The translations under genes were made by a program, and so were the position numbers. A stretch of DNA of 64,000 nt from Vulcanimicrobiota bacterium (GTDB lineage: Bacteria; Vulcanimicrobiota; Vulcanimicrobiia; Vulcanimicrobiales; Vulcanimicrobiaceae): contig CAWCIZ010000001.1 in assembly GCA_963795855.1 (NCBI GenBank), positions 416,001 to 480,000 on the forward strand, read 5' to 3'. Positions 1 through 64,000 of the stretch are shown in pieces. The notes under the pieces were generated by a model, which was given only the letters and a program-made list of their open reading frames with translations, made no database searches and had not been told where the DNA came from. Every line of letters starts with the position of its first letter. Positions within the stretch are counted from its first letter, which is position 1.

Positions 1-321
1 GAGAATGACGACGAGGCGATCGCCCTCCGCAAAATGCTCGCACAGTTTGAGCGCGTCCGCAATTCCGCCTTCACCTTCCTGGTAGGTGTAGAAGATGTCT
101 TTGAGGCCGAAGTCGCGGCCATTGCCCAGCAGACGTAAGAAATCACCCGCGGAGTTGCCGCCGGTAACGATCATGATGTCCGTGATGCCGGCGCGGACGA
201 GCGTTTCGATTGGATAATAGATCATCGGCTTGTCGTAAATCGGCAGCAAATGTTTGTTCGTAACCTTTGTCAGCGGGCGAAGGCGCGAGCCCAGACCGCC
301 TGCGAGAATAACGCCCTTCAT
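1..321 (-). CDS. rmlA: glucose-1-phosphate thymidylyltransferase (5' part; runs off window edge)
   Basis: Manual translation of the minus strand from ATG 321: MKGVILAGGLGSRLRPLTKVTNKHLLPIYDKPMIYYP, the NTP-transferase signature. Not in the ORF track. Confidence 0.9.
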   Translation of the reverse strand, partial: MKGVILAGGLGSRLRPLTKVTNKHLLPIYDKPMIYYPIETLVRAGITDIMIVTGGNSAGDFLRLLGNGRDFGLKDIFYTYQEGEGGIADALKLCEHFAEGDRLVVIL

Positions 322-400
322 ACCTACCTTTTCATCGCCGGAAACGGCTTGCGAGTTGAGCGTGCGGGGATTGCGCCCGTGCCGTCCGAACCGAAGCGCA

Positions 401-1261
401 ATGCCTGGACAAGCGCTGCGCACGGTCGTCCCCGTCCTCGGAATGCACCGCTCGGGAACCTCGCTGACCACCGGCATTCTGAATGCGCTCGGCGTCTCGC
501 TCAGCGAAGATCTCATGCCGGCAACGCAAGCCAATGCCATCGGCTACTTTGAATCGCTCGGTATCACGGCTATCCACGATCACCTGCTTGCGACGCTTGG
601 CAGCTCTTGGCACGGCAGCGAAACGCTCAAACCGTTTGCGTCGCAGTGGTGGCGCAGGCCGGACGTGCTTGCGATAAAGGAACGCCTGAAGGCAGTGGTC
701 ACCGACGAAATGAGCCGCGTGCCGGGAATGTGGGGCTTCAAAGATCCGCGAACCGCGCGGCTTTTACCGCTGTGGAACGAGATCTTTACCGAACTGCAAC
801 TGGAGCCGCGCTTCGTTTTGGTCGGGCGGCATCCGTTGGACGTGGCAAAATCGCTGCAGACACGCGACGGCCTGAACCCGTTTTACTCCGAACTGCTCTG
901 GCTCGAGCACACCGCCGACGCCGTGTCGTACTCCAAAAAACGCGCCTGCGCCATCGTCGAATATAGCCGCTGGTTCGAAAATCCAATCGGCGAAGCGGAG
1001 TACCTCATTTCATCGCTCGGATTGCAGCGTCCGGACACCAGCGTGCTGCAGAACGCGCTCGGCCGGTACGTGTCGAACGAGTTGCGGCACCACGCGTCAA
1101 CGGACGAGAATTACGCGCTGCCCTATTCGCGCGACATGTATCAAGCATTGCTGCGCCGGGACCGCGCCGGCCTCGAAATGCTTGCGGAGCTGTTTGCGGT
1201 AACGTCGGCCTTTACGGCGCGCGTCGTCAACTTCGCGCTGCAGTCGGCGGTCCCGAAATGA
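401..1261 (+). CDS. sulfotransferase-family (P-loop) protein
   Basis: VLGMHRSGTS PAPS-binding-like motif, WGFKDPRT and RHPLDVAKSL. Start moved to ATG 401 because the longer ORF overlaps rmlA. Confidence 0.8.
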   Translation: MPGQALRTVVPVLGMHRSGTSLTTGILNALGVSLSEDLMPATQANAIGYFESLGITAIHDHLLATLGSSWHGSETLKPFASQWWRRPDVLAIKERLKAVVTDEMSRVPGMWGFKDPRTARLLPLWNEIFTELQLEPRFVLVGRHPLDVAKSLQTRDGLNPFYSELLWLEHTADAVSYSKKRACAIVEYSRWFENPIGEAEYLISSLGLQRPDTSVLQNALGRYVSNELRHHASTDENYALPYSRDMYQALLRRDRAGLEMLAELFAVTSAFTARVVNFALQSAVPK

Positions 1262-2853
1262 CGTTTGAACAATTGGTGAAAAGCGTCGAAGATCTCCAGG
1301 ACGTATCAGCAGAGCAAATCGCGGATTTTTTGCATGCACCGGATGCCTCGACGCGTCTGACCGCACGTGGTGCGCTTGCACGCAGCAGCATACGGCGCGC
1401 CCTCGAGGCTTGCGGCGATCTCGCACGCGAGCAAGCCTACGGGGACCAGTCGACGCTCACCGCCATTCAGCGGTTGGTGACGATTTCCGATTGGGACGAG
1501 CCGTACATCGAAACGTTGAAACAATTGGGCATTCAGGCCGCGGACAAGGGAAACGTAAACGCCGCTTTGGGCTACCTGCAAGAGGCGGTGTTTCGCGGCT
1601 TTTCCTCCGGCCAGCGGCGCGACGTGCGCTCCAGGCACGCGATGCGGTACGCGCATGACGAGGAAATCGATGCGGCAATCGAACGCCTCGCGCGAAACTT
1701 CGCATCACCGCCTTTTCGCATGCCGCCCGCACGTCTGAAACTGACCGCGTTGTGCACTGCACTGGCCGACGAAGACGGGCCTACCGTGCTGACGGTGAAA
1801 CGCGCCGTGTATTTTCGGGACGAAGGGTTCGACGTTGAAATCGTTTCGACGGAGGTTGGCTCCAGCGCGGGAACCAACATGGCCGCACGCGTGCGCGCGT
1901 TGGGCATTCCATTCGTCATGACGCCCGCAGGATCGTGGGAAGAGCGAATTCGCTGGCTGATTACGTATTTTGCGCAGCACCCCACGGACGTCATGGTGTA
2001 CATGACTTCAGCGCAGGATTGCCTCGCGAAACTCGCGGCATGCGTTGGACTGGCGCCCGTGCAATCTTGGGACGTTCGCGCGCTGGAACCCGAAACCGGA
2101 AAATTCGACCTCATCAATCACGGGTTGAGCAAGGACCAAGAAGTCAATACGAAATGGCCGGGCATCGCGCGCTGCACCGGCCCGGGACACGCGATGGCGG
2201 AAGAAGTCGCCGCGGCGCAGCCGTACTCCCGAGCAGAACTCGGCTTTCCGCCGGACTCAATCTTACTGGCGACGTTCGGCCGAATGGAAAAGGGCAACAC
2301 GCCCGTTTATCTCGAGGCCACCGCCGCTATCTTACGTTCGCATCCCAGCGCGCGGCTTCTGTTGGCGGGGCCCGATTCGTTCAACGTCATCCCGGTTATG
2401 GTTCAGTACTACGCGAAGTACGGCGTCGCCGATCGCGTCCACTATTTGGGCAGGCGCCAAAGCGACGGACCGCGGCTCGTGAAAAGCGTCGATCTGTACT
2501 GCGAAACCTATCCATGGCCGGGAGGTCAAAGTCTCTTCGACGCAATGGAAGCGGGTCGCCCGGTAGTTGCAATGAAACGCTCCGACGACCGCGACTTGGA
2601 TCCCACCGGCACTGGCGCGACGACTTCCGTGGCGGACATCGTGCTGACGGGCGTGGTTCCCCTGGCCGCGCCGGGGAACGTCAAAGAGTACGTCTCTATC
2701 GCCGCCGCGTACTTGTCCGATCCGGCTCTGCGCGCACGGGACGGCGCGCTATTGCAAGAGAAGGTGCGGCGCGATTGCAATCTGCGCGCCGGAACTGCAA
2801 CGTACGGCGAGTATCTCCGCGAAATCAGCGCCCGGAAGGCGCAGCCCGCATGA
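1258..2853 (+). CDS. GT-B glycosyltransferase (GT4/GT41-like C-terminus) with helical N-terminal region
   Basis: FGRMEK and DLYCETYPWPGGQSLFDAMEAGRPVV resemble the D-x-FP-x-GG-x3-EA motif of SPINDLY/OGT-like enzymes. ATGA overlap with the upstream gene. Confidence 0.7.
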   Translation: MTFEQLVKSVEDLQDVSAEQIADFLHAPDASTRLTARGALARSSIRRALEACGDLAREQAYGDQSTLTAIQRLVTISDWDEPYIETLKQLGIQAADKGNVNAALGYLQEAVFRGFSSGQRRDVRSRHAMRYAHDEEIDAAIERLARNFASPPFRMPPARLKLTALCTALADEDGPTVLTVKRAVYFRDEGFDVEIVSTEVGSSAGTNMAARVRALGIPFVMTPAGSWEERIRWLITYFAQHPTDVMVYMTSAQDCLAKLAACVGLAPVQSWDVRALEPETGKFDLINHGLSKDQEVNTKWPGIARCTGPGHAMAEEVAAAQPYSRAELGFPPDSILLATFGRMEKGNTPVYLEATAAILRSHPSARLLLAGPDSFNVIPVMVQYYAKYGVADRVHYLGRRQSDGPRLVKSVDLYCETYPWPGGQSLFDAMEAGRPVVAMKRSDDRDLDPTGTGATTSVADIVLTGVVPLAAPGNVKEYVSIAAAYLSDPALRARDGALLQEKVRRDCNLRAGTATYGEYLREISARKAQPA

Positions 2854-2860
2854 CGCGTCT

Positions 2861-3646
2861 CTAGCCTTGATTGGCTTTGTACAAGCGGCTTTCAGGCGCG
2901 ACGTAATACTGATCGAGTGACGTGGGCATTCGCACGTCGAAGCCCAGAAACCGGCGTACGCGCTCGCTCAGGACCGCAGCCGTCTCGGCCCCGATCATGC
3001 GCGGATAGTCGAACTGCTGCCGCATATACGACCGGCAAACGTTCATCGTCACGGCGTGGCGATACGTCGCGGTGCGGTTTACGCCTCCGCGATGCCACGT
3101 TCTCGCGTTGAAGACGATTGCATCGCCCGCTCGAGGATATGCTCGCTGCGCCGCGCTTTCGAATTCCGCTTGCGTCGGAGTCGTCTCCATCCGGAATGAC
3201 GCCGGCAGCAACTCCATGGCGCCGTTGTCATCGGTAAAATCGGTGAGCGCCAGCGTTATGCCGACGTTGGTGATGTACCCCGGAATGACTCGCGGAGAAT
3301 CGACGTGGATGCGGCGGGAATAGTTCGTTCCGTCCGGCGGCATGCTCGAAGAGGTGTATGCGTAGAGAATGCACGTGCTCGTGAGCAGGGGCGTCAAGAA
3401 AGCGTGGATCACCTCATTGTCGAGCAGATGCATGAAAGGCTCGCCGCGCAGCATGAGGTTCATGACCATGTGCGCGCCGGTGTATTCGCGGCCGCGCCAG
3501 CCGTCCAAATCTTCCGCTATCGCGCGCTCGAGCGCCGCTTTCAGCCGCTCGATTTGGGCGCGCTCGACGACGTTTCGAGCGATCGTGAAGCCGTTGCGCT
3601 CTATTTCATCGATCTGCGCCGGCAACGCCTTGGGTGCGGCAATCAT
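2861..3646 (-). CDS. phytanoyl-CoA dioxygenase family (Fe(II)/2-oxoglutarate) protein
   Basis: NGFTIARNV start, HVD motif, GDAIVFNARTWHRGG. ATG 3646 overlaps the upstream stop. Confidence 0.85.
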   Translation of the reverse strand: MIAAPKALPAQIDEIERNGFTIARNVVERAQIERLKAALERAIAEDLDGWRGREYTGAHMVMNLMLRGEPFMHLLDNEVIHAFLTPLLTSTCILYAYTSSSMPPDGTNYSRRIHVDSPRVIPGYITNVGITLALTDFTDDNGAMELLPASFRMETTPTQAEFESAAQRAYPRAGDAIVFNARTWHRGGVNRTATYRHAVTMNVCRSYMRQQFDYPRMIGAETAAVLSERVRRFLGFDVRMPTSLDQYYVAPESRLYKANQG

Positions 3647-4467
3647 CTTACGCAAACGAAGCGCAGATACTTGTAGAGCGAAGCCGATAGAGGAAGCACG
3701 CGGCGCAGGTAGGCGTCGACGAGGGTCATCGCTTCTTCGGATTGTCCGTGCAGAATCGCGCCTTGACCGGCGTACCAATCGAACGTGATTTCACAAGACG
3801 AGAACCCGCACGCGAGAGCATCGCGTTGGAACTCGTAAGGGTCGAAGCCGCCCATGACCGATTTTATCGGTTCCGCATCTTTGAACGTTTGACTGGCGAT
3901 CCCGAACTCGCGTTCCACCGAATCGTCCGTATGCAGAACCGAATCGACCTCGCGCAGGAGGATATCGGAGTGCACGGCGCCGTGACGCTCCAGTTGGACC
4001 ATCGCTTGCCAGAAGAGTTTGTTCGGCTCCAGATCGATGTAGAAGAGACCGCCGGGACGCAGGACGCGCGCAACTTCGGAAAGGATGCGTTTGTGATCTT
4101 CGACATGATGCATGAACGCATAGGAGCTCGCCATGTCGAAGGTGCCGTCCTCGAACGGAATCGCCTCGGCGGCTGCCGTGTGGACTCTGATCCGGCCTTT
4201 TGACGTGTCTACACGCGAGAGCATTGCGGGCGTTATGTCGATCGCGTCGATCGAATCGAAGAGATCGTGAGCCAATCCGACGATAAACCCCGTGCCGCAT
4301 CCGACGTCCAGCAAACGCCCTCTGCCGGCGCGGGCCGAGAGCGCCTCCAAGACGCCTCGCACTTTACGCCGGTTTTCCGGCCGGAAATGCGGCTCGTCGC
4401 TGTCGTACCGATCGGCCATGCGTGTATGGACTTCGATGTTCGCTTCAAGCGTTTTCGTTAATTCCAC
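3643..4467 (-). CDS. class I SAM-dependent methyltransferase
   Basis: LLDVGCGTG motif I, PFEDGTFD, RVLRPGG. GTG 4467 has a GGGAG SD. Confidence 0.85.
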   Translation of the reverse strand: MELTKTLEANIEVHTRMADRYDSDEPHFRPENRRKVRGVLEALSARAGRGRLLDVGCGTGFIVGLAHDLFDSIDAIDITPAMLSRVDTSKGRIRVHTAAAEAIPFEDGTFDMASSYAFMHHVEDHKRILSEVARVLRPGGLFYIDLEPNKLFWQAMVQLERHGAVHSDILLREVDSVLHTDDSVEREFGIASQTFKDAEPIKSVMGGFDPYEFQRDALACGFSSCEITFDWYAGQGAILHGQSEEAMTLVDAYLRRVLPLSASLYKYLRFVCVR

Positions 4468-4547
4468 GTCGTAAACTCCCTGGAGAAGTATCGGCATCAG
4501 CCGGAAAGTGCATGAGCGCGCGAGCACGCCGTCGAAGGCGACCGCCG

Positions 4548-5066
4548 ATGACGGGAACGGGCAAGCTGGTGCGCCTGCGCGCGCTGCAGCCGGCAGATTA
4601 CGCGCGCTGGCTCGCGTGGATCAACGACCCGGCCGTTATGGACGGCCTCGATCGCGCGCGTCCTGCGACCTCCGAGCAGCACGAACGGTACGTTCACACA
4701 AACGTTACGGAAAATCAAAACGCCGTCTGGTTTGCCATTCAAGCCATCGACGGTGGCGATCACGTCGGCATCGTGTGGCTTTGGGATGTGAATGTCAGAC
4801 ACCGTCGCGCCGAGGTTCGCGTGCTCGTGTCGCCGCAGGCATCGAGGCGAGGATACGGCACGGAAGCGCTGGCCTTGCTGAGCCGCTACGCATTCGAAAC
4901 GATGGGCCTGCATAAACTTTACGCGTACGTCCACGAACGGAATGCGGCGTCGCGTTCGGCGTTCGAGCGCGCCGGCTTTGCGTTGGAGACGACGCTCCAC
5001 GACGAGGCATTTTGGAACGGGCGCTTTGCGGCGGTTTGGCGGTTTGCCCGTCTTTCCGGCGCCTAA
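4548..5066 (+). CDS. GNAT N-acetyltransferase (RimJ/RimL family)
   Basis: RRGYGTEAL acetyl-CoA motif and NAASRSAFERAGF. Start uncertain (4512 is an alternative). Confidence 0.85.
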   Translation: MTGTGKLVRLRALQPADYARWLAWINDPAVMDGLDRARPATSEQHERYVHTNVTENQNAVWFAIQAIDGGDHVGIVWLWDVNVRHRRAEVRVLVSPQASRRGYGTEALALLSRYAFETMGLHKLYAYVHERNAASRSAFERAGFALETTLHDEAFWNGRFAAVWRFARLSGA

Positions 5067-6214
5067 GCGCTTTCCAAAGCTTCTCGTAAAAATCCGCAAA
5101 CGCGTTCGACGTCGTCCGGTCCCATGTCGTAGAACAGCGGTAAACGCACGAGGCGCGCGCTCAAATCGTCGGTTCGGCTGAGCGATCCATGCGTGCGCCC
5201 GAACCGTTCCCCTGCGGGCGCCGAGTGCAGTGGAACGTAATGAAACAGGGCTCCGACGTTCTTTCTGCGCAGCGCGTCGAGAACGGCGTTACGCCGGCGG
5301 CCGTCATCGAGCAGCACGTAGTACAGGTGGCCGTTGTGTTCCGCTCCCGGCGGAATGAGCGGACGGCGCAATAAGCCGGCGCTCTCGAAATCCGCGAGGC
5401 GTTCGTGGTAGGCGTTCCAAAGCGCCAGGCGCCGCTGCAGCAGATCGCCGGAAACTTCTATTTGAGCCCAGAGAAACGCGGCGATGATTTCGCTGGGCAA
5501 GTACGACGAGCCGACGTCGACCCACCGGTACTTGTCCACGATGCCGCGTAGAAAGTTCGAACGGTTGGTGCCCTTTTCGCGAACGATCTCCGCTCGCTCG
5601 CGGAGTGCGGGATCGTTTACGAGCAGCGCGCCGCCCTCGCCGGAAATGACGTTTTTCGTCTCATGGAAGCTCAAAGCAGCGAGCCGTCCGAACGAGCCCA
5701 GCGGACGTCCGAGATAGTTCGCGCCGAACGCTTGCGCTGCGTCCTCGAGCAGAGACACGTCATGCCGCTGCGCAATCTCCGCGAGGCTATTCATCTCGCA
5801 CGCTACGCCCGCGTAGTGCACCGCGACGATGGCTTTCGTTTTGGCGGTGACGGCGGATTCGACGAGCGATTCGTCGATGTTGAGCGTGTCGGGCCGAATG
5901 TCCACGAACACCGGAATCGCGCCGCGCAAAACGAAAGCATTAGCCGTCGAAACGAACGTGTAAGACGGCATGATGACTTCGTCGCCGGGCCGCACGTCCA
6001 GAAGCAGCGCCATCATTTCGAGTGCTGCCGTGCACGAATGCGTCAGAAGCGCCGCATGGGCGCCGGTCGTTCGAACGAGCCACTCGTGGATGCGCTGCGT
6101 GAACGGGCCGTCGCCGGAGAGATGCGCGTTGGCGATCGCTTCTCGAAGGTAGGTGAGTTCGTTGCCGGTGACGTGCGGCGTGTTGAACGGAATTTCCGTA
6201 CGGCGTTCGATCAT
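5063..6214 (-). CDS. wecE: dTDP-4-amino-4,6-dideoxygalactose transaminase (WecE/RffA family)
   Basis: IPFN..HLSGDGPFT, SCTAALEM, SFHETKN PLP lysine, EKGTNRS, GSSYLPSE. Confidence 0.9.
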   Translation of the reverse strand: MIERRTEIPFNTPHVTGNELTYLREAIANAHLSGDGPFTQRIHEWLVRTTGAHAALLTHSCTAALEMMALLLDVRPGDEVIMPSYTFVSTANAFVLRGAIPVFVDIRPDTLNIDESLVESAVTAKTKAIVAVHYAGVACEMNSLAEIAQRHDVSLLEDAAQAFGANYLGRPLGSFGRLAALSFHETKNVISGEGGALLVNDPALRERAEIVREKGTNRSNFLRGIVDKYRWVDVGSSYLPSEIIAAFLWAQIEVSGDLLQRRLALWNAYHERLADFESAGLLRRPLIPPGAEHNGHLYYVLLDDGRRRNAVLDALRRKNVGALFHYVPLHSAPAGERFGRTHGSLSRTDDLSARLVRLPLFYDMGPDDVERVCGFLREALESA

Positions 6215-6942
6215 GACGCGTTTCGGATGAGTCCGCAGTCCGAAGCTTCGATGTACCGCGCAGACTCCGGTCCTTTCATGAAGAGCAGATCGAGCACCGA
6301 AACGGCCGATTCGTACGGCGGGTAGAGTTGCTCGTACGGTTCGTAGCCGTACGTAATGTACTCGAGCGTTATTCCGGCCTGCGCGAACTCTGCTTCGTCG
6401 ATATACGAGCGTGCAGACGGGCCGCTGATGTACTGCGTCGCCCCGATCTGCCGCAGAAGATTCAAAAGCCGGCTCGTTTTGGTCCCGGATACGTGAAAAT
6501 CCGACGACCGAACGAACCGGGTATCCCCGATGCCGAGCAGCCCCGCAATCGCAATCGTGCTCTCGATCGTGAAATCGGCGAGCAGCGCGTGATTTCGCAC
6601 ATACAGTTGCTCCAGCACATCTGCATAGCGTGCGTAGTGCGGCGCTTTTCCGTAGGAATGGCGCAAGCGTTCGAGATGTGCGCGGTTCCAACCGGATTCC
6701 GCGACCATCTCGATCTCGTTGATGGCGCGGTGTTCGAGCGTGTTGCCTTTTGCATGGACCGGAATCGTGAGCCAGCGAAGTCCCTGCGGCGTCTTTATTC
6801 TGTTGCGGTTGCGCCATCCGTGCTTGTCGTACTGGACGTCATCGTAAAACACGAAAACGTCGCTCCGCCGTATCAGGTCGAAGTAGCCGCGCCATGGAAT
6901 GTACGAGGGCTGGATGACTACCGCCGTGGTCGTGTGCGGCAC
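6211..6942 (-). CDS. WbqC-family protein
   Basis: [38 protein letters not shown] and YISGPSA, the WbqC signature. Confidence 0.9.
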
Positions 6943-6948
6943 GGGCTC

Positions 6949-7953
6949 CTACCTGTGCGCGTACTGGCGTTTGTAGTACGCGAGGAACTCGCCGCTTTTC
7001 AGCGGCCGCCACCAGGATTCGTTTTCGCGATACCACGCGATCGTTTCGCGCAGCCCCCGATCGAATGGAACCGCCGGCGCCCAGCCGAGCGCGCGCGACT
7101 TCGCGCAGTCGATCGCGTAGCGGCGGTCGTGGCCTTCCCGATCGGCGACGTGACGGACGTGCGTGGCCATAGAGCGCCCGCAACCCTCGAGCAGCATGCG
7201 CGTAATATCGATGTTCGTTCGCGGATTGCCGCCGCCGATATTGTACACGTTGCCGATTTCGCCGTGCTCGAGAACGTGCAGAATGCCGCGCGCGTGATCT
7301 TCGGCATGCAGCCAGTCGCGAATCTGCAACCCATCGCCGTACAGCGGCACGCTTTGGTCGTCGAGCAGATTCGTGACGAAGAGCGGAATGAGCTTCTCGG
7401 GATACTGTCGCGGACCGTACGTGTTGGAACCTCGCGTGATAAGAACGGGCGTCTCGTACGTCGTCCAATACGCGAGCACTTGAAGATCGCCGCCGGCCTT
7501 GCTGGCGCTGTACGGACTGCGCGGCTTGAGCGGGTCCGTTTCGACGGACTCGCCTTGCGACACGTCACCGTAGACCTCGTCGGTCGAGACTTGCACGTAC
7601 CGCGAAATGTGATGCCGCCGCACCGCCTCGAGCAGTACGTGCGTTCCAAGAACGTCCGTGCGCAAAAACGCTTCCGGCTCGAGGATCGATCGATCGACGT
7701 GCGTTTCCGCAGCGAAATTCACGATCGCGTCGACGCCGTCGGCGATCGCTTCCTCGACGCTCGCGGCCTCGCAGATGTCGCCTTTGACGAAGCGGTAGCG
7801 GCGATCGCCTTCGAAGGCGGCGCAATTTGCCGGATTGCCGGCATACGTCATGGCGTCGAGGTTGACGACGCGCCAGTCGGGACGCTCGCGCAGCAGCACG
7901 TGAATGAACGTCGACCCGATAAAACCGAGCCCGCCCGTGACGAGGAGACGCAT
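6949..7953 (-). CDS. rmlB: dTDP-glucose 4,6-dehydratase
   Basis: [42 protein letters not shown]. Confidence 0.95.
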
Positions 7954-8046
7954 CTTTTTGTTGTTTCGGACGAAAGGCGGCGGGAACGTACCCCGGCCGC
8001 CTTACGTGCAAGCGAGCGAATCCTGACCTGCCCATGCGGGCTGATA

Positions 8047-8075
8047 CAGACAAAGCCCCCGCCCCGTGCTATACT
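8047..8075 (+). promoter_or_regulatory. sigma70-type promoter of rpsB
   Basis: CAGACA-17 bp-TATACT with extended TG (TGCTATACT 8067-8075). Confidence 0.6.
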
Positions 8076-8081
8076 CTTGCG

Positions 8082-8178
8082 GTTGTCACCATCTCGCCCC
8101 TCACGGAGGAGGGGTGTTTATGGCCTCATTCGTCCGGTGTCTCGGAGGGCGGCCGGCGAGGTCCAGAAAGGAACCGAC
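8082..8178 (+). promoter_or_regulatory. structured rpsB 5' leader, probable S2 autoregulatory (t44-like) element
   Basis: About 95 nt GC-rich leader with stem-loops, plus a GGTG...AACC pair that could form a pseudoknot. Position matches known S2 leaders; no covariance search run. Confidence 0.4.
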
Positions 8179-8970
8179 TTGTCAGTCATTTCAATGCGCG
8201 CCCTGCTCGAAGCGGGCGTCCACTTCGGCCACCAGACTCGGCGGTGGAACCCGAAGATGAAGCCGTACATCTTTCAAGAGCGTAACGGCATCTACATCAT
8301 CGACCTGGCCTTGACGGTTCAGAAGCTGCGCGAAACGTACGAAGCGGTCAAGCAGATGTCGCGCGAGGGGAAAGTCATTCTCTTCGTGGGCACCAAGAAG
8401 CAGGCGCAGGACGTAGTCAAGGAAGAGGCGGAGCGCGCCGGCACCTACTTCGTGAACCAGCGCTGGCTGGGAGGCACCCTCACGAACTTCTCGACGATCC
8501 AGAAGCGCATCGCGCGCCTCCGCGAACTCGAGAACATGAAGCAGCAAGGCGACTTCGACCGGCTTCCCAAGAAAGAGGTCGCGAAACTTGCGGACGAGAT
8601 GGCCAAGCTCGAACGCTTCCTGGGCGGCATCAAGGACATGCACCGCCTGCCCGACGCGATCTTCATCGTGGATCCGAAGAAAGAACAGATCGCGGTCAAC
8701 GAAGCGCGCAAGCTGAAGATTCCGATCATCGCAGTGATCGACACGAACTGCGATCCCGAGGAGATCGATTTCCCGATACCGGGCAACGACGACGCGATCC
8801 GCGCCGTCAAACTGATGGTCTCCAAGATTGCGGACGCAATCATCGAGGGTCGTACCGAAACGGAAAGCGCGGGCGACGTCTCCGCGTACGGGGAGCCCGA
8901 ACCGGCCGAGTCCTTTGCGCAGCCCGAGGAACCGGTCAGGACGATGGCCGAGGCCGAAGCCGGCGTCTGA
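8179..8970 (+). CDS. rpsB: 30S ribosomal protein S2
   Basis: [39 protein letters not shown] start with AAAGGA SD. Confidence 0.97.
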
Positions 8971-9045
8971 CGATAACGAGAGGGGGCGGCAGCCCCTTCT
9001 TCATAACGAAGAACAGCACTTTTTAAAGAAGCAACTGGAGTAAAC

Positions 9046-10432
<1,387 letters not shown>

Positions 10433-10479
10433 CAGGCGCTCCGCCACTTGTGGCTGCGCGCCGCCGCGGAGACTATACC

Positions 10480-11031
10480 ATGACTGATATGAAAGACGCA
10501 GAAGGCAAGATGCAAAAGTGCGTGGACGCCACGCGCAGCGAGTTTTCAGCGATTCGTACGGGCCGCGCGACCCCCGCGCTGCTCGATCGTCTGCACGTCG
10601 AGGCGTACGGCGCCGCCGTGCCGCTCAAGCAGGTCGCCTCCGTCAGCGTTCCCGATTCGCGTTCTCTGGTCATCATGGCGTTCGACCGGAACACGGTCGG
10701 CGAGATACGCAAAGCGATCGAGAAAAGCGACCTGGGCCTCACGCCGAACATCGACGGCAGCGCCATTCGCCTGATGATTCCGCCGCTCAACGAAGAGCGC
10801 CGCAAAGACCTGGTCAAAGTCGTCAAAAAGAAAGCCGAAGACGGCAAGATTGCGGTGCGGAACGTTCGCCACAAGCTTCACGACGATCTCAAGGTCCAAC
10901 TCAAAGAGCACAAGATCACCGAAGACGACGGCAAACGTCTTCAAGATCAGCTGCAGAAACTGACCGACAAATTCATCAAGGACATCGATCAGTTGGTGGC
11001 GGCAAAAGAAAAAGAGATCTTGGAAGTCTAG
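10480..11031 (+). CDS. frr: ribosome recycling factor
   Basis: IRTGRATP, PPLNEERRKDL, KEKEIL. Confidence 0.97.
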   Translation: MTDMKDAEGKMQKCVDATRSEFSAIRTGRATPALLDRLHVEAYGAAVPLKQVASVSVPDSRSLVIMAFDRNTVGEIRKAIEKSDLGLTPNIDGSAIRLMIPPLNEERRKDLVKVVKKKAEDGKIAVRNVRHKLHDDLKVQLKEHKITEDDGKRLQDQLQKLTDKFIKDIDQLVAAKEKEILEV

Positions 11032-11034
11032 CGC

Positions 11035-11244
11035 GTGCCGCTCGAGGATCTGGTGCTCATGCCCGAAGTGGAGGCGCGGCGCGCACTGGCCGGACAGCAG
11101 ATCGCGCTGCGCGTGCTCGCTCCCGTGGGGGCGTACGCCGGCGTCGGGCGCCTGCGAGTACTTCGCGTCAAACCCGAAGGCGGGTGCGTGGAACTCGTTT
11201 GCGGGTACGAAGCGTACGATCGCATTCCTTTAAGGCCAGAATGA
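11035..11244 (+). CDS. small hypothetical protein (weak PASTA-like pattern)
   Basis: Fills the frr-uppS gap exactly, with an ATGA overlap into uppS. Confidence 0.6.
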   Translation: MPLEDLVLMPEVEARRALAGQQIALRVLAPVGAYAGVGRLRVLRVKPEGGCVELVCGYEAYDRIPLRPE

Positions 11245-11987
11245 CAGTACAAGGCGTTCTTCCGGCGTTGGCCGACCAACTCGACGGGTCGAGGCTTCCG
11301 AGTCACGTCGCCATCATCATGGACGGCAACCGGCGCTGGGCAAAGCATCGCGGCCTGCCGGGCATCGAGGGGCATCGCCGCGGCATGGTCGCGCTTCGCG
11401 AGGTGACGCGCGCCGCCAGCGATCTGGAGATTCCGCTGCTCACGGTGTACGGCTTTTCGACCGAGAACTGGCGCCGCGATTCCACGGAAATCTCGCTGTT
11501 GCTCGATCTTTGCGTGTATTTCGCGCAGAACGAATTGGCCGAGCTCTGCCGCAACAACGTTCGCGTGAACGTCATCGGCGCATATCGCGCGCTGCCGCCC
11601 GCCTCACGCAAGGCTCTCGAAGACTTGATGGCGCGGACGGCTTCGAATACGGGGCTGCTGCTGAATTTGGCGGTCAATTACAGCGCGCGGCTGGAGCTGG
11701 AACGCGCCGTGCGCGCCGTGGCCGGCGACGTCGCGGCCGGGCGCCTGAACCCCGAGGCCATCGACGAAGGAGTGTTCGCCTCGTACCTCTACACCGCGGA
11801 GATGCCCGACCCGGATCTGCTGATTCGGCCAGGCGGAGAGCATCGCTTGTCTAACTTCTTACTCTACCAAGTGGCCTACACGGAACTCATCATGACGGAC
11901 GTGTTTTGGCCCGATTTCGGCAAGGATGAATTCGTACGGGCGCTGATAGAGTTTCAAAAGCGGCAACGGCGTTTCGGCGGCGCGTAA
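11241..11987 (+). CDS. uppS: undecaprenyl diphosphate synthase
   Basis: HVAIIMDGNRRWA, FSTENWRR, PDPDLLIR..RLSNFLL. Confidence 0.95.
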   Translation: MTVQGVLPALADQLDGSRLPSHVAIIMDGNRRWAKHRGLPGIEGHRRGMVALREVTRAASDLEIPLLTVYGFSTENWRRDSTEISLLLDLCVYFAQNELAELCRNNVRVNVIGAYRALPPASRKALEDLMARTASNTGLLLNLAVNYSARLELERAVRAVAGDVAAGRLNPEAIDEGVFASYLYTAEMPDPDLLIRPGGEHRLSNFLLYQVAYTELIMTDVFWPDFGKDEFVRALIEFQKRQRRFGGA

Positions 11988-12022
11988 ACGCTCCCGCTGC
12001 CGCAGTTTCCAAAGAAACCGTC

Positions 12023-12823
12023 CTGACGCGGCGCATCGTCGTCGGCATCGCGCTCGCGATCGTCGGTCTCGTCTGCGTGGTGTGGCCGCCGGCTTTCTAC
12101 GCGCTGCTCGTGATTCTCGGCTCGATCATGTTGTACGAACTTTCACGCCTCTGCGACATCAAGGGGCAACCGCTCGAGTTCCAAGTTGCGATCCTTGGCG
12201 TGTTGGCCTACATCTTTCTCGCGATCTTTCACGGCATGTCGCGCTGGGAAGGCGTGCTGCTTGCGTGCATCGTGCTCATTACGTTTTGGCTGGGCATGTA
12301 CGGCGAGCAGCGCGGCTACTTTGCGCGCACCGCGTACACGCTCGTCGCGGTGCTCTACATCGGCAAACTGCTCACGTACTTCGTCTTCATTCGGGAAGTG
12401 CCGGTTCACGGCGTGTATTGGACCGTCTTCGTCATCGTGCTCATCGCAATGACCGACATCGCGGCAATGGCCGTCGGGTCGCTCGCCGGCCGGCACCAAC
12501 TTACGAAGATCTCTCCGAAGAAAACCATCGAAGGCGCCCTCGGTGCGCTGCTGCTGGTTACCGCGCTGGGAGCCCTGCTCTCGTACGTGCCGTACCTGGG
12601 CATGTCGTGGTGGCAAGGCGGCGCGCTGGGCGCGGCAACCTGCATCGCGGCGCAGGCGGGCGACCTCGTGGAATCGGCGCTCAAGCGCGACGCGGGCGTA
12701 AAAGACAGCGGGACGGTGATTCAAGGACACGGCGGCGTCCTGGATCGGTTCGATTCGTATCTCTTCGGCGGCATGGCGTTTTTCGGCACGCTGCACGTCT
12801 TGGGGCTTTTGACCGTTGGCTAA
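12023..12823 (+). CDS. cdsA: phosphatidate cytidylyltransferase
   Basis: ISPKKTIEG and GDLVESALKRDAGVKDSG..GHGGVLDRFDS. The frame is open upstream of 12077, so a CTG start at 12023 is proposed (uncertain). Confidence 0.92.
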   Translation: MTRRIVVGIALAIVGLVCVVWPPAFYALLVILGSIMLYELSRLCDIKGQPLEFQVAILGVLAYIFLAIFHGMSRWEGVLLACIVLITFWLGMYGEQRGYFARTAYTLVAVLYIGKLLTYFVFIREVPVHGVYWTVFVIVLIAMTDIAAMAVGSLAGRHQLTKISPKKTIEGALGALLLVTALGALLSYVPYLGMSWWQGGALGAATCIAAQAGDLVESALKRDAGVKDSGTVIQGHGGVLDRFDSYLFGGMAFFGTLHVLGLLTVG

Positions 12824-13961
12824 AAAACGCGTCGCGATCCTCGGTTCGACCGGCTCCATCGGAACGCAAGCGCTCGACGTCATCGCGCACCATCCCGATC
12901 GTTTCGAAGTCGTCGCGCTCGCGGCCGGGAAGCAGATCGAGAAGCTGCGCGAGCAAGTTGCACGCTTCGGTGCACGCATCGCGGTAAGTGCCGAAGACGG
13001 CGCGGCCGGCTTGCGTCGCGTCGCAGTGGAAAGCGAGCCCGACATCCTGCTCGCGGCGACGGACGGATTCGTTTCGTTCGACGCAGTGTTCGCTGCCGTG
13101 GAACGGGGCATCGACGTCGCGGTTGCGAACAAAGAACTGATCGTCACTGCGGGCGAACTGCTGATTGCGGCGGCTAAACGCAGCGGCTCGAAATTGCTGC
13201 CCGTCGACTCCGAACATTCGGCGATTTTCCAGTGCCTGGTGGGCGAGGATCTCGACCGCGTGCGCGCGATCGTGCTCACGGCATCGGGTGGACCGTTTTG
13301 GCGCAAGACGAGTGAAGAAATCGAAAACGCCGGCGTCGATGCGGCGCTCGCGCACCCCACGTGGCAAATGGGTATCAAAAACACCGTGGACTCCGCGAGC
13401 ATGATGAACAAAGGCCTCGAGGTGATCGAAGCGAGCCGCTTGTTCGGGCTCCCGGGCGAGCGCGTCCAGATACTGGTGCATCCCCAATCGATCGCGCACG
13501 GCATGGTCGTCTTTACCGACGGTAACGTAAAGATTCAGGCAGCGGCACCGGACATGCGGCTTCCCATCGGGTACGCTTTGGCGTATCCGGATCGCTTGAT
13601 AAACGATGACGGCCGCCGCGACCCCTTGGTTGCCGCGGGCGCGCATCCCGAGGCAGCCGCGCTGCGTTATGAATTCGAGCGTCCGGATCCGCGGCGCTTC
13701 CCGTGCGTGCGTCTCGCGTATGAAGCGCTCGCAGCGGGGGGCACTATGCCGGCCGTGCTTTCTGCGGCGAACGAAATCGCGGTTGCGGCGTTCGTCGCGG
13801 GAGAGATCCGCTTCGGGCAGATTCCCGCGGTCATCGAAACGGCGATGAGCGCGGAGTCGTCCGAGGCGCTCAGTTTGGACGGCGTTCGCCGCGCCGACCG
13901 CTCCGCTCGGGAACGCGCGCGCGAAGCAGTCGCAGAGCTGCGCTGCGCGCAAGAGGTGTAA
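12816..13961 (+). CDS. dxr: 1-deoxy-D-xylulose-5-phosphate reductoisomerase
   Basis: LGSTGSIG, ANKE, PVDSEH, NKGLEVIEA. Confidence 0.97.
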   Translation: MAKKRVAILGSTGSIGTQALDVIAHHPDRFEVVALAAGKQIEKLREQVARFGARIAVSAEDGAAGLRRVAVESEPDILLAATDGFVSFDAVFAAVERGIDVAVANKELIVTAGELLIAAAKRSGSKLLPVDSEHSAIFQCLVGEDLDRVRAIVLTASGGPFWRKTSEEIENAGVDAALAHPTWQMGIKNTVDSASMMNKGLEVIEASRLFGLPGERVQILVHPQSIAHGMVVFTDGNVKIQAAAPDMRLPIGYALAYPDRLINDDGRRDPLVAAGAHPEAAALRYEFERPDPRRFPCVRLAYEALAAGGTMPAVLSAANEIAVAAFVAGEIRFGQIPAVIETAMSAESSEALSLDGVRRADRSARERAREAVAELRCAQEV

Positions 13962-15113
13962 GTGACCATTCTACTCGCCGCCGTGACCCTGGTGAACGTC
14001 GAAAAAATCGCGCTGTTCATCGTCATGCTTTCGGTGCTGATCGTGCTGCACGAATACGGCCATTTCATCATCGCGCGCATCAACAAAGTGCGCGTGCTCG
14101 AATTCTCGGTCGGCATGGGCCCGCTCATCGCCCGTTTGAAGAGCAAGCGCAGCGGCACGCAATACTCGCTGCGAGCGCTGCCAATCGGTGGGTACTGCGC
14201 GATGCACGGCGAGGACAATCGTACCTCCGAGGCCGATCAGCAGCGGGAATTCCGCCAAACGGTCGTCGTGAACGGACGCGAATACGACGACGACAACTTC
14301 CAAGCGAAAAACGCGTGGCGGCGCTTGGCGATCGTGCTCGCCGGACCTATCGCCAACTTCATCCTCGCATTCGTTATTCTGGTCGTAAGCGCCGTGGCGT
14401 TCGGCGTCAGCAGCGATCGGCCGCAACCCGTCATTCAAGTCGTGCAGCAGGGCTCGCCGGCCGCGCGCGCGGGACTCAAAGTGAACGATCGCATCCTCGC
14501 CATCAACGGCCGGGCGGTGCGAGGCGGCCAAGATCTCGTGACGCTCATCCATCACTCGCTCCATAAGAAACTGGCGGTCACGTTTGCTCGCGGCGGCGAG
14601 CAGCAGCGCGTCTCCGTGGTTGCCGGCTCGTGCCCTCCGCCGGAGTCTGCGTCTTGGGGGTGCATCGGATTCGTGCCCGTCGACACGCTCGAACGCGTGC
14701 CGTTCCGCGAGGCCGTCGTCGATGCGGCGTACGCGTTCGCGAACATCGGTCAGCAGACGTTTGGAAGCCTCGCGCTGCTGGTGAGCCATCCGGTGAAGTA
14801 CGGCGGCCAAGTCTCCGGCGTGGTGGGCATGGCGCAGGCGGCTACGGCGATTCAAGATTGGGGTTGGGGCTACTATCTCAGTTTCGCAGCGCTGATTTCG
14901 TTTGCGCTGGGCGTCTTCAACCTGCTGCCGCTGCCGGCCCTCGACGGCGGCCGCGGCGCCTTCATCGTCGGCGAGCTCGTACGCGGGAAACCCGTCGATC
15001 CGGAGAAAGAGGCCTGGGTGCACATCACAGGGCTCGCCGTGCTAATCGCGCTCATGCTCGTGATCAACTTCAACAACGTCGTGCAGATCGTTCAAGGGAA
15101 AGGACCGTTTTAG
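13962..15113 (+). CDS. rseP: RIP metalloprotease (M50 with PDZ domain)
   Basis: HEYGH, AGPIANF, NLLPLPALDGG. Confidence 0.93.
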   Translation: MTILLAAVTLVNVEKIALFIVMLSVLIVLHEYGHFIIARINKVRVLEFSVGMGPLIARLKSKRSGTQYSLRALPIGGYCAMHGEDNRTSEADQQREFRQTVVVNGREYDDDNFQAKNAWRRLAIVLAGPIANFILAFVILVVSAVAFGVSSDRPQPVIQVVQQGSPAARAGLKVNDRILAINGRAVRGGQDLVTLIHHSLHKKLAVTFARGGEQQRVSVVAGSCPPPESASWGCIGFVPVDTLERVPFREAVVDAAYAFANIGQQTFGSLALLVSHPVKYGGQVSGVVGMAQAATAIQDWGWGYYLSFAALISFALGVFNLLPLPALDGGRGAFIVGELVRGKPVDPEKEAWVHITGLAVLIALMLVINFNNVVQIVQGKGPF

Positions 15114-15114
15114 C

Positions 15115-16257
15115 GTGATCCGTCTCCGCAGGCAAAGCAGGCCGGTTTTTCTGCAGAACAAGACCGGCAAAGCCGACGCGAAAGGCGTATGGATCGGAGG
15201 CGACCATCCCGTCGTCGTGCAGACGATGACGACCACCGATACCGCGGACGCGGAAGCGACGCTCGCGCAAATCTACGGTCTGGCGATGGAAGGTGCCGAA
15301 GTCGTGCGCGTGACCGTGAAAGATCCGCCCGACGCCGCAGCCATGCCGGCGATCGTCCATCGTTCGCCGGTACCGATCGTCGCCGACATTCACTTCGACC
15401 ATCGTATGGCGCTCGCCGCGATCGAAGCGGGCGTCGCTAAGCTGCGCCTGAACCCCGGCAACATTCGCGATTACGCCAAGACGAAGCAAGTCGTCGAAGC
15501 GGCGAAAGCCAAAGCAATTCCGATTCGCATCGGCGTCAACATGGGTTCCCTGGCCCCCGATCTGGAGAAAACGCTCGGCCACACCGCGGAGGCGATGGTC
15601 GAATCGGCCATGCGCCACGTCGATATCCTGGAAGAGTTGGATCACCGCGACATCGTGATATCGCTCAAAGCGCACGACGTCACGACGACGGTGCACGCAT
15701 ATCGCTTGATGGACAAACGCTTGCGAGAGCGTGACACGCCGTATCCGCTGCACCTGGGAATCACCGAGGCGGGCTTGCTGCGTGACGGCACCATCAAATC
15801 GTCGATCGGACTCGGTCTGCTGTTGTTCGAAGGTATCGGCGACACGATTCGCGTTTCGCTCGCGGCGGATCCCATCGAAGAAGTGCCCGTATGCTGGAGC
15901 ATTCTCAAGTCGCTCGGGCTGCGCGAGAAGGGCTTTGAAATCACCGCGTGCCCGTCGTGCGGCCGCGCGGAAATCAGCGTGCTCGAATTGGGCCGCGCCG
16001 TCGAAGCCATCGCGAAAGAGTACACCGCGCCCGTGAAGGTCGCCGTGATGGGCTGCGTGGTGAACGGTCCGGGCGAATCCAAGATGGCCGACGTCGGCGT
16101 CGCCGGCGGAAAAGGCAAAGGGGCCATTTATCGCGCCGGCGAGCTGGTCGGAACCTTCCCTGAAACGGAGCTTTTAGGGGCGCTTCGACTGGAAATCGAG
16201 AAGGTCATAGCCGAAAAATATCCTGATTACGTGCATGAGATATCACAAGCCGTCTAA
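15115..16257 (+). CDS. ispG: HMBPP synthase
   Basis: ADIHF, RLNPGNI, HLGITEAG, CPSCGR, MGCVVNGPGE. Confidence 0.97.
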   Translation: MIRLRRQSRPVFLQNKTGKADAKGVWIGGDHPVVVQTMTTTDTADAEATLAQIYGLAMEGAEVVRVTVKDPPDAAAMPAIVHRSPVPIVADIHFDHRMALAAIEAGVAKLRLNPGNIRDYAKTKQVVEAAKAKAIPIRIGVNMGSLAPDLEKTLGHTAEAMVESAMRHVDILEELDHRDIVISLKAHDVTTTVHAYRLMDKRLRERDTPYPLHLGITEAGLLRDGTIKSSIGLGLLLFEGIGDTIRVSLAADPIEEVPVCWSILKSLGLREKGFEITACPSCGRAEISVLELGRAVEAIAKEYTAPVKVAVMGCVVNGPGESKMADVGVAGGKGKGAIYRAGELVGTFPETELLGALRLEIEKVIAEKYPDYVHEISQAV

Positions 16258-16705
16258 GACGACCCTCGCCGCTACCCTCCTGCTGGCGCTCTTCGGATCG
16301 CTCACGTTCGCGCTGTCGAAACCCGTGGAAGTGCGCGTCGACGGTCAGCCCGTGATCAGCGACGTGCCGCCGGTGACGACCTCGAAGGGCGTCTTCGTTC
16401 CGCTCCGGCCCGTTGGGGACGCGCTCGGCGCCGAAACGCGGTACGAGCACAAATCGGGCGATGTGGTCGTCACGCGCGGGGATCGGACGCTGCACCTCAA
16501 AGTTGGTTCTACTCGCGCGAAACTCAACGGCATGCCGATGACGCTGCACCACGCGCCGTTTCGCGTGCGCGGGCGCGTGATGGTCAGTTTGCGTGCCGTG
16601 CAGCAAGTTTTCGGCGTGCGCGTGAGATTCAACAAGATGACGGCGCGCGTCGACGTCAATACGCCCGGCGTTTCGGAAGCCGCGGCGCAGTTCGAAACTC
16701 AGTAA
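16235..16705 (+). CDS. secreted copper-amine-oxidase N-terminal (stalk) domain protein
   Basis: Signal peptide; VFVPLRPVGDALGA and VMVSLRAVQQVFG repeats. Confidence 0.75.
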   Translation: MRYHKPSKTTLAATLLLALFGSLTFALSKPVEVRVDGQPVISDVPPVTTSKGVFVPLRPVGDALGAETRYEHKSGDVVVTRGDRTLHLKVGSTRAKLNGMPMTLHHAPFRVRGRVMVSLRAVQQVFGVRVRFNKMTARVDVNTPGVSEAAAQFETQ

Positions 16706-16723
16706 GCGGAGCAGAATCGCACC

Positions 16724-17623
16724 GTGGAGCGCTGGCCCGCTCTCCACTACGCGCAGTGGACGCAGACCCTCGAGACGCTCCATCGTTGGATGCAAGTCGT
16801 CGGCAAAATCCGCCTTCGTCAAGAGCCGCTCACCAATCACTGGTGGAACGTTCCGCTGTACGTCACCTCTCGCGGTTTGACGACGTCGATGATGCCGTAC
16901 TCGGGCGGCCGCAGCTTTGAAATCGCGTTCAACTTCATCGATCACGCGCTTTGCGTGCACGGATGCGACGGAGAGCAGACCCGCATAGCGCTCGAGCCGA
17001 TGAGCGTCGCGGCGTTTTATCAGCGCTTGATGAGCGCGCTGGACGAGTTGAATTTCCGCGTGAGCATCGATCGCATGCCCAGTGAAATTGCCGATCCGGT
17101 GCGCTTCGATCGCGACACGGCGCACGCGTCCTACGACCGCGCTGCGGTCGACCGTTTTTGGCGCGCGCTGCTCCAGGCGGATCGCCTGTGCAAGATCTTT
17201 CGAAACGAGTTCATCGGCAAGGTGAGCCCGGTGCATTTTTTCTGGGGCAGCTTCGATTTGGCGGTGACGCGCTTCTCCGGACGCAAGGCACCGCAGCACC
17301 CGGGCGGCATTCCGAACATTCCCGACAGCGTGACCCGCGAGGCGTATTCCCACGAGGTGCATAGCGTGGGTTTCTGGCCCGGCGGCTACGGGCTCGATGC
17401 GTCATTTTACGCGTACATGTATCCGATACCGGAGGGATTTTCGGCCGCGAAGATCGCCCCGGAAAGCGCGGGGTGGAACGCGCAGCTCAACGAGTTCGTG
17501 CTTCCCTACGAAGCCGCTCGGACGTCGGCCGATCCTGATGCTGCCGTGCTGAGTTTTTTCCGTTCGACGTACGCTGCGGGCGCCGGCCTCGCCGGATGGG
17601 ATCGCGCCGCGCTCGAGCGTTGA
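16724..17623 (+). CDS. DUF5996-family protein
   Basis: TLHRWMQVVGKIRL..NHWW, PVHFFWGSFDLAVTRFSG, YSHE..GFWPG. Confidence 0.8.
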   Translation: MERWPALHYAQWTQTLETLHRWMQVVGKIRLRQEPLTNHWWNVPLYVTSRGLTTSMMPYSGGRSFEIAFNFIDHALCVHGCDGEQTRIALEPMSVAAFYQRLMSALDELNFRVSIDRMPSEIADPVRFDRDTAHASYDRAAVDRFWRALLQADRLCKIFRNEFIGKVSPVHFFWGSFDLAVTRFSGRKAPQHPGGIPNIPDSVTREAYSHEVHSVGFWPGGYGLDASFYAYMYPIPEGFSAAKIAPESAGWNAQLNEFVLPYEAARTSADPDAAVLSFFRSTYAAGAGLAGWDRAALER

Positions 17624-17630
17624 CGCGCTC

Positions 17631-19148
17631 CTAGGTGTATTCCTGCAGACCCTCCGGCTCGATGACGGGTTGAATCTCTTCCGGAATCGATTTGCGATAG
17701 CCGTACGAAAAGAAGAAAACGAGTCCCACGACGAGGGCTCCGCCGAACCAGATCCACGTCGTGCGCGAAAGCCCGAAAACGGCGAGAAACAGCGAGAAGA
17801 CGATGCCGAGGATCGGGAAGAGCGGCACGAACGGCACGCGGAACGTGCGCGGAATCTCCGGCCGATGCCGGCGCAGGTACAGCACGCCGCCGCAGACGAC
17901 CGAAAACGCGATAAGCGTGCCGATGTTCACGAGGTTCAGCAGCTCGTTGAGCGGCACGATGAGTGCGAGCACGGCAACCGCTATGCCCGTCAGCATCGTC
18001 GTCACGACGGGCGTTTTGAATCGCGGGTGAATGGTCGCAACGGCGGGCGGCAGCATCCGGTCGCGCGCCATGACGTAAAAGATGCGCGTTTGTCCAAGCA
18101 GCGAACTGAGGGCGACGCTCGTCGTGCCCGCCAGCACGCCGATGGTGATGATCCACGTGAGCGCGGGAACGTGCAGCGGAGCGAGCGCGTAGACCAGCGG
18201 ATTTTTGATTGGAACCTTGTTCCACGGCACCGCGCCGACGAGAACCAAAGCCGTCGCGCAATAAATCACCGTGCCGATGGCCAGCGCGCCGATGACCCCG
18301 AGCGGTACGTCGCGCTGCGGGTTCTTGCATTCTTCGGCCGTCGTCGTCGCCGTGTCGAAGCCGATGTAACTGAAGAAGACGAACGCGGAGATCGGGATGA
18401 TGCCGTACGGCTGCGAGGATTCGATCGCCCCGCCGAACGGCGAAATCTTGCCCCAGCCGTGAGGCGTGAACGCGTGCCAGTTCGCCATGTGTACGAGAAA
18501 TGCGCCGGCGACGATGAAGACCAGCAGCGCCGAGATCTTCAGCACGACGAAGACGTTGTTGGTCGTCGCAGACTCGCGGATACCGACTGAGAGTATCACG
18601 CTCAGCATTAGCACGAAGAGCGCCGCGACGACGTCGCACTGCGAATGCGCGATGTCCCAATTCGGCGGAAACCACCATGCGCCGTGAATCACGAGGTTGG
18701 ATTGCTGCGCCCACGCCGGCAAATTCACGCCCGAACTCTTGAGAATGTCCTGGATTGCCGCGGAGAATTGCTGCGCGACCGGCGCCGCGCTGATGCCGTA
18801 TTCGAAGAGCAGCGCGAAACCGATGATCCATGCGAAAAGTTTCCCGAGCGTCGCATAAGCGTACGTGTAGGCGCTTCCCGCGATGGGAACCATTGCGCCC
18901 AGTTCCGCGTAGCAGAGCGCGGCGAAGAACGACGTGAGTCCAGCGATGAGATACGAGATGATGACCGCGGGGCCCGCGCCTTTGACGCCGGTTCCGATCG
19001 TCGTGAAGATGCCGCCGCCGATCATGGTGCCCAGACCGATGGCGACCAGGTCTTTCGCCGTGAGCGCGCGCCTGAGAATCTTCTGCCGGGAGAGTGCGCG
19101 GAGTTTGTCGACGTTGGTCGTGGCGAACAGGCGTGCTGCTAGCGACAT
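17631..19148 (-). CDS. APC-family amino acid permease
   Basis: GTMIGGGIF, GSAYTYAY, FFSYIGFD, EECKNPQR; many TM segments. Confidence 0.92.
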   Translation of the reverse strand: MSLAARLFATTNVDKLRALSRQKILRRALTAKDLVAIGLGTMIGGGIFTTIGTGVKGAGPAVIISYLIAGLTSFFAALCYAELGAMVPIAGSAYTYAYATLGKLFAWIIGFALLFEYGISAAPVAQQFSAAIQDILKSSGVNLPAWAQQSNLVIHGAWWFPPNWDIAHSQCDVVAALFVLMLSVILSVGIRESATTNNVFVVLKISALLVFIVAGAFLVHMANWHAFTPHGWGKISPFGGAIESSQPYGIIPISAFVFFSYIGFDTATTTAEECKNPQRDVPLGVIGALAIGTVIYCATALVLVGAVPWNKVPIKNPLVYALAPLHVPALTWIITIGVLAGTTSVALSSLLGQTRIFYVMARDRMLPPAVATIHPRFKTPVVTTMLTGIAVAVLALIVPLNELLNLVNIGTLIAFSVVCGGVLYLRRHRPEIPRTFRVPFVPLFPILGIVFSLFLAVFGLSRTTWIWFGGALVVGLVFFFSYGYRKSIPEEIQPVIEPEGLQEYT

Positions 19149-19224
19149 TTCGGCGGGGCGTTCAGTTCGGCGGAGCCGGCGTCCTGCGGGGTCCCGCTCA
19201 GCGTGTGCTGAAGACTTGCGCGCC

Positions 19225-19785
19225 ATGAAGGCCTTTGAGCGCCTGCGCTCGCGCGAAGTCTACCGAAACCCGTATTTGGCGGTCGAAGCGCACGAGATCG
19301 TTCATCCGAGCGGTGTAACCGGCGAGCACGCGCTCATCGTGACGCCGCCGTGCTCGGCGGCAATCGTCGCCGACGGCGGAGATCTGCTCTTCGCTCGTCA
19401 GCCGCGTTTCGGCGCTCAGGCGGAAGTCCTGGAAATCGTCAAAGGCGGCGCGGATCCGGGCGAGTCGAGTCTCGAATGCGCGAAGCGCGAAACGCGTGAA
19501 GAACTCGGCGTCGTCGCGGCGCATTGGACGGAACTCGGAGAGTTGTTCGAGATTCCTTCGCTGATGAACGAACCGATTCACTTGTATATGGCGCATGGAA
19601 TCGAGCACGTCGATCCGCAGTCCGAACCGCTCGAAACGATCGACCTCGTGCGGATTCCGGAGCGCCTCGCGATCGCTGCGGCAGCTTCGGGCAAAATCAA
19701 CGATGCGGTGACCGTCGCCGCGCTGCTGCGCTACGGCGTGCGCGCAGGCATTTTGGTTACTGCCGCGGCGGAGGCTGCGCCGTAG
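19225..19785 (+). CDS. NUDIX hydrolase (ADP-ribose pyrophosphatase-like)
   Basis: Nudix box GGADPGESSLECAKRETREELG. Confidence 0.9.
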   Translation: MKAFERLRSREVYRNPYLAVEAHEIVHPSGVTGEHALIVTPPCSAAIVADGGDLLFARQPRFGAQAEVLEIVKGGADPGESSLECAKRETREELGVVAAHWTELGELFEIPSLMNEPIHLYMAHGIEHVDPQSEPLETIDLVRIPERLAIAAAASGKINDAVTVAALLRYGVRAGILVTAAAEAAP

Positions 19786-20359
19786 CGCTCCACAGGTGCT
19801 CGGGCACGTCCAGCTCCTGATTCACGCGGCGAGCCCAGACGAACAGCGCGTCCGACAAGCGGTTCACATAACGCGTGCATTCCGCCGATATCTCGGCCTC
19901 GGTCTCGCGGAGCGTGACGATGAGCCGCTCCGCGCGCCGGCAGACCGTGCGCGCGACGTGAAGATGCGCGCCCGGCGCGCTGCCGCCGGGATGGATGAAG
20001 TTGCGCAACGGTTCGAGTACGGCTTGGCATTCGTCTATCGCGCGTTCGAGTGCGTCGACGTCGTCGCTCGAAACCAGCGGCATGCCTTCCCAGCGCCGTT
20101 CCGCCGGCGTAGCAAGCTCCGAGCCCAAGTTGAAGAGTGCGTCCTGCGTCCACGCGAGCCAGCCATCGAGCCGATGCAGCGGTTCGCGAATCAGATACGG
20201 CCGCAGCGCCGTTCGCGCTACCCCGATGTGGCTTGAAAGTTCGTCCAGCGTGCCGTAAGCGGCGATGCGAAGCGAATTCTTTTGCACGCGCGCGCCGCCG
20301 ACCAAGCCGGTCGTGCCGTCGTCGCCGCTGCGGGTGTAGATGCGCGGGGCTTTAGGCAT
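19757..20359 (-). CDS. cob(I)alamin adenosyltransferase (PduO type)
   Basis: IYTRSGDDGTTGL, AYGTLDEL, RTVCRRAER, YVNRLSD. Confidence 0.93.
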   Translation of the reverse strand: MPKAPRIYTRSGDDGTTGLVGGARVQKNSLRIAAYGTLDELSSHIGVARTALRPYLIREPLHRLDGWLAWTQDALFNLGSELATPAERRWEGMPLVSSDDVDALERAIDECQAVLEPLRNFIHPGGSAPGAHLHVARTVCRRAERLIVTLRETEAEISAECTRYVNRLSDALFVWARRVNQELDVPEHLWSATAQPPPRQ

Positions 20360-20445
20360 TGCCGGCACGTTTCGACGCGGCGCCGCACACACCCGGGGCG
20401 TGCCGGGCAGGCTCGCGGGCGTGCTGTTGCGAATCGGGGCCGGTC

Positions 20446-22011
20446 ATGTCCGAGACCGCGCAACAGGAACCACTGGTCAAGGAGATCCCGCCGAAGGCGG
20501 CCGATCTTTCCGCTTGGTACACCGCCGTTTGCCTCAAAGCCGAGCTCGTCTCGTACGCGCCCGTTCGCGGCTGCGTGGTGCTGCGGCCGTATGGTTTCGG
20601 TCTCTGGGAAAATCTGCAAAAACATCTGGACGAACGATTCAAAGCGACCGGACACGAGAACGCGTATTTTCCGCTGCTGATTCCGGAGAGCTTGCTCACG
20701 AAGGAAGCGCAGCACGTCGAGGGCTTTGCGCCGGAAGTCGCATGGGTTACCGAAGGCGGCCAGGAGAAGCTCGAAGAGCGGCTCGCGATCCGTCCCACCT
20801 CGGAAGTGATCATCGGCGTGATGTACGCCAAGTGGATTCAATCGCATCGCGATTTGCCGGTGCTCATCAATCAATGGGCAAACGTGGTTCGCTGGGAAAA
20901 AGCGACGCGGCCGTTTCTGCGCACGATGGAGTTTTTGTGGCAAGAGGGCCACACCGCTCACGCATCCGCGCAAGAAGCGCGCGCCGAGACGGAGCAGATG
21001 CTCTCAGTCTACAAAGACTTTGCCGAAAACGTCGCCGCGGTTCCGGTCTACGCCGGCGTAAAAAGCGCCAGCGAACGTTTTCCCGGTGCAGTGGAAACGT
21101 ATTCGATCGAGGCGCTCATGCCGGACGGCAAAGCGCTCCAGTCCGCCACCTCGCACGATTTGGGACAGAACTTCAGCAAAGCGTACGACATCACGTTCGT
21201 CGACGCCGACCAGCAGATGAAACACGTGTACACGACGTCCTGGGGCATGTCGTGGCGCATGCTCGGAGCGATGATCATGGTGCACGGCGACGATCGCGGC
21301 TTGCGCCTTCCTCCGAGGATGGCGCCGATCGAGGCCGTGATCGTTCCGATCGTTCGCAGCGACACGACCGCCACCGTAGAAAGGGCGCACGAGCTCGCGA
21401 AGGTGCTGCGCGAGCAGGGATACCGCGTGCGCGTCGACGATCGCGATCGCTCGCCGGGATGGAAGTACAGCGAGTGGGAGATGCGCGGCGTTCCCGTGCG
21501 CATCGAGATCGGACCGCGCGACTTGGAAAGCTCGGCGGCAACGGTCGTGCGGCGCGACAAGCAGAAAGGCGAGGAGGGTGCGAAGGCGTCGGTGGCGTTC
21601 GCGGAACTCTCGTCTCGTCTGCGCCAAGTGCTCGACGAGGTGCACGTGTCGCTATACGAACAAGCCAAGGCGTTTCTCGAGTCGCACACGTTCCGCGTCA
21701 CCCGCCGGGAAGAATTTCTGGACAAGTGCCGCAGCCGCGCCGGTATGATCGATATCGCGTGGTGCGGCAGACCCGAATGCGAAGCGGAAGTGAAAGGCGC
21801 GACGAGCGCGACGACGCGCAACATGCGTCCGCTGGAACGCGCCGGAGCGATTTGCGTGGCGTGCGGCGAGCCGGCGAAAGTAAACGCGTATTTTGCTCAA
21901 AGCTCATCAGCGCGCTCTTCCTCGTCTCGCAGATGCTGTTTCCGACGGCGCGACCGGGGGTCCGCACGAGCGACGCGTATGCGCGCGCGTCGGGAAACGA
22001 AAAAGCCGTAG
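20446..22011 (+). CDS. proS: proline--tRNA ligase (archaeal/eukaryote-like type); homology ends near 21905 and the 3' end looks damaged
   Basis: EGFAPEV, RPTSE, QWANVVRWE, FLRTMEFLWQEGHT, SWGMSWR, C-terminal Zn cysteines. Expected terminal Y-stop is absent. Confidence 0.95.
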   Translation: MSETAQQEPLVKEIPPKAADLSAWYTAVCLKAELVSYAPVRGCVVLRPYGFGLWENLQKHLDERFKATGHENAYFPLLIPESLLTKEAQHVEGFAPEVAWVTEGGQEKLEERLAIRPTSEVIIGVMYAKWIQSHRDLPVLINQWANVVRWEKATRPFLRTMEFLWQEGHTAHASAQEARAETEQMLSVYKDFAENVAAVPVYAGVKSASERFPGAVETYSIEALMPDGKALQSATSHDLGQNFSKAYDITFVDADQQMKHVYTTSWGMSWRMLGAMIMVHGDDRGLRLPPRMAPIEAVIVPIVRSDTTATVERAHELAKVLREQGYRVRVDDRDRSPGWKYSEWEMRGVPVRIEIGPRDLESSAATVVRRDKQKGEEGAKASVAFAELSSRLRQVLDEVHVSLYEQAKAFLESHTFRVTRREEFLDKCRSRAGMIDIAWCGRPECEAEVKGATSATTRNMRPLERAGAICVACGEPAKVNAYFAQSSSARSSSSRRCCFRRRDRGSARATRMRARRETKKP

Positions 22012-22418
22012 CCGTGAAAATCGGGCGCGCGCTTTTCGCGACCACGTGGCCGGCGCAGGTGCTCAACGTGTATGCCGACGGCATTCCGCAGCACGAGATT
22101 GCCGGGCTGCACGTATCCGGCGTGCACTTTCATCATCCGCTCACCAACGCGCAGTTCACCGCCGAGATCGCGGATCTCGTCGAGCGCGCCTTCGCCGCCG
22201 CACCCGTCGAAGAAGTCGACGTGTGGGCCAGCGTGCCGCTCAGCGTGGGCAAGGGCATCGTCGTTTCCGGCGATCTGGCCAAACCGACGTTTCGGACCGT
22301 CTTTACGCTGACAGTGCGGCGCGGTGAGAGCACCGCATCCATGATCGCGCGAATGCGGCAAGGGCACGGCGTGTTCTGGGACCAGGAGTGGAAGCAAACC
22401 GCTTTTAAAGTAGGCTGA
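21900..22418 (+). CDS. hypothetical protein (start lost or uncertain)
   Basis: Coding-like frame KLISALFLVSQMLF...WKQTAFKVG filling the proS-M16 gap; stop is 3 nt before the next ATG. Confidence 0.6.
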   Translation, partial: KLISALFLVSQMLFPTARPGVRTSDAYARASGNEKAVAVKIGRALFATTWPAQVLNVYADGIPQHEIAGLHVSGVHFHHPLTNAQFTAEIADLVERAFAAAPVEEVDVWASVPLSVGKGIVVSGDLAKPTFRTVFTLTVRRGESTASMIARMRQGHGVFWDQEWKQTAFKVG

Positions 22419-22421
22419 CGA

Positions 22422-23678
22422 ATGTATCGAAAGACGATCCTCGGCAACGGCGTGCGCGTGGTCACCGAATCGATGCCCGCGTTCCGTTCGGCATCGCTCG
22501 GCATTTGGGCCGACGTAGGATCCGCCGCCGAAGAATCCGAGTGCCGGGGCGTTTCGCATCTGGTCGAGCACATGCTTTTCAAAGGCACCGATAAGCGAAC
22601 GGCGCGCCAGATTGCCGAAGAAATGGACGGCGTGGGCGGCAATTTGAACGCGTTCACCGACAAAGAAACGACGTGCTATTACGCCAAGGTGATGGACCAG
22701 CACGTTCCGCTCGCAGTCGACGTGCTCACCGACATGTTCCTGAACTCGCGTTTCGAGCCGAAGGAATTATCCAAAGAGCAGAAAGTGGTCCTCGAAGAAA
22801 TCAAGATGTACGAGGACTCGCCGGACGAACTCATCCACGATCTCTTCATCCAAACGATGTGGCAGGGCAGCGATCTCGGCGCGCCCACCATCGGTTTCGC
22901 CGACACGGTCAGCGCCTTGACGCCGAACGATCTGCGGGCGCACATGCGCAAGCACTATGCGCCGAATTCCGTCGTGGTCGCGGCCGCGGGCAACGTCGAT
23001 CACGACCGTATCGTCGAAATTTTCGAAAAGGCGTTTGCCGGATTTACCGGCCGGTGCGATTTGCCGGTTCCCGAAACGCCGCAGACGACGCCCAACCGGC
23101 TGTTTCGGCATAAAGACAGCGAACAAGCCTACGTGGTTCTGGGCACGCGCGGCCTTTCCGTCTGCGACGATCGCCGCTACGTGCTTTCGGTGATGGACAC
23201 GATACTCGGCGGCGGCATGTCCAGCCGGCTGTTCCAGGAGATTCGCGAAAAACGCGGACTCGTGTACACCGTGTATTCGTTTCAGGCGGCGTATCGCGGC
23301 GCGGGCCTTTTTGCGGTTTACGCCGGCACGTCGCCCGAGAACGTTCCCGAATGCGTCTCGGTCGTCTGCGATCAATTCGCGCAGCTTCGCGAACAGCCGG
23401 TCAGCGACGGCGAACTGCGGCTCGCGAAAGAACATATCAAAGGCAGTCTGACGCTCTCGCTGGAGAGCACGTCGAGCCGCATGATTCGCCTCGGACGCAG
23501 CGAGTTTTCGCTCGGGCGGCAACTGACGACCGAAGAGATAGAAGAGCGCGTCGAAGCGGTAACTGCGTCGGAGATTCAAACGCTCGCGCAAGAGTTGCTC
23601 GCGGAAGAATCGATGGGCCTTTGCGTGCTCGGCCCGGTGGACGAAGCGTCCGTCGAATGGAATAGAAGCGCTGCATAG
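22422..23678 (+). CDS. M16 (pitrilysin-family) peptidase
   Basis: HLVEH inverted zinc motif, NAFTDKE, SSRLFQEIREKRGL. Confidence 0.93.
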   Translation: MYRKTILGNGVRVVTESMPAFRSASLGIWADVGSAAEESECRGVSHLVEHMLFKGTDKRTARQIAEEMDGVGGNLNAFTDKETTCYYAKVMDQHVPLAVDVLTDMFLNSRFEPKELSKEQKVVLEEIKMYEDSPDELIHDLFIQTMWQGSDLGAPTIGFADTVSALTPNDLRAHMRKHYAPNSVVVAAAGNVDHDRIVEIFEKAFAGFTGRCDLPVPETPQTTPNRLFRHKDSEQAYVVLGTRGLSVCDDRRYVLSVMDTILGGGMSSRLFQEIREKRGLVYTVYSFQAAYRGAGLFAVYAGTSPENVPECVSVVCDQFAQLREQPVSDGELRLAKEHIKGSLTLSLESTSSRMIRLGRSEFSLGRQLTTEEIEERVEAVTASEIQTLAQELLAEESMGLCVLGPVDEASVEWNRSAA

Positions 23679-23733
23679 CTCGCCTCACGGCACTCTCGGC
23701 GCGCCGTTCTGGTCGTGGGAACTCATCGGCGCA

Positions 23734-24567
23734 ATGGCTATCACGTTCGTCGTGCAGGGCGTCACGATCGGCGCCTATGCCGCGCGCCTGGCGGGCGTGC
23801 TCACCGAACGTATTGCAACCTCCATCTCGCTCTTCAATTTGTTCGTCACGTTCGGCCGGCTCGCGAACCTGTTTTCGAGCATCACGCTGGGGCCCCTGAC
23901 GGACCACGCGTCGGAGCGAGCGGCGAATTACACGGCCGCGAACGATACCGCTGCGCTCGCCTCGCTGCACGGCACGGTGCTCTGGCAACTGCGCCTCATC
24001 GTCTTCGCGGGAACGCTCGGCATGATCGCGTTCTCGCTGATGCTGCCGTGGTTCATCTATCTGTTTCAGCGGGGCGTGCGCTCTTTCGAGCGGCGCGGCT
24101 CGATCCCGCACTCGCTTTTCCGGCTCGCGGACCCCGGCGTGATGCGGGAAGTCATCTTTTCCTACCGCACTCCGAGCGGACAGCGGCTGCGATCGTTTTC
24201 CGCCGGCGCGCTGCCGAAGCGCATGCTCGTCTTCAACGTCGTGATCTATGCCGTCTACTCGATAGGCGTCGTTTCTTCGTACTACGCTAGTTTGCTCGAT
24301 CTTTCGGCCGCGCGCACCGCGCTGAGCCTGTCCGGCATCGTGAACGGCATCGGCACGATCGCCTTCACGCTCTTCGTCGATCCGACCGCGTCGCTGATCA
24401 CCGACGAGGCAGTCCGCGGCAGCCGTCCAATAGAACACGTACGGTCGATGGTGTTTTACCTGGCGCTTACGGCAATCATCGGAACGCTGCTCTCGCAAGT
24501 AATTCTGTGGCCGGCCGCAAAGTTCATCGAAATCGTCGCTCACTTCTTTACGCACATTCGTCAATGA
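23734..24567 (+). CDS. amj: Amj/DUF2837-family lipid II flippase-like membrane protein
   Basis: AYAARLAGV..RIATSISLFN..RLAN and LSGIVNGIGTI..FVDP..TD match my recollection of the Amj family. Confidence 0.7.
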   Translation: MAITFVVQGVTIGAYAARLAGVLTERIATSISLFNLFVTFGRLANLFSSITLGPLTDHASERAANYTAANDTAALASLHGTVLWQLRLIVFAGTLGMIAFSLMLPWFIYLFQRGVRSFERRGSIPHSLFRLADPGVMREVIFSYRTPSGQRLRSFSAGALPKRMLVFNVVIYAVYSIGVVSSYYASLLDLSAARTALSLSGIVNGIGTIAFTLFVDPTASLITDEAVRGSRPIEHVRSMVFYLALTAIIGTLLSQVILWPAAKFIEIVAHFFTHIRQ

Positions 24568-25235
24568 AACAGCATGTGAAACGTCTGCGTCCCGTCTTGC
24601 TCGCCATCCCGCTGCTCCTGTTGTCGACGGGCTGCGCGGGAACCGTCGAACATTGGATCGTCAACACGCGCGTCAATCAGGGCGACGTCGCGCTCGCCCG
24701 CGGAAATCTGCACGACGCGGAGATAGCCTACCGCCTCGCGCTCCGCGTAAGCCCGCACGATGCGCGCGCGCGAACCGGCTTTGCACGCGTATCGGCGGAC
24801 ATCGCGGAAGCCGCTTTTCACAAAGGCGATTTCGACGACGCGACGGCTACAATCGACGAAGCGCAGAAGTACGATCCGCAGAACGTGCGGCTTCAGGGAC
24901 TACGATCGCAGCTCGAGGACGCGCACCTCAAGCGCGAGATCGTCATTTCGAATTATCCGACTTACGAAGGCGCCGGTCTGCAGATCCAAAGCGCGTACCG
25001 CACGCTGAACGTCCAGAACAAAGCGATTCTCACGAGCCTGAAGCGCTTCAATTACACGTACGACACGCAAGATTTGACCAAAGCGATTCAGGACTCTTAC
25101 GAACTGCAGCTGGACGTCGCAAAGACGACGAACCGGCTCATTGCGTACCGCCAGCTGGTCGAGTCGGGCGTCCCGGGAACCGAACAAGCCACGCAAACCA
25201 CGGCGCCCGGCGGGTCGTTACTTCCGCTGCCGTAG
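24564..25235 (+). CDS. TPR-containing lipoprotein
   Basis: Lipobox STGC; TPR-like helices (GDVALARGNLHDAEIAYRLAL). Confidence 0.7.
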   Translation: MKQHVKRLRPVLLAIPLLLLSTGCAGTVEHWIVNTRVNQGDVALARGNLHDAEIAYRLALRVSPHDARARTGFARVSADIAEAAFHKGDFDDATATIDEAQKYDPQNVRLQGLRSQLEDAHLKREIVISNYPTYEGAGLQIQSAYRTLNVQNKAILTSLKRFNYTYDTQDLTKAIQDSYELQLDVAKTTNRLIAYRQLVESGVPGTEQATQTTAPGGSLLPLP

Positions 25236-26836
25236 ACGGTTTTCGCACAACCCGCGTGCGTCGAGCCACCCGCGCGCTTTGCCCGCTTTTTCCGCGTCGC
25301 GGAACGAACGCCACGCCTGCTCCGCCCCGGGTTTCACCATCGCTGGATCCGTGACGTAGACCGGCCACGGCGCACGCGCATCGATCACCGGAAAACGCTG
25401 CATCCAAGCGCACAGCTCGACGTTGCGATCGAAGCGGTTCTTTTCGATGTCGATGAAGTACCGCGCGCCCTTGCGAATCGCGCTCTGCTCGTCGAAGGTC
25501 GTCCACAGATATGGGTCCTCTTCCCAGCCGTACCGCCCGATGTAGTACAGCACTGAGGGATCGTAATGGCCCATGACGATCAGCGCACCCGGCGCAAGCG
25601 TGCGATCGAGCGCAACGGCGTCGCGGTAGACCTGTTTGCTGTAGTGGTAGTACGGGCCCACGATCTGGCGGTTCTGATAGACGACGGCGGCCACTCCCGC
25701 AACGCCGAGCACAGCCGCCGCATATTTGATCGTGCGATCGAGCGCGCTGCCCGCGAGCGCGCCGATGAGCCGTTCGAGAAATGCGGCTCCCGTCAGCGCT
25801 GCGAGCGGCAGCAGCAGAAACATGTAGTAATCGACGCGTTCGACCGTGACGACGGCGTACGTGTAAACGAGCCCGCCCGCCACCCACGCCCACAGCAGCG
25901 TGCGCGAGCGCGTCGCCGCCGGCATGAAGAAGAAACCCAGTACGGCGAGCGCGGTGATGGCCGGCCCGATCATGAGCTGCGCGAGCATGCCGAGTACGAC
26001 GCGGAATTGCGTGAATTTCGCGTGCAGCGCCGCTGCGCTGGTAAACGAACCGCGCAGCGCTGGCAATACGTGCAGCCGCGTGATTCCGGAAGCCCAATGC
26101 CATTCCGCATGCGCCGCAACCGCGCGATCGTACCCGTACAGCAGTGCGAGCGGTATGACGATCAACGCCGCAATCGCCGGCCAGCGGAAGGTCCGGCCGG
26201 AGCGCGCGCGCTCCACGATGAGCGCACCGATGGGTACCAGGCCTGCGAGGGAAACGGGCTTTGCAAGAAACGCCAGCGCAAGCAGCGCGGTTGCGCGGCC
26301 GACGACGCGCGCGGTCCATCGTTCGTCGTCGATCAGCAGTCGCGCGATGACGTAGAGCGCCGCGGTGAGAAAGAAGACCATCGTTGCGTCGGGCATGAAC
26401 GTTCGCCCGTAGTACACGCTGCCCGGCATGACGGCATAGAGCAGCGCGGCGAGGAGCCCGGCGATTTCGCTTGCAAAGAGCCATCGCCCGAAACCGGCGA
26501 GCACCGCTATCGTCCCGAGGCTGAATGCGATCGTGACGAGGCGGCCGATGACTTCGTGCACGCCGGCGACCTTGTAGAGCGCAGCGGCGATGAGCGGGAC
26601 GATCTGCAGTTCGAGCTCGACGTAATTCGGCGGCGGGCCGTCGTAGTTCGTCTGCGGATAGAGCGGGTTGAACCGGAGTCCGCAAAGTTTTTCGCGATCG
26701 ATGCCGTGTCGCCCTGACGCCAGCCGGGATGATCGAGAAGCGGATCGTGAATGCCTTTGAGCCGCAGCGCAAGCCCGAGCACGAGAATCGCCGCCAGCGC
26801 GATGCGACCGATCAGGCGGCGTCTTTGAACGTCCAA
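25218..26836 (-). CDS. GT-C glycosyltransferase (ArnT/PMT, family 39-like); one frameshift near 26682
   Basis: N-part WRQGDTASIAKNF joins the C-part LRFNPLYP..GRTFMPD..LAK in another frame. Confidence 0.8.
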
Positions 26837-27207
26837 TATTTATTGAGGAAGAAGTTGACGAAGATGCCCGCGGCGGTAGCCGCTGCCCATGTGAACGAGA
26901 AGTGATTGCCGAACGGGCGCCACCAATAGAACACTTCGCCGACGAGCAGCGAGATCGCGGAAACGAAGAGGAACTGAATACTTTCGAGCGCGGCATTGGC
27001 GCTGGAGCGAAACGTCCACACGCGATTGAGATACCAGTTCGACACGCCGCCCGCCAAATAACCGACGGCGAAATCGCCCGCCCATGGGAAGCCGGGAGCG
27101 CCCTTTTGCATGCCGTGCGACACCACGAAGTTCACGACCAGTCCGGTCGCGCCGACGACGCCGAACTTCACGAATTGCCGGACGCCGCGGCTCTGCGTGA
27201 TGTTCAC
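26812..27207 (-). CDS. GtrA-family membrane protein
   Basis: QFVKFGVVG, NRVWTF, NFFLNKYWTF. Confidence 0.9.
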   Translation of the reverse strand: MNITQSRGVRQFVKFGVVGATGLVVNFVVSHGMQKGAPGFPWAGDFAVGYLAGGVSNWYLNRVWTFRSSANAALESIQFLFVSAISLLVGEVFYWWRPFGNHFSFTWAAATAAGIFVNFFLNKYWTFKDAA

Positions 27208-28770
27208 TTATCCGACCCAGTACCAGTCCGCGAAAAGGACCGTGAACAGGCCGAGCAACGGCAAGAAGAACGCAACGATCGCGTTGTTCACGGACGGGCG
27301 TCTTCCCCACAGCGCGAGAATTGCGAACATCGGAAACAGGACGAGCGCGAAACGCTGCATGCTCATCAGGCTGGACGTCGACATCGGCACGAGAATCGAC
27401 AGCGCCATGTAGGCTATGTACGAAGCCTTGAGCCTGCGCCATCCGCCGATCAGCACGCCGACCATCAACGCGGTGAACGTAAGTTCGATTGCCTGATTCG
27501 CAATCGTCTGCCCGCTGGTCGCATTCGCGATCTTGTGCCACGTGCTCAGAAGTGAAGTCCACGGTGCCGCCAAATGCCGGTTCCAATTGATCTGTACGTG
27601 CGAGAAGTAGAGCGGGTCGCCGCGCAGCACCCAGAGATACGCCATATAGAGCAGCAACCCGATGAAAACGAGCACGATGGGGAGCAGCTCGACGAGCGCG
27701 CCCGTGAGTTCCTTGCGTCGCTGCGGATCCGCCGCTCGACGCAGCACCGTCCAATTCGCGGTCGCCCACTCGATCGCGAACGGCACCGCGAGCAGCACGC
27801 CTTCGACGCGCGTGAGCGCTGCAAACAGGCCGATGCTTCCGGCAAGCCACCAGCGCCGCTCGCGCATGTAGTAAAACGACGTCACCGTCAGCATCAGAAA
27901 CAGCGATTCGGTATACACGGCGGAGAAGAACACGGCGGTCGGAAAGATCGAAATGTAGAAGATCGCGCGCCGCGCGACGCCCCGGTCGAATTCGTGCTCG
28001 ACGAGTTTGTACAGATACAGCAGCGCGAAAAACAAGGCGACGTTCGAGACGATCAGTCCCGCGACAAGGTGATTGCCGATCAGCGAGCCGAGCGCCGCGA
28101 TGAGCAGCGGGTACAGCGGGAAGAACGCCATGTCCGTCCCGTGATAGCCGTTCGTGGCGATGTCGATGTAGTGCACCGCATCCCATCGTCCCCATACCGC
28201 GAGCAGCAGGTTGCGCGATTCTTGATAATGCTCGCCCGGACGCTGCCCCACGATGACCGCGGCGAGTTCCGCAACCACGATGATTGCAAAGCGGGAGAGG
28301 ATATAGTCGACGCTCACTTCGCGCACGGTCAGATTGAAGCGCGCCGCGACGAACCACTTCACGAGGCAAAATAACGCGAAGCAGTAGACGAAAAGCCGCA
28401 CTCCGCCGTGCGTGAACCCGAGCGGCAGCACGAACGCGAGCCATAGCAAGACGAATGCCAGCCATGCGACGGCGTCGTATTGCAGCGAACGCTGATACAG
28501 GACGCCGGCGCGCGCTGCAAAGTATCGGCCGTATGCGAGCCACGCCCACACGCTCAGCGCCGGCCCTACAACGAGCGCGAGCGGCAACGCGGTTTGCACG
28601 AGCGTCGGGCGATGCGTCGGCAACGCTGCGGTGTACCAGAAGAAGAAGCCGACCGAGAGCCCGGCGGCGATGACGGCCGCGAGTGGCGCCCACCCCGCTG
28701 CGAAAAGCGAATCGGCAACGCCGATTCGAATGCGCGCGTGCGGGTGAGTCTCTTCCAGGTGGGCGGACAC
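27208..28770 (-). CDS. PIG-V-like mannosyltransferase (GT-C)
   Basis: WGRWDAVHYIDIA..GY, AFFPLYP, VYTESLF, R..LVLFP. Confidence 0.85.
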   Translation of the reverse strand: MSAHLEETHPHARIRIGVADSLFAAGWAPLAAVIAAGLSVGFFFWYTAALPTHRPTLVQTALPLALVVGPALSVWAWLAYGRYFAARAGVLYQRSLQYDAVAWLAFVLLWLAFVLPLGFTHGGVRLFVYCFALFCLVKWFVAARFNLTVREVSVDYILSRFAIIVVAELAAVIVGQRPGEHYQESRNLLLAVWGRWDAVHYIDIATNGYHGTDMAFFPLYPLLIAALGSLIGNHLVAGLIVSNVALFFALLYLYKLVEHEFDRGVARRAIFYISIFPTAVFFSAVYTESLFLMLTVTSFYYMRERRWWLAGSIGLFAALTRVEGVLLAVPFAIEWATANWTVLRRAADPQRRKELTGALVELLPIVLVFIGLLLYMAYLWVLRGDPLYFSHVQINWNRHLAAPWTSLLSTWHKIANATSGQTIANQAIELTFTALMVGVLIGGWRRLKASYIAYMALSILVPMSTSSLMSMQRFALVLFPMFAILALWGRRPSVNNAIVAFFLPLLGLFTVLFADWYWVG

Positions 28771-28839
28771 GAGGAAGCACAGTTAAAGGAATCATTCGGG
28801 ATACCTTGTAGGTGCTAGGCACCATGGCGACGTCTTTGC

Positions 28840-30267
28840 GTGACGATGCAGCGTAAGAAACACGATGTGGTAGTCGTCGGCGCCGGCTCCGGCGGCTTTG
28901 CGGCGGCGCGGACCGCGCGCGATTTGAATGCCGACGTAGCGCTGGTCGATCACGGACCGCTGGGCGGCCTGTGCATTCTGCGGGGCTGCATGCCGAGCAA
29001 AACGCTCATCGCCTCGAGCGACGCGGCGTACGACATGCGCGAGGCCGCCGAACTCGGCGTGCACGCGGGGCAGGTCACGATCGACTTTCCGCACATCATG
29101 CGGCGCAAGCACGAACTCATCAAAGGCTTTGCCGACTATCGCATCGAGGGAATCGAAAAGTTTCCGCTCTACGAAGGGCAAGCGCGCTTTCTTTCGAGCC
29201 GCGAACTGCAGGTCGGCAACGACGTGGTTTTGGAAGCGGAGCGCTTCATCGTCGGTACGGGCAGCGTCGTCGCGCCGGCGAGCGCGGTGCACGGGCTGAC
29301 CGACGTGGGATACATCGACAGCGACGGCGCGCTGGAAATGCAGTCGCTCCCGGAGTCGCTGATCGTGCTCGGCGGCGGATACATCGGCTGCGAACTGGGC
29401 CAGTTTTTTTCGCGCATGGGCGTCAAGACGAGCATCGTGCTGCGTTCGCCGCATCTGCTTTCGGGAGAAGATCACGACGTCGGCGAAGCGCTGACGGAGT
29501 ATTTGATCGGTGAAGGCATCGACGTGCACACTCACACGCAGATTTGCGGTGTGACCAAACGCGAAGGTAAGAAGGTCGTGCACGTGATCCGCGGGAGGCG
29601 TCGACGGCGAAATTGCAGCCGACGAACTCTTGTATTGTTTGGGGCGAGTGCCGAACATCGCGGGCCTGGATCTCGAAAAAGCCGGCGTGGACGCGCATCC
29701 CATTAGCGGCATCGTGACCGACGACACGATGCGCACGACCAGCCCGAACATCTACGCAATCGGCGACGTCGCCGCGAAGCACATGCTCGTGCACGTCGCG
29801 ATCTACGAGGGGGAAGTTGCGGCGCGCAACGCGGTAACGGACGCCGGAGAAAAAGCGGTGTACGACCTCGTGAAAACGCACACCGTTTTTAGCGATCCGC
29901 AAGTGGCCATCGTGGGCGAAACCGAACGCGCGCTGCAGAGCAAGGGCATCGCGTACGTCAAAGGCACGTACGATTTTGCCGAGCACGGAAAAGCGATGTG
30001 TTTGAACAAGACCAAGGGCTTCGTGAAGATGCTCGCATCGGCGGAGAACGGCAAGATTTGGGAGCTGCAGTGCTCGGCGCGCACGGTTCGGACCTGATTC
30101 ACGAAGTGATCGTCGCCATGTACTTCGGTTCGACGGTCGACCAGTTCATGACCATACCGCATTTGCATCCCACCATGGCGGAGATTTGGACCTATCCGGC
30201 TGAGGAGTGCGCCGAGAAGCTCGCTATGGCGGGTCCGGGGCAGATTCATCCGGAAGTCGCGATGTAG
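28840..30267 (+). CDS. pyridine nucleotide-disulfide oxidoreductase (dihydrolipoamide dehydrogenase-like); two frameshifts (near 29594 and 30058)
   Basis: GAGSGG, GGLCILRGCMPSK redox disulfide, GGGYIG, YAIGD, HPTMAE, spread over three frames. Confidence 0.85.
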
Positions 30268-31169
30268 ATGCAGCAGCACGTGCGCGTAGCAATCGTCCAA
30301 ACCAAACCGCGCAAAGGCCGGTACGCGGAGAATCTGGACGAAGTACGCGACATCTTCGCGCAGCTCGCCGCGGAGCCGGCGCCGGAACTGATCGTCTTTC
30401 CCGAAGCTGCGCTGACGGGCTATTTTCTCGAAGGCGCCGTCTACGAACTCGCGCGTCCCGCGGAAGCCTTCGCAGCCGATCTGGCCCAAGCGTGGAAAGC
30501 CGCCGCCGGCAGAAAGCGGGTGGACCTCGTCTGCGGATTTTTCGAGAACGCCAGCGGCACGTATTACAACAGTGCGCTGTACTTGGAGTGCGAAGGCGGC
30601 GAACATCGCATCGCACACGTGCACCGCAAGATGTTCCTGCCGACGTACGGCGTTTTCGACGAAGAGCGCTTTCTCTCACGCGGGCGCCGGCTGCAAGTGT
30701 TCGGCACGCAGTTCGGAACGATCGCGCTCCTGATCTGCGAAGACGTGTGGCACGCGCTCATGCCGACCATCGCGGCGATAAAGGGCGCGCACCTTCTGAT
30801 CGTTCCGAGCGCGCACCGGGCCGCGGCATCGAAGAGGACGACGAACTCGGAAGCATCGGCCGCTGGCGCGAAATTCTTCATGCAACGGCTGCCGAGCACG
30901 GCGTTTACATCTTGTACGCGGGCCTCGCGGGTTTCGAAGGCGGAAAAGGCATGACCGGATCGTCGCGCGTCGTCGACCCGCACGGACGCACGCTCGTGCA
31001 CGCTCCGGCGCTCGGCGCGCAAATCATTCGCGCCACGCTCGACATGCGCGAGATCGATTTGGCGCGTGCGCGCCTGCCGCTGCTGGGCGATCTGAGCGCG
31101 GTGCTTCCCGACCTGCTGCTGGACGATGAATTGCCGATTCCGCGGGGTACTCATGCTTCCGGTCGTTGA
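30268..31169 (+). CDS. nitrilase-family amidase, probable glutaminase subunit of NAD synthetase; frameshift near 30813
   Basis: E-K-C triad: FPEAALTGY, HRKMFLPTYGVFDEERF, ICEDVW. Overlaps nadE. Confidence 0.85.
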
Positions 31170-32004
31170 GGCAAAACCTGCGCAGTTCACGCGGCCGCCG
31201 CACATCAATCCGAGCGTCACCGAGCAATGGCTGACCGCCTTTCTGCAAGACGAACTCATCGTGCGCCGCAGCATTCATCAGGCCGTCGTTGGGCTTTCCG
31301 GCGGCGTCGATTCCGCCGTGACCGCATTTCTCTGCGCCCGCGCGCTCGGTCCGAAGAACGTTCATGCGATTCGCATGCCGTACAAGACGTCCAGCGCGTC
31401 GAGTTTGAGCGACGCGCGGCTCGTCGTCGAAGCGCTCGGCATCCAGGAACACACGGTCGACATCTCCGCCGCGGTCGACGGCTATTTGCAAGGCGAGTCC
31501 GACGCGGATGCGCGGCGCCGGGGCAACGTCATGGCGCGTATCCGAATGGTCGTGCTCTTCGATCAGTCCGCCAAATACAACGCGCTGCCGATCGGCACCG
31601 GCAATAAAACGGAGCGGCTGCTGGGATATTTCACGTGGCACGCGGACGATACGCCGCCGCTGAATCCGATCGGCGATCTCTATAAGACGCAGGTGTGGGC
31701 GCTCGCGCGGCATCTCGGCGTGCCCGCGGCGCTCGTCGAGAAGGCGCCCAGCGCGGATTTGGAAGCGAACCAGACTGATGAGGCGGATCTCGGCATCACC
31801 TATGCGCGAGCGGATGCCATTCTGGCGCGCATGCTGGAAGGCTATTCCAACGATCAACTCACGGAGCGCGGCTTCGAACGCTCCCAGGTCGAACTCGTAC
31901 GGCGCCGCCTGGATGGAACGCATTGGAAGCGCCACCTGCCGACGACCGCGATGCTGACGAATACCGCAATCAACGAATTTTATTTGCGTCCCGTCGACTA
32001 CTAA
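31153..32004 (+). CDS. nadE: NAD+ synthetase (synthetase-only subunit)
   Basis: GLSGGVDS, GNVMARIRM, TGNKTE, DLYKTQV, APSADL..QTDE. Confidence 0.95.
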   Translation: MLPVVEAKPAQFTRPPHINPSVTEQWLTAFLQDELIVRRSIHQAVVGLSGGVDSAVTAFLCARALGPKNVHAIRMPYKTSSASSLSDARLVVEALGIQEHTVDISAAVDGYLQGESDADARRRGNVMARIRMVVLFDQSAKYNALPIGTGNKTERLLGYFTWHADDTPPLNPIGDLYKTQVWALARHLGVPAALVEKAPSADLEANQTDEADLGITYARADAILARMLEGYSNDQLTERGFERSQVELVRRRLDGTHWKRHLPTTAMLTNTAINEFYLRPVDY

Positions 32005-32005
32005 C

Positions 32006-33250
32006 ATGCCGTCGGTCGAAATTCTCGCCGTGGGGACGGAATTGCTTCTCGGGCAACTCGTCGATACGAACAGCTCGTACGTCGCGCGGTCGCTCGCGGA
32101 ATGCGGCGTCGACGTCTATGCAACGCATGCGGTGGGCGACAATCGCGCGCGAATCGCCGCGGCACTGCGAGCGGCACTGGATCGCGCCGACGGCGTGATT
32201 GCAACCGGCGGATTGGGGCCGACGATCGACGATCTCACGAAGGAAGCCGTTTGCGATGCCCTGGGCGTCGGCACCGAGGAGGACGAAGCGTCGCTGCGCG
32301 CGATGGAAGCGCTGTTCCAGCGTCAGGGCCGCACGATGCAAGAGAACAACCGCAAACAAGCGCAAGTCCCGCGCGCAAGCATCGTGATGGCGAATCCGAA
32401 CGGAACGGCGCCCGGCTTCATCGCAACGCGCGAGGACGGCAAATTCATCGCATGCATGCCGGGGGTCCCGCGCGAGATGAAACCGATGCTGCACGAGCGG
32501 CTCCTGCCGTTTCTGCGTGCGCGCTTGCACCTGACGGATGCGATTTACACGCGCGTTTTGCATACGATCGACATCGCGGAGTCGGAGATCGACCATCGCA
32601 TCGACGATCTGTTTCGAAGCCTGGAGAATCCCAAGATTGCCGTCCTGGCGCACGACTACCGGTGCGACGTGAAAATCATGTCGAAAGCGCCGTCGAAAGA
32701 GACGGCGCGCGCGCAGACCGCTCCGGTAGAAACTGCGTTGCTCGAGCGGCTGCACGGTCACGTCTACGCGTTCGACGAACAGACGTTACCCGGCGCGATT
32801 CACGCGTTGCTGCAGCAATCCGGTATGAGTGCCGCGGTCGCCGAATCATGCACGGGCGGTTCGATTTGCGCGGAGCTTGCGGGTATGCCGGGCGCTTCGA
32901 ACAGTTTCGCGGGCGGCGTGGTTGCGTACGACAATCGCGTCAAAACCGGTATACTCGGCGTGCAACCCTCGACACTCGAGCGTGCCGGCGCCGTCAGCGA
33001 AGAAACGGCGCTTGAAATGGTGCAGGGCGTTCGGGCAGCACTTGGCGCGGACGTAGGAATTGCGACCACCGGAATCGCCGGTCCGTCCGGAGGAACGCCC
33101 GGCAAACCGGTCGGTCTCGTGTGGCTTGCGGTCGGCAACGCCACGGGTATACGGACCGCGCAGCTCAACCTGCCGGGGAATCGGACGGCAATCCAACGCC
33201 GGGCAACCATAGCGGCGCTCGGTCTGCTCTGGCGTTTCTTGCGTTGGTAA
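32006..33250 (+). CDS. cinA: competence/damage-inducible protein A (molybdopterin-binding-like domain plus NMN deamidase domain)
   Basis: GTELLLG..DTN, GGLGPTIDD, AESCTGG, TGIAGP. Confidence 0.93.
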   Translation: MPSVEILAVGTELLLGQLVDTNSSYVARSLAECGVDVYATHAVGDNRARIAAALRAALDRADGVIATGGLGPTIDDLTKEAVCDALGVGTEEDEASLRAMEALFQRQGRTMQENNRKQAQVPRASIVMANPNGTAPGFIATREDGKFIACMPGVPREMKPMLHERLLPFLRARLHLTDAIYTRVLHTIDIAESEIDHRIDDLFRSLENPKIAVLAHDYRCDVKIMSKAPSKETARAQTAPVETALLERLHGHVYAFDEQTLPGAIHALLQQSGMSAAVAESCTGGSICAELAGMPGASNSFAGGVVAYDNRVKTGILGVQPSTLERAGAVSEETALEMVQGVRAALGADVGIATTGIAGPSGGTPGKPVGLVWLAVGNATGIRTAQLNLPGNRTAIQRRATIAALGLLWRFLRW

Positions 33251-33286
33251 TGTAGCCTCTGCCCCCTCGCCGGGAAGAATGGCGAG

Positions 33287-34798
33287 GTGAAGCGCATGAT
33301 CGAACGGTCCCTCGCAGCCATTGCGGCCATCGCCATACCTTTGGCTTTTGCCTCGTGCGGCGGCGGCGGCGGTTCCACCGGCACGCCGACGGTACCGGTA
33401 CCGGTGCCGACAACCACGACGAATCCCGCTCCCGGCCCGCAGTCGGCCGATGCGTGTCCGACGAGCGGCGCAAGCGTCGCAATTGCGCGTGCGTCGATGC
33501 AAGGCGAGGCGAGGCGAATTGCCGCAAGCGCAGACAGAGGCGCACGGTACGTGCCCGGCATGGTCGTGTATACCGATAATCGCGGCGGCACGCGCGTCGA
33601 GTCCGTCGATCCCGCGCGCGTCGCGGGTGAAGTCGCGCGCTTGCACGCGGTGGCCGGCGTGCGCAACGTGCAACTCGCGCAGTACCGCCGATCTTTGTCC
33701 GTAACGCCGAACGATCCGTATTACGACGGGTTTGGACCCGGCGCGCCCTACTACGAGTCGAGCACTCAGCCCGGACAATGGGACATGCACGTCATGGGCG
33801 TAAGCGCTGCATGGTCGTCGGTAGAAAACGGCGCACCGATCGCAATCGTCGACACGGGCGTCGACGTCACGCATCCCGATCTCTCGGGCAAAGTCGTCTA
33901 CGCTCGCTGTTTCGTCACGTACCCAACGAGCGCGGCGCAAACGACGGGCTCGTACGTCACCGACATGGACGGACACGGCACGGACGTTGCCGGAATCGCG
34001 TCGGCCGATACGAACAACGCGTTTGGATTTTCCGGCGCCGGCTTCAACGCGCCGCTGCTGGCGTATCGAATCTTTCCGACGCCGCCGAGCAGCGGGTGCA
34101 CCTCGTCCTCCAAAAATCCGCAATGCGATACGACCGACGTGGACGAAGCCAGCGCGATAAACGACGCCGTCGCGCACGGTGCGCACGTGATCAATCTCAG
34201 CCTCGGTGCTCCTGGTCCGCTCTCGAACTGCACGGACACGCTCGAGGAGAATGCCGTCGAGAACGCGATTTCGCACGGCGTCGTCGTCGTCGCGGCATCG
34301 GGCAATGAATCGGCCAACCATCTCGATTGCCCCGCAGCGTATCCCGGTGTGATCGCCGTCGGTGCATCCGCGCTCAAAGGTTCCGGTAACGCCGTAAGCG
34401 AGGGCGTCGCGAGTTACTCGAACTGGGTGGCCGCCGCTGGGCCCGGCGCCGGCGGCGCGTATCTGGTTGCACCTGGAGGCGATCCGGCCGGATCCTCCGA
34501 CGCCGACGATCTGCATTGGATAGAGAATATCTATTCCAGCACCGCGATTGGCGGAACGGACTGCGCGTTGGACCAGGCGGGTCAATCCGGCGACTGCCGC
34601 GTGCTGATTGCGGGCACTTCGCAAGCGACGCCGCACGTGGCTGGCGTGGCGGCGCTGATGCTCGGACTGCGCCCGAACCTTACTCCGGCCCAGATTGCAG
34701 CAGACTTATGCGCGACCGCGACGAAGATCGGCGGCAGCAAACAAGGTTGTGGCCGTTTGAACGCGGCGGCTGCGGTGGCGCGAGCGGCATCGCAGTAG
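33287..34798 (+). CDS. S8 subtilase lipoprotein
   Basis: Lipobox FASC; IVDTG, HGTDVAG, ASGN, GTSQATPHV. Confidence 0.9.
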   Translation: MKRMIERSLAAIAAIAIPLAFASCGGGGGSTGTPTVPVPVPTTTTNPAPGPQSADACPTSGASVAIARASMQGEARRIAASADRGARYVPGMVVYTDNRGGTRVESVDPARVAGEVARLHAVAGVRNVQLAQYRRSLSVTPNDPYYDGFGPGAPYYESSTQPGQWDMHVMGVSAAWSSVENGAPIAIVDTGVDVTHPDLSGKVVYARCFVTYPTSAAQTTGSYVTDMDGHGTDVAGIASADTNNAFGFSGAGFNAPLLAYRIFPTPPSSGCTSSSKNPQCDTTDVDEASAINDAVAHGAHVINLSLGAPGPLSNCTDTLEENAVENAISHGVVVVAASGNESANHLDCPAAYPGVIAVGASALKGSGNAVSEGVASYSNWVAAAGPGAGGAYLVAPGGDPAGSSDADDLHWIENIYSSTAIGGTDCALDQAGQSGDCRVLIAGTSQATPHVAGVAALMLGLRPNLTPAQIAADLCATATKIGGSKQGCGRLNAAAAVARAASQ

Positions 34799-34822
34799 CC
34801 CGGCCGCGGCAAGGAGGGCGCG

Positions 34823-36463
34823 GTGCGAAAAATTCTGGCATTGATAGGCGTGCTCGCGCTGGGCGCGTGCGGTGGGGGTTCCGGCTCGAACGGGGGTCCG
34901 CCGCCTACGCCGCCGCCCACACCGACACCGTTGCCTACGAACGGCACCACCTCGCCGGCGTCGTTGCTGTGCACGACCTCCGGTGCGGCGCAATCGATCT
35001 CGCACCGTACGGATGCCGCGATTCCGAAGCGCGCGCCCGCCGCGGGCGTCAAAGGCGGACGTGTCCCGGGGCTAATCGAGGTAACCTACGACCGCGCGAC
35101 GTTTGCGCGATCGCAGAACGCGATACGGCAGATGCACGCGGGCACCGGCGCAACGCTGCAAAGAACGCTCGACTTTCCCGCCCTTGCGCACGTCGTGCAG
35201 GTCCTTCGCGTCGATCCCTCACGTGAAGATGCGATAATCCGAACCTTGCGATCGTCGGCACTGGTGCGCGGCGTCTCTGTTGGTGCGTATCGCCGCCTGC
35301 AATCGACGGACGCGACGTCGGCGTTTCCGAACGATCCGTTTTTCGACGGGTTCACGCCGGGCAACGTTCCGCCGTTGTACCAAACCGCATCGACGGGCGG
35401 CGAATGGGACACGCACGTCATGTGCGCGGCAAATGCATGGGCTTATGGTGAAAGCAACAGCACTGGAAAGACGTTTCCGGGAGCACTCGGCGGCACCGCT
35501 GCGATCGCCATCGTCGACACCGGCGCGGATCTGACTCATCCGGACCTGAACGGCCGCGTCGTGTACGCGGAAACCGATTTGAACGGCGTGGCGACGCCGG
35601 ACCTGGCGACAATGCACGACAACGACGGTCACGGTACCGATATTGCGGGCATCGCCGGTGCAGCCGGAAACAACGCCTTCGGTTTTACTGGCATAGCGTA
35701 TGCCGCTCCGCTCATGATTTTCAAAGTCTTTCCCGATCCGCCGAGCGGCGGATGCGCGCCGGGATCGACGAGTTCGCAATGCACTGCGCTCGGCTCGGAC
35801 GTCGGTCTCGCGATCGATGACGCGGTGAGCCAAGGCGCGAAAGTCATCAATCTGAGTTTAGGCGACACCTCGCCGGACACGGCCGAGGAGAATGCGGTTG
35901 CCGCCGCAATTGGGGCGGGCGTGGTGGTGGTTGCCGCAAGCGGCAACGGAAGTTCGGCGAATATCGGACAGCCGTCACTCGACTATCCCGCCGCCGATCC
36001 CGGCGTTATCGCGGTCGGTGCGTCGACGATCGACGATTCGAATCCATCGGCGATCGGCGAGAAAGTGGCGTCGTACTCGAATTACGATTCGGCGAACTCC
36101 GCGGCATGGGGCGTCGTGGCGCCCGGCGGCGATCCGGCCGGCAATAGCGATCCCGATGATTTGCACTGGATCGAGAACATCTATACCAGCACCGCGGCCG
36201 ACGGAACGTCGGGCGCCGCGTGCCGTCCGGATCCCGGCAGTTTGTCCGCCAACGATTGCCGCATCTTCATCGCCGGAACGTCGCAAGCGACGCCGCACGT
36301 CGCCGCGGCCGCGTCGCTTCTGCTCAGCGTCGGCGCGTCGGCAGCCTCGGTCCCCGGTTTGTTGTGTGCGACTGCGGTTCCGATTCCCGGCGGCAAGGCC
36401 GGCTGCGGACGCGTAGACGCGTACAAGGCGCTCGCGCGAGCGGTCGGCGATCCGAATCCATAA
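34823..36463 (+). CDS. S8 subtilase lipoprotein (paralog)
   Basis: AAGGAGG SD, lipobox LGAC; IVDTG, HGTDIAG, GTSQATPHV. Confidence 0.9.
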   Translation: MRKILALIGVLALGACGGGSGSNGGPPPTPPPTPTPLPTNGTTSPASLLCTTSGAAQSISHRTDAAIPKRAPAAGVKGGRVPGLIEVTYDRATFARSQNAIRQMHAGTGATLQRTLDFPALAHVVQVLRVDPSREDAIIRTLRSSALVRGVSVGAYRRLQSTDATSAFPNDPFFDGFTPGNVPPLYQTASTGGEWDTHVMCAANAWAYGESNSTGKTFPGALGGTAAIAIVDTGADLTHPDLNGRVVYAETDLNGVATPDLATMHDNDGHGTDIAGIAGAAGNNAFGFTGIAYAAPLMIFKVFPDPPSGGCAPGSTSSQCTALGSDVGLAIDDAVSQGAKVINLSLGDTSPDTAEENAVAAAIGAGVVVVAASGNGSSANIGQPSLDYPAADPGVIAVGASTIDDSNPSAIGEKVASYSNYDSANSAAWGVVAPGGDPAGNSDPDDLHWIENIYTSTAADGTSGAACRPDPGSLSANDCRIFIAGTSQATPHVAAAASLLLSVGASAASVPGLLCATAVPIPGGKAGCGRVDAYKALARAVGDPNP

Positions 36464-36495
36464 AAAAGGAATCGCCGCACGTCCGCGGCGATTCC
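36462..36495 (-). terminator. Rho-independent terminator between convergent genes
   Basis: Perfect 11-bp stem GGAATCGCCGC/GCGGCGATTCC with a T6 tail on the minus strand. Confidence 0.85.
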
Positions 36496-36517
36496 GGGAT
36501 TTCGCACGGAGAGGTAA

Positions 36518-37528
36518 TCAGAAGAAGCAGCCGTGCGTCGCGTTCGAGTATTCGGGTTGAATCAGGTACTGGTGTCCGTTTAGATTCTCGTACGCGCGAT
36601 AGCCGATGCACGTGTCGCCGATTTCATATCCGAAGTTGTCGTTGTACCAGCCGCTTCCCGGATCGGGGTCCGAGATTGCTTCGGATTGTTCGTGCGAGAG
36701 CGCGCTCGCAGTGTCGTCGATCGGCGTCGGGTTCGGCGTCGTCAGTCCCGGGAAATCGTCGCCGCAGCCCGGGGTGTGCTGATACGGTATCACGGTGAAC
36801 AGCACGTGCCCGATGTCGGAGAACGTGATGCTGCCGTGGTAGGCGCAGAACGTAAACGTCGGCGGGTTATCCGGGGAATAGCACGACGTCGTCAGGTCGA
36901 TGCACGTGTCGAGCCCCTGCGCCAAGAAGAGATTGTAGGTATTGCCGTATCCCGTCGCCTTCGTGTGCGCGGCAGCGGCGTGCAGGACTGTGAAAAGTTC
37001 GTTCTGCGAGATGACGTTGGAAAATGCCGCAAGATTCACGCTGTACGTGTACGGATAGACCGGATAGCGATTGCTCGCCGACGCGCCGGTGTACTGATCC
37101 AGAACGTGGATGAACGAACTGCGGCTGAAATTGGCTTGGAACGTTTGAGGCGTTCCGACCGCCGCGGCAGTCGTGTCGATGAAGACTTCATGCTGCAGCG
37201 ACGCCGGAAGCACGGCGCCGCCGTGGTAGTTCACGTCGACGGGATAGACGGTTGCCATCGCCTTGCGCACGGTGCCCTTTTGCACCGGCAGGACGTGGTA
37301 CTTGAACGCGCTGTACGACGGAAGCGCCGCGACCATCGACCGGGTAATATTGAGCGTCGTGGAACCGCTCGACGGAGCCGGCTGCGAGAGCGCCGGCTGC
37401 TGCGGCGCGGCGACTTGAGGCAGCGACGAATTACCGCCTCCGGAACACGCGGTCAGCAGCGATGCGATACATGCAGCGGCAAACGCGCTGCTAAAACCAA
37501 CGCGAATGCGAAGCGTCTTGGAGTCCAT
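36518..37528 (-). CDS. lipoprotein with PHI-1/EXORDIUM-like domain
   Basis: Lipobox LTAC; YHGGAVL, FCAYHG, SHEQSEAISDP, GWY, EIGDTC; GGAGG SD. Confidence 0.65.
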   Translation of the reverse strand: MDSKTLRIRVGFSSAFAAACIASLLTACSGGGNSSLPQVAAPQQPALSQPAPSSGSTTLNITRSMVAALPSYSAFKYHVLPVQKGTVRKAMATVYPVDVNYHGGAVLPASLQHEVFIDTTAAAVGTPQTFQANFSRSSFIHVLDQYTGASASNRYPVYPYTYSVNLAAFSNVISQNELFTVLHAAAAHTKATGYGNTYNLFLAQGLDTCIDLTTSCYSPDNPPTFTFCAYHGSITFSDIGHVLFTVIPYQHTPGCGDDFPGLTTPNPTPIDDTASALSHEQSEAISDPDPGSGWYNDNFGYEIGDTCIGYRAYENLNGHQYLIQPEYSNATHGCFF

Positions 37529-37622
37529 GCGATCCTCCCTTTGGACACACGTGGCCGGATTCGGCCTAGAGAAATGCTAGCAACTTCGGAAAAGCTGCAT
37601 TTGAGGCGTGCGCCCCGATTCG

Positions 37623-38657
37623 TTAGGAAGAACGGCGCGCGCCGTACCCGATGGACTCAAGGACGCGTTGCGTCGCTACGGCGTCGGCGAAAGTCGGGAC
37701 GGCACTCGTGCCGGTGCGGATCTGCTTTGCGAATTCGTCGAGCAGTTCCATGATGAACGGCACGTGCCGATCGACCGACGAAAAGCGCGCGTACGGCGAA
37801 GGCTTCACCTCGAGTTCGTTCGTTTCTTCGTCGTCGACGCTGAACAGGCGCATATCGTCGAAGTCCGTTCCGCTTGCTACGGCCGTCCGATTTTCGCCGT
37901 GCGCGGCAAGCGTGAAGGATTCGATGGAGGTCGTTGCGTCGACGCTCACGCGAGCAGTAATGCCGTCACCGTAGTCGATGATCGCCCAGCACCCGTCGTC
38001 GACCGTGCTCGTGAACGTTCCTTGCGCGTCATCGCGCCGCGGATTGGCCGTCCGAAGAAAGCCCGTGCTGCGAACCGGTGCCCGGCCCGCGAGCCAGTTC
38101 GCGCCGTCGATCAGGTGCGAGAGCAGCGCGCCCGCCATCCCGCCGCCGCAGTCGCGATCGAACCACCAAGAGCGCGGCCGTTCCACTTCGGCGCGCAGAC
38201 GATTGGAAAGCTGCGTCATTTCGATTTCCCGCAACGGCGCGATGTGGCCGTTTTCGACGAGCTCCTTCACCGCGAGCCGCTGCGGAACCCAGCGAAACTC
38301 GTGCATGACGGCCGCTGCGGTTCCGGCGCGCAGCGCCGCGGCCTGCATATCCTCCGCCTGCGCGACGTCCAGTGCGAACGGCTTCTCGCAGATCACGTGT
38401 TTTCCGGCTTCAAGGGCTGCCGTGACGTCCGCCTGATGCGTGAACGGCGGAGCGGCGATCGAAACGACGTCGACGTCCGCGCCCTCGAGCAAATCCCTGC
38501 ACGTTTTGAACGCGCGCGGAATGCCGCGCTCGCCCGCGATGCGCTCGGCGTTGTTGGGCGATGCGAGCGCGACGACTTCGAATTCGGAATGCGCGGTGAA
38601 CGCGGGCAGATGTGCGCGAACCCCGAAGCCGGCGCCGACGATTCCTACTTTATACAC
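37623..38657 (-). CDS. Gfo/Idh/MocA-family oxidoreductase
   Basis: GIVGAGFG, AGKHVICEKP, GGGMAG..HLID. Confidence 0.9.
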   Translation of the reverse strand: MYKVGIVGAGFGVRAHLPAFTAHSEFEVVALASPNNAERIAGERGIPRAFKTCRDLLEGADVDVVSIAAPPFTHQADVTAALEAGKHVICEKPFALDVAQAEDMQAAALRAGTAAAVMHEFRWVPQRLAVKELVENGHIAPLREIEMTQLSNRLRAEVERPRSWWFDRDCGGGMAGALLSHLIDGANWLAGRAPVRSTGFLRTANPRRDDAQGTFTSTVDDGCWAIIDYGDGITARVSVDATTSIESFTLAAHGENRTAVASGTDFDDMRLFSVDDEETNELEVKPSPYARFSSVDRHVPFIMELLDEFAKQIRTGTSAVPTFADAVATQRVLESIGYGARRSS

Positions 38658-39940
38658 GCGCTGATGACGTCCACCGCGCGGAAGAGTTGCTCCTGCGAGA
38701 TCACGAGCGGCGGCGTAATGGAGACGACGTTGCCTTGCGGGCCCGCTTGCAGCAGGATGACGCCCGCTTTGAGTGCGTCCTTGACGACGCGTTCGGCGGT
38801 TCGCGCGTCATCGAATTCGACGCCCCACATCAGTCCGAGCCCGCGTACTGCCGCAACTTTGCCGTCGGCGCGCAGCGCATCCAGACGTCCGCCGAGCATG
38901 CCGCCAAGCCGCGCTGCCGCCTGCGGCAACTGCAAACGTTCGATTTCGCCGAGATTTGCGAGTGCGGCGGCGCAGCCCATCGGATTTCCGAGATACGTCG
39001 ACGTGTGCAGTGCCTCGCCGGGCGATTCCGGCCACACGTCCATGATCGCCGGACGCGCGACGATCGCAGAGATGGGAAACCCGTTCGCCATCGCTTTTCC
39101 GATGCAAAGGATGTCGGGCACGACGCCGTCGTGCTCGCACGCGAACAGCGCTCCGGTTCGTCCGAAACCGGTATAGATTTCGTCGACGATCAGGAGCAAG
39201 CCCAACGAATCGCAGATGTCGCGAAGTCCTTTGAGGTATCCGCGCGGCGGCACGATGCAGCCGCCCCGGCCTTGCATCGGTTCCACGATCACCGCGGCCA
39301 AGTCGCTGCGCGCGGCAAGCGCGTCTTTCGCCTCGCGCAACGCCGCGGCGGCCCCTTCGTCGGCGAGCGCCGGGTTCGCGCGCGGATACTCCAAAAAAAC
39401 CGCGTTGTCGGGGACGAACTGTGCGAACGGTTCGCGAAACTTTGGAATGCCGGAAACCGCGAGCGTCCCGAGCGAAAGACCGTGATAGGCGCCGGAATAT
39501 GCGGCAAACGAACTTTTGCCGGTCGCGAGCATTGCGGTCTTGAGTGCTGCCTCCACCGCTTCGGCGCCGGTCGATGCGAGAAACGTTTTGCTCAAGTCGC
39601 CGGGTGCGATGTTCGCGAGCGCTTCCAACAGTCGCACTTTCACTTCGGTCGGGTGGACGTCGCCCATGCCGTGCATCAATCGGACCGCCTGATCGTGAAT
39701 CGCCGCCGCGACGTACGGATTACAGTGACCGGTATTCGCCACGCCGAACGCGCCGGTGAGATCGATGTAGCGGTTGCCGTCCACGTCGGTGACCGTCGCG
39801 CCCGAGGCTGATTCCCAAAAGATTGGAAAGTCGGCGTCGACGAAGGTGACGTTTCGCGATTCGAACGCGCGAAGCGCGGGTGCGAGCTCGCGCGATCGCG
39901 GTCCCGGCACCGATGTGCGGATGTCCTCGAAATCCGTCAA
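38645..39940 (-). CDS. class III PLP aminotransferase
   Basis: DVDGNRYID, GAEAVE, YHG, EPMQGRGG, DEIYTGFGRTG, PDI..GKAMANG, HTSTYLGNP. Confidence 0.93.
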   Translation of the reverse strand: MTDFEDIRTSVPGPRSRELAPALRAFESRNVTFVDADFPIFWESASGATVTDVDGNRYIDLTGAFGVANTGHCNPYVAAAIHDQAVRLMHGMGDVHPTEVKVRLLEALANIAPGDLSKTFLASTGAEAVEAALKTAMLATGKSSFAAYSGAYHGLSLGTLAVSGIPKFREPFAQFVPDNAVFLEYPRANPALADEGAAAALREAKDALAARSDLAAVIVEPMQGRGGCIVPPRGYLKGLRDICDSLGLLLIVDEIYTGFGRTGALFACEHDGVVPDILCIGKAMANGFPISAIVARPAIMDVWPESPGEALHTSTYLGNPMGCAAALANLGEIERLQLPQAAARLGGMLGGRLDALRADGKVAAVRGLGLMWGVEFDDARTAERVVKDALKAGVILLQAGPQGNVVSITPPLVISQEQLFRAVDVISACIK

Positions 39941-41167
39941 AGCGTCTTGTCTATCCAGCGAACGAAGTGGACGATACGCGCGCGACCGCCGTGATCTCCC
40001 GCAAGCGGCGGGTGCTGCAGATCGCCGAAGCGCGTCAAACGCACCGCGCCTGCCCGCAGCGCGGCGTCTACCACGTCCGCGCGATCGGAAGAAATGGCGA
40101 AGCCTTCCAACGGCAACTCATGCCGGCGAACATACGCGACGGCGTCGGCCGGCCCATCTACGGCGACGATGCCGATGGTCCGAGGAAGAAACGGCGGCGC
40201 TTCGGACGGCGGTGCGTCGGCCATCACCGCGTATTCGGTCGCCGTGCCGGCAAAGACCGCGCCTTGTCCGCGCAGCCGCTCGAAAAGCGGCGAGATTGCG
40301 GCGCTGAGCGATCGCTGCCGCGGCCGCCGGATCGCGGCTGCCCACGGGAAACTCCACGTTCGCTTCTTCGATGCGCCGCGCGAGCAGTTCGCCGAATTGC
40401 GGGATCGACACGCATCCGCCGCGCTCGGCAAAGAGCGCGTGCAGCGAGAGACAGCCTTCGGTCTCGTAGAGCACGAGGTCGCGAGCGGCGCCGCGCGCGA
40501 CTGCCGACGCCGTTGCTTCGGACGCGAGCGATTCGCGCGTCACATACCCCGCGCTCGCGCGCGACCCATATCCGACGAATGTTGCGCCCGGAGCGAGCGA
40601 GGATCGAATCGCCCCAAGCGTATCGTCGCTGCCGAACGCAGCGACGACGTCGAACATGCGCAAATCTCGAGCGTTCTCCTCGCTATGCGACCATGCTTCG
40701 GCGCGTGCCGCCGCGCCGAATTCGGGTAGTTCGTGAGCCAGCGTGGTAAAGAACTCACGCAAGAGCGCGTCTTCGCGGTCTTTGACCACGACCTCGCATT
40801 TCGCACAGAGTGCGAATATCGAGGGAACGATTGCAACGCCGATCGTCGTGCGGCTGGAGATCACGCAAACGCTTCCCACCGGCGCTGCCCATGCATCGGG
40901 GCGGTTCGGACGCGGCGTAAAATCGTCGAGAATTTCGAGCGAGCCGAGTTCGCTGCAAATCGTGGCCCGCAAGTCTTCGCGTGTGATGGAAAAGAAGAGG
41001 CGGTCGAGCGCGTAGTCGACGACGGGGGCCGAGTAGCCGGTGCGCTCCGCGATGCGAGCCGTTACGCGCACGCGCGGCGGAAAATCGGCGTCGTTCCAGC
41101 GCTCCGCGCAGTCGGCGATGGCGTTTACGATCTTGTGCGCGGGTACGCCCGACAGCGCGGTCGTCAT
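39937..41167 (-). CDS. LuxC-like acyl-CoA/acyl-protein reductase; frameshift near 40270
   Basis: ALDH-like fold; AFGSDDT, YGSRAS, DLVLYETEGCLS (catalytic Cys position), C-terminal GDLQHPP..HGG. Confidence 0.8.
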
Positions 41168-42255
41168 GCCTTCGAGAGCGCGCGCAATTGTTCCGAGTCC
41201 AAGGAACACCCGCGCAGCTCCGCGCCGCTCTCGCGGCCGATGAGGATGATTCCATCGCCGGAGGCGACGCCCAAGTCCCCGGTTTGAACGGCAATGCACG
41301 ACGACCGGTTGCCTAGGTCGACGTGGACGAGCGAACCGACGATTCCCTCCGGGAGCGTTTTCCCATCCGGTCCGACGACGCGCGCGCGCAGCCACGGCGG
41401 CGGCACCTTGACGCGCGGCTCTTTCGCATCCCCGGTGCGATCGTAATACTGACTCGTCAATTCCGTCATGCCGTATTCGGCGACGATGCGCTCGAACGGA
41501 ACATTGAAAAGGCGCGCGAGTTGCGCGTAGAGTTCGCCGCGTTCGACGACTCGCGTGCGTCCTTTGAATCCGCCGGTTTCCATGATACGCGATCCGGCGG
41601 CGAGCGGAAGCGTCGCGATCCCGCGGTCCGCTAATTCGTCGAGAAGGTTGACGAATGCGAAGGCCGTGCCTGCGACGCAAACTGCAGCGGAAACACTCCG
41701 CGCTTCCATGATGAAGCGGTCCGCATGCAGCACATCGCCGTCCAAATACCACCCGTCGTTTCCGTCGCCGAAAGTTTGAGAGACCTTACGCATCATGTAT
41801 CCGAGCGAGGACTGCGGCCGTTGTTCCGGGTTTGGAACCAGCAGCAGATAGCGCAGCGGCGCCGCGTCACGCAGCAGCGCGTCTTGAAAACCGGCGAGAA
41901 GCGCCGCATCGTACAGCGTTCGAGTCTCCATGTAATGCTTGCCGCCCACGCCTTGCGTCGTACCGCTGGTTTCGAACGCGAGCGCCGCGTCGGCGGGATC
42001 GAACGTACACAGAGCCGCCTCTTTGAACGCGCCGGCCGGTACGGGCGGAATCGCTTCCCAATCGCAAGGCAGTGCGTCGGGCGTTACGCCGATCGATGCG
42101 CAGTACCGTGCGTACGGCGCGTTATAACGCAGTTGATGCGCAAAGATGCGCAACGCGAGGTCGCGGAAATCGGGGACGCTGCGCCGCTCGATGCAGTGCA
42201 GAATTTCGGCATCGAGTCCATCCGCTTCGCTGCGGTACGCGTCTGGCGTACTCAC
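41164..42255 (-). CDS. LuxE-like acyl-protein synthetase
   Basis: IPPVP..FK, FETSGTT, METGGFKG, EYGMTELTSQ, QTGDLG, GR..AELRGCS (acyl-accepting Cys). Confidence 0.88.
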   Translation of the reverse strand: MSTPDAYRSEADGLDAEILHCIERRSVPDFRDLALRIFAHQLRYNAPYARYCASIGVTPDALPCDWEAIPPVPAGAFKEAALCTFDPADAALAFETSGTTQGVGGKHYMETRTLYDAALLAGFQDALLRDAAPLRYLLLVPNPEQRPQSSLGYMMRKVSQTFGDGNDGWYLDGDVLHADRFIMEARSVSAAVCVAGTAFAFVNLLDELADRGIATLPLAAGSRIMETGGFKGRTRVVERGELYAQLARLFNVPFERIVAEYGMTELTSQYYDRTGDAKEPRVKVPPPWLRARVVGPDGKTLPEGIVGSLVHVDLGNRSSCIAVQTGDLGVASGDGIILIGRESGAELRGCSLDSEQLRALSKA

Positions 42256-42738
42256 CGCGATAGCGCGCGGCGCCGGCTGGTGATGAGGCCGCTGTTCAGA
42301 CCGCTCGTTGAGAGACCGCCCGAAAGGCGAGCCCATTCCACTTTTATGCAGCGGTCGACGACGACTGCCAAACCCGCCTCGTCCGCCATGCGGATCGCCT
42401 CTTCGTTGACGATGCCGTACTGAAACCATACGGCTTTTGCGCCGGCGCCGATTGCGTCGCGAACGACGGCTACGACTTCGCTCGGTTTGCGAAACACGTC
42501 GACGATATCCGGCGCGCCCTTTTCTTGGGCGTACGCGGCCAGCGAGGCGTACGCCTTGACGCCGTCGATGCCGGTGAGCGTCGGATTGATGGGCGCGACG
42601 TCGAACGGCGTCATCGTGCGCAGATAGCTCGAACACCGTATAGCTCGGACGCAGCTGATTGGCGGATGCGCCAATCATCGCGACGGTTTTGCTGCGTTCC
42701 AAGAGATTGCGGCGTCCGGAAACGCTATCCACGATCAT
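42252..42738 (-). CDS. CoA-binding protein (YccU-like); frameshift near 42631
   Basis: VAMIGAS..RPS, PINP, DIVDVFR, VWFQ, DRCIKVE. Confidence 0.85.
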
Positions 42739-44003
42739 TGCGCGCCGCCGTTCGAGAGCGCTGCAGCCGCGCCGGCACCTTCATGCAGAGCCTTGTCGAG
42801 GTCCCAAATCAAATCGTCCGCATCCTCCAAGCCCACGGAAATCCTGACCATTCCCGGGCTGACGCCGGCTTTACGCATCTCATCGTCGGTCAGCTGGGAA
42901 TGCGTCGTGGAAGCGGGATGGATCACCAGACTCTTCGTATCGCCGACGTTGGCGAGATGCGACCACAGTTCCAGCGCGTCGATGAACCGCCGCCCCGCTT
43001 CGCGGCCGCCGCGCAAGCCGAACGTGAAGATCGACCCCATCGCGGGTTCGTTCACCCATTCCACCTCGTCGCGCGTCCGAAGAAACGCCGCGATTTTTCG
43101 CGCGTTCTCGACGTGCGCCTTCATGCGAATCGGCAGCGTTTCCAGTCCGATCAGCAGCAGCCACGCATCCATCGGAGACATTTGCGATCCGACGTCGCGC
43201 AGTACTTCCGCGCGCGCGCGCATCAAGAACGCGTACTCGCCGAACGTTTCGGTGAAGACCTTGTCATGATAACCGGGGCTCGGCTGCGAGAGCAGCGGAA
43301 ATTTTCCGCTGTCCCATGGGAACTTTCCGGATTCGACGGCGACGCCGCCGATGACGGTTCCGTGGCCCGAGATGAACTTGGTCGCGGAGTGCAGCACTAC
43401 GTCGGCGCCGTGTTCGATCGGCCGGAAAAGCGCGGGGGACGCGAACGTGTTGTCGACGACGAGCGGAATGCCGGCAGCGTGCGCGATCTGGGCAAGGCGG
43501 CCCACGTCGGCCAGCGCGCCCGACGGATTGCCGATCGTTTCCGCAAAGAGCATCTTCGTGTTCGGCGCGATCGCGGCGCGAATGCCGTCGTAGTCGTCGA
43601 CGGGCACGAACGTCGTCTCGATGCCCATGCGTTTGAGCGTGATGCCGAATTGCGTTACCGTGCCGCCGTAAACGTTTTGCGAACTGACGATGTGGTCGCC
43701 GTTTTGCGCGAGCGTCAGCACGACGGCGAGCTGCGCCGCGAGTCCGCTCGAAAAAGCGATCGCGCCGAGGCCGCCTTCCAAACTCGCGACCCGTTCCTCG
43801 AACGAGGCGACGGTCGGATTGCTGATGCGGCTATAGATGTGCCCATAGCTGCGCAACTGAAAGAGCTCGGCCGCCTGCTCGGTCGAACCGAAGACGAAAG
43901 CCGCCGTCTGATAAATTGGAGGGACGCGCGACCCCGTCACGGGATCGGGCGTCGTACCCGCGTGAATGGCGCGCGTGGAGAAGCCGAACTGCCGGTCTTG
44001 CAT
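42735..44003 (-). CDS. metY: O-acetylhomoserine sulfhydrylase (aminocarboxypropyltransferase)
   Basis: PIYQT, YSRISNPT, VDNT, HSATKFISGHG, HLANVGD..HPASTTHSQL. Confidence 0.9.
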   Translation of the reverse strand: MQDRQFGFSTRAIHAGTTPDPVTGSRVPPIYQTAAFVFGSTEQAAELFQLRSYGHIYSRISNPTVASFEERVASLEGGLGAIAFSSGLAAQLAVVLTLAQNGDHIVSSQNVYGGTVTQFGITLKRMGIETTFVPVDDYDGIRAAIAPNTKMLFAETIGNPSGALADVGRLAQIAHAAGIPLVVDNTFASPALFRPIEHGADVVLHSATKFISGHGTVIGGVAVESGKFPWDSGKFPLLSQPSPGYHDKVFTETFGEYAFLMRARAEVLRDVGSQMSPMDAWLLLIGLETLPIRMKAHVENARKIAAFLRTRDEVEWVNEPAMGSIFTFGLRGGREAGRRFIDALELWSHLANVGDTKSLVIHPASTTHSQLTDDEMRKAGVSPGMVRISVGLEDADDLIWDLDKALHEGAGAAAALSNGGAQ

Positions 44004-44065
44004 GGTCGCGCGTTCTTCGACTCGAAGGCGTGCGTACCCCAGGTTTCAACACAGGAGATGCAGTT

Positions 44066-45349
44066 ATGGGCATGACCCTGACCGAGAAGATCCTCGCGCG
44101 CCACGCGGGGCTGACTTCGGTCGAGCCGGGCCAGATCATCAACGCCGGAGTGGATTTGGTGCTCGCCAACGAGCTTTCCGCGGCGGTGGCGATCGGTGTG
44201 ATGCGCAACATCAAAGGCGCGAAGCGTGTTTTCGACTCGGAAAAGATTGCGCTCGTGGAAGACCATTTCGTTCCGGCGAAGGACGCGCAGTCGGCGAAAA
44301 TTGCGAAACTGATGAAAGACTTCGCGCGCGAGCAAAACATCAAGCACTTCTTCGACGTCGGCCGCGGGGGCATCGAACACGTCGTGCTTCCGGAGGAAGG
44401 GCTCGTCGCTCCGGGCGAGCTGATCGTGGGCGGCGACTCGCACACGTGCACGTACGGCGCCTTCGGCGCGTTCGCGACGGGCATGGGGTCGACCGACATC
44501 GCCGCTGCGTTCCTCTTGGGTGAAGTGTGGCTGAAAGTGCCGGCGACGATCAAACTGATCTACAACGGCCGGCTCGGCGAGATGGTCTACGCGAAAGACG
44601 TGATGCTAAAAACGGTCGGCGTGCTCGGTATCGACGGCGCGACGTATCGTGCAATCGAGTACCACGGCAGCACCGTCGACGAGCTTTCCATCACCGGTCG
44701 CATCACGATGGCGAACATGGCGATCGAAGCGGGAGCGAAGAACGGCATCTTCCATGCCGATGCGAAAACGATTGCGTTCGTCAAGGAGCGTACGAGCCGC
44801 GATTTCGTCGTCGAACGCGCGGATGACGATGCGGTCTACGAGCGCACCGTCGAGATCGACGTCGACGGGCTCGAGCCGCAGGTAGCGTGCCCGCACACGC
44901 CGGACAACGTGCATTCGATCTCCGAGGTCACGAACGAGCGCGTCCCGCTGGATCAAGTTTTCATCGGCTCGTGCACCAACGGGTACATCGAAGATCTCCG
45001 CGTCGTCGCAAAGATGTTCGACGGTAAGAAGATTTCGCCGAACCTGCGCGTGATCGTGAACCCGGGCTCGCAAAAAGTCTGGATGCAAGCCGCGCAGGAA
45101 GGCATCCTCACCACGCTGGCATCGGCGGGGTGTGTAGTGAACACGCCCGGATGCGGCGCGTGCTTCGGCGGCCATATGGGCACGCTGGGCGACGGCGAGC
45201 GGTGCATTTCGACGACGAACCGCAATTACGTCGGACGCATGGGATCTCCGAAAGCCGAAGTCTTTCTCGCGTCGCCCGCTACGTGCGCCGCATCGGCTTT
45301 GGCCGGCGTCATTACCGATCCGCGCACGCTGGCTCCGGTGGGGGTGTAA
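44066..45349 (+). CDS. leuC: 3-isopropylmalate dehydratase / homoaconitase-family large subunit
   Basis: DHF, DSHTCT, GSCTNG, CGACFG, STTNRN..GRMG; AGGAG SD. Substrate not certain. Confidence 0.85.
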   Translation: MGMTLTEKILARHAGLTSVEPGQIINAGVDLVLANELSAAVAIGVMRNIKGAKRVFDSEKIALVEDHFVPAKDAQSAKIAKLMKDFAREQNIKHFFDVGRGGIEHVVLPEEGLVAPGELIVGGDSHTCTYGAFGAFATGMGSTDIAAAFLLGEVWLKVPATIKLIYNGRLGEMVYAKDVMLKTVGVLGIDGATYRAIEYHGSTVDELSITGRITMANMAIEAGAKNGIFHADAKTIAFVKERTSRDFVVERADDDAVYERTVEIDVDGLEPQVACPHTPDNVHSISEVTNERVPLDQVFIGSCTNGYIEDLRVVAKMFDGKKISPNLRVIVNPGSQKVWMQAAQEGILTTLASAGCVVNTPGCGACFGGHMGTLGDGERCISTTNRNYVGRMGSPKAEVFLASPATCAASALAGVITDPRTLAPVGV

Positions 45350-45351
45350 CC

Positions 45352-45864
45352 GTGGAAAAATCGATGAAAGGCCACGCGCACAAATACGGCAAGAACGTCG
45401 ACACGGACGTCATCATCCCGGGCAAATACTGCAACATCATCGATCCTGCCGAACTCGGCAAGCACGCACTCGAGGGACTCGACGCCGACTACACGGCGAA
45501 AATGAAGCCCGGCGACATCATCGTCGCCGACTCGAACTTCGGATGCGGCTCCAGCCGAGAGGTCGCGCCGATTGCGATCAAAGGGTCCGGAACGTCGGCG
45601 GTCATCGCGAAAAGTTTTGCGCGCATTTTTTACCGGAACGCGCTGAACATCGGTTTGCCGATCTTCGAATCGCCGGAAGCCGTCGACGGTATCGAAAGCG
45701 GTGATGAAATCGAAGTCGAGCCCGCCGGCGGCGTGATTCGCAATCTCACGAAAGGCACGACTTATAACGCGGCAGCGTTTCCTCCGTTCATGCAGTCGCT
45801 GATCGAGGCCGGAGGATTGCAGCCGTACGTGGAGCGGCGCCTGGCGGAGCGCGCCCGTGTGTGA
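45352..45864 (+). CDS. leuD: 3-isopropylmalate dehydratase / homoaconitase-family small subunit
   Basis: [27 protein letters not shown]. Confidence 0.85.
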
Positions 45865-45970
45865 AGCGTGTCCTCGCGGCACGCGCTGTGGTGACGCTGC
45901 GCGATAGACTACGTCATTCGCGAAGCGAGTTCGCGTATGACGGCGCTCACGAAGGAGCCGTGACCTTCGC

Positions 45971-46495
45971 TTAGGGTGTGCCGCCGATACCGGGATTGGG
46001 ACTTAGATTGTCGATCCACTTGTACTTCGGCCGGTAAGCCGCCGTGAATCCGACTGTGTCTTTCGCCGAATCGATCGTACCGGCCATATCCATCGCGCTC
46101 TCGACGTTCGCGCTGAACACCAGCGCGCTTCCATCGGACATGGACACCACGAGGTGCACGTCCTTGCCGTCCACCGTTCCGGTGAGCGGATACCTCTTGC
46201 CTTTCGCATCGAGGTACTGACCGGTCAGCGCGCTGCCTTTTTGATCGAGCTTGAAATGCGTGTACACAGTCGAGGCCGGCTGCTGGATCTGCACTTCCCA
46301 CACGCCTGAAATTCCGACGCGTTTATCGTCCGCGTCCTTCGGGGGCGCCGGCGTAGCCGTTGCCTTTACCGCGGGTGTCGCGGTCGGCATCGGGAGCGAC
46401 GAAGGCATGGTTTGCGCGGCGACGAGCCCGTAGGCCGTCTGCGCCAAGCCGACGGCGATGGCAGCGGACGCCACGGAAAGGAAGAGGCGCTTCAC
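45971..46495 (-). CDS. secreted hypothetical protein
   Basis: AAGGAG SD, signal peptide, Pro/Thr linker, beta-rich domain (ISGVWEV). Confidence 0.7.
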   Translation of the reverse strand: MKRLFLSVASAAIAVGLAQTAYGLVAAQTMPSSLPMPTATPAVKATATPAPPKDADDKRVGISGVWEVQIQQPASTVYTHFKLDQKGSALTGQYLDAKGKRYPLTGTVDGKDVHLVVSMSDGSALVFSANVESAMDMAGTIDSAKDTVGFTAAYRPKYKWIDNLSPNPGIGGTP

Positions 46496-46526
46496 GGTAG
46501 ATGGATACTCCTTTTGACCGGGTGTA

Positions 46527-47069
46527 CTACGATGCGGATGGCGCCGGTTCCGGCGAGGGGCTCGCTTGACCGGAGGGCGTATCGGACGGGATGCGCCGCG
46601 GCTCGTTCTGCAGCAGCGGAATACGATGCGGTGCAACGCCGTGGAACTGCAGAAGCGCAGCGACCTTGTGCGCATCGGCGGCCAGCGCAATCGTGAATCC
46701 GCCGCCGGGGCACTCGAGATCCGATGACGTCCACCCATGGTAACGCACCACCGTGCTCGTGCCGAACGAGGCGCTCTTCTCGCATGGCCGAGCGATTTCG
46801 CGATTCGCTCGGGCTTGTTTCGCATCGTTCAAGAAACGCTGCGCGAGCGCTTGCGGTATATGGCCGGCGACGGGCGAGTCGAGTGCTATTCCGCCGCGTC
46901 GCGAGTGTACGGCCGATGTCGATCCGTCCGACCACACTTTGATCGTATAACCGGAAAAGTTCGTCGATCCGGTGTTTTGAATGATCCCGCCGTCACGCAT
47001 CGGCGCGGCGCTTGCAGCCGCCAAACCAAGCGTCAGCGCCGTGAAAACGGCCGCTACCTGTCGTTTCAT
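46527..47069 (-). CDS. secreted hypothetical protein
   Basis: Signal peptide MKRQVAAVF..ASA; NTGSTN and SASFGT motifs with a Cys pair. Confidence 0.7.
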   Translation of the reverse strand: MKRQVAAVFTALTLGLAAASAAPMRDGGIIQNTGSTNFSGYTIKVWSDGSTSAVHSRRGGIALDSPVAGHIPQALAQRFLNDAKQARANREIARPCEKSASFGTSTVVRYHGWTSSDLECPGGGFTIALAADAHKVAALLQFHGVAPHRIPLLQNEPRRIPSDTPSGQASPSPEPAPSAS

Positions 47070-47188
47070 GTCCAGTGAACGAACCCCCGAGTGCAAATGT
47101 TGCGCTCTTCACAATTCGACGGCATGGCCGGAACATACCGGTTCAGAAGAACTATGGTGCACTACTGCGACACGTTGAGGAGTTTCCT

Positions 47189-48568
47189 TTGAGAACCCGT
47201 CTCTTAGCGATTGGGCTGGCTGCCATATCGGCGGCCCTCGTTGCTTGTGGGGGCGGCGGCGGTACCACCGGCACGCCGCCAACGCCCGTAGCGACCGCGA
47301 CTCCGACTCCGACACCCGCGCCCACGCCTGACAACGCGTTCGGCTGCGTCGGCCAAGCGCCATTCGCCATCTCGCGGCGCACCAGCAGCCTCGTGCCGCG
47401 GCCAATAACTTCCGGCGACTCCTTCGCCTACGCCGGGTCCCTTCAGGAAACGTACGCTCAGAGTTCGCCGTGCCCCGAGCCGACGTCGACCTCGGCGGCG
47501 GCCGTTTCCATGCAAGTGACGGATTCGGCGACGAGCGCGCCCGGCGGCGGCAGCGCAACGGCTTCGACCTCCGCTGAAACGGACGCGTTCGCCACACACA
47601 CGAGCGATTCGTCGACGACGCAGCTGCTGCAGCTCAGCGGCAGCGCGCTGCTGCTCTACTCCACGAATTCCAACGACGGTACGGGAAACTCGATCGCAAC
47701 TGCGTACGGCACGCCGCAAGAGATCGACGACCTTGGCGCGGGCGGGTCGTGGAGCAACAACCCGGCGGCCACCGTCGCGGAAAGCCTTTCGGACGGGAGT
47801 TCGATTGCGCGCACGCTCGCCTCCGACGGATCGTACACCGACACGCAAACCTACTCGAACGGCGCGACGGCGGTAGCCACGGTGAACGGCGCTGCGAACG
47901 GCAAGCCGCTCGACGGATCCGGCACGTACGTCTTCGCCGGCATAACGTTTTCGTACGCGGCGCCCGCCGGCGGGAACATCCAACTCACGATTTCGAGCCC
48001 CGGAAACGCCTCGAAAACGCGCACCTTCCCGGCATGGTTTACGAAACCGTCGTCGAGCTACGTGAGCGACGCGTTCGCGGACAATGGAACCAAGCCGTTC
48101 GATCCGTCGTGCGGCAGCGTCCCCGCATCGATTGGAACGAGCGGAACGCAGATCGTCGAGACGTACAACGTCCTCGATCCCGTCCTTGGTTACACCGAAA
48201 CGCGCACGACGACGTCGTACGACGTGTCGGGATACGGCCCGGCTTGCGTCACGATCGCGGACGTCGTGAACTCGTTTTACGATTACTCGGACGACACGAC
48301 GCGCGTGGATTACCAATCCCAAAACGGCCAGCCGAACTCGGTCGATACGATCGCCGAAACGCTGAGCATGCAGAGTGCGGCTTGCGGCAGCGGATCTGCG
48401 CCTTGCGCGCAGCTGCGCCGGGCCGAAGATACGCGGCCGGTTTCTCCCGGCGCGATCCGAGCCGCCGTGGCGGCCATCGAGCATACGCGCGCCGTGCAGC
48501 GCGCGGCACGTCTGCAAGCGCTGCACGCGCTCGCACGGCAATTCGTCCAGAAAGGATCGCTCCGATGA
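47189..48568 (+). CDS. Ser/Thr-rich lipoprotein of unknown function
   Basis: GAGGAG SD, TTG start, lipobox LVAC, PT linker; ATGA overlap with the S53 gene. Confidence 0.75.
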   Translation: MRTRLLAIGLAAISAALVACGGGGGTTGTPPTPVATATPTPTPAPTPDNAFGCVGQAPFAISRRTSSLVPRPITSGDSFAYAGSLQETYAQSSPCPEPTSTSAAAVSMQVTDSATSAPGGGSATASTSAETDAFATHTSDSSTTQLLQLSGSALLLYSTNSNDGTGNSIATAYGTPQEIDDLGAGGSWSNNPAATVAESLSDGSSIARTLASDGSYTDTQTYSNGATAVATVNGAANGKPLDGSGTYVFAGITFSYAAPAGGNIQLTISSPGNASKTRTFPAWFTKPSSSYVSDAFADNGTKPFDPSCGSVPASIGTSGTQIVETYNVLDPVLGYTETRTTTSYDVSGYGPACVTIADVVNSFYDYSDDTTRVDYQSQNGQPNSVDTIAETLSMQSAACGSGSAPCAQLRRAEDTRPVSPGAIRAAVAAIEHTRAVQRAARLQALHALARQFVQKGSLR

Positions 48569-50725
48569 ACAAGCGATTGATCGCAGCGGGCGCAGCGATG
48601 GCGCTTTTGGCGACCGCCGCTTGCGGCGGACACGGCGGAACGCCGTCGGACTCGCAGTTGCCGCCCCTCGCCGGCTCGAGCGGTCCTTCCGCATTCGATT
48701 GGGGCAAGAACGAAGTCGACGGTGCGACCCTTCTCGGTCCCGCGCAACTCGCGCACATGCAGGCGATGGTCGTGATGAACGCTCCCGGTGCGCAGGCTCT
48801 CGCGAATTACGCGCAGCAGGTCAGCGATCCGGCGTCGCCGGCGTATCGTCACTATCTCATCCCGGCCGAAATCGGCGCGCGCTTCGGCGCGAGCTCGCAA
48901 ACCTACCAAAAGATCGCAAATTATTTCGTCGGTAACGGCTTGCGCGTTGCCGGGTGGCCGCAGCGCCTTTCGATGAGCGTTGCCGGTTCGCAATCCGCGA
49001 TGGAATCCGCCTTCGGAACCAAGTTTGGGTTGTACGAAAAGGACGGACAGCACTTCGTCGCGCCCATGACGACGCCGCATTTCGCGACGGCGTTGCCGGT
49101 GAGCGCCGTGGAGAATCTCGTCACGCTGCATCCGCTGCATGACTTCTTGATTCACTTGCCCCCACGCGCCGGAGCCGGAACGAATACCGGATACTCGCCG
49201 CAGCAGATCCGTAACGCATTCGACTTTTCCGGCGCTTACAGCGCCGGCTACACCGGCAGCGGCATCACCGTCGGCATCATCGGCACCGGCCCAATCGACG
49301 TCAATCGCGGCACCTGGTGCGGCGATCGCGATCTCGCGGCATTGCAGGCGTTGTACGGCAACGTGAGTGCCGCTACCGTTTGCGAAGCCAACGTTACCCC
49401 GACGAGCGTCTCCGCGGGACTCGTCGCCTCGGGGATTCCAACCGCAGCTCCGGCAACGCCGAATCCGCATGCGACGCCTGCGCCCAATCCCGGCCAATCG
49501 CCGACGTCCGAGTTTCCATACTCGGGCGACTTCACGACACCGCCGCCGGTAACGGACGGATGCACCGGCTCGCTGCCGAGTTGCAATCCGGAAGACGGCG
49601 AAGCGCAGCTCGACACGCAGCAAATAGCAACGCTCGCGCCCAGTTCGACCGTAAACTTTTACCTCGCTTATAACGCATCGGACTGCTTCGTGTTCTATCC
49701 GAACGCGTGCGCCTCGCCGGCGCCGAGTCCGCTTCCGTCCGGTTTCTCGAACTACGGTCAGCCGCAAATCGGCATCGTCGAAGCCGATGCGGAGATCCAG
49801 CAAGCAATTGCCGACAACAGTGCGGACGTGGTTTCGTTGAGTTACGGCGGCGGCGAACCGCAGCTCGTCGGCTCCGAATTCAACTCGTCGGGCGTTGGTT
49901 TCGTCCCTGAAGAATTTGCGGCACTCGCGGCGGAAGGCATCGCCGTTTTCATTTCATCCGGCGACAGCGGCTCCGCGGAATGTTCCGGAAGCAGCGGTCC
50001 GCTCGCGGAACAATGCGCGGCATACCCTTCGGGCGACGTCAACGTGACGTCCGTTGGCGGGGTGAATGCGCCGATCAACGAGTTCGGGCAGACTCACGAA
50101 TAACGTGACGGCATGGGGCGTGACGACGATGCTGGGATCGGCGGGATCCGGGGGCGGCGTTTCGACGATCTTCCATGCTCCGTCGTGGCAACAGCAGGCC
50201 GTCGGCGCTTCGATGCGCACGCAGCCCGACGTGTCGATGCTGGGCGACCCTGACACCGGAGTAACGACGTACCAGGACGCCGGTTTCTCGGACGGCGGCA
50301 CGGGCCTGGTCGGCGGAACCAGCCTTTCCGCGCCGCAGATGGCTGCGATGTGGGCGCTGGTGCTGCAGGCCTGCAAAGCGTCGGTAACTTGCGCGACGGC
50401 GGGCGGCGCGCATCCATATCGCCTCGGCAATGCCGCGCCGTACCTCTACGCAATCTACTCATCGCGCGTGGCGTACCACGCGTTCACACCGCATCTTTCG
50501 TATGCGCAGACGTTCTACGACGTGCTGTACGGCTCAAACGCGATGACGCCCCCGGGCAGCGCCACGCCGGTGCCGGGAGAGAAGGCGATGACCGGATACG
50601 ACGAGGTCACCGGCGTGGGCGTTCCGTTTGCGGGGCACCTCATTCAAGCGGTGACCGGGCAGGTCGCGCCGTCACTCCGGCAAGCGGCGGCCCTTGCCAC
50701 GGCTGCTATAATGGAACGGCTGTGA
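48565..50725 (+). CDS. S53 sedolisin/kumamolisin-type protease lipoprotein; frameshift near 50087
   Basis: Lipobox TAAC, pro-domain ([12 protein letters not shown]), [27 protein letters not shown]. Confidence 0.88.
50704..50712 (+). promoter_or_regulatory. extended -10 promoter of rpmE
   Basis: Consensus TGCTATAAT 9 nt before the GTG. Confidence 0.65.
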
Positions 50726-50988
50726 AAGAGAAGATTCATCCCAAGTGGTTCCCGGAGGCGAAGGTTCACTGCGCCTGCGGCAACACTTTTACGACCGGTT
50801 CGACCATGCCCGAGATTGCCGTCGAGATCTGTTCGGCGTGCCATCCGCTGTTCACCGGCCAGCAGAAGTTCGTCGATACGGCAGGCCGCGTCGACAAGTT
50901 TCGCCAGCGCGAAGAGATCGCCAAAAAGAAGCAGCAAGAGGCTGCGGCTCGCAAGGCCAAGCGGGAAGCCGACAAAGTCGAAGCTTAA
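50722..50988 (+). CDS. rpmE: 50S ribosomal protein L31 (zinc-binding form)
   Basis: [27 protein letters not shown]. Confidence 0.95.
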
Positions 50989-51005
50989 CGCGTTAGGAGT
51001 ATTCG

Positions 51006-51037
51006 AAAGCGGGCCCATTGGGCTCGCTTTTGCTTTT
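51006..51037 (+). terminator. Rho-independent terminator after rpmE
   Basis: AAAGCGGGCCC-ATT-GGGCTCGCTTT followed by TGCTTTT. Confidence 0.75.
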
Positions 51038-51041
51038 CGTC

Positions 51042-51279
51042 AGTATGTAGCATGCAAGCGCCCTCGGGGAGAGTTCATTCGGCCAGAACGCTTTCCGGCG
51101 CCCGAATGTGGGGGCCCCACGAAGTGGGGGGCGCGCAGGCTAGGCCGGAGCGCCGCTGTTTTTGGTAGTATGCACCATGCAAGCGCCCTCGGGGAGAGTT
51201 CATTCGGCCAGAACGCTTTCCGGCGCCCGAATTTGGGGGCCCCACGAAGTGGGGGGCGCGCAGGCTAGGCCGGAGCGCC
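51042..51279. repeat. two-copy direct repeat, period 125 bp, with internal palindromes
   Basis: Cores 51051-51154 and 51176-51279 (104 bp) differ at one base (AATGTG vs AATTTG); both are preceded by AGTATG. Confidence 0.95.
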
Positions 51280-51286
51280 TTTTAAA

Positions 51287-52375
51287 ATGACCAGCCTTTA
51301 CGATCGTTTGGAAACCATCGCGAAACGCTTCGACGAAATCGAAGCGGAACTCGCGCATCCCCCCGGCGGCTTCGACCAAACGCGCTACACCGCGCTCGTC
51401 AAAGAGCGGGCAGCGATCGAAGAGACCGTATCGGTATACCGCCGTTATAAGAAAACGCTCGAGGAAATCGCCGCGAACGAAGAGCTGCTCAAGGACCGCA
51501 GCGATGCGGACATGCATCAGCTCGCGGAAGAAGAAGCGCAAGCCCTTCGCGAGCGCCGGGAGCAGTTGCATGCCGACCTGCAGCAGCTGATGATCCCGAA
51601 GGATCCGGATGACGAAAAGGACGTCTTCATCGAGATTCGCGCCGGTGCCGGGGGCGACGAAGCCGCGATTTTCGCCGGCGATCTCGCGCGCATGTACATG
51701 CGGTATGCGGAAGCGCAGCGGATGAAGGTGGAACTCGTTTCCCAGAGCGAGAGCGACGCCGGCGGCTATAAAGAGATCGTGTTCGCCGTCAAAGCGAACG
51801 CACCGTACAAGAACTTCAAGCATGAATCGGGCGTGCACCGCGTGCAGCGCGTGCCGGTTACGGAATCGCAGGGGCGCGTTCACACGAGTACCGCAACGGT
51901 CGCGGTGCTGCCGCAAGTCGAAGAAGACGTGGACGTGGAGATCAATCCCGCGGACTTGCAGATCGACACGTACAAATCCAGCGGCGCCGGCGGTCAATAC
52001 GTCAACAAGACGGAATCCGCAATTCGCATCACGCACGTGCCGACCGGACTCGTCGTCGCTTCGCAGCAGGAGCGCTCGCAAATTCAGAATCGCGCGAAAG
52101 CGATGGAGATGCTGCGGGCGATGCTGTACGATCGCAAGCGCCGCGAGGCCGAAGAAGCGATGGGTTCGATGCGCCGCAGCCAGGTCGGCACGGGCGACCG
52201 GTCGGAAAAGATTCGCACCTATAATTTTCCGCAAGACCGCATCACGGATCACCGCATCAACCAGAACTTCGGCAACATCCGCGGAATCATGGACGGCGAC
52301 ATGGGGCACATCGTCGAGGAACTGCTCAAGGACGAACGCGCTCGGGCGCTGGCGGGCGAAGGTTCTGCGGCTTAG
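51287..52375 (+). CDS. prfA: peptide chain release factor 1
   Basis: [14 protein letters not shown] (PxT motif), [17 protein letters not shown]. Confidence 0.97.
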
Positions 52376-52439
52376 CCGGGAAGCGGGCGCCCGGCGTCGA
52401 ACCAAACGTCGACGGGACGCGCTCAAGGATGGGGCTCCA

Positions 52440-53327
52440 ATGATGACTGCAGGGATAAGCACGCAGCGAAAACCGCAAACCGTAACGGCCAGCCTCGCAC
52501 AAGGCATGCTGCTTCTGGCCGAGTCCAGTCCGACTCCGCGCGCGGACGCGCAGATCCTGCTCGCTTTCACGCTCGGACGGGAACGCGGATGGCTCCTCTC
52601 GCACGGGGAGAGCTTTTAAGTCGAGCGCAATCGGACAAATACGCCGCTCTTTGCGAGAAGCGCGCAATGGGAATGCCGGTCGCCTACATCACGGGATTTG
52701 CCGGATTTTTCGGCCGTGAATTCGCGGTCAACGAACACGTGCTCATTCCGCGGCCCGACGGAGCATTTGGTGGAGGATGTACTCGCGCATCTGCGCGCTC
52801 AAGCCCGGACACTGGTCACGGTTTTCGAAGCGGGCGTGGGCAGCGGCGCGATCGCGTGCACAATTGCCGCGGAAGTTCACGGTGCATTCGTCGAGGGAAC
52901 CGACGCCAGCGCGGCCGCGCTCAAGGTCGCGGATTACAACGCGCGGCGCCTGAACGTTCACACGCGCTGCGCGTTTCATTATGCGGACGTCGTAAAGGAC
53001 AACTCCGAAAAAAGCTATGACGCGATCCTCGCGAACCTGCCGTACATCCCGACTGCCGACGTGCCGTCCAAGCCGGATGCCGTCGGTTTCGAGCCGCGGA
53101 TGGCGCTGGACGGCGGCCCCGACGGCTTGATGCACTATCGAAAGCTGCTCGCGGCGGCGCCGCGCATGCTTCGGCCCCGAGGCGTGCTGCTGATGGAAGC
53201 CGCTCCCCCGACCATCGGGCCGCTCCGCGACCTCGCCGCCGCGGCATTCCCGCAGGCCGCCTTGGAGGTCCGGCGCGATTACGCGGGCCTGGATCGATAC
53301 GTGTTCGTTACGAACGCGCCGGCATGA
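52440..53327 (+). CDS. prmC: release factor glutamine methyltransferase; two frameshifts (near 52617 and 52757)
   Basis: PVAYITG, VLIPRP-TEHLV, GVGSGAIA, ANLPYIP, FEP..ALDGG; follows prfA. Confidence 0.9.
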
Positions 53328-55750
<2,423 letters not shown>

Positions 55751-55772
<22 letters not shown>

Positions 55773-56782
55773 CCCTCGACGCGCGCATCACGCGACAACT
55801 GTCCGTCGGCATGAAAACGTACGCGCGAGAACTCGCCGAACGTTTGCCCCGAGTTGCGCCCGATTTGCGCTTCGTCGCGTTTCGGCAGGGCACGAACTTC
55901 GGCTGGGACGAGCAGGTGCGCCTTCCCCGCGCCATCGCCCACAGCGGAGCCGCATTGACGCATTTCCTCTCGATCTACACACCTGCATTGCCGCCGCGGC
56001 CTTACGTCGTGACAATCCACGATTTGATTCACTTGCGTTTCCCGCAGTACTTCAAGTCCAAAGTGCCGCTTTATTATAAGACGCTCGTGCGCCTGGCCGC
56101 GCGGCGCGCCGCGCGCGTCATCACCGACGACGAGCGGACTATCGAAGACCTGCATGCGTTTCTCGGCGTGCGTCGCGAGCGAGTGCGCGTCGTCCCGCTC
56201 GGCGTCGAAGATCGCTTCTTGGCCGACGTAGAACCGGTCCGCGCGCCGCGCCCGTATCTGCTGTACGCCGGCAACCATCGCGAGCACAAAGACATCGCGA
56301 CGCTGCTTGCGGCATGGGCGTCGCTGCCCGAATCGTACGAGATCGATTTGTACCTGACCGGCGAGGACGACTTCGCCGGAGCGCTGCAAGCGCGCTCGAC
56401 GCCGGCGCGGCGGGCCGTCGCGCTGGGTGAGGTTGCGCACGATGAACTCCCGCGTTATTACGCGGGAGCGAAAGCGCTCGTGCACCCCGCGCTGCTCGAG
56501 GGGTTCGGCCTGCCGATGCTCGAGGCCATGGCTTGCGGATGCCCGGTAGTCGCGACCCGGGAGTCGCTGCCGGGCGCGCTCGGCGGCGCGGCGCTGACTT
56601 TCAACGCCGGAGACGTCCGCGGCGCGCGCGAGCAAATCGTGCGGCTCCTCGACGATGACGCCCTGCGCTTGCGCGCAGTGCAAGAAGGTCGGCGCCGGGC
56701 ACGGACGCTGACGTGGGACCTCTGCGCCGCGCAGACCGCGGAGGTTTACCGCGAAGTGTTGCGCGAAAGCGCACGCCAATGA
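55751..56782 (+). CDS. GT4 glycosyltransferase
   Basis: VTIHDL, HKDI, EGFGLPMLEAMACG. Confidence 0.92.
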
Positions 56783-58302
56783 AACGCGTCACCGCACTTC
56801 TCGCCGCGATGCTCCTGCTGTTGGGCGCGACGCCGCAGCATGCGCGGCGCCCAGTCGGAAATCGCGTGCTTCCGATCGCGCTGGTGCTCAACGGTACGCG
56901 TCTTGCCGTGAATCCGCCGCCCATTTTCTACAAATATCATTTGCTCGTGCCGGTGCGTCGTATTCTCTCCGCGCTGGGGCTCAGTTTTGAAAAGGACGGC
57001 CGTTACGTGCGAACTTACGCGGGCGCGAAAACGATTCAACTTCTCATCGGCAGCACCGTCGCGCAAGTCGATAATCAGCCCGTCGTGCTGGACGCGGCGC
57101 CGGTGGAGATAAAGAACGTCTTGTACGCGCCGCTGCGATTTTTTACCGAGGCGCTGGAGGCACAGGCAGTGTACAACCGCCAGACCAACAGCGTCGAGAT
57201 CGTCTCGACGCTAGTCGGCCGCTCCGGAAACGGGATCGTCGACAACGTCAACGGGGACGTGCAAATGCTCGGCACGATCACCAAGGTCGACTTGGACTCC
57301 GATCCCCCCAGCATAACGCTCACGCACAACGCGTCGGTGCGAACGATTACCGTCACGCCGGACGTTTCGGTCATGGTTCAGGACGTGAACGCCGGAACCA
57401 GCAACGCCGGCGATCTCACGCAAATCCACACGGGCGATTACGCGCACCTTTATCTGAACAAGCAGGGCACGATCAAACGTATCGTCGACGCGTTCGGCTC
57501 GCGTAGCGGAACGATCGCGGCACTCGCGTCGCAGCAGATCGTACTCGACGACGGACATGTAATCGTTCCTACGCGTGCGACCACGATAACACTCAATGGG
57601 GCCGATGCGACCGTCGACAAGTTGGCAGTCGGAGACGTGCTGATGGTGCGGTACAACATCGACAGCTCGGAACCGCTGCAGATTTTCGCCACGCGTCCGG
57701 CGGTGACGGCCGCGCCGGTGCAGACGGGCGTCGCGATCGGCGGCATCGACGTGTCGCCGCAGAGCCCGCTGCGGGCAGGCCAGTCGCTCAGCGTAACGCT
57801 TCGCGGAACGCCCGGCGGAACGGCCGGATACGACATCGGCCCGTACGTGCGCAATCTGAATCTGACCGAACAGCAGCCCGGCGTTTACACGGGAACCTAC
57901 ACGATCGCACGCGGCCAGAACTTCACGGATGCGCCGATTCTCGGACGGTTGAACGTGCGCGGGACCGATGCGCCGCAGGCGGTTTCGCAGACGACCGTTT
58001 CGGTTTCCACCGAGGCGCCGGGCATCATCGATTTCGCCCCCGATGAAGGTTCGGTCGTCAACAACGCTCGTCCGAGCATTTACGCGACTTTTTCGTCGGG
58101 AACAGTGGCGGTCAATCCGTCGAGCGCGCGGCTGGAGATCAACGGTCACGACGTGACTTCCAGCGCCGTGCGCAGCGCGCGCTTCATCCATTACACGCCG
58201 GGGATCGACTATGCGAACGGCCCGATGCGCGTCACCGTCAGCGTGTCCGACGCGGCGGGCAACACTGCGACGAAAAACTGGACGTTTTTCATAAGGAAGT
58301 AG
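56779..58302 (+). CDS. secreted protein with copper-amine-oxidase N-terminal domain and beta-sandwich C-terminus
   Basis: Signal peptide; LLVPVRRILSALG and LYAPLRFFTEAL; ends DAAGN..WTF. Confidence 0.75.
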   Translation: MKRVTALLAAMLLLLGATPQHARRPVGNRVLPIALVLNGTRLAVNPPPIFYKYHLLVPVRRILSALGLSFEKDGRYVRTYAGAKTIQLLIGSTVAQVDNQPVVLDAAPVEIKNVLYAPLRFFTEALEAQAVYNRQTNSVEIVSTLVGRSGNGIVDNVNGDVQMLGTITKVDLDSDPPSITLTHNASVRTITVTPDVSVMVQDVNAGTSNAGDLTQIHTGDYAHLYLNKQGTIKRIVDAFGSRSGTIAALASQQIVLDDGHVIVPTRATTITLNGADATVDKLAVGDVLMVRYNIDSSEPLQIFATRPAVTAAPVQTGVAIGGIDVSPQSPLRAGQSLSVTLRGTPGGTAGYDIGPYVRNLNLTEQQPGVYTGTYTIARGQNFTDAPILGRLNVRGTDAPQAVSQTTVSVSTEAPGIIDFAPDEGSVVNNARPSIYATFSSGTVAVNPSSARLEINGHDVTSSAVRSARFIHYTPGIDYANGPMRVTVSVSDAAGNTATKNWTFFIRK

Positions 58303-58305
58303 TGC

Positions 58306-58653
58306 ATGAGCGATCCGAACTGCATCTTTTGCAAAATCGTCCGCGGCGAGATACCCGCAACATTCGTGCACCGCGACGACGACATTGCGGCGATCGAAGA
58401 CGTCAACCCGCAGGCACCGGCGCACGTACTCGTTCTGCCGGTCGAGCACGTGCCGAACCTCGAGGCGTTCGCGGCCGCCGCATCGCCCGAACGTATAGCG
58501 AACCTCCTGCGCGTGGCCGGACGGATAGGCCGCGAACGCGGTGAGAACGGATTTCGCATGGTGGTCAACACCGGCGCGGACGGCGGTCAGACCGTCGAGC
58601 ATCTGCACGTGCACGTGCTGGCCGGCCGCGGCATGCAGTGGCCGCCGGGATAG
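58306..58653 (+). CDS. histidine triad (HINT) nucleotide-binding protein
   Basis: CIFCKI and GQTVEHLHVHVLAGR..WPPG. Confidence 0.95.
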   Translation: MSDPNCIFCKIVRGEIPATFVHRDDDIAAIEDVNPQAPAHVLVLPVEHVPNLEAFAAAASPERIANLLRVAGRIGRERGENGFRMVVNTGADGGQTVEHLHVHVLAGRGMQWPPG

Positions 58654-58782
58654 CAATTTTTGTAAAGATCTTGTCCGTGAGATGACAAGCGCGCGGTTTT
58701 TTACTCTGCTGCTGCGCATAAGTATGGACGCGGCTGAGAAGCCGCCGGCGCCGATTTTGTTGCCTGCATCTGTGGAGGATGT

Positions 58783-58848
58783 ATGTCCAGCACAACGCTT
58801 CGTGTCGGATTTTTCACCGAGACCGGATGCGTTATTTTCGTGCGCTGA
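58783..58848 (+). CDS. candidate 21-aa small protein MSSTTLRVGFFTETGCVIFVR
   Basis: GGAGG at 58774-58778, ATG 58783, TGA 58846-58848 directly followed by a terminator. Confidence 0.45.
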   Translation: MSSTTLRVGFFTETGCVIFVR

Positions 58849-58877
58849 AGAGGAATCCAATCGGGTTCCTCTTTTTT
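58848..58877 (+). terminator. Rho-independent terminator
   Basis: AAGAGGAATCC-AATC-GGGTTCCTCTT with a T6 run. Confidence 0.85.
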
Positions 58878-58937
58878 ATTGTTTGTCCGACGCAACCGCT
58901 TTGGAGCAACGCCGTCAGCGGCTGCGTGCAATAGACC

Positions 58938-58966
58938 TTGCGGGCTGGGCCCGCTTGTGCTATCGT
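58938..58966 (+). promoter_or_regulatory. sigma70-type promoter of the rpsU operon
   Basis: TTGCGG-17 bp-TATCGT with extended TG. Confidence 0.55.
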
Positions 58967-59049
58967 CGCTAGTCGGGGGCCCGCGTGGCGGGCCCCCGAA
59001 ATTTTCGTGTGCCGGAAAGCCGGCCCGAGCCGAAAGGGGGGTTGAAATA

Positions 59050-59220
59050 ATGGAAGTACGCGTTGCTCCGGGCGAATCCATCGAGAGCGCGCTGCGCCGT
59101 TTCAAGAAAGCCACCCAGAAGGCCGGCGTCTTGGCGGAAGCGCGCAAGCACGAGCATTACGAGAAACCGAGCGTCCGCCGCAAGAAGAAATCGGCCGCCG
59201 CCCGTAAGCGCCGCGCCTGA
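59050..59220 (+). CDS. rpsU: 30S ribosomal protein S21
   Basis: [24 protein letters not shown]. Confidence 0.95.
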
Positions 59221-59666
59221 TGGCCGCGCTCAAAGACCGCATCGCTGCCGATTTGAAGGACGCGATGAAGGCACGCGATCAACTTCGGGTCGACACATTG
59301 CGGTCGGCCCTTTCCGGTTTCACCTACAAGCGAACGGAAGCAGGCGTCGATCTCAGCGAATCCGACGAATTGGACGTCGTGCGCAAACAGGTGAAGCAGC
59401 GCAACGATTCGTTCTCCGAATTTCAAAAAGCCGGACGAACCGATTTGGCCGACAAAGAGCAAGCCGAGCGCGAGATTTTGTTGGCGTATTTGCCGGCGCA
59501 AAAGTCTGCGGATGACGTCCGGGCGCTCGTCAAGGCGATAATCGCCGAGTTGCCCGAGGGCGGACGCAATCAAGGCGCCGTCATGAAAGGTGCAATGTCG
59601 GAACTCAAAGGGCTCGCGGACGGCAATCTGGTCCGCCAAATCGTCACCGAAGAGCTCGCCCGCTGA
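59220..59666 (+). CDS. yqeY: GatB/YqeY domain protein
   Basis: DLKDAMKARD, KQRNDS..F.KAGR.DL..E..YLP, ADG. Confidence 0.9.
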   Translation: MAALKDRIAADLKDAMKARDQLRVDTLRSALSGFTYKRTEAGVDLSESDELDVVRKQVKQRNDSFSEFQKAGRTDLADKEQAEREILLAYLPAQKSADDVRALVKAIIAELPEGGRNQGAVMKGAMSELKGLADGNLVRQIVTEELAR

Positions 59667-59711
59667 AGTAGATAGGCGGAACTTTCCAGAAGCGAGCAGG
59701 TAGCTCGTATC

Positions 59712-60371
59712 ATGGAACTGGTTCATGCGCTCAACACACCGCTGGTCAGTGCCGCCCTCCTAACGGTGGGGCTTCTTGGCCTGCTGCTCGAGATGCAGAC
59801 GCTTCACGGTGTCGCGGGCCTCGTCGGGCTGGGCGCCCTTGGCCTGTTCTTCGCAGGTCACATCGCGGCCGGTGCGAGCGGGCCGCTCGTTATCGTGTTG
59901 GCCGTCGCCGGCATCGCCGGTATTCTCTGGGAGCTGCATGTCGTTCCCGGACACGGTGCGCCAGGCATCATCGGCGGAGCACTGCTGCTGCTCTCCATCT
60001 TACTCGCGTTCGGCACGCCCATGATCTTCGTCGCGATGCAAACGGTCGCGACCGCGATCGTTCTGACCGTCGTGCTGTTCTATCTCGCGACGCGCGTCTT
60101 TCCCGAGAACGCGTGGATTGCGAAACTCACCTTCGCCGGTGCGCAAGGGAGCGATTACGTTGCCAGTTCGGACTACACGTCGCTCGTGGGGAAGAGCGGC
60201 GTTGCCGCGTCGTATCTGCGCCCTGCAGGCGTCGCGTTGTTCGACGGTCAACGCGCCGACGTGCTGACGCAGGGCGAGTTCATTCAGGAGGGGACCCCCG
60301 TTCGAGTGACGCGCGTCGAGGGTGCGCGCATCTTCGTGGAGCCGATCGAGCTCCCGAGTTATAAGGAGTAA
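59712..60371 (+). CDS. NfeD-family membrane protein
   Basis: TM segments then LVGKSG..LRPAG..DV...GEFI..G..V.V; precedes floA. Confidence 0.88.
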
Positions 60372-60376
60372 GCATC

Positions 60377-61396
60377 GTGGTTGCAGCGAGCGCGGCGATT
60401 ATTTTCTTCGTCGTCATCATTGTGCTCATTGCGTTCCTCTACTACGTTCCGGTTGGACTGTGGTTCACATCGGTTGCGTCCGGCGTTCCGGTCAGCATCG
60501 GATCGCTCATCGGCATGCGATTCAGGCGCGTGCCGCCGAGCCTCATCGTGAACACGCTCATCACGGCGCGCAAAGCGGGACTCTCTCTCACGGCGGACCA
60601 GTTGCAGTCGCATTACATGGCGGGCGGCAACATCGAGAACGTCGTTCGCGCGATGATCGCGGCGCAGCGCGCGCAGATACCGCTGGAATGGCAGCGCGCA
60701 GCGGCGATCGATTTGGCGGGACGGAACGTGCTGGAAGCGCTGCAGACATCTGTAAATCCGAAAGTAATCGAAACGCCGATTTTCCAAGGCGTCGCGCAGA
60801 ACGGCATTCAGCTCAACGTCAAAGCGCGCATCACGGTGCGCAGCAATCTCGACCGCTACGTCGGCGGAGCGGGCGAACCGACGATCATCGCGCGCGTCGG
60901 TGAAGGCGTCGTATCGGCGGTCGGTGCGGCCGTCGATCACAAGGAAGTACTCGAGTATCCCGACCGCATTTCCAAGATGGTGCTTGCAAAAGGGCTCGAC
61001 GCGGGCACCGCGTTCGAGATCGTCTCCATCGACATTGCGGACGTAGACGTCGGCAAGAACATCGGCGCGGAACTGCAGATGTCGCAAGCGGAAGCCGACC
61101 GCCGTATCGCGCAGGCGAAGGCGTCGGAACGGCAATACGCCGCATTGGCCGCGGAGCAGGAAATGAAGGCCGAAACACAGCGCATGCGCGCCAAAGTGGT
61201 CGAGGCGGAAGCAGCCGTTCCGCAAGCGATTTCCGAAGCGTTCCGCAGCGGAAATCTCGGCATCATGGACTACTACAAGATGAAGAACATCCAAGCCGAT
61301 TCCGACATGCGCGGCTCGATTTCGACCAGCGTCGCCGCCTCGACGGACAACGGCTCCGCGTCGCCGCCTCTGGCAGCGCCGGCGAAGGCGCCGTAA
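60377..61396 (+). CDS. floA: flotillin-like protein
   Basis: [48 protein letters not shown]. Confidence 0.93.
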
Positions 61397-61561
61397 GTGG
61401 ATCCGAGACGCCCGCTGCAGGGCATCTTCCAAGATGGGAATACATTGCTCCGAGCGATCATCGCGAGCGAAGTCCTCGCCGCGCCCGCGGCGCTGCGGCG
61501 GGACGAGCATCTTTGGGAGAACGATCTCTGGATTCAACAACCGAACGAAGCGTCGACCTGA
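61397..61561 (+). CDS. small YqfB-like protein (54 aa)
   Basis: GTG immediately after the floA stop; LLRAIIASEVLAAPAALR resembles the conserved C-terminal motif of proteins encoded after floA. Below the ORF-track cutoff. Confidence 0.6.
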   Translation: MDPRRPLQGIFQDGNTLLRAIIASEVLAAPAALRRDEHLWENDLWIQQPNEAST

Positions 61562-62482
61562 GCCCTCTTACCGATCATTTTCGCCTCTTCGGAAAGTTCG
61601 ATCAAAATCTCTCGGCGCTCGAAGACGCTCTGTCGGTCGCACTTCGCGTCGATGGCAACAGTCTGGTTCTTCACGGGGAGAGCTCGGCCGTCAATCAGGC
61701 GTACGACGTCGTGAAGCGCATGCTCGACGCAGCGGTTCGCGGTGCGCAGGTTACGCCGGACGACGTCGCGCTCGCCACTTCCGATGTGCTTCGCGGCCGC
61801 GCTGAAACTGCGCTTCCCGAAACGCTGTACCGATCGCACCGCGGCAAGGAGATCCGCCCGAAGACAGCCGGGCAGCGCGCGTTCGTCGAATCGATCGATC
61901 GCAACACGCTTACGTTCGGAATCGGGCCTGCCGGAACGGGAAAAACGTTTCTCGCCGTCGTTATGGCCGTTCGCGCGCTGCGCGGGCGTGAATCGCGCCC
62001 GTGTGATTCTCTCGCGCCCGGCGATCGAAGCCGGCGAAAAGTTGGGATTTCTTCCGGGCGATCTGAAAGAGAAAGTCGATCCGTATTTGCGACCGCTGTA
62101 CGACGCGCTCGAGGAGTTGCTCGACGCTGCCGTAGTGGAGCGATATTTGGAGCGCGGCATCATCGAAGTGGCTCCGCTGGCGTACATGCGCGGGCGCACG
62201 CTTTCCGACGCGTTCGTCATTTTGGATGAAGCGCAAAACGCGACGCGCGATCAGCTGAAAATGTTTTTGACGCGCCTCGGGGCGGGATCGAAGATGGTCG
62301 TCAACGGGGACGTCACGCAAGTGGATTTGCCGGGCGGCGCAAAGAGCGGCTTGACGGAAGCTCCGCGGCGCTTTCGCGATATCCAGGACATCGGCGTCGT
62401 CGAATTGACCGAGACCGACGTGGTGCGGCACCCGCTCGTCTCGAAAATCATTCGCGCATACGCGCGTCAAGACGGCGAATGA
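61513..62482 (+). CDS. phoH: PhoH-family ATPase; frameshift near 61993
   Basis: [43 protein letters not shown]. Confidence 0.92.
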
Positions 62483-62919
62483 TATACTTTCACAACGCCG
62501 TCAAGAACAGCGGTGTGGACACGCGCCGCTTCAAGACCGTCGCCCGCAAACTGCTGCGTGAAGTCGACGAGCCCGATTCCGCGCTCTCCATTTCGCTCGT
62601 CGGCGACGGCGTGATTCACGAGTTGAACGCGCAGCATCGCGGCAAAGACAAAGCAACGGACGTCCTCAGTTTTCCCTTGAATCCGACCCAAGGCGTTCCG
62701 GAGCGATTGCTCGGGGACGTCGTCATCAGCATCGACACTGCGCGCCGGCAAGCCGCCGACTACGACGCGCCGCTTCAGGACGAGCTCTACCGGCTGCTGA
62801 TCCACGGCATTCTGCACGTGCTCGGGCACGATCACGAGCGGCCGGCAGAGCGGGCGGCCATGGAGGCCGAAGAACGCCGTCTGGCAGCGGCTATCGGCAT
62901 GCCGTGGCCCTATGATTAA
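62479..62919 (+). CDS. ybeY: rRNA maturation endoribonuclease
   Basis: [24 protein letters not shown]. Confidence 0.95.
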
Positions 62920-63686
62920 CATGCACGAGCACAAACCGCGCGAGCAGCACCCCGAACACGAGTACGTGCGCATCACCGAAACGAAGTTCTGGAAATCGTT
63001 TCACTATGCGTTCGCCGGTATTTTGTATGCGGTGCGTACGCAGCCGAACATGCGCGTACATCTGTTCATCGCCGCGCTGGTGCTGGTGGCGACGCTCCTG
63101 TTGCGGCTCGAGCGCATTTACGTCGTCGCGATCGTCATTACGATCGTGATCGTCTTCAGCTCTGGAACTGATGAACACCGCCGTCGAAGCGGTCGTCGAT
63201 CTCCTGACGGTAGCGCACCACCCGCTCGCGAAGACGGCGAAGGACGCCGCCGCCGGCGCCGTTTTCGTATCGACGGTCGGCGCGGTCATCGTCGGTTACC
63301 TCGTCTTCTACCAGGGCATTCAGCAGGGCGGTACGCGCGTGTACGACGCCGTCGCGCAGGTGCCGGCGAACGTGATTCTCATCGCGCTGGCGCTCACCGC
63401 GATAGCAACGCTCTTTGCGAAGGCGTGGGTCGGTCGCGGCTCCCCGTTCCAGGGCGGCGCCGTTTCCGGGCATACCGCCCTGGCGTTTGCCGCCTCCACG
63501 GGCCTCGCGCTGTTCTACCAGCGGCCGCTCGTAGCGGTGCTGGCGTACTTCGTGGCCCTGCTCGTGGCGCAGAGTCGAGTCGAGGCGCGGATCCACACGA
63601 CGTTCGAGGTGACGTGGGGCGCCGTGCTGGGGACCTTGGTGGCCCTCGCCGTCTTCCTCTTGGTGCGGCCGCACCTTATGCTATAA
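62912..63686 (+). CDS. dgkA: diacylglycerol/undecaprenol kinase fused to a PAP2-like domain; frameshift near 63160
   Basis: SFHYAFAGI..NMRVH, ELMNTAVE..VD, AKDAAAGAV; then SGH and SRV...H PAP2 motifs. Confidence 0.85.
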
Positions 63687-63698
63687 TCCGGCTTGCAA

Positions 63699-64000
63699 TT
63701 GGAACCTCTAAGTAGCCAGCCGGTCCCGCACGCCATCCCATCGTACGAAATCGCCGCCCTGGCGGTGCTCGTGCTGCTGGCGGCGTTCTTTGCAGCCTCG
63801 GAAGCAGCCCTCGTCGGGGTCTCGCGCCTGCGCGCACGCGCCATGATGGAGCGCGGGGTCAAGCGGGCCCGAGCGGTCGTCCACCTGGTGGAAGATAAAA
63901 ACCGATTCCTGACCTCGATCCTGATCGGCAACACGATCGTGCTGCTGATTGCGGACTCGCTCGCGACCTACGTCTTCATCGCAGCCGGCATTCCGAACGG
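63699..64000 (+). CDS. CNNM/DUF21 (hemolysin-family) membrane protein, 5' part
   Basis: Manual translation: LAAFFAASEAALVGVSRLR..RFLTSILIGN. Start uncertain; runs off the window. Confidence 0.85.
   Translation, partial: MEPLSSQPVPHAIPSYEIAALAVLVLLAAFFAASEAALVGVSRLRARAMMERGVKRARAVVHLVEDKNRFLTSILIGNTIVLLIADSLATYVFIAAGIPN

Follow-up and report, generated by a model that had tools for sequence, protein, structure and literature searches.

A luciferase-less LuxE-LuxC-aminotransferase triad as a candidate route to preQ1 in Vulcanimicrobiota

The luxE-luxC-aminotransferase triad within a 64-kb stretch of Vulcanimicrobiota (synonym Eremiobacterota) DNA, referred to here as the window, probably makes preQ1 from 7-carboxy-7-deazaguanine (CDG), thereby replacing QueC and QueF. 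The assignment is drawn from sequence and gene content, since the rest of the queuosine pathway is present in these genomes and QueC and QueF were not found. In the proposed route LuxE would adenylate CDG and hold the acyl group on Cys350. LuxC would take this group over on its Cys239 and release 7-formyl-7-deazaguanine by reduction, an aldehyde that the aminotransferase would turn into preQ1 for use by TGT, QueA and QueG. The adenylate-thioester-aldehyde relay is what the known chemistry of these families would predict, while substrate, aldehyde intermediate and product are those we infer as likely, the substrate probably being a heteroaromatic acid. The cost would be about one ATP, one NADPH and an amino donor. 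The canonical FolE-QueD-QueE-QueC-QueF route (PMC13329287, PMC13740343, 10.1101/2023.04.13.536721) shares the proposed start, CDG, and end, preQ1, and its upstream and downstream genes are present here, but it proceeds through an amide and a nitrile where a thioester and an aldehyde are proposed. A triad-based route from CDG to preQ1 was not found in the searchable literature.

The triad and its neighbours

Six genes run along the minus strand from 44003 to 37623 (Table 1). With the chosen starts, neighbouring genes overlap by 4 bp at four junctions and by 13 bp at the fifth. This overlapping run, reported in the first-pass annotation, is real, with its overlaps as claimed and its families now assigned by Pfam and NCBIfam scores. 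There is no space within it for an acyl carrier protein gene. The annotation had also reported luxA, luxB and luxD as absent from the window, and a Pfam scan found no luciferase or LuxD among its 64 pre-filtered open reading frames. No Rfam match was found in the window, and a promoter and terminator scan performed at chance level.

Table 1. Genes of the minus-strand run and the two extra bases that interrupt it
Feature	Coordinates	Strand	Evidence	Role
MetY-type O-acetylhomoserine sulfhydrylase	42735..44003	-	TIGR01326, 557 bits (cut-off 495)	neighbour, not core
CoA-binding protein	42252..42738	-	PF13380, CoA_binding_2; split by extra base	neighbour, not core
LuxE-like acid adenylase/acyl-protein synthetase, 363 aa	41164..42255	-	PF04443, 41 bits (cut-off 24.9)	core gene
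LuxC-like thioester reductase, ~410 aa	39937..41167	-	PF05893, 111 bits; interrupted by a single extra base	core gene
Class III PLP aminotransferase, 431 aa, Lys282	38645..39940	-	PF00202, Aminotran_3	core gene
Gfo/Idh/MocA oxidoreductase	37623..38657	-	family match	accessory
Extra base in luxC	40270..40272		one unpaired base against 3/3 congeners	probable assembly error
Extra base in CoA-binding gene	42630		one unpaired base against 3/3 congeners	probable assembly error

Both frameshifts are single extra bases and most likely assembly errors. For luxC, whose break the annotation had flagged, the congener alignment is joined by an uninterrupted reading frame in all 45 relatives carrying both halves, and by a 189-nt contig (depth 3) from a public run that equals 40227-40416 without substitution and lacks base 40271. 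The same assembly also splits tgt, queD, queA, queG, ask and argB.

The conserved unit is the triad and not the six-gene operon. Across three families the aminotransferase gene follows luxE in 39/40 neighbourhoods and a natural aminotransferase-LuxE fusion exists, so that the linkage first noted in the window extends to other genomes; in one lineage (28/80 loci) luxE is separated from luxC-aminotransferase. By comparison, metY, whose product belongs to the Cys/Met PLP enzyme family, and the CoA-binding gene that travels with it stand beside the triad in 19/20 loci of the window's own family and in none of the 20 loci of the other two, and are neighbours in a shared transcript. The Gfo gene, which follows the aminotransferase gene in 18/20 own-family loci, has a 23-30% homologue in 3/3 second-family loci and is missing from all 17 third-family loci; it is probably a neighbour in the transcript as well. 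In the own family leuCD-type genes diverge from the metY-headed run. This aconitase-family pair was considered as a homoaconitase and rejected, as it scores better as LEU2/leuD, isopropylmalate isomerase; the leuC query in the neighbourhood comparisons was off-frame and was used for gene order only.

Catalytic residues and the predicted relay

LuxE Lys231, Arg341 and Cys350 align with Lys238, Arg355 and Cys364 of P. phosphoreum LuxE, and LuxC Cys239 aligns with the catalytic Cys296 of its LuxC, bearing out the earlier description of intact adenylation residues, terminal LuxE Cys and LuxC Cys. Profile matches to the P. phosphoreum complex (PDB 7XC6; PMC9157457) are strong for both LuxE (chain E, E 2.6e-38, with Cys350 of the C-terminal GCS aligned) and LuxC (chain A, E 3.3e-41). 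The AlphaFold2 model of LuxE (pLDDT 86.9) has PaaK-type aryl-acid ligases as its nearest folds. A predicted complex of window LuxE with a congener LuxC scored 0.86 against 0.00 for the best control, with 76% shared contacts and pLDDT of at least 83, passing a mark that 51/78 solved pairs and 2/108 mismatched pairs also reach; this pass may stem from likeness to 7XC6. In contrast to the lux enzymes, LuxE (33.7 of 550 bits, NF052244) and the N-terminal 300 residues of LuxC (25.7 of 750 bits, NF052251) fall far below the NCBIfam equivalog cut-offs, the window LuxC is about 65 residues shorter, and the pair is coupled to an aminotransferase with no luxABD in the window.

The aminotransferase has a best NCBIfam score of 327 bits, under every named cut-off (552-639). 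It carries HGL instead of HGR, with Leu155 invariant in 14/14, at a position that is Arg in aligned GabT structures and in 7/12 further class III enzymes encoded by these genomes. In GabT, ArgD and OAT the Arg after HG binds the substrate carboxylate.

An HGL motif fits a substrate lacking a second carboxylate, which would include a fatty acid that LuxCE and a TabA/TamH-type transaminase convert to a lipid component, either a fatty amine or an alcohol. The only characterised LuxCE uses myristate (PMC9157457). TabE/TabA, whose product is dodecylamine, and TamA/TamH likewise pair an ALDH-fold thioester reductase with a class III transaminase to give a primary amine, although they use an acyl carrier protein and C12 chains in a secondary-metabolite cluster (10.1101/2025.08.11.669332), whereas the window activator would carry the acyl group itself and the triad consists of single-copy core genes. 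A lipid role is nonetheless very unlikely. Among the genes scanned in the examined loci, none for an acyl carrier, LuxD or lipid function appears linked to the triad. The LuxC alignment stops some 30 residues from the C-terminus of 7XC6 LuxC and so does not reach the cleft-exit residues. A PigE-like aminotransferase/acyl-ACP-reductase-like pair is encoded separately in the genome, and the links to queE and queG described below would be left unexplained.

Co-occurrence with queuosine genes

Gene content was compared across 94 genomes of the class, 57 genomes of other classes and 61 relatives (44 of high quality), with smaller sets of 5 and 13. LuxE was found in 94/94 class genomes and in 57/61 relatives, including all 44 of high quality. 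QueC exceeded its cut-off in 0/94 class genomes and 0/61 relatives, and QueF was found in 0/94 class genomes, in searches that matched 9/14 and 7/14 reference genomes for QueC and QueF respectively. Two weak QueC-like matches in class genomes lay far under the cut-off and were rejected. The YhhQ importer was found in 0/5 genomes. Upstream and downstream genes are retained: QueE in 60/61 relatives, QueD in 5/5, QueG in 13/13 and QueA in the window's own genome. The class QueE, at 111 against 240 bits, reaches none of the cut-offs of the QueE models, yet its best matches are QueE models and its gene adjoins queD. FolE type IA was found in 0/5 genomes and the FolE2/MptA family, in 58/61, stands in for it; this MptA-type cyclohydrolase is fused to FolK. 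TGT, present in 5/5, is of the bacterial tRNA type (TIGR00430, 479 bits against a cut-off of 307) and keeps Val233 in 4/4 and Cys158 in 3/4, the remaining one having Val there, as read by motif patterns that serve as leads only.

The aminotransferase orthologue occurs in 92/94 class genomes and 0/57 of other classes, where QueC occurs in 25/57 and both QueC and the triad are lacking in 32/57 (counted irrespective of QueE); this class-versus-rest pattern is a single phylogenetic contrast. As a GTDB scan matched this class only, the queC/queF comparison does not extend to other phyla. Of four weak LuxE matches from other classes that were inspected, three come from another kind of LuxE-LuxC cluster that has no aminotransferase and were set aside.

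No que gene adjoins the triad in its own genome or in 80 GTDB loci of the class. Outside the class, the order queE-aminotransferase-luxE-luxC is found in four metagenomic loci (L277, L283, L314, L326) and queG-aminotransferase-luxE-luxC in two (L286, L299). Thus, where an aminotransferase-type locus has 1.5 kb or more of upstream sequence, queE or queG stands directly ahead of the triad in 6/14 cases, the other 8/14 having no que neighbour, and queE is found in 0/23 loci lacking the aminotransferase. A phage contig (L355) carries queD, folE, queE, luxE, luxC and the aminotransferase gene on one strand, with no QueC or QueF match on its 84 kb. LuxE had no match in GenBank phages and none in IMG/VR when the close alignment served as query; in IMG/VR one aminotransferase match (L356) was discarded as an unrelated fragment. 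In trees, the window aminotransferase shares a clade with queE-linked aminotransferases and the branch holding the window LuxE groups as sister with three LuxEs linked to queE (support 0.93), while the queG-linked and phage aminotransferases fall on another branch. Identity separates the groups poorly, the window LuxE being 38-44% identical to que-linked and 35-37% to TPP-type LuxEs.

This linkage points to a pathway and not to a reaction. The triad could act elsewhere in deazaguanine metabolism, using CDG that has been incorporated into tRNA or DNA, or yielding another amine or, with the Gfo enzyme, an alcohol, while another enzyme supplies preQ1. The regular place of the Gfo gene after the aminotransferase in the own family would suit such a role, and phages that have QueD and QueE but lack QueC produce different CDG derivatives, 7-deazaguanine among them (10.1101/2023.04.13.536721). 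This is unlikely given the tRNA-type TGT with its Val233, the retention of QueA and QueG, both of which need preQ1-tRNA, and the absence of the Gfo gene throughout the third family.

In 4/5 plasmid loci and in L344, TPP riboswitches precede homologous luxE-luxC-SDR-transporter operons, which suggests that the wider family serves cofactor-type pathways and fits the preQ1 assignment. They resemble the riboswitch-controlled oarX clusters with acyl-CoA synthetase genes, which hold proposed reducers of a carboxylated heterocycle and whose function is unproven, five candidates having been ruled out in Corynebacterium (PMC11223231). It is highly improbable that the window triad similarly salvages thiamine fragments by reducing and aminating a pyrimidine carboxylic acid to aminomethylpyrimidine: those clusters end in an SDR and a transporter whereas the window has an aminotransferase, no riboswitch, no transporter and no OarX-type SDR at the locus, the TPP/SDR-type LuxEs form their own branch, and a ThiC-like gene is present in the genome.

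The first-pass annotation had proposed that acid is taken to aldehyde and then to amine by a carrier-free relay serving primary metabolism. The relay agrees with the linkage and the fusion; the amino-acid substrates offered for it do not hold up. Conversion of Glu through its semialdehyde to ornithine or proline, of Asp to its semialdehyde or of aminoadipate to lysine is suggested by metY upstream, by the divergent leuCD-type genes, and by gaps: proA is over cut-off in only 2/61 and proC in 0/5, and argC was not found in 19/19 third-family genomes or in this assembly. It is quite unlikely, as dapB-asd-ask-dapA, dapF and lysA (49/61 relatives) are present, argC (27/61) occurs together with the triad in many genomes, P5C supply without ProC would give no proline, and the Arg of GabT-type enzymes is replaced by Leu in the aminotransferase. 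The metY context, confined to one family, does not carry the argument, and the divergent pair scores best as the isomerase. A route from malonate through malonate semialdehyde to beta-alanine would fill a gap at PanD (panC present, panD in 0/5), but none of the examined loci links the triad to a pan or coa gene and the idea is barely credible. Gaps in lysine, ornithine, proline, aspartate-semialdehyde and beta-alanine synthesis were each considered and rejected; those at proA/proC and at panD proved genuine, but the triad shows no linkage to either. The gap that does track the triad is QueC/QueF, absent from the earlier options, though proA and panD show that the class lacks other genes as well.

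Possible queuosine synthesis in the class and beyond

We favour, on balance, a wider picture in which a preQ1 route that skips preQ0 would be the sole queuosine route of the whole class, would recur in unrelated bacteria, aminotransferases having been recruited independently at least twice, and would have been acquired by phages to modify their DNA. LuxE/LuxC pairs without a luciferase would then be mainly heteroaryl-carboxylate reductases and the lux role a side branch. If the CDG-to-preQ1 assignment is true, three unannotated core genes would gain a function, 7-formyl-7-deazaguanine would be added as a metabolite, and the triad would offer a cascade that turns heteroaromatic carboxylates into amines without a carrier. 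It would also change the genome-based prediction of which bacteria are queuosine producers and which are auxotrophs.

The luxE-luxC-aminotransferase unit

The six minus-strand genes described by the first-pass annotation are present, with four overlaps of 4 bp and one of 13 bp, and Pfam and NCBIfam assign their products to MetY, a CoA-binding protein, LuxE, LuxC, a class III aminotransferase (AT) and a Gfo/Idh/MocA enzyme. Profiles built on LuxE relatives and on LuxC relatives match one chain each of PDB 7XC6 (E 2.6e-38 for LuxE, 3.3e-41 for LuxC). LuxE Lys231, Arg341 and Cys350 and LuxC Cys239 align with the catalytic residues of those chains, as named in the accessible text of PMC9157457, and the residues are intact as first described. 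Neither luciferase (luxA, luxB) nor LuxD occurs among the 64 window ORFs scanned, again as first reported. Both frameshifts in the run are single extra bases relative to three of three congeners, and several further housekeeping genes of the same assembly are split likewise. A genuine luxC frameshift, which would have told against the operon as a functional pathway, is made unlikely by the uninterrupted luxC of 45/45 relatives that have both halves and by a short public-run contig (depth 3) that matches 40227-40416 identically except that base 40271 is missing.

LuxE was found in 57 of 61 relatives, including 44/44 high-quality ones, essentially in single copy. The proposed linkage of AT to luxE and luxC holds in other genomes: AT lies downstream of luxE in 39 of 40 neighbourhoods fetched from LuxE-positive relatives and picked for long contigs, the remaining one reaching a contig end. 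Each of the 20 second- and third-family loci has a LuxC-like ORF between luxE and AT. Since metY and the CoA-binding gene are confined to the window's own family (19/20 loci, against 0/20 in the other two) and the Gfo gene is absent from 17/17 third-family loci, the conserved unit is the triad luxE, luxC and AT. The lack of an adjoining luxC at 28 of 80 GTDB luxE loci counts against strict linkage. In all eight inspected loci (L196, L202, L204, L206, L212, L213, L239 and L245) the separated luxE immediately follows rplQ at the ribosomal alpha operon's end, apart from luxC-AT; luxC and AT are still paired elsewhere in 5/5 such genomes, and all three genes are retained. Fusions among 21 long homologues scanned comprise LuxE-LuxC, Zn-dehydrogenase-LuxE and one AT-LuxE, whose AT part is 46% identical to the window AT. 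The zinc-dehydrogenase-LuxE proteins (P0298, P0309, P0343) may represent an acid-to-alcohol variant.

Coordinates of the triad and of other features in the window and at fetched loci
Sequence	Positions	Feature	Remark
Window	38645..39940, minus	AT	
Window	39937..41167, minus	luxC-like	
Window	41164..42255, minus	luxE-like	
Window	30268-33250	nitrilase-domain gene (split), NAD synthase, CinA	frequent near triad in own family
Window	44066-45864	divergent small-type leuC/leuD pair	scores just below LEU2 cut-offs
Window	33287-37528 and 47075-50725	lipoprotein-like subtilases (two, in tandem), 336-aa ORF lacking a Pfam match, kumamolisin-like protease	kumamolisin-like protease apparently split
L371 (G000:C3, window's genome)	6929-10123	PigE-like aminotransferase, acyl-ACP-reductase-like ORF	downstream of panC-coaBC; possible separate fatty-amine route
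L375 (G000:C3)	1159-2712	MptA-type GTP cyclohydrolase fused to FolK	
L355 (phage contig)	3226-13987, one strand	queD, folE, DpdA-like ORF, queE, luxE, luxC, AT	

Candidate substrates

The first-pass annotation had favoured a primary metabolic role, with amino acids among its candidate substrates. Its routes from aminoadipate to lysine and from aspartate to its semialdehyde lose their force because the usual genes are present: lysA is above cut-off in 49/61 genomes, and the window's genome has dapB-asd-ask-dapA and dapF. Glutamate is kept alive by a real gap in proline synthesis (proA in just 2/61 genomes, proC above cut-off in 0/5), but without ProC glutamate semialdehyde yields no proline; argC occurs in 27/61, the majority with LuxE as well. 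After its HG motif AT carries an invariant Leu, at a position where aligned GabT structures have Arg, presumably the binder of the substrate carboxylate, and that Arg is kept by 7/12 other class III enzymes of these genomes. Class-wide, the proline gap is joined by one in beta-alanine synthesis, panD being found in 0/5 genomes though panC is present.

Plasmid homologues of about 36% identity (L132-L136, from Pantoea, Azospirillum, Priestia and Lactiplantibacillus) form luxE-luxC-SDR operons, mostly with NitT/TauT-type ABC or NCS2 transporters; a TPP riboswitch lies upstream in 4/5, and also ahead of the similar L344. These loci, candidates for reductive thiamine salvage, are close to the OarX clusters in the available portion of PMC11223231. 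By analogy, they suggest heteroaromatic acids as LuxE/LuxC substrates. Conversion of 7-carboxy-7-deazaguanine (CDG) to the queuosine precursor preQ1 is an acid-to-aminomethyl conversion.

Queuosine genes within and beyond the class

QueE occurs in 60/61 relatives and the FolE2/MptA family in 58/61, while QueC is above cut-off in 0/61. QueD and TGT were each found in 5/5 genomes, QueG in 13/13 and QueA in the window's genome; the YhhQ importer was found in 0/5. Class QueE has QueE models as its best match, yet falls below their cut-offs, and adjoins queD; TGT has Val233 in 4/4 and Cys158 in 3/4. Across 151 phylum genomes of at least 85% completeness, the 94 of the window's class have LuxE in 94, AT in 92 and neither QueC nor QueF, against no AT, four weak LuxE matches, 25 QueC and nine clear QueF in the 57 others, a comparison that amounts to a single phylogenetic contrast. 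Neither triad nor QueC was found in 32 of those 57, the QueE tally covering the 61 relatives. queE and luxE share a contig, 15-27 kb apart, in 14/19 third-family genomes (including G048 and G059), a weak hint of a link between triad and queuosine. Genomes marked unpublished (G014, G025, G027, G034, G035, G048, G059) are included in the LuxE, lysA, proA, argC, QueE, FolE2/MptA and AT tallies. Separately, L341 and L350 have folK divergently oriented relative to the triad.

Outside the class, 80 metagenomic loci were fetched with an alignment of 40 distant representatives, and 13 were excluded as class members by tree and gene order. AT lies beside luxE/luxC in 28 of the 67 kept. Among the 14 of these with at least 1.5 kb upstream, six have a same-strand upstream que gene (queE in four, queG in two) and eight have none; queE occurs in 0/23 AT-less loci with at least 1.5 kb upstream. 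Three linked QueE and both linked QueG pass NCBIfam cut-offs. An IS200-like ORF intervenes at L277, and as L277, L283 and L326 seem to share a lineage, there are about four independent cases. The phage contig L355 appears from its gene set to carry a deazaguanine DNA-modification-type cluster, its DpdA-like ORF being weak (E 0.006, below cut-off); QueC and QueF have no match on its 84 kb, estimated as 56% complete. In trees the window AT clusters with those linked to queE, a different branch holds the queG-linked and phage ATs, and TPP/SDR-type LuxEs form a separate branch; pairwise identities set the que-linked and TPP/SDR-type groups apart only slightly.

A proposed route to preQ1

The triad probably makes preQ1 from CDG in place of QueC and QueF, with substrate and product inferred from genomes only. 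LuxE would form CDG-AMP and move the acyl group onto its own Cys350, and its mobile tail (residues 347-363 have low pLDDT in the predicted model) would carry it across to Cys239 of LuxC. There, hydride transfer would release 7-formyl-7-deazaguanine, which the PLP enzyme AT would turn into preQ1. The relay is drawn from known LuxCE, as far as covered in the accessible text of PMC9157457, and the final amination from TabE/TabA in the available part of 10.1101/2025.08.11.669332. The closest solved folds to the LuxE model are PaaK-type aryl-acid ligases. A LuxE-LuxC complex is predicted with a score of 0.86 (best control 0.00; shared contacts 76%; pLDDT at least 83), at a mark reached by 51/78 solved and 2/108 mismatched pairs, although this score may only reflect likeness to 7XC6.

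The literature searched, with few subscription papers within its scope, holds no description of a LuxE/LuxC/AT route to preQ1 and no paper pairing deazaguanine with LuxE; an earlier mention is possible. QueC/QueF is the only route in the accessible parts of PMC6884629, PMC13329287, PMC13740343, PMC12041015 and 10.1101/2023.04.13.536721, across which phages with QueD/QueE but without QueC are noted. The enzyme families and the queuosine pathway are known already; the route joining them would be new.
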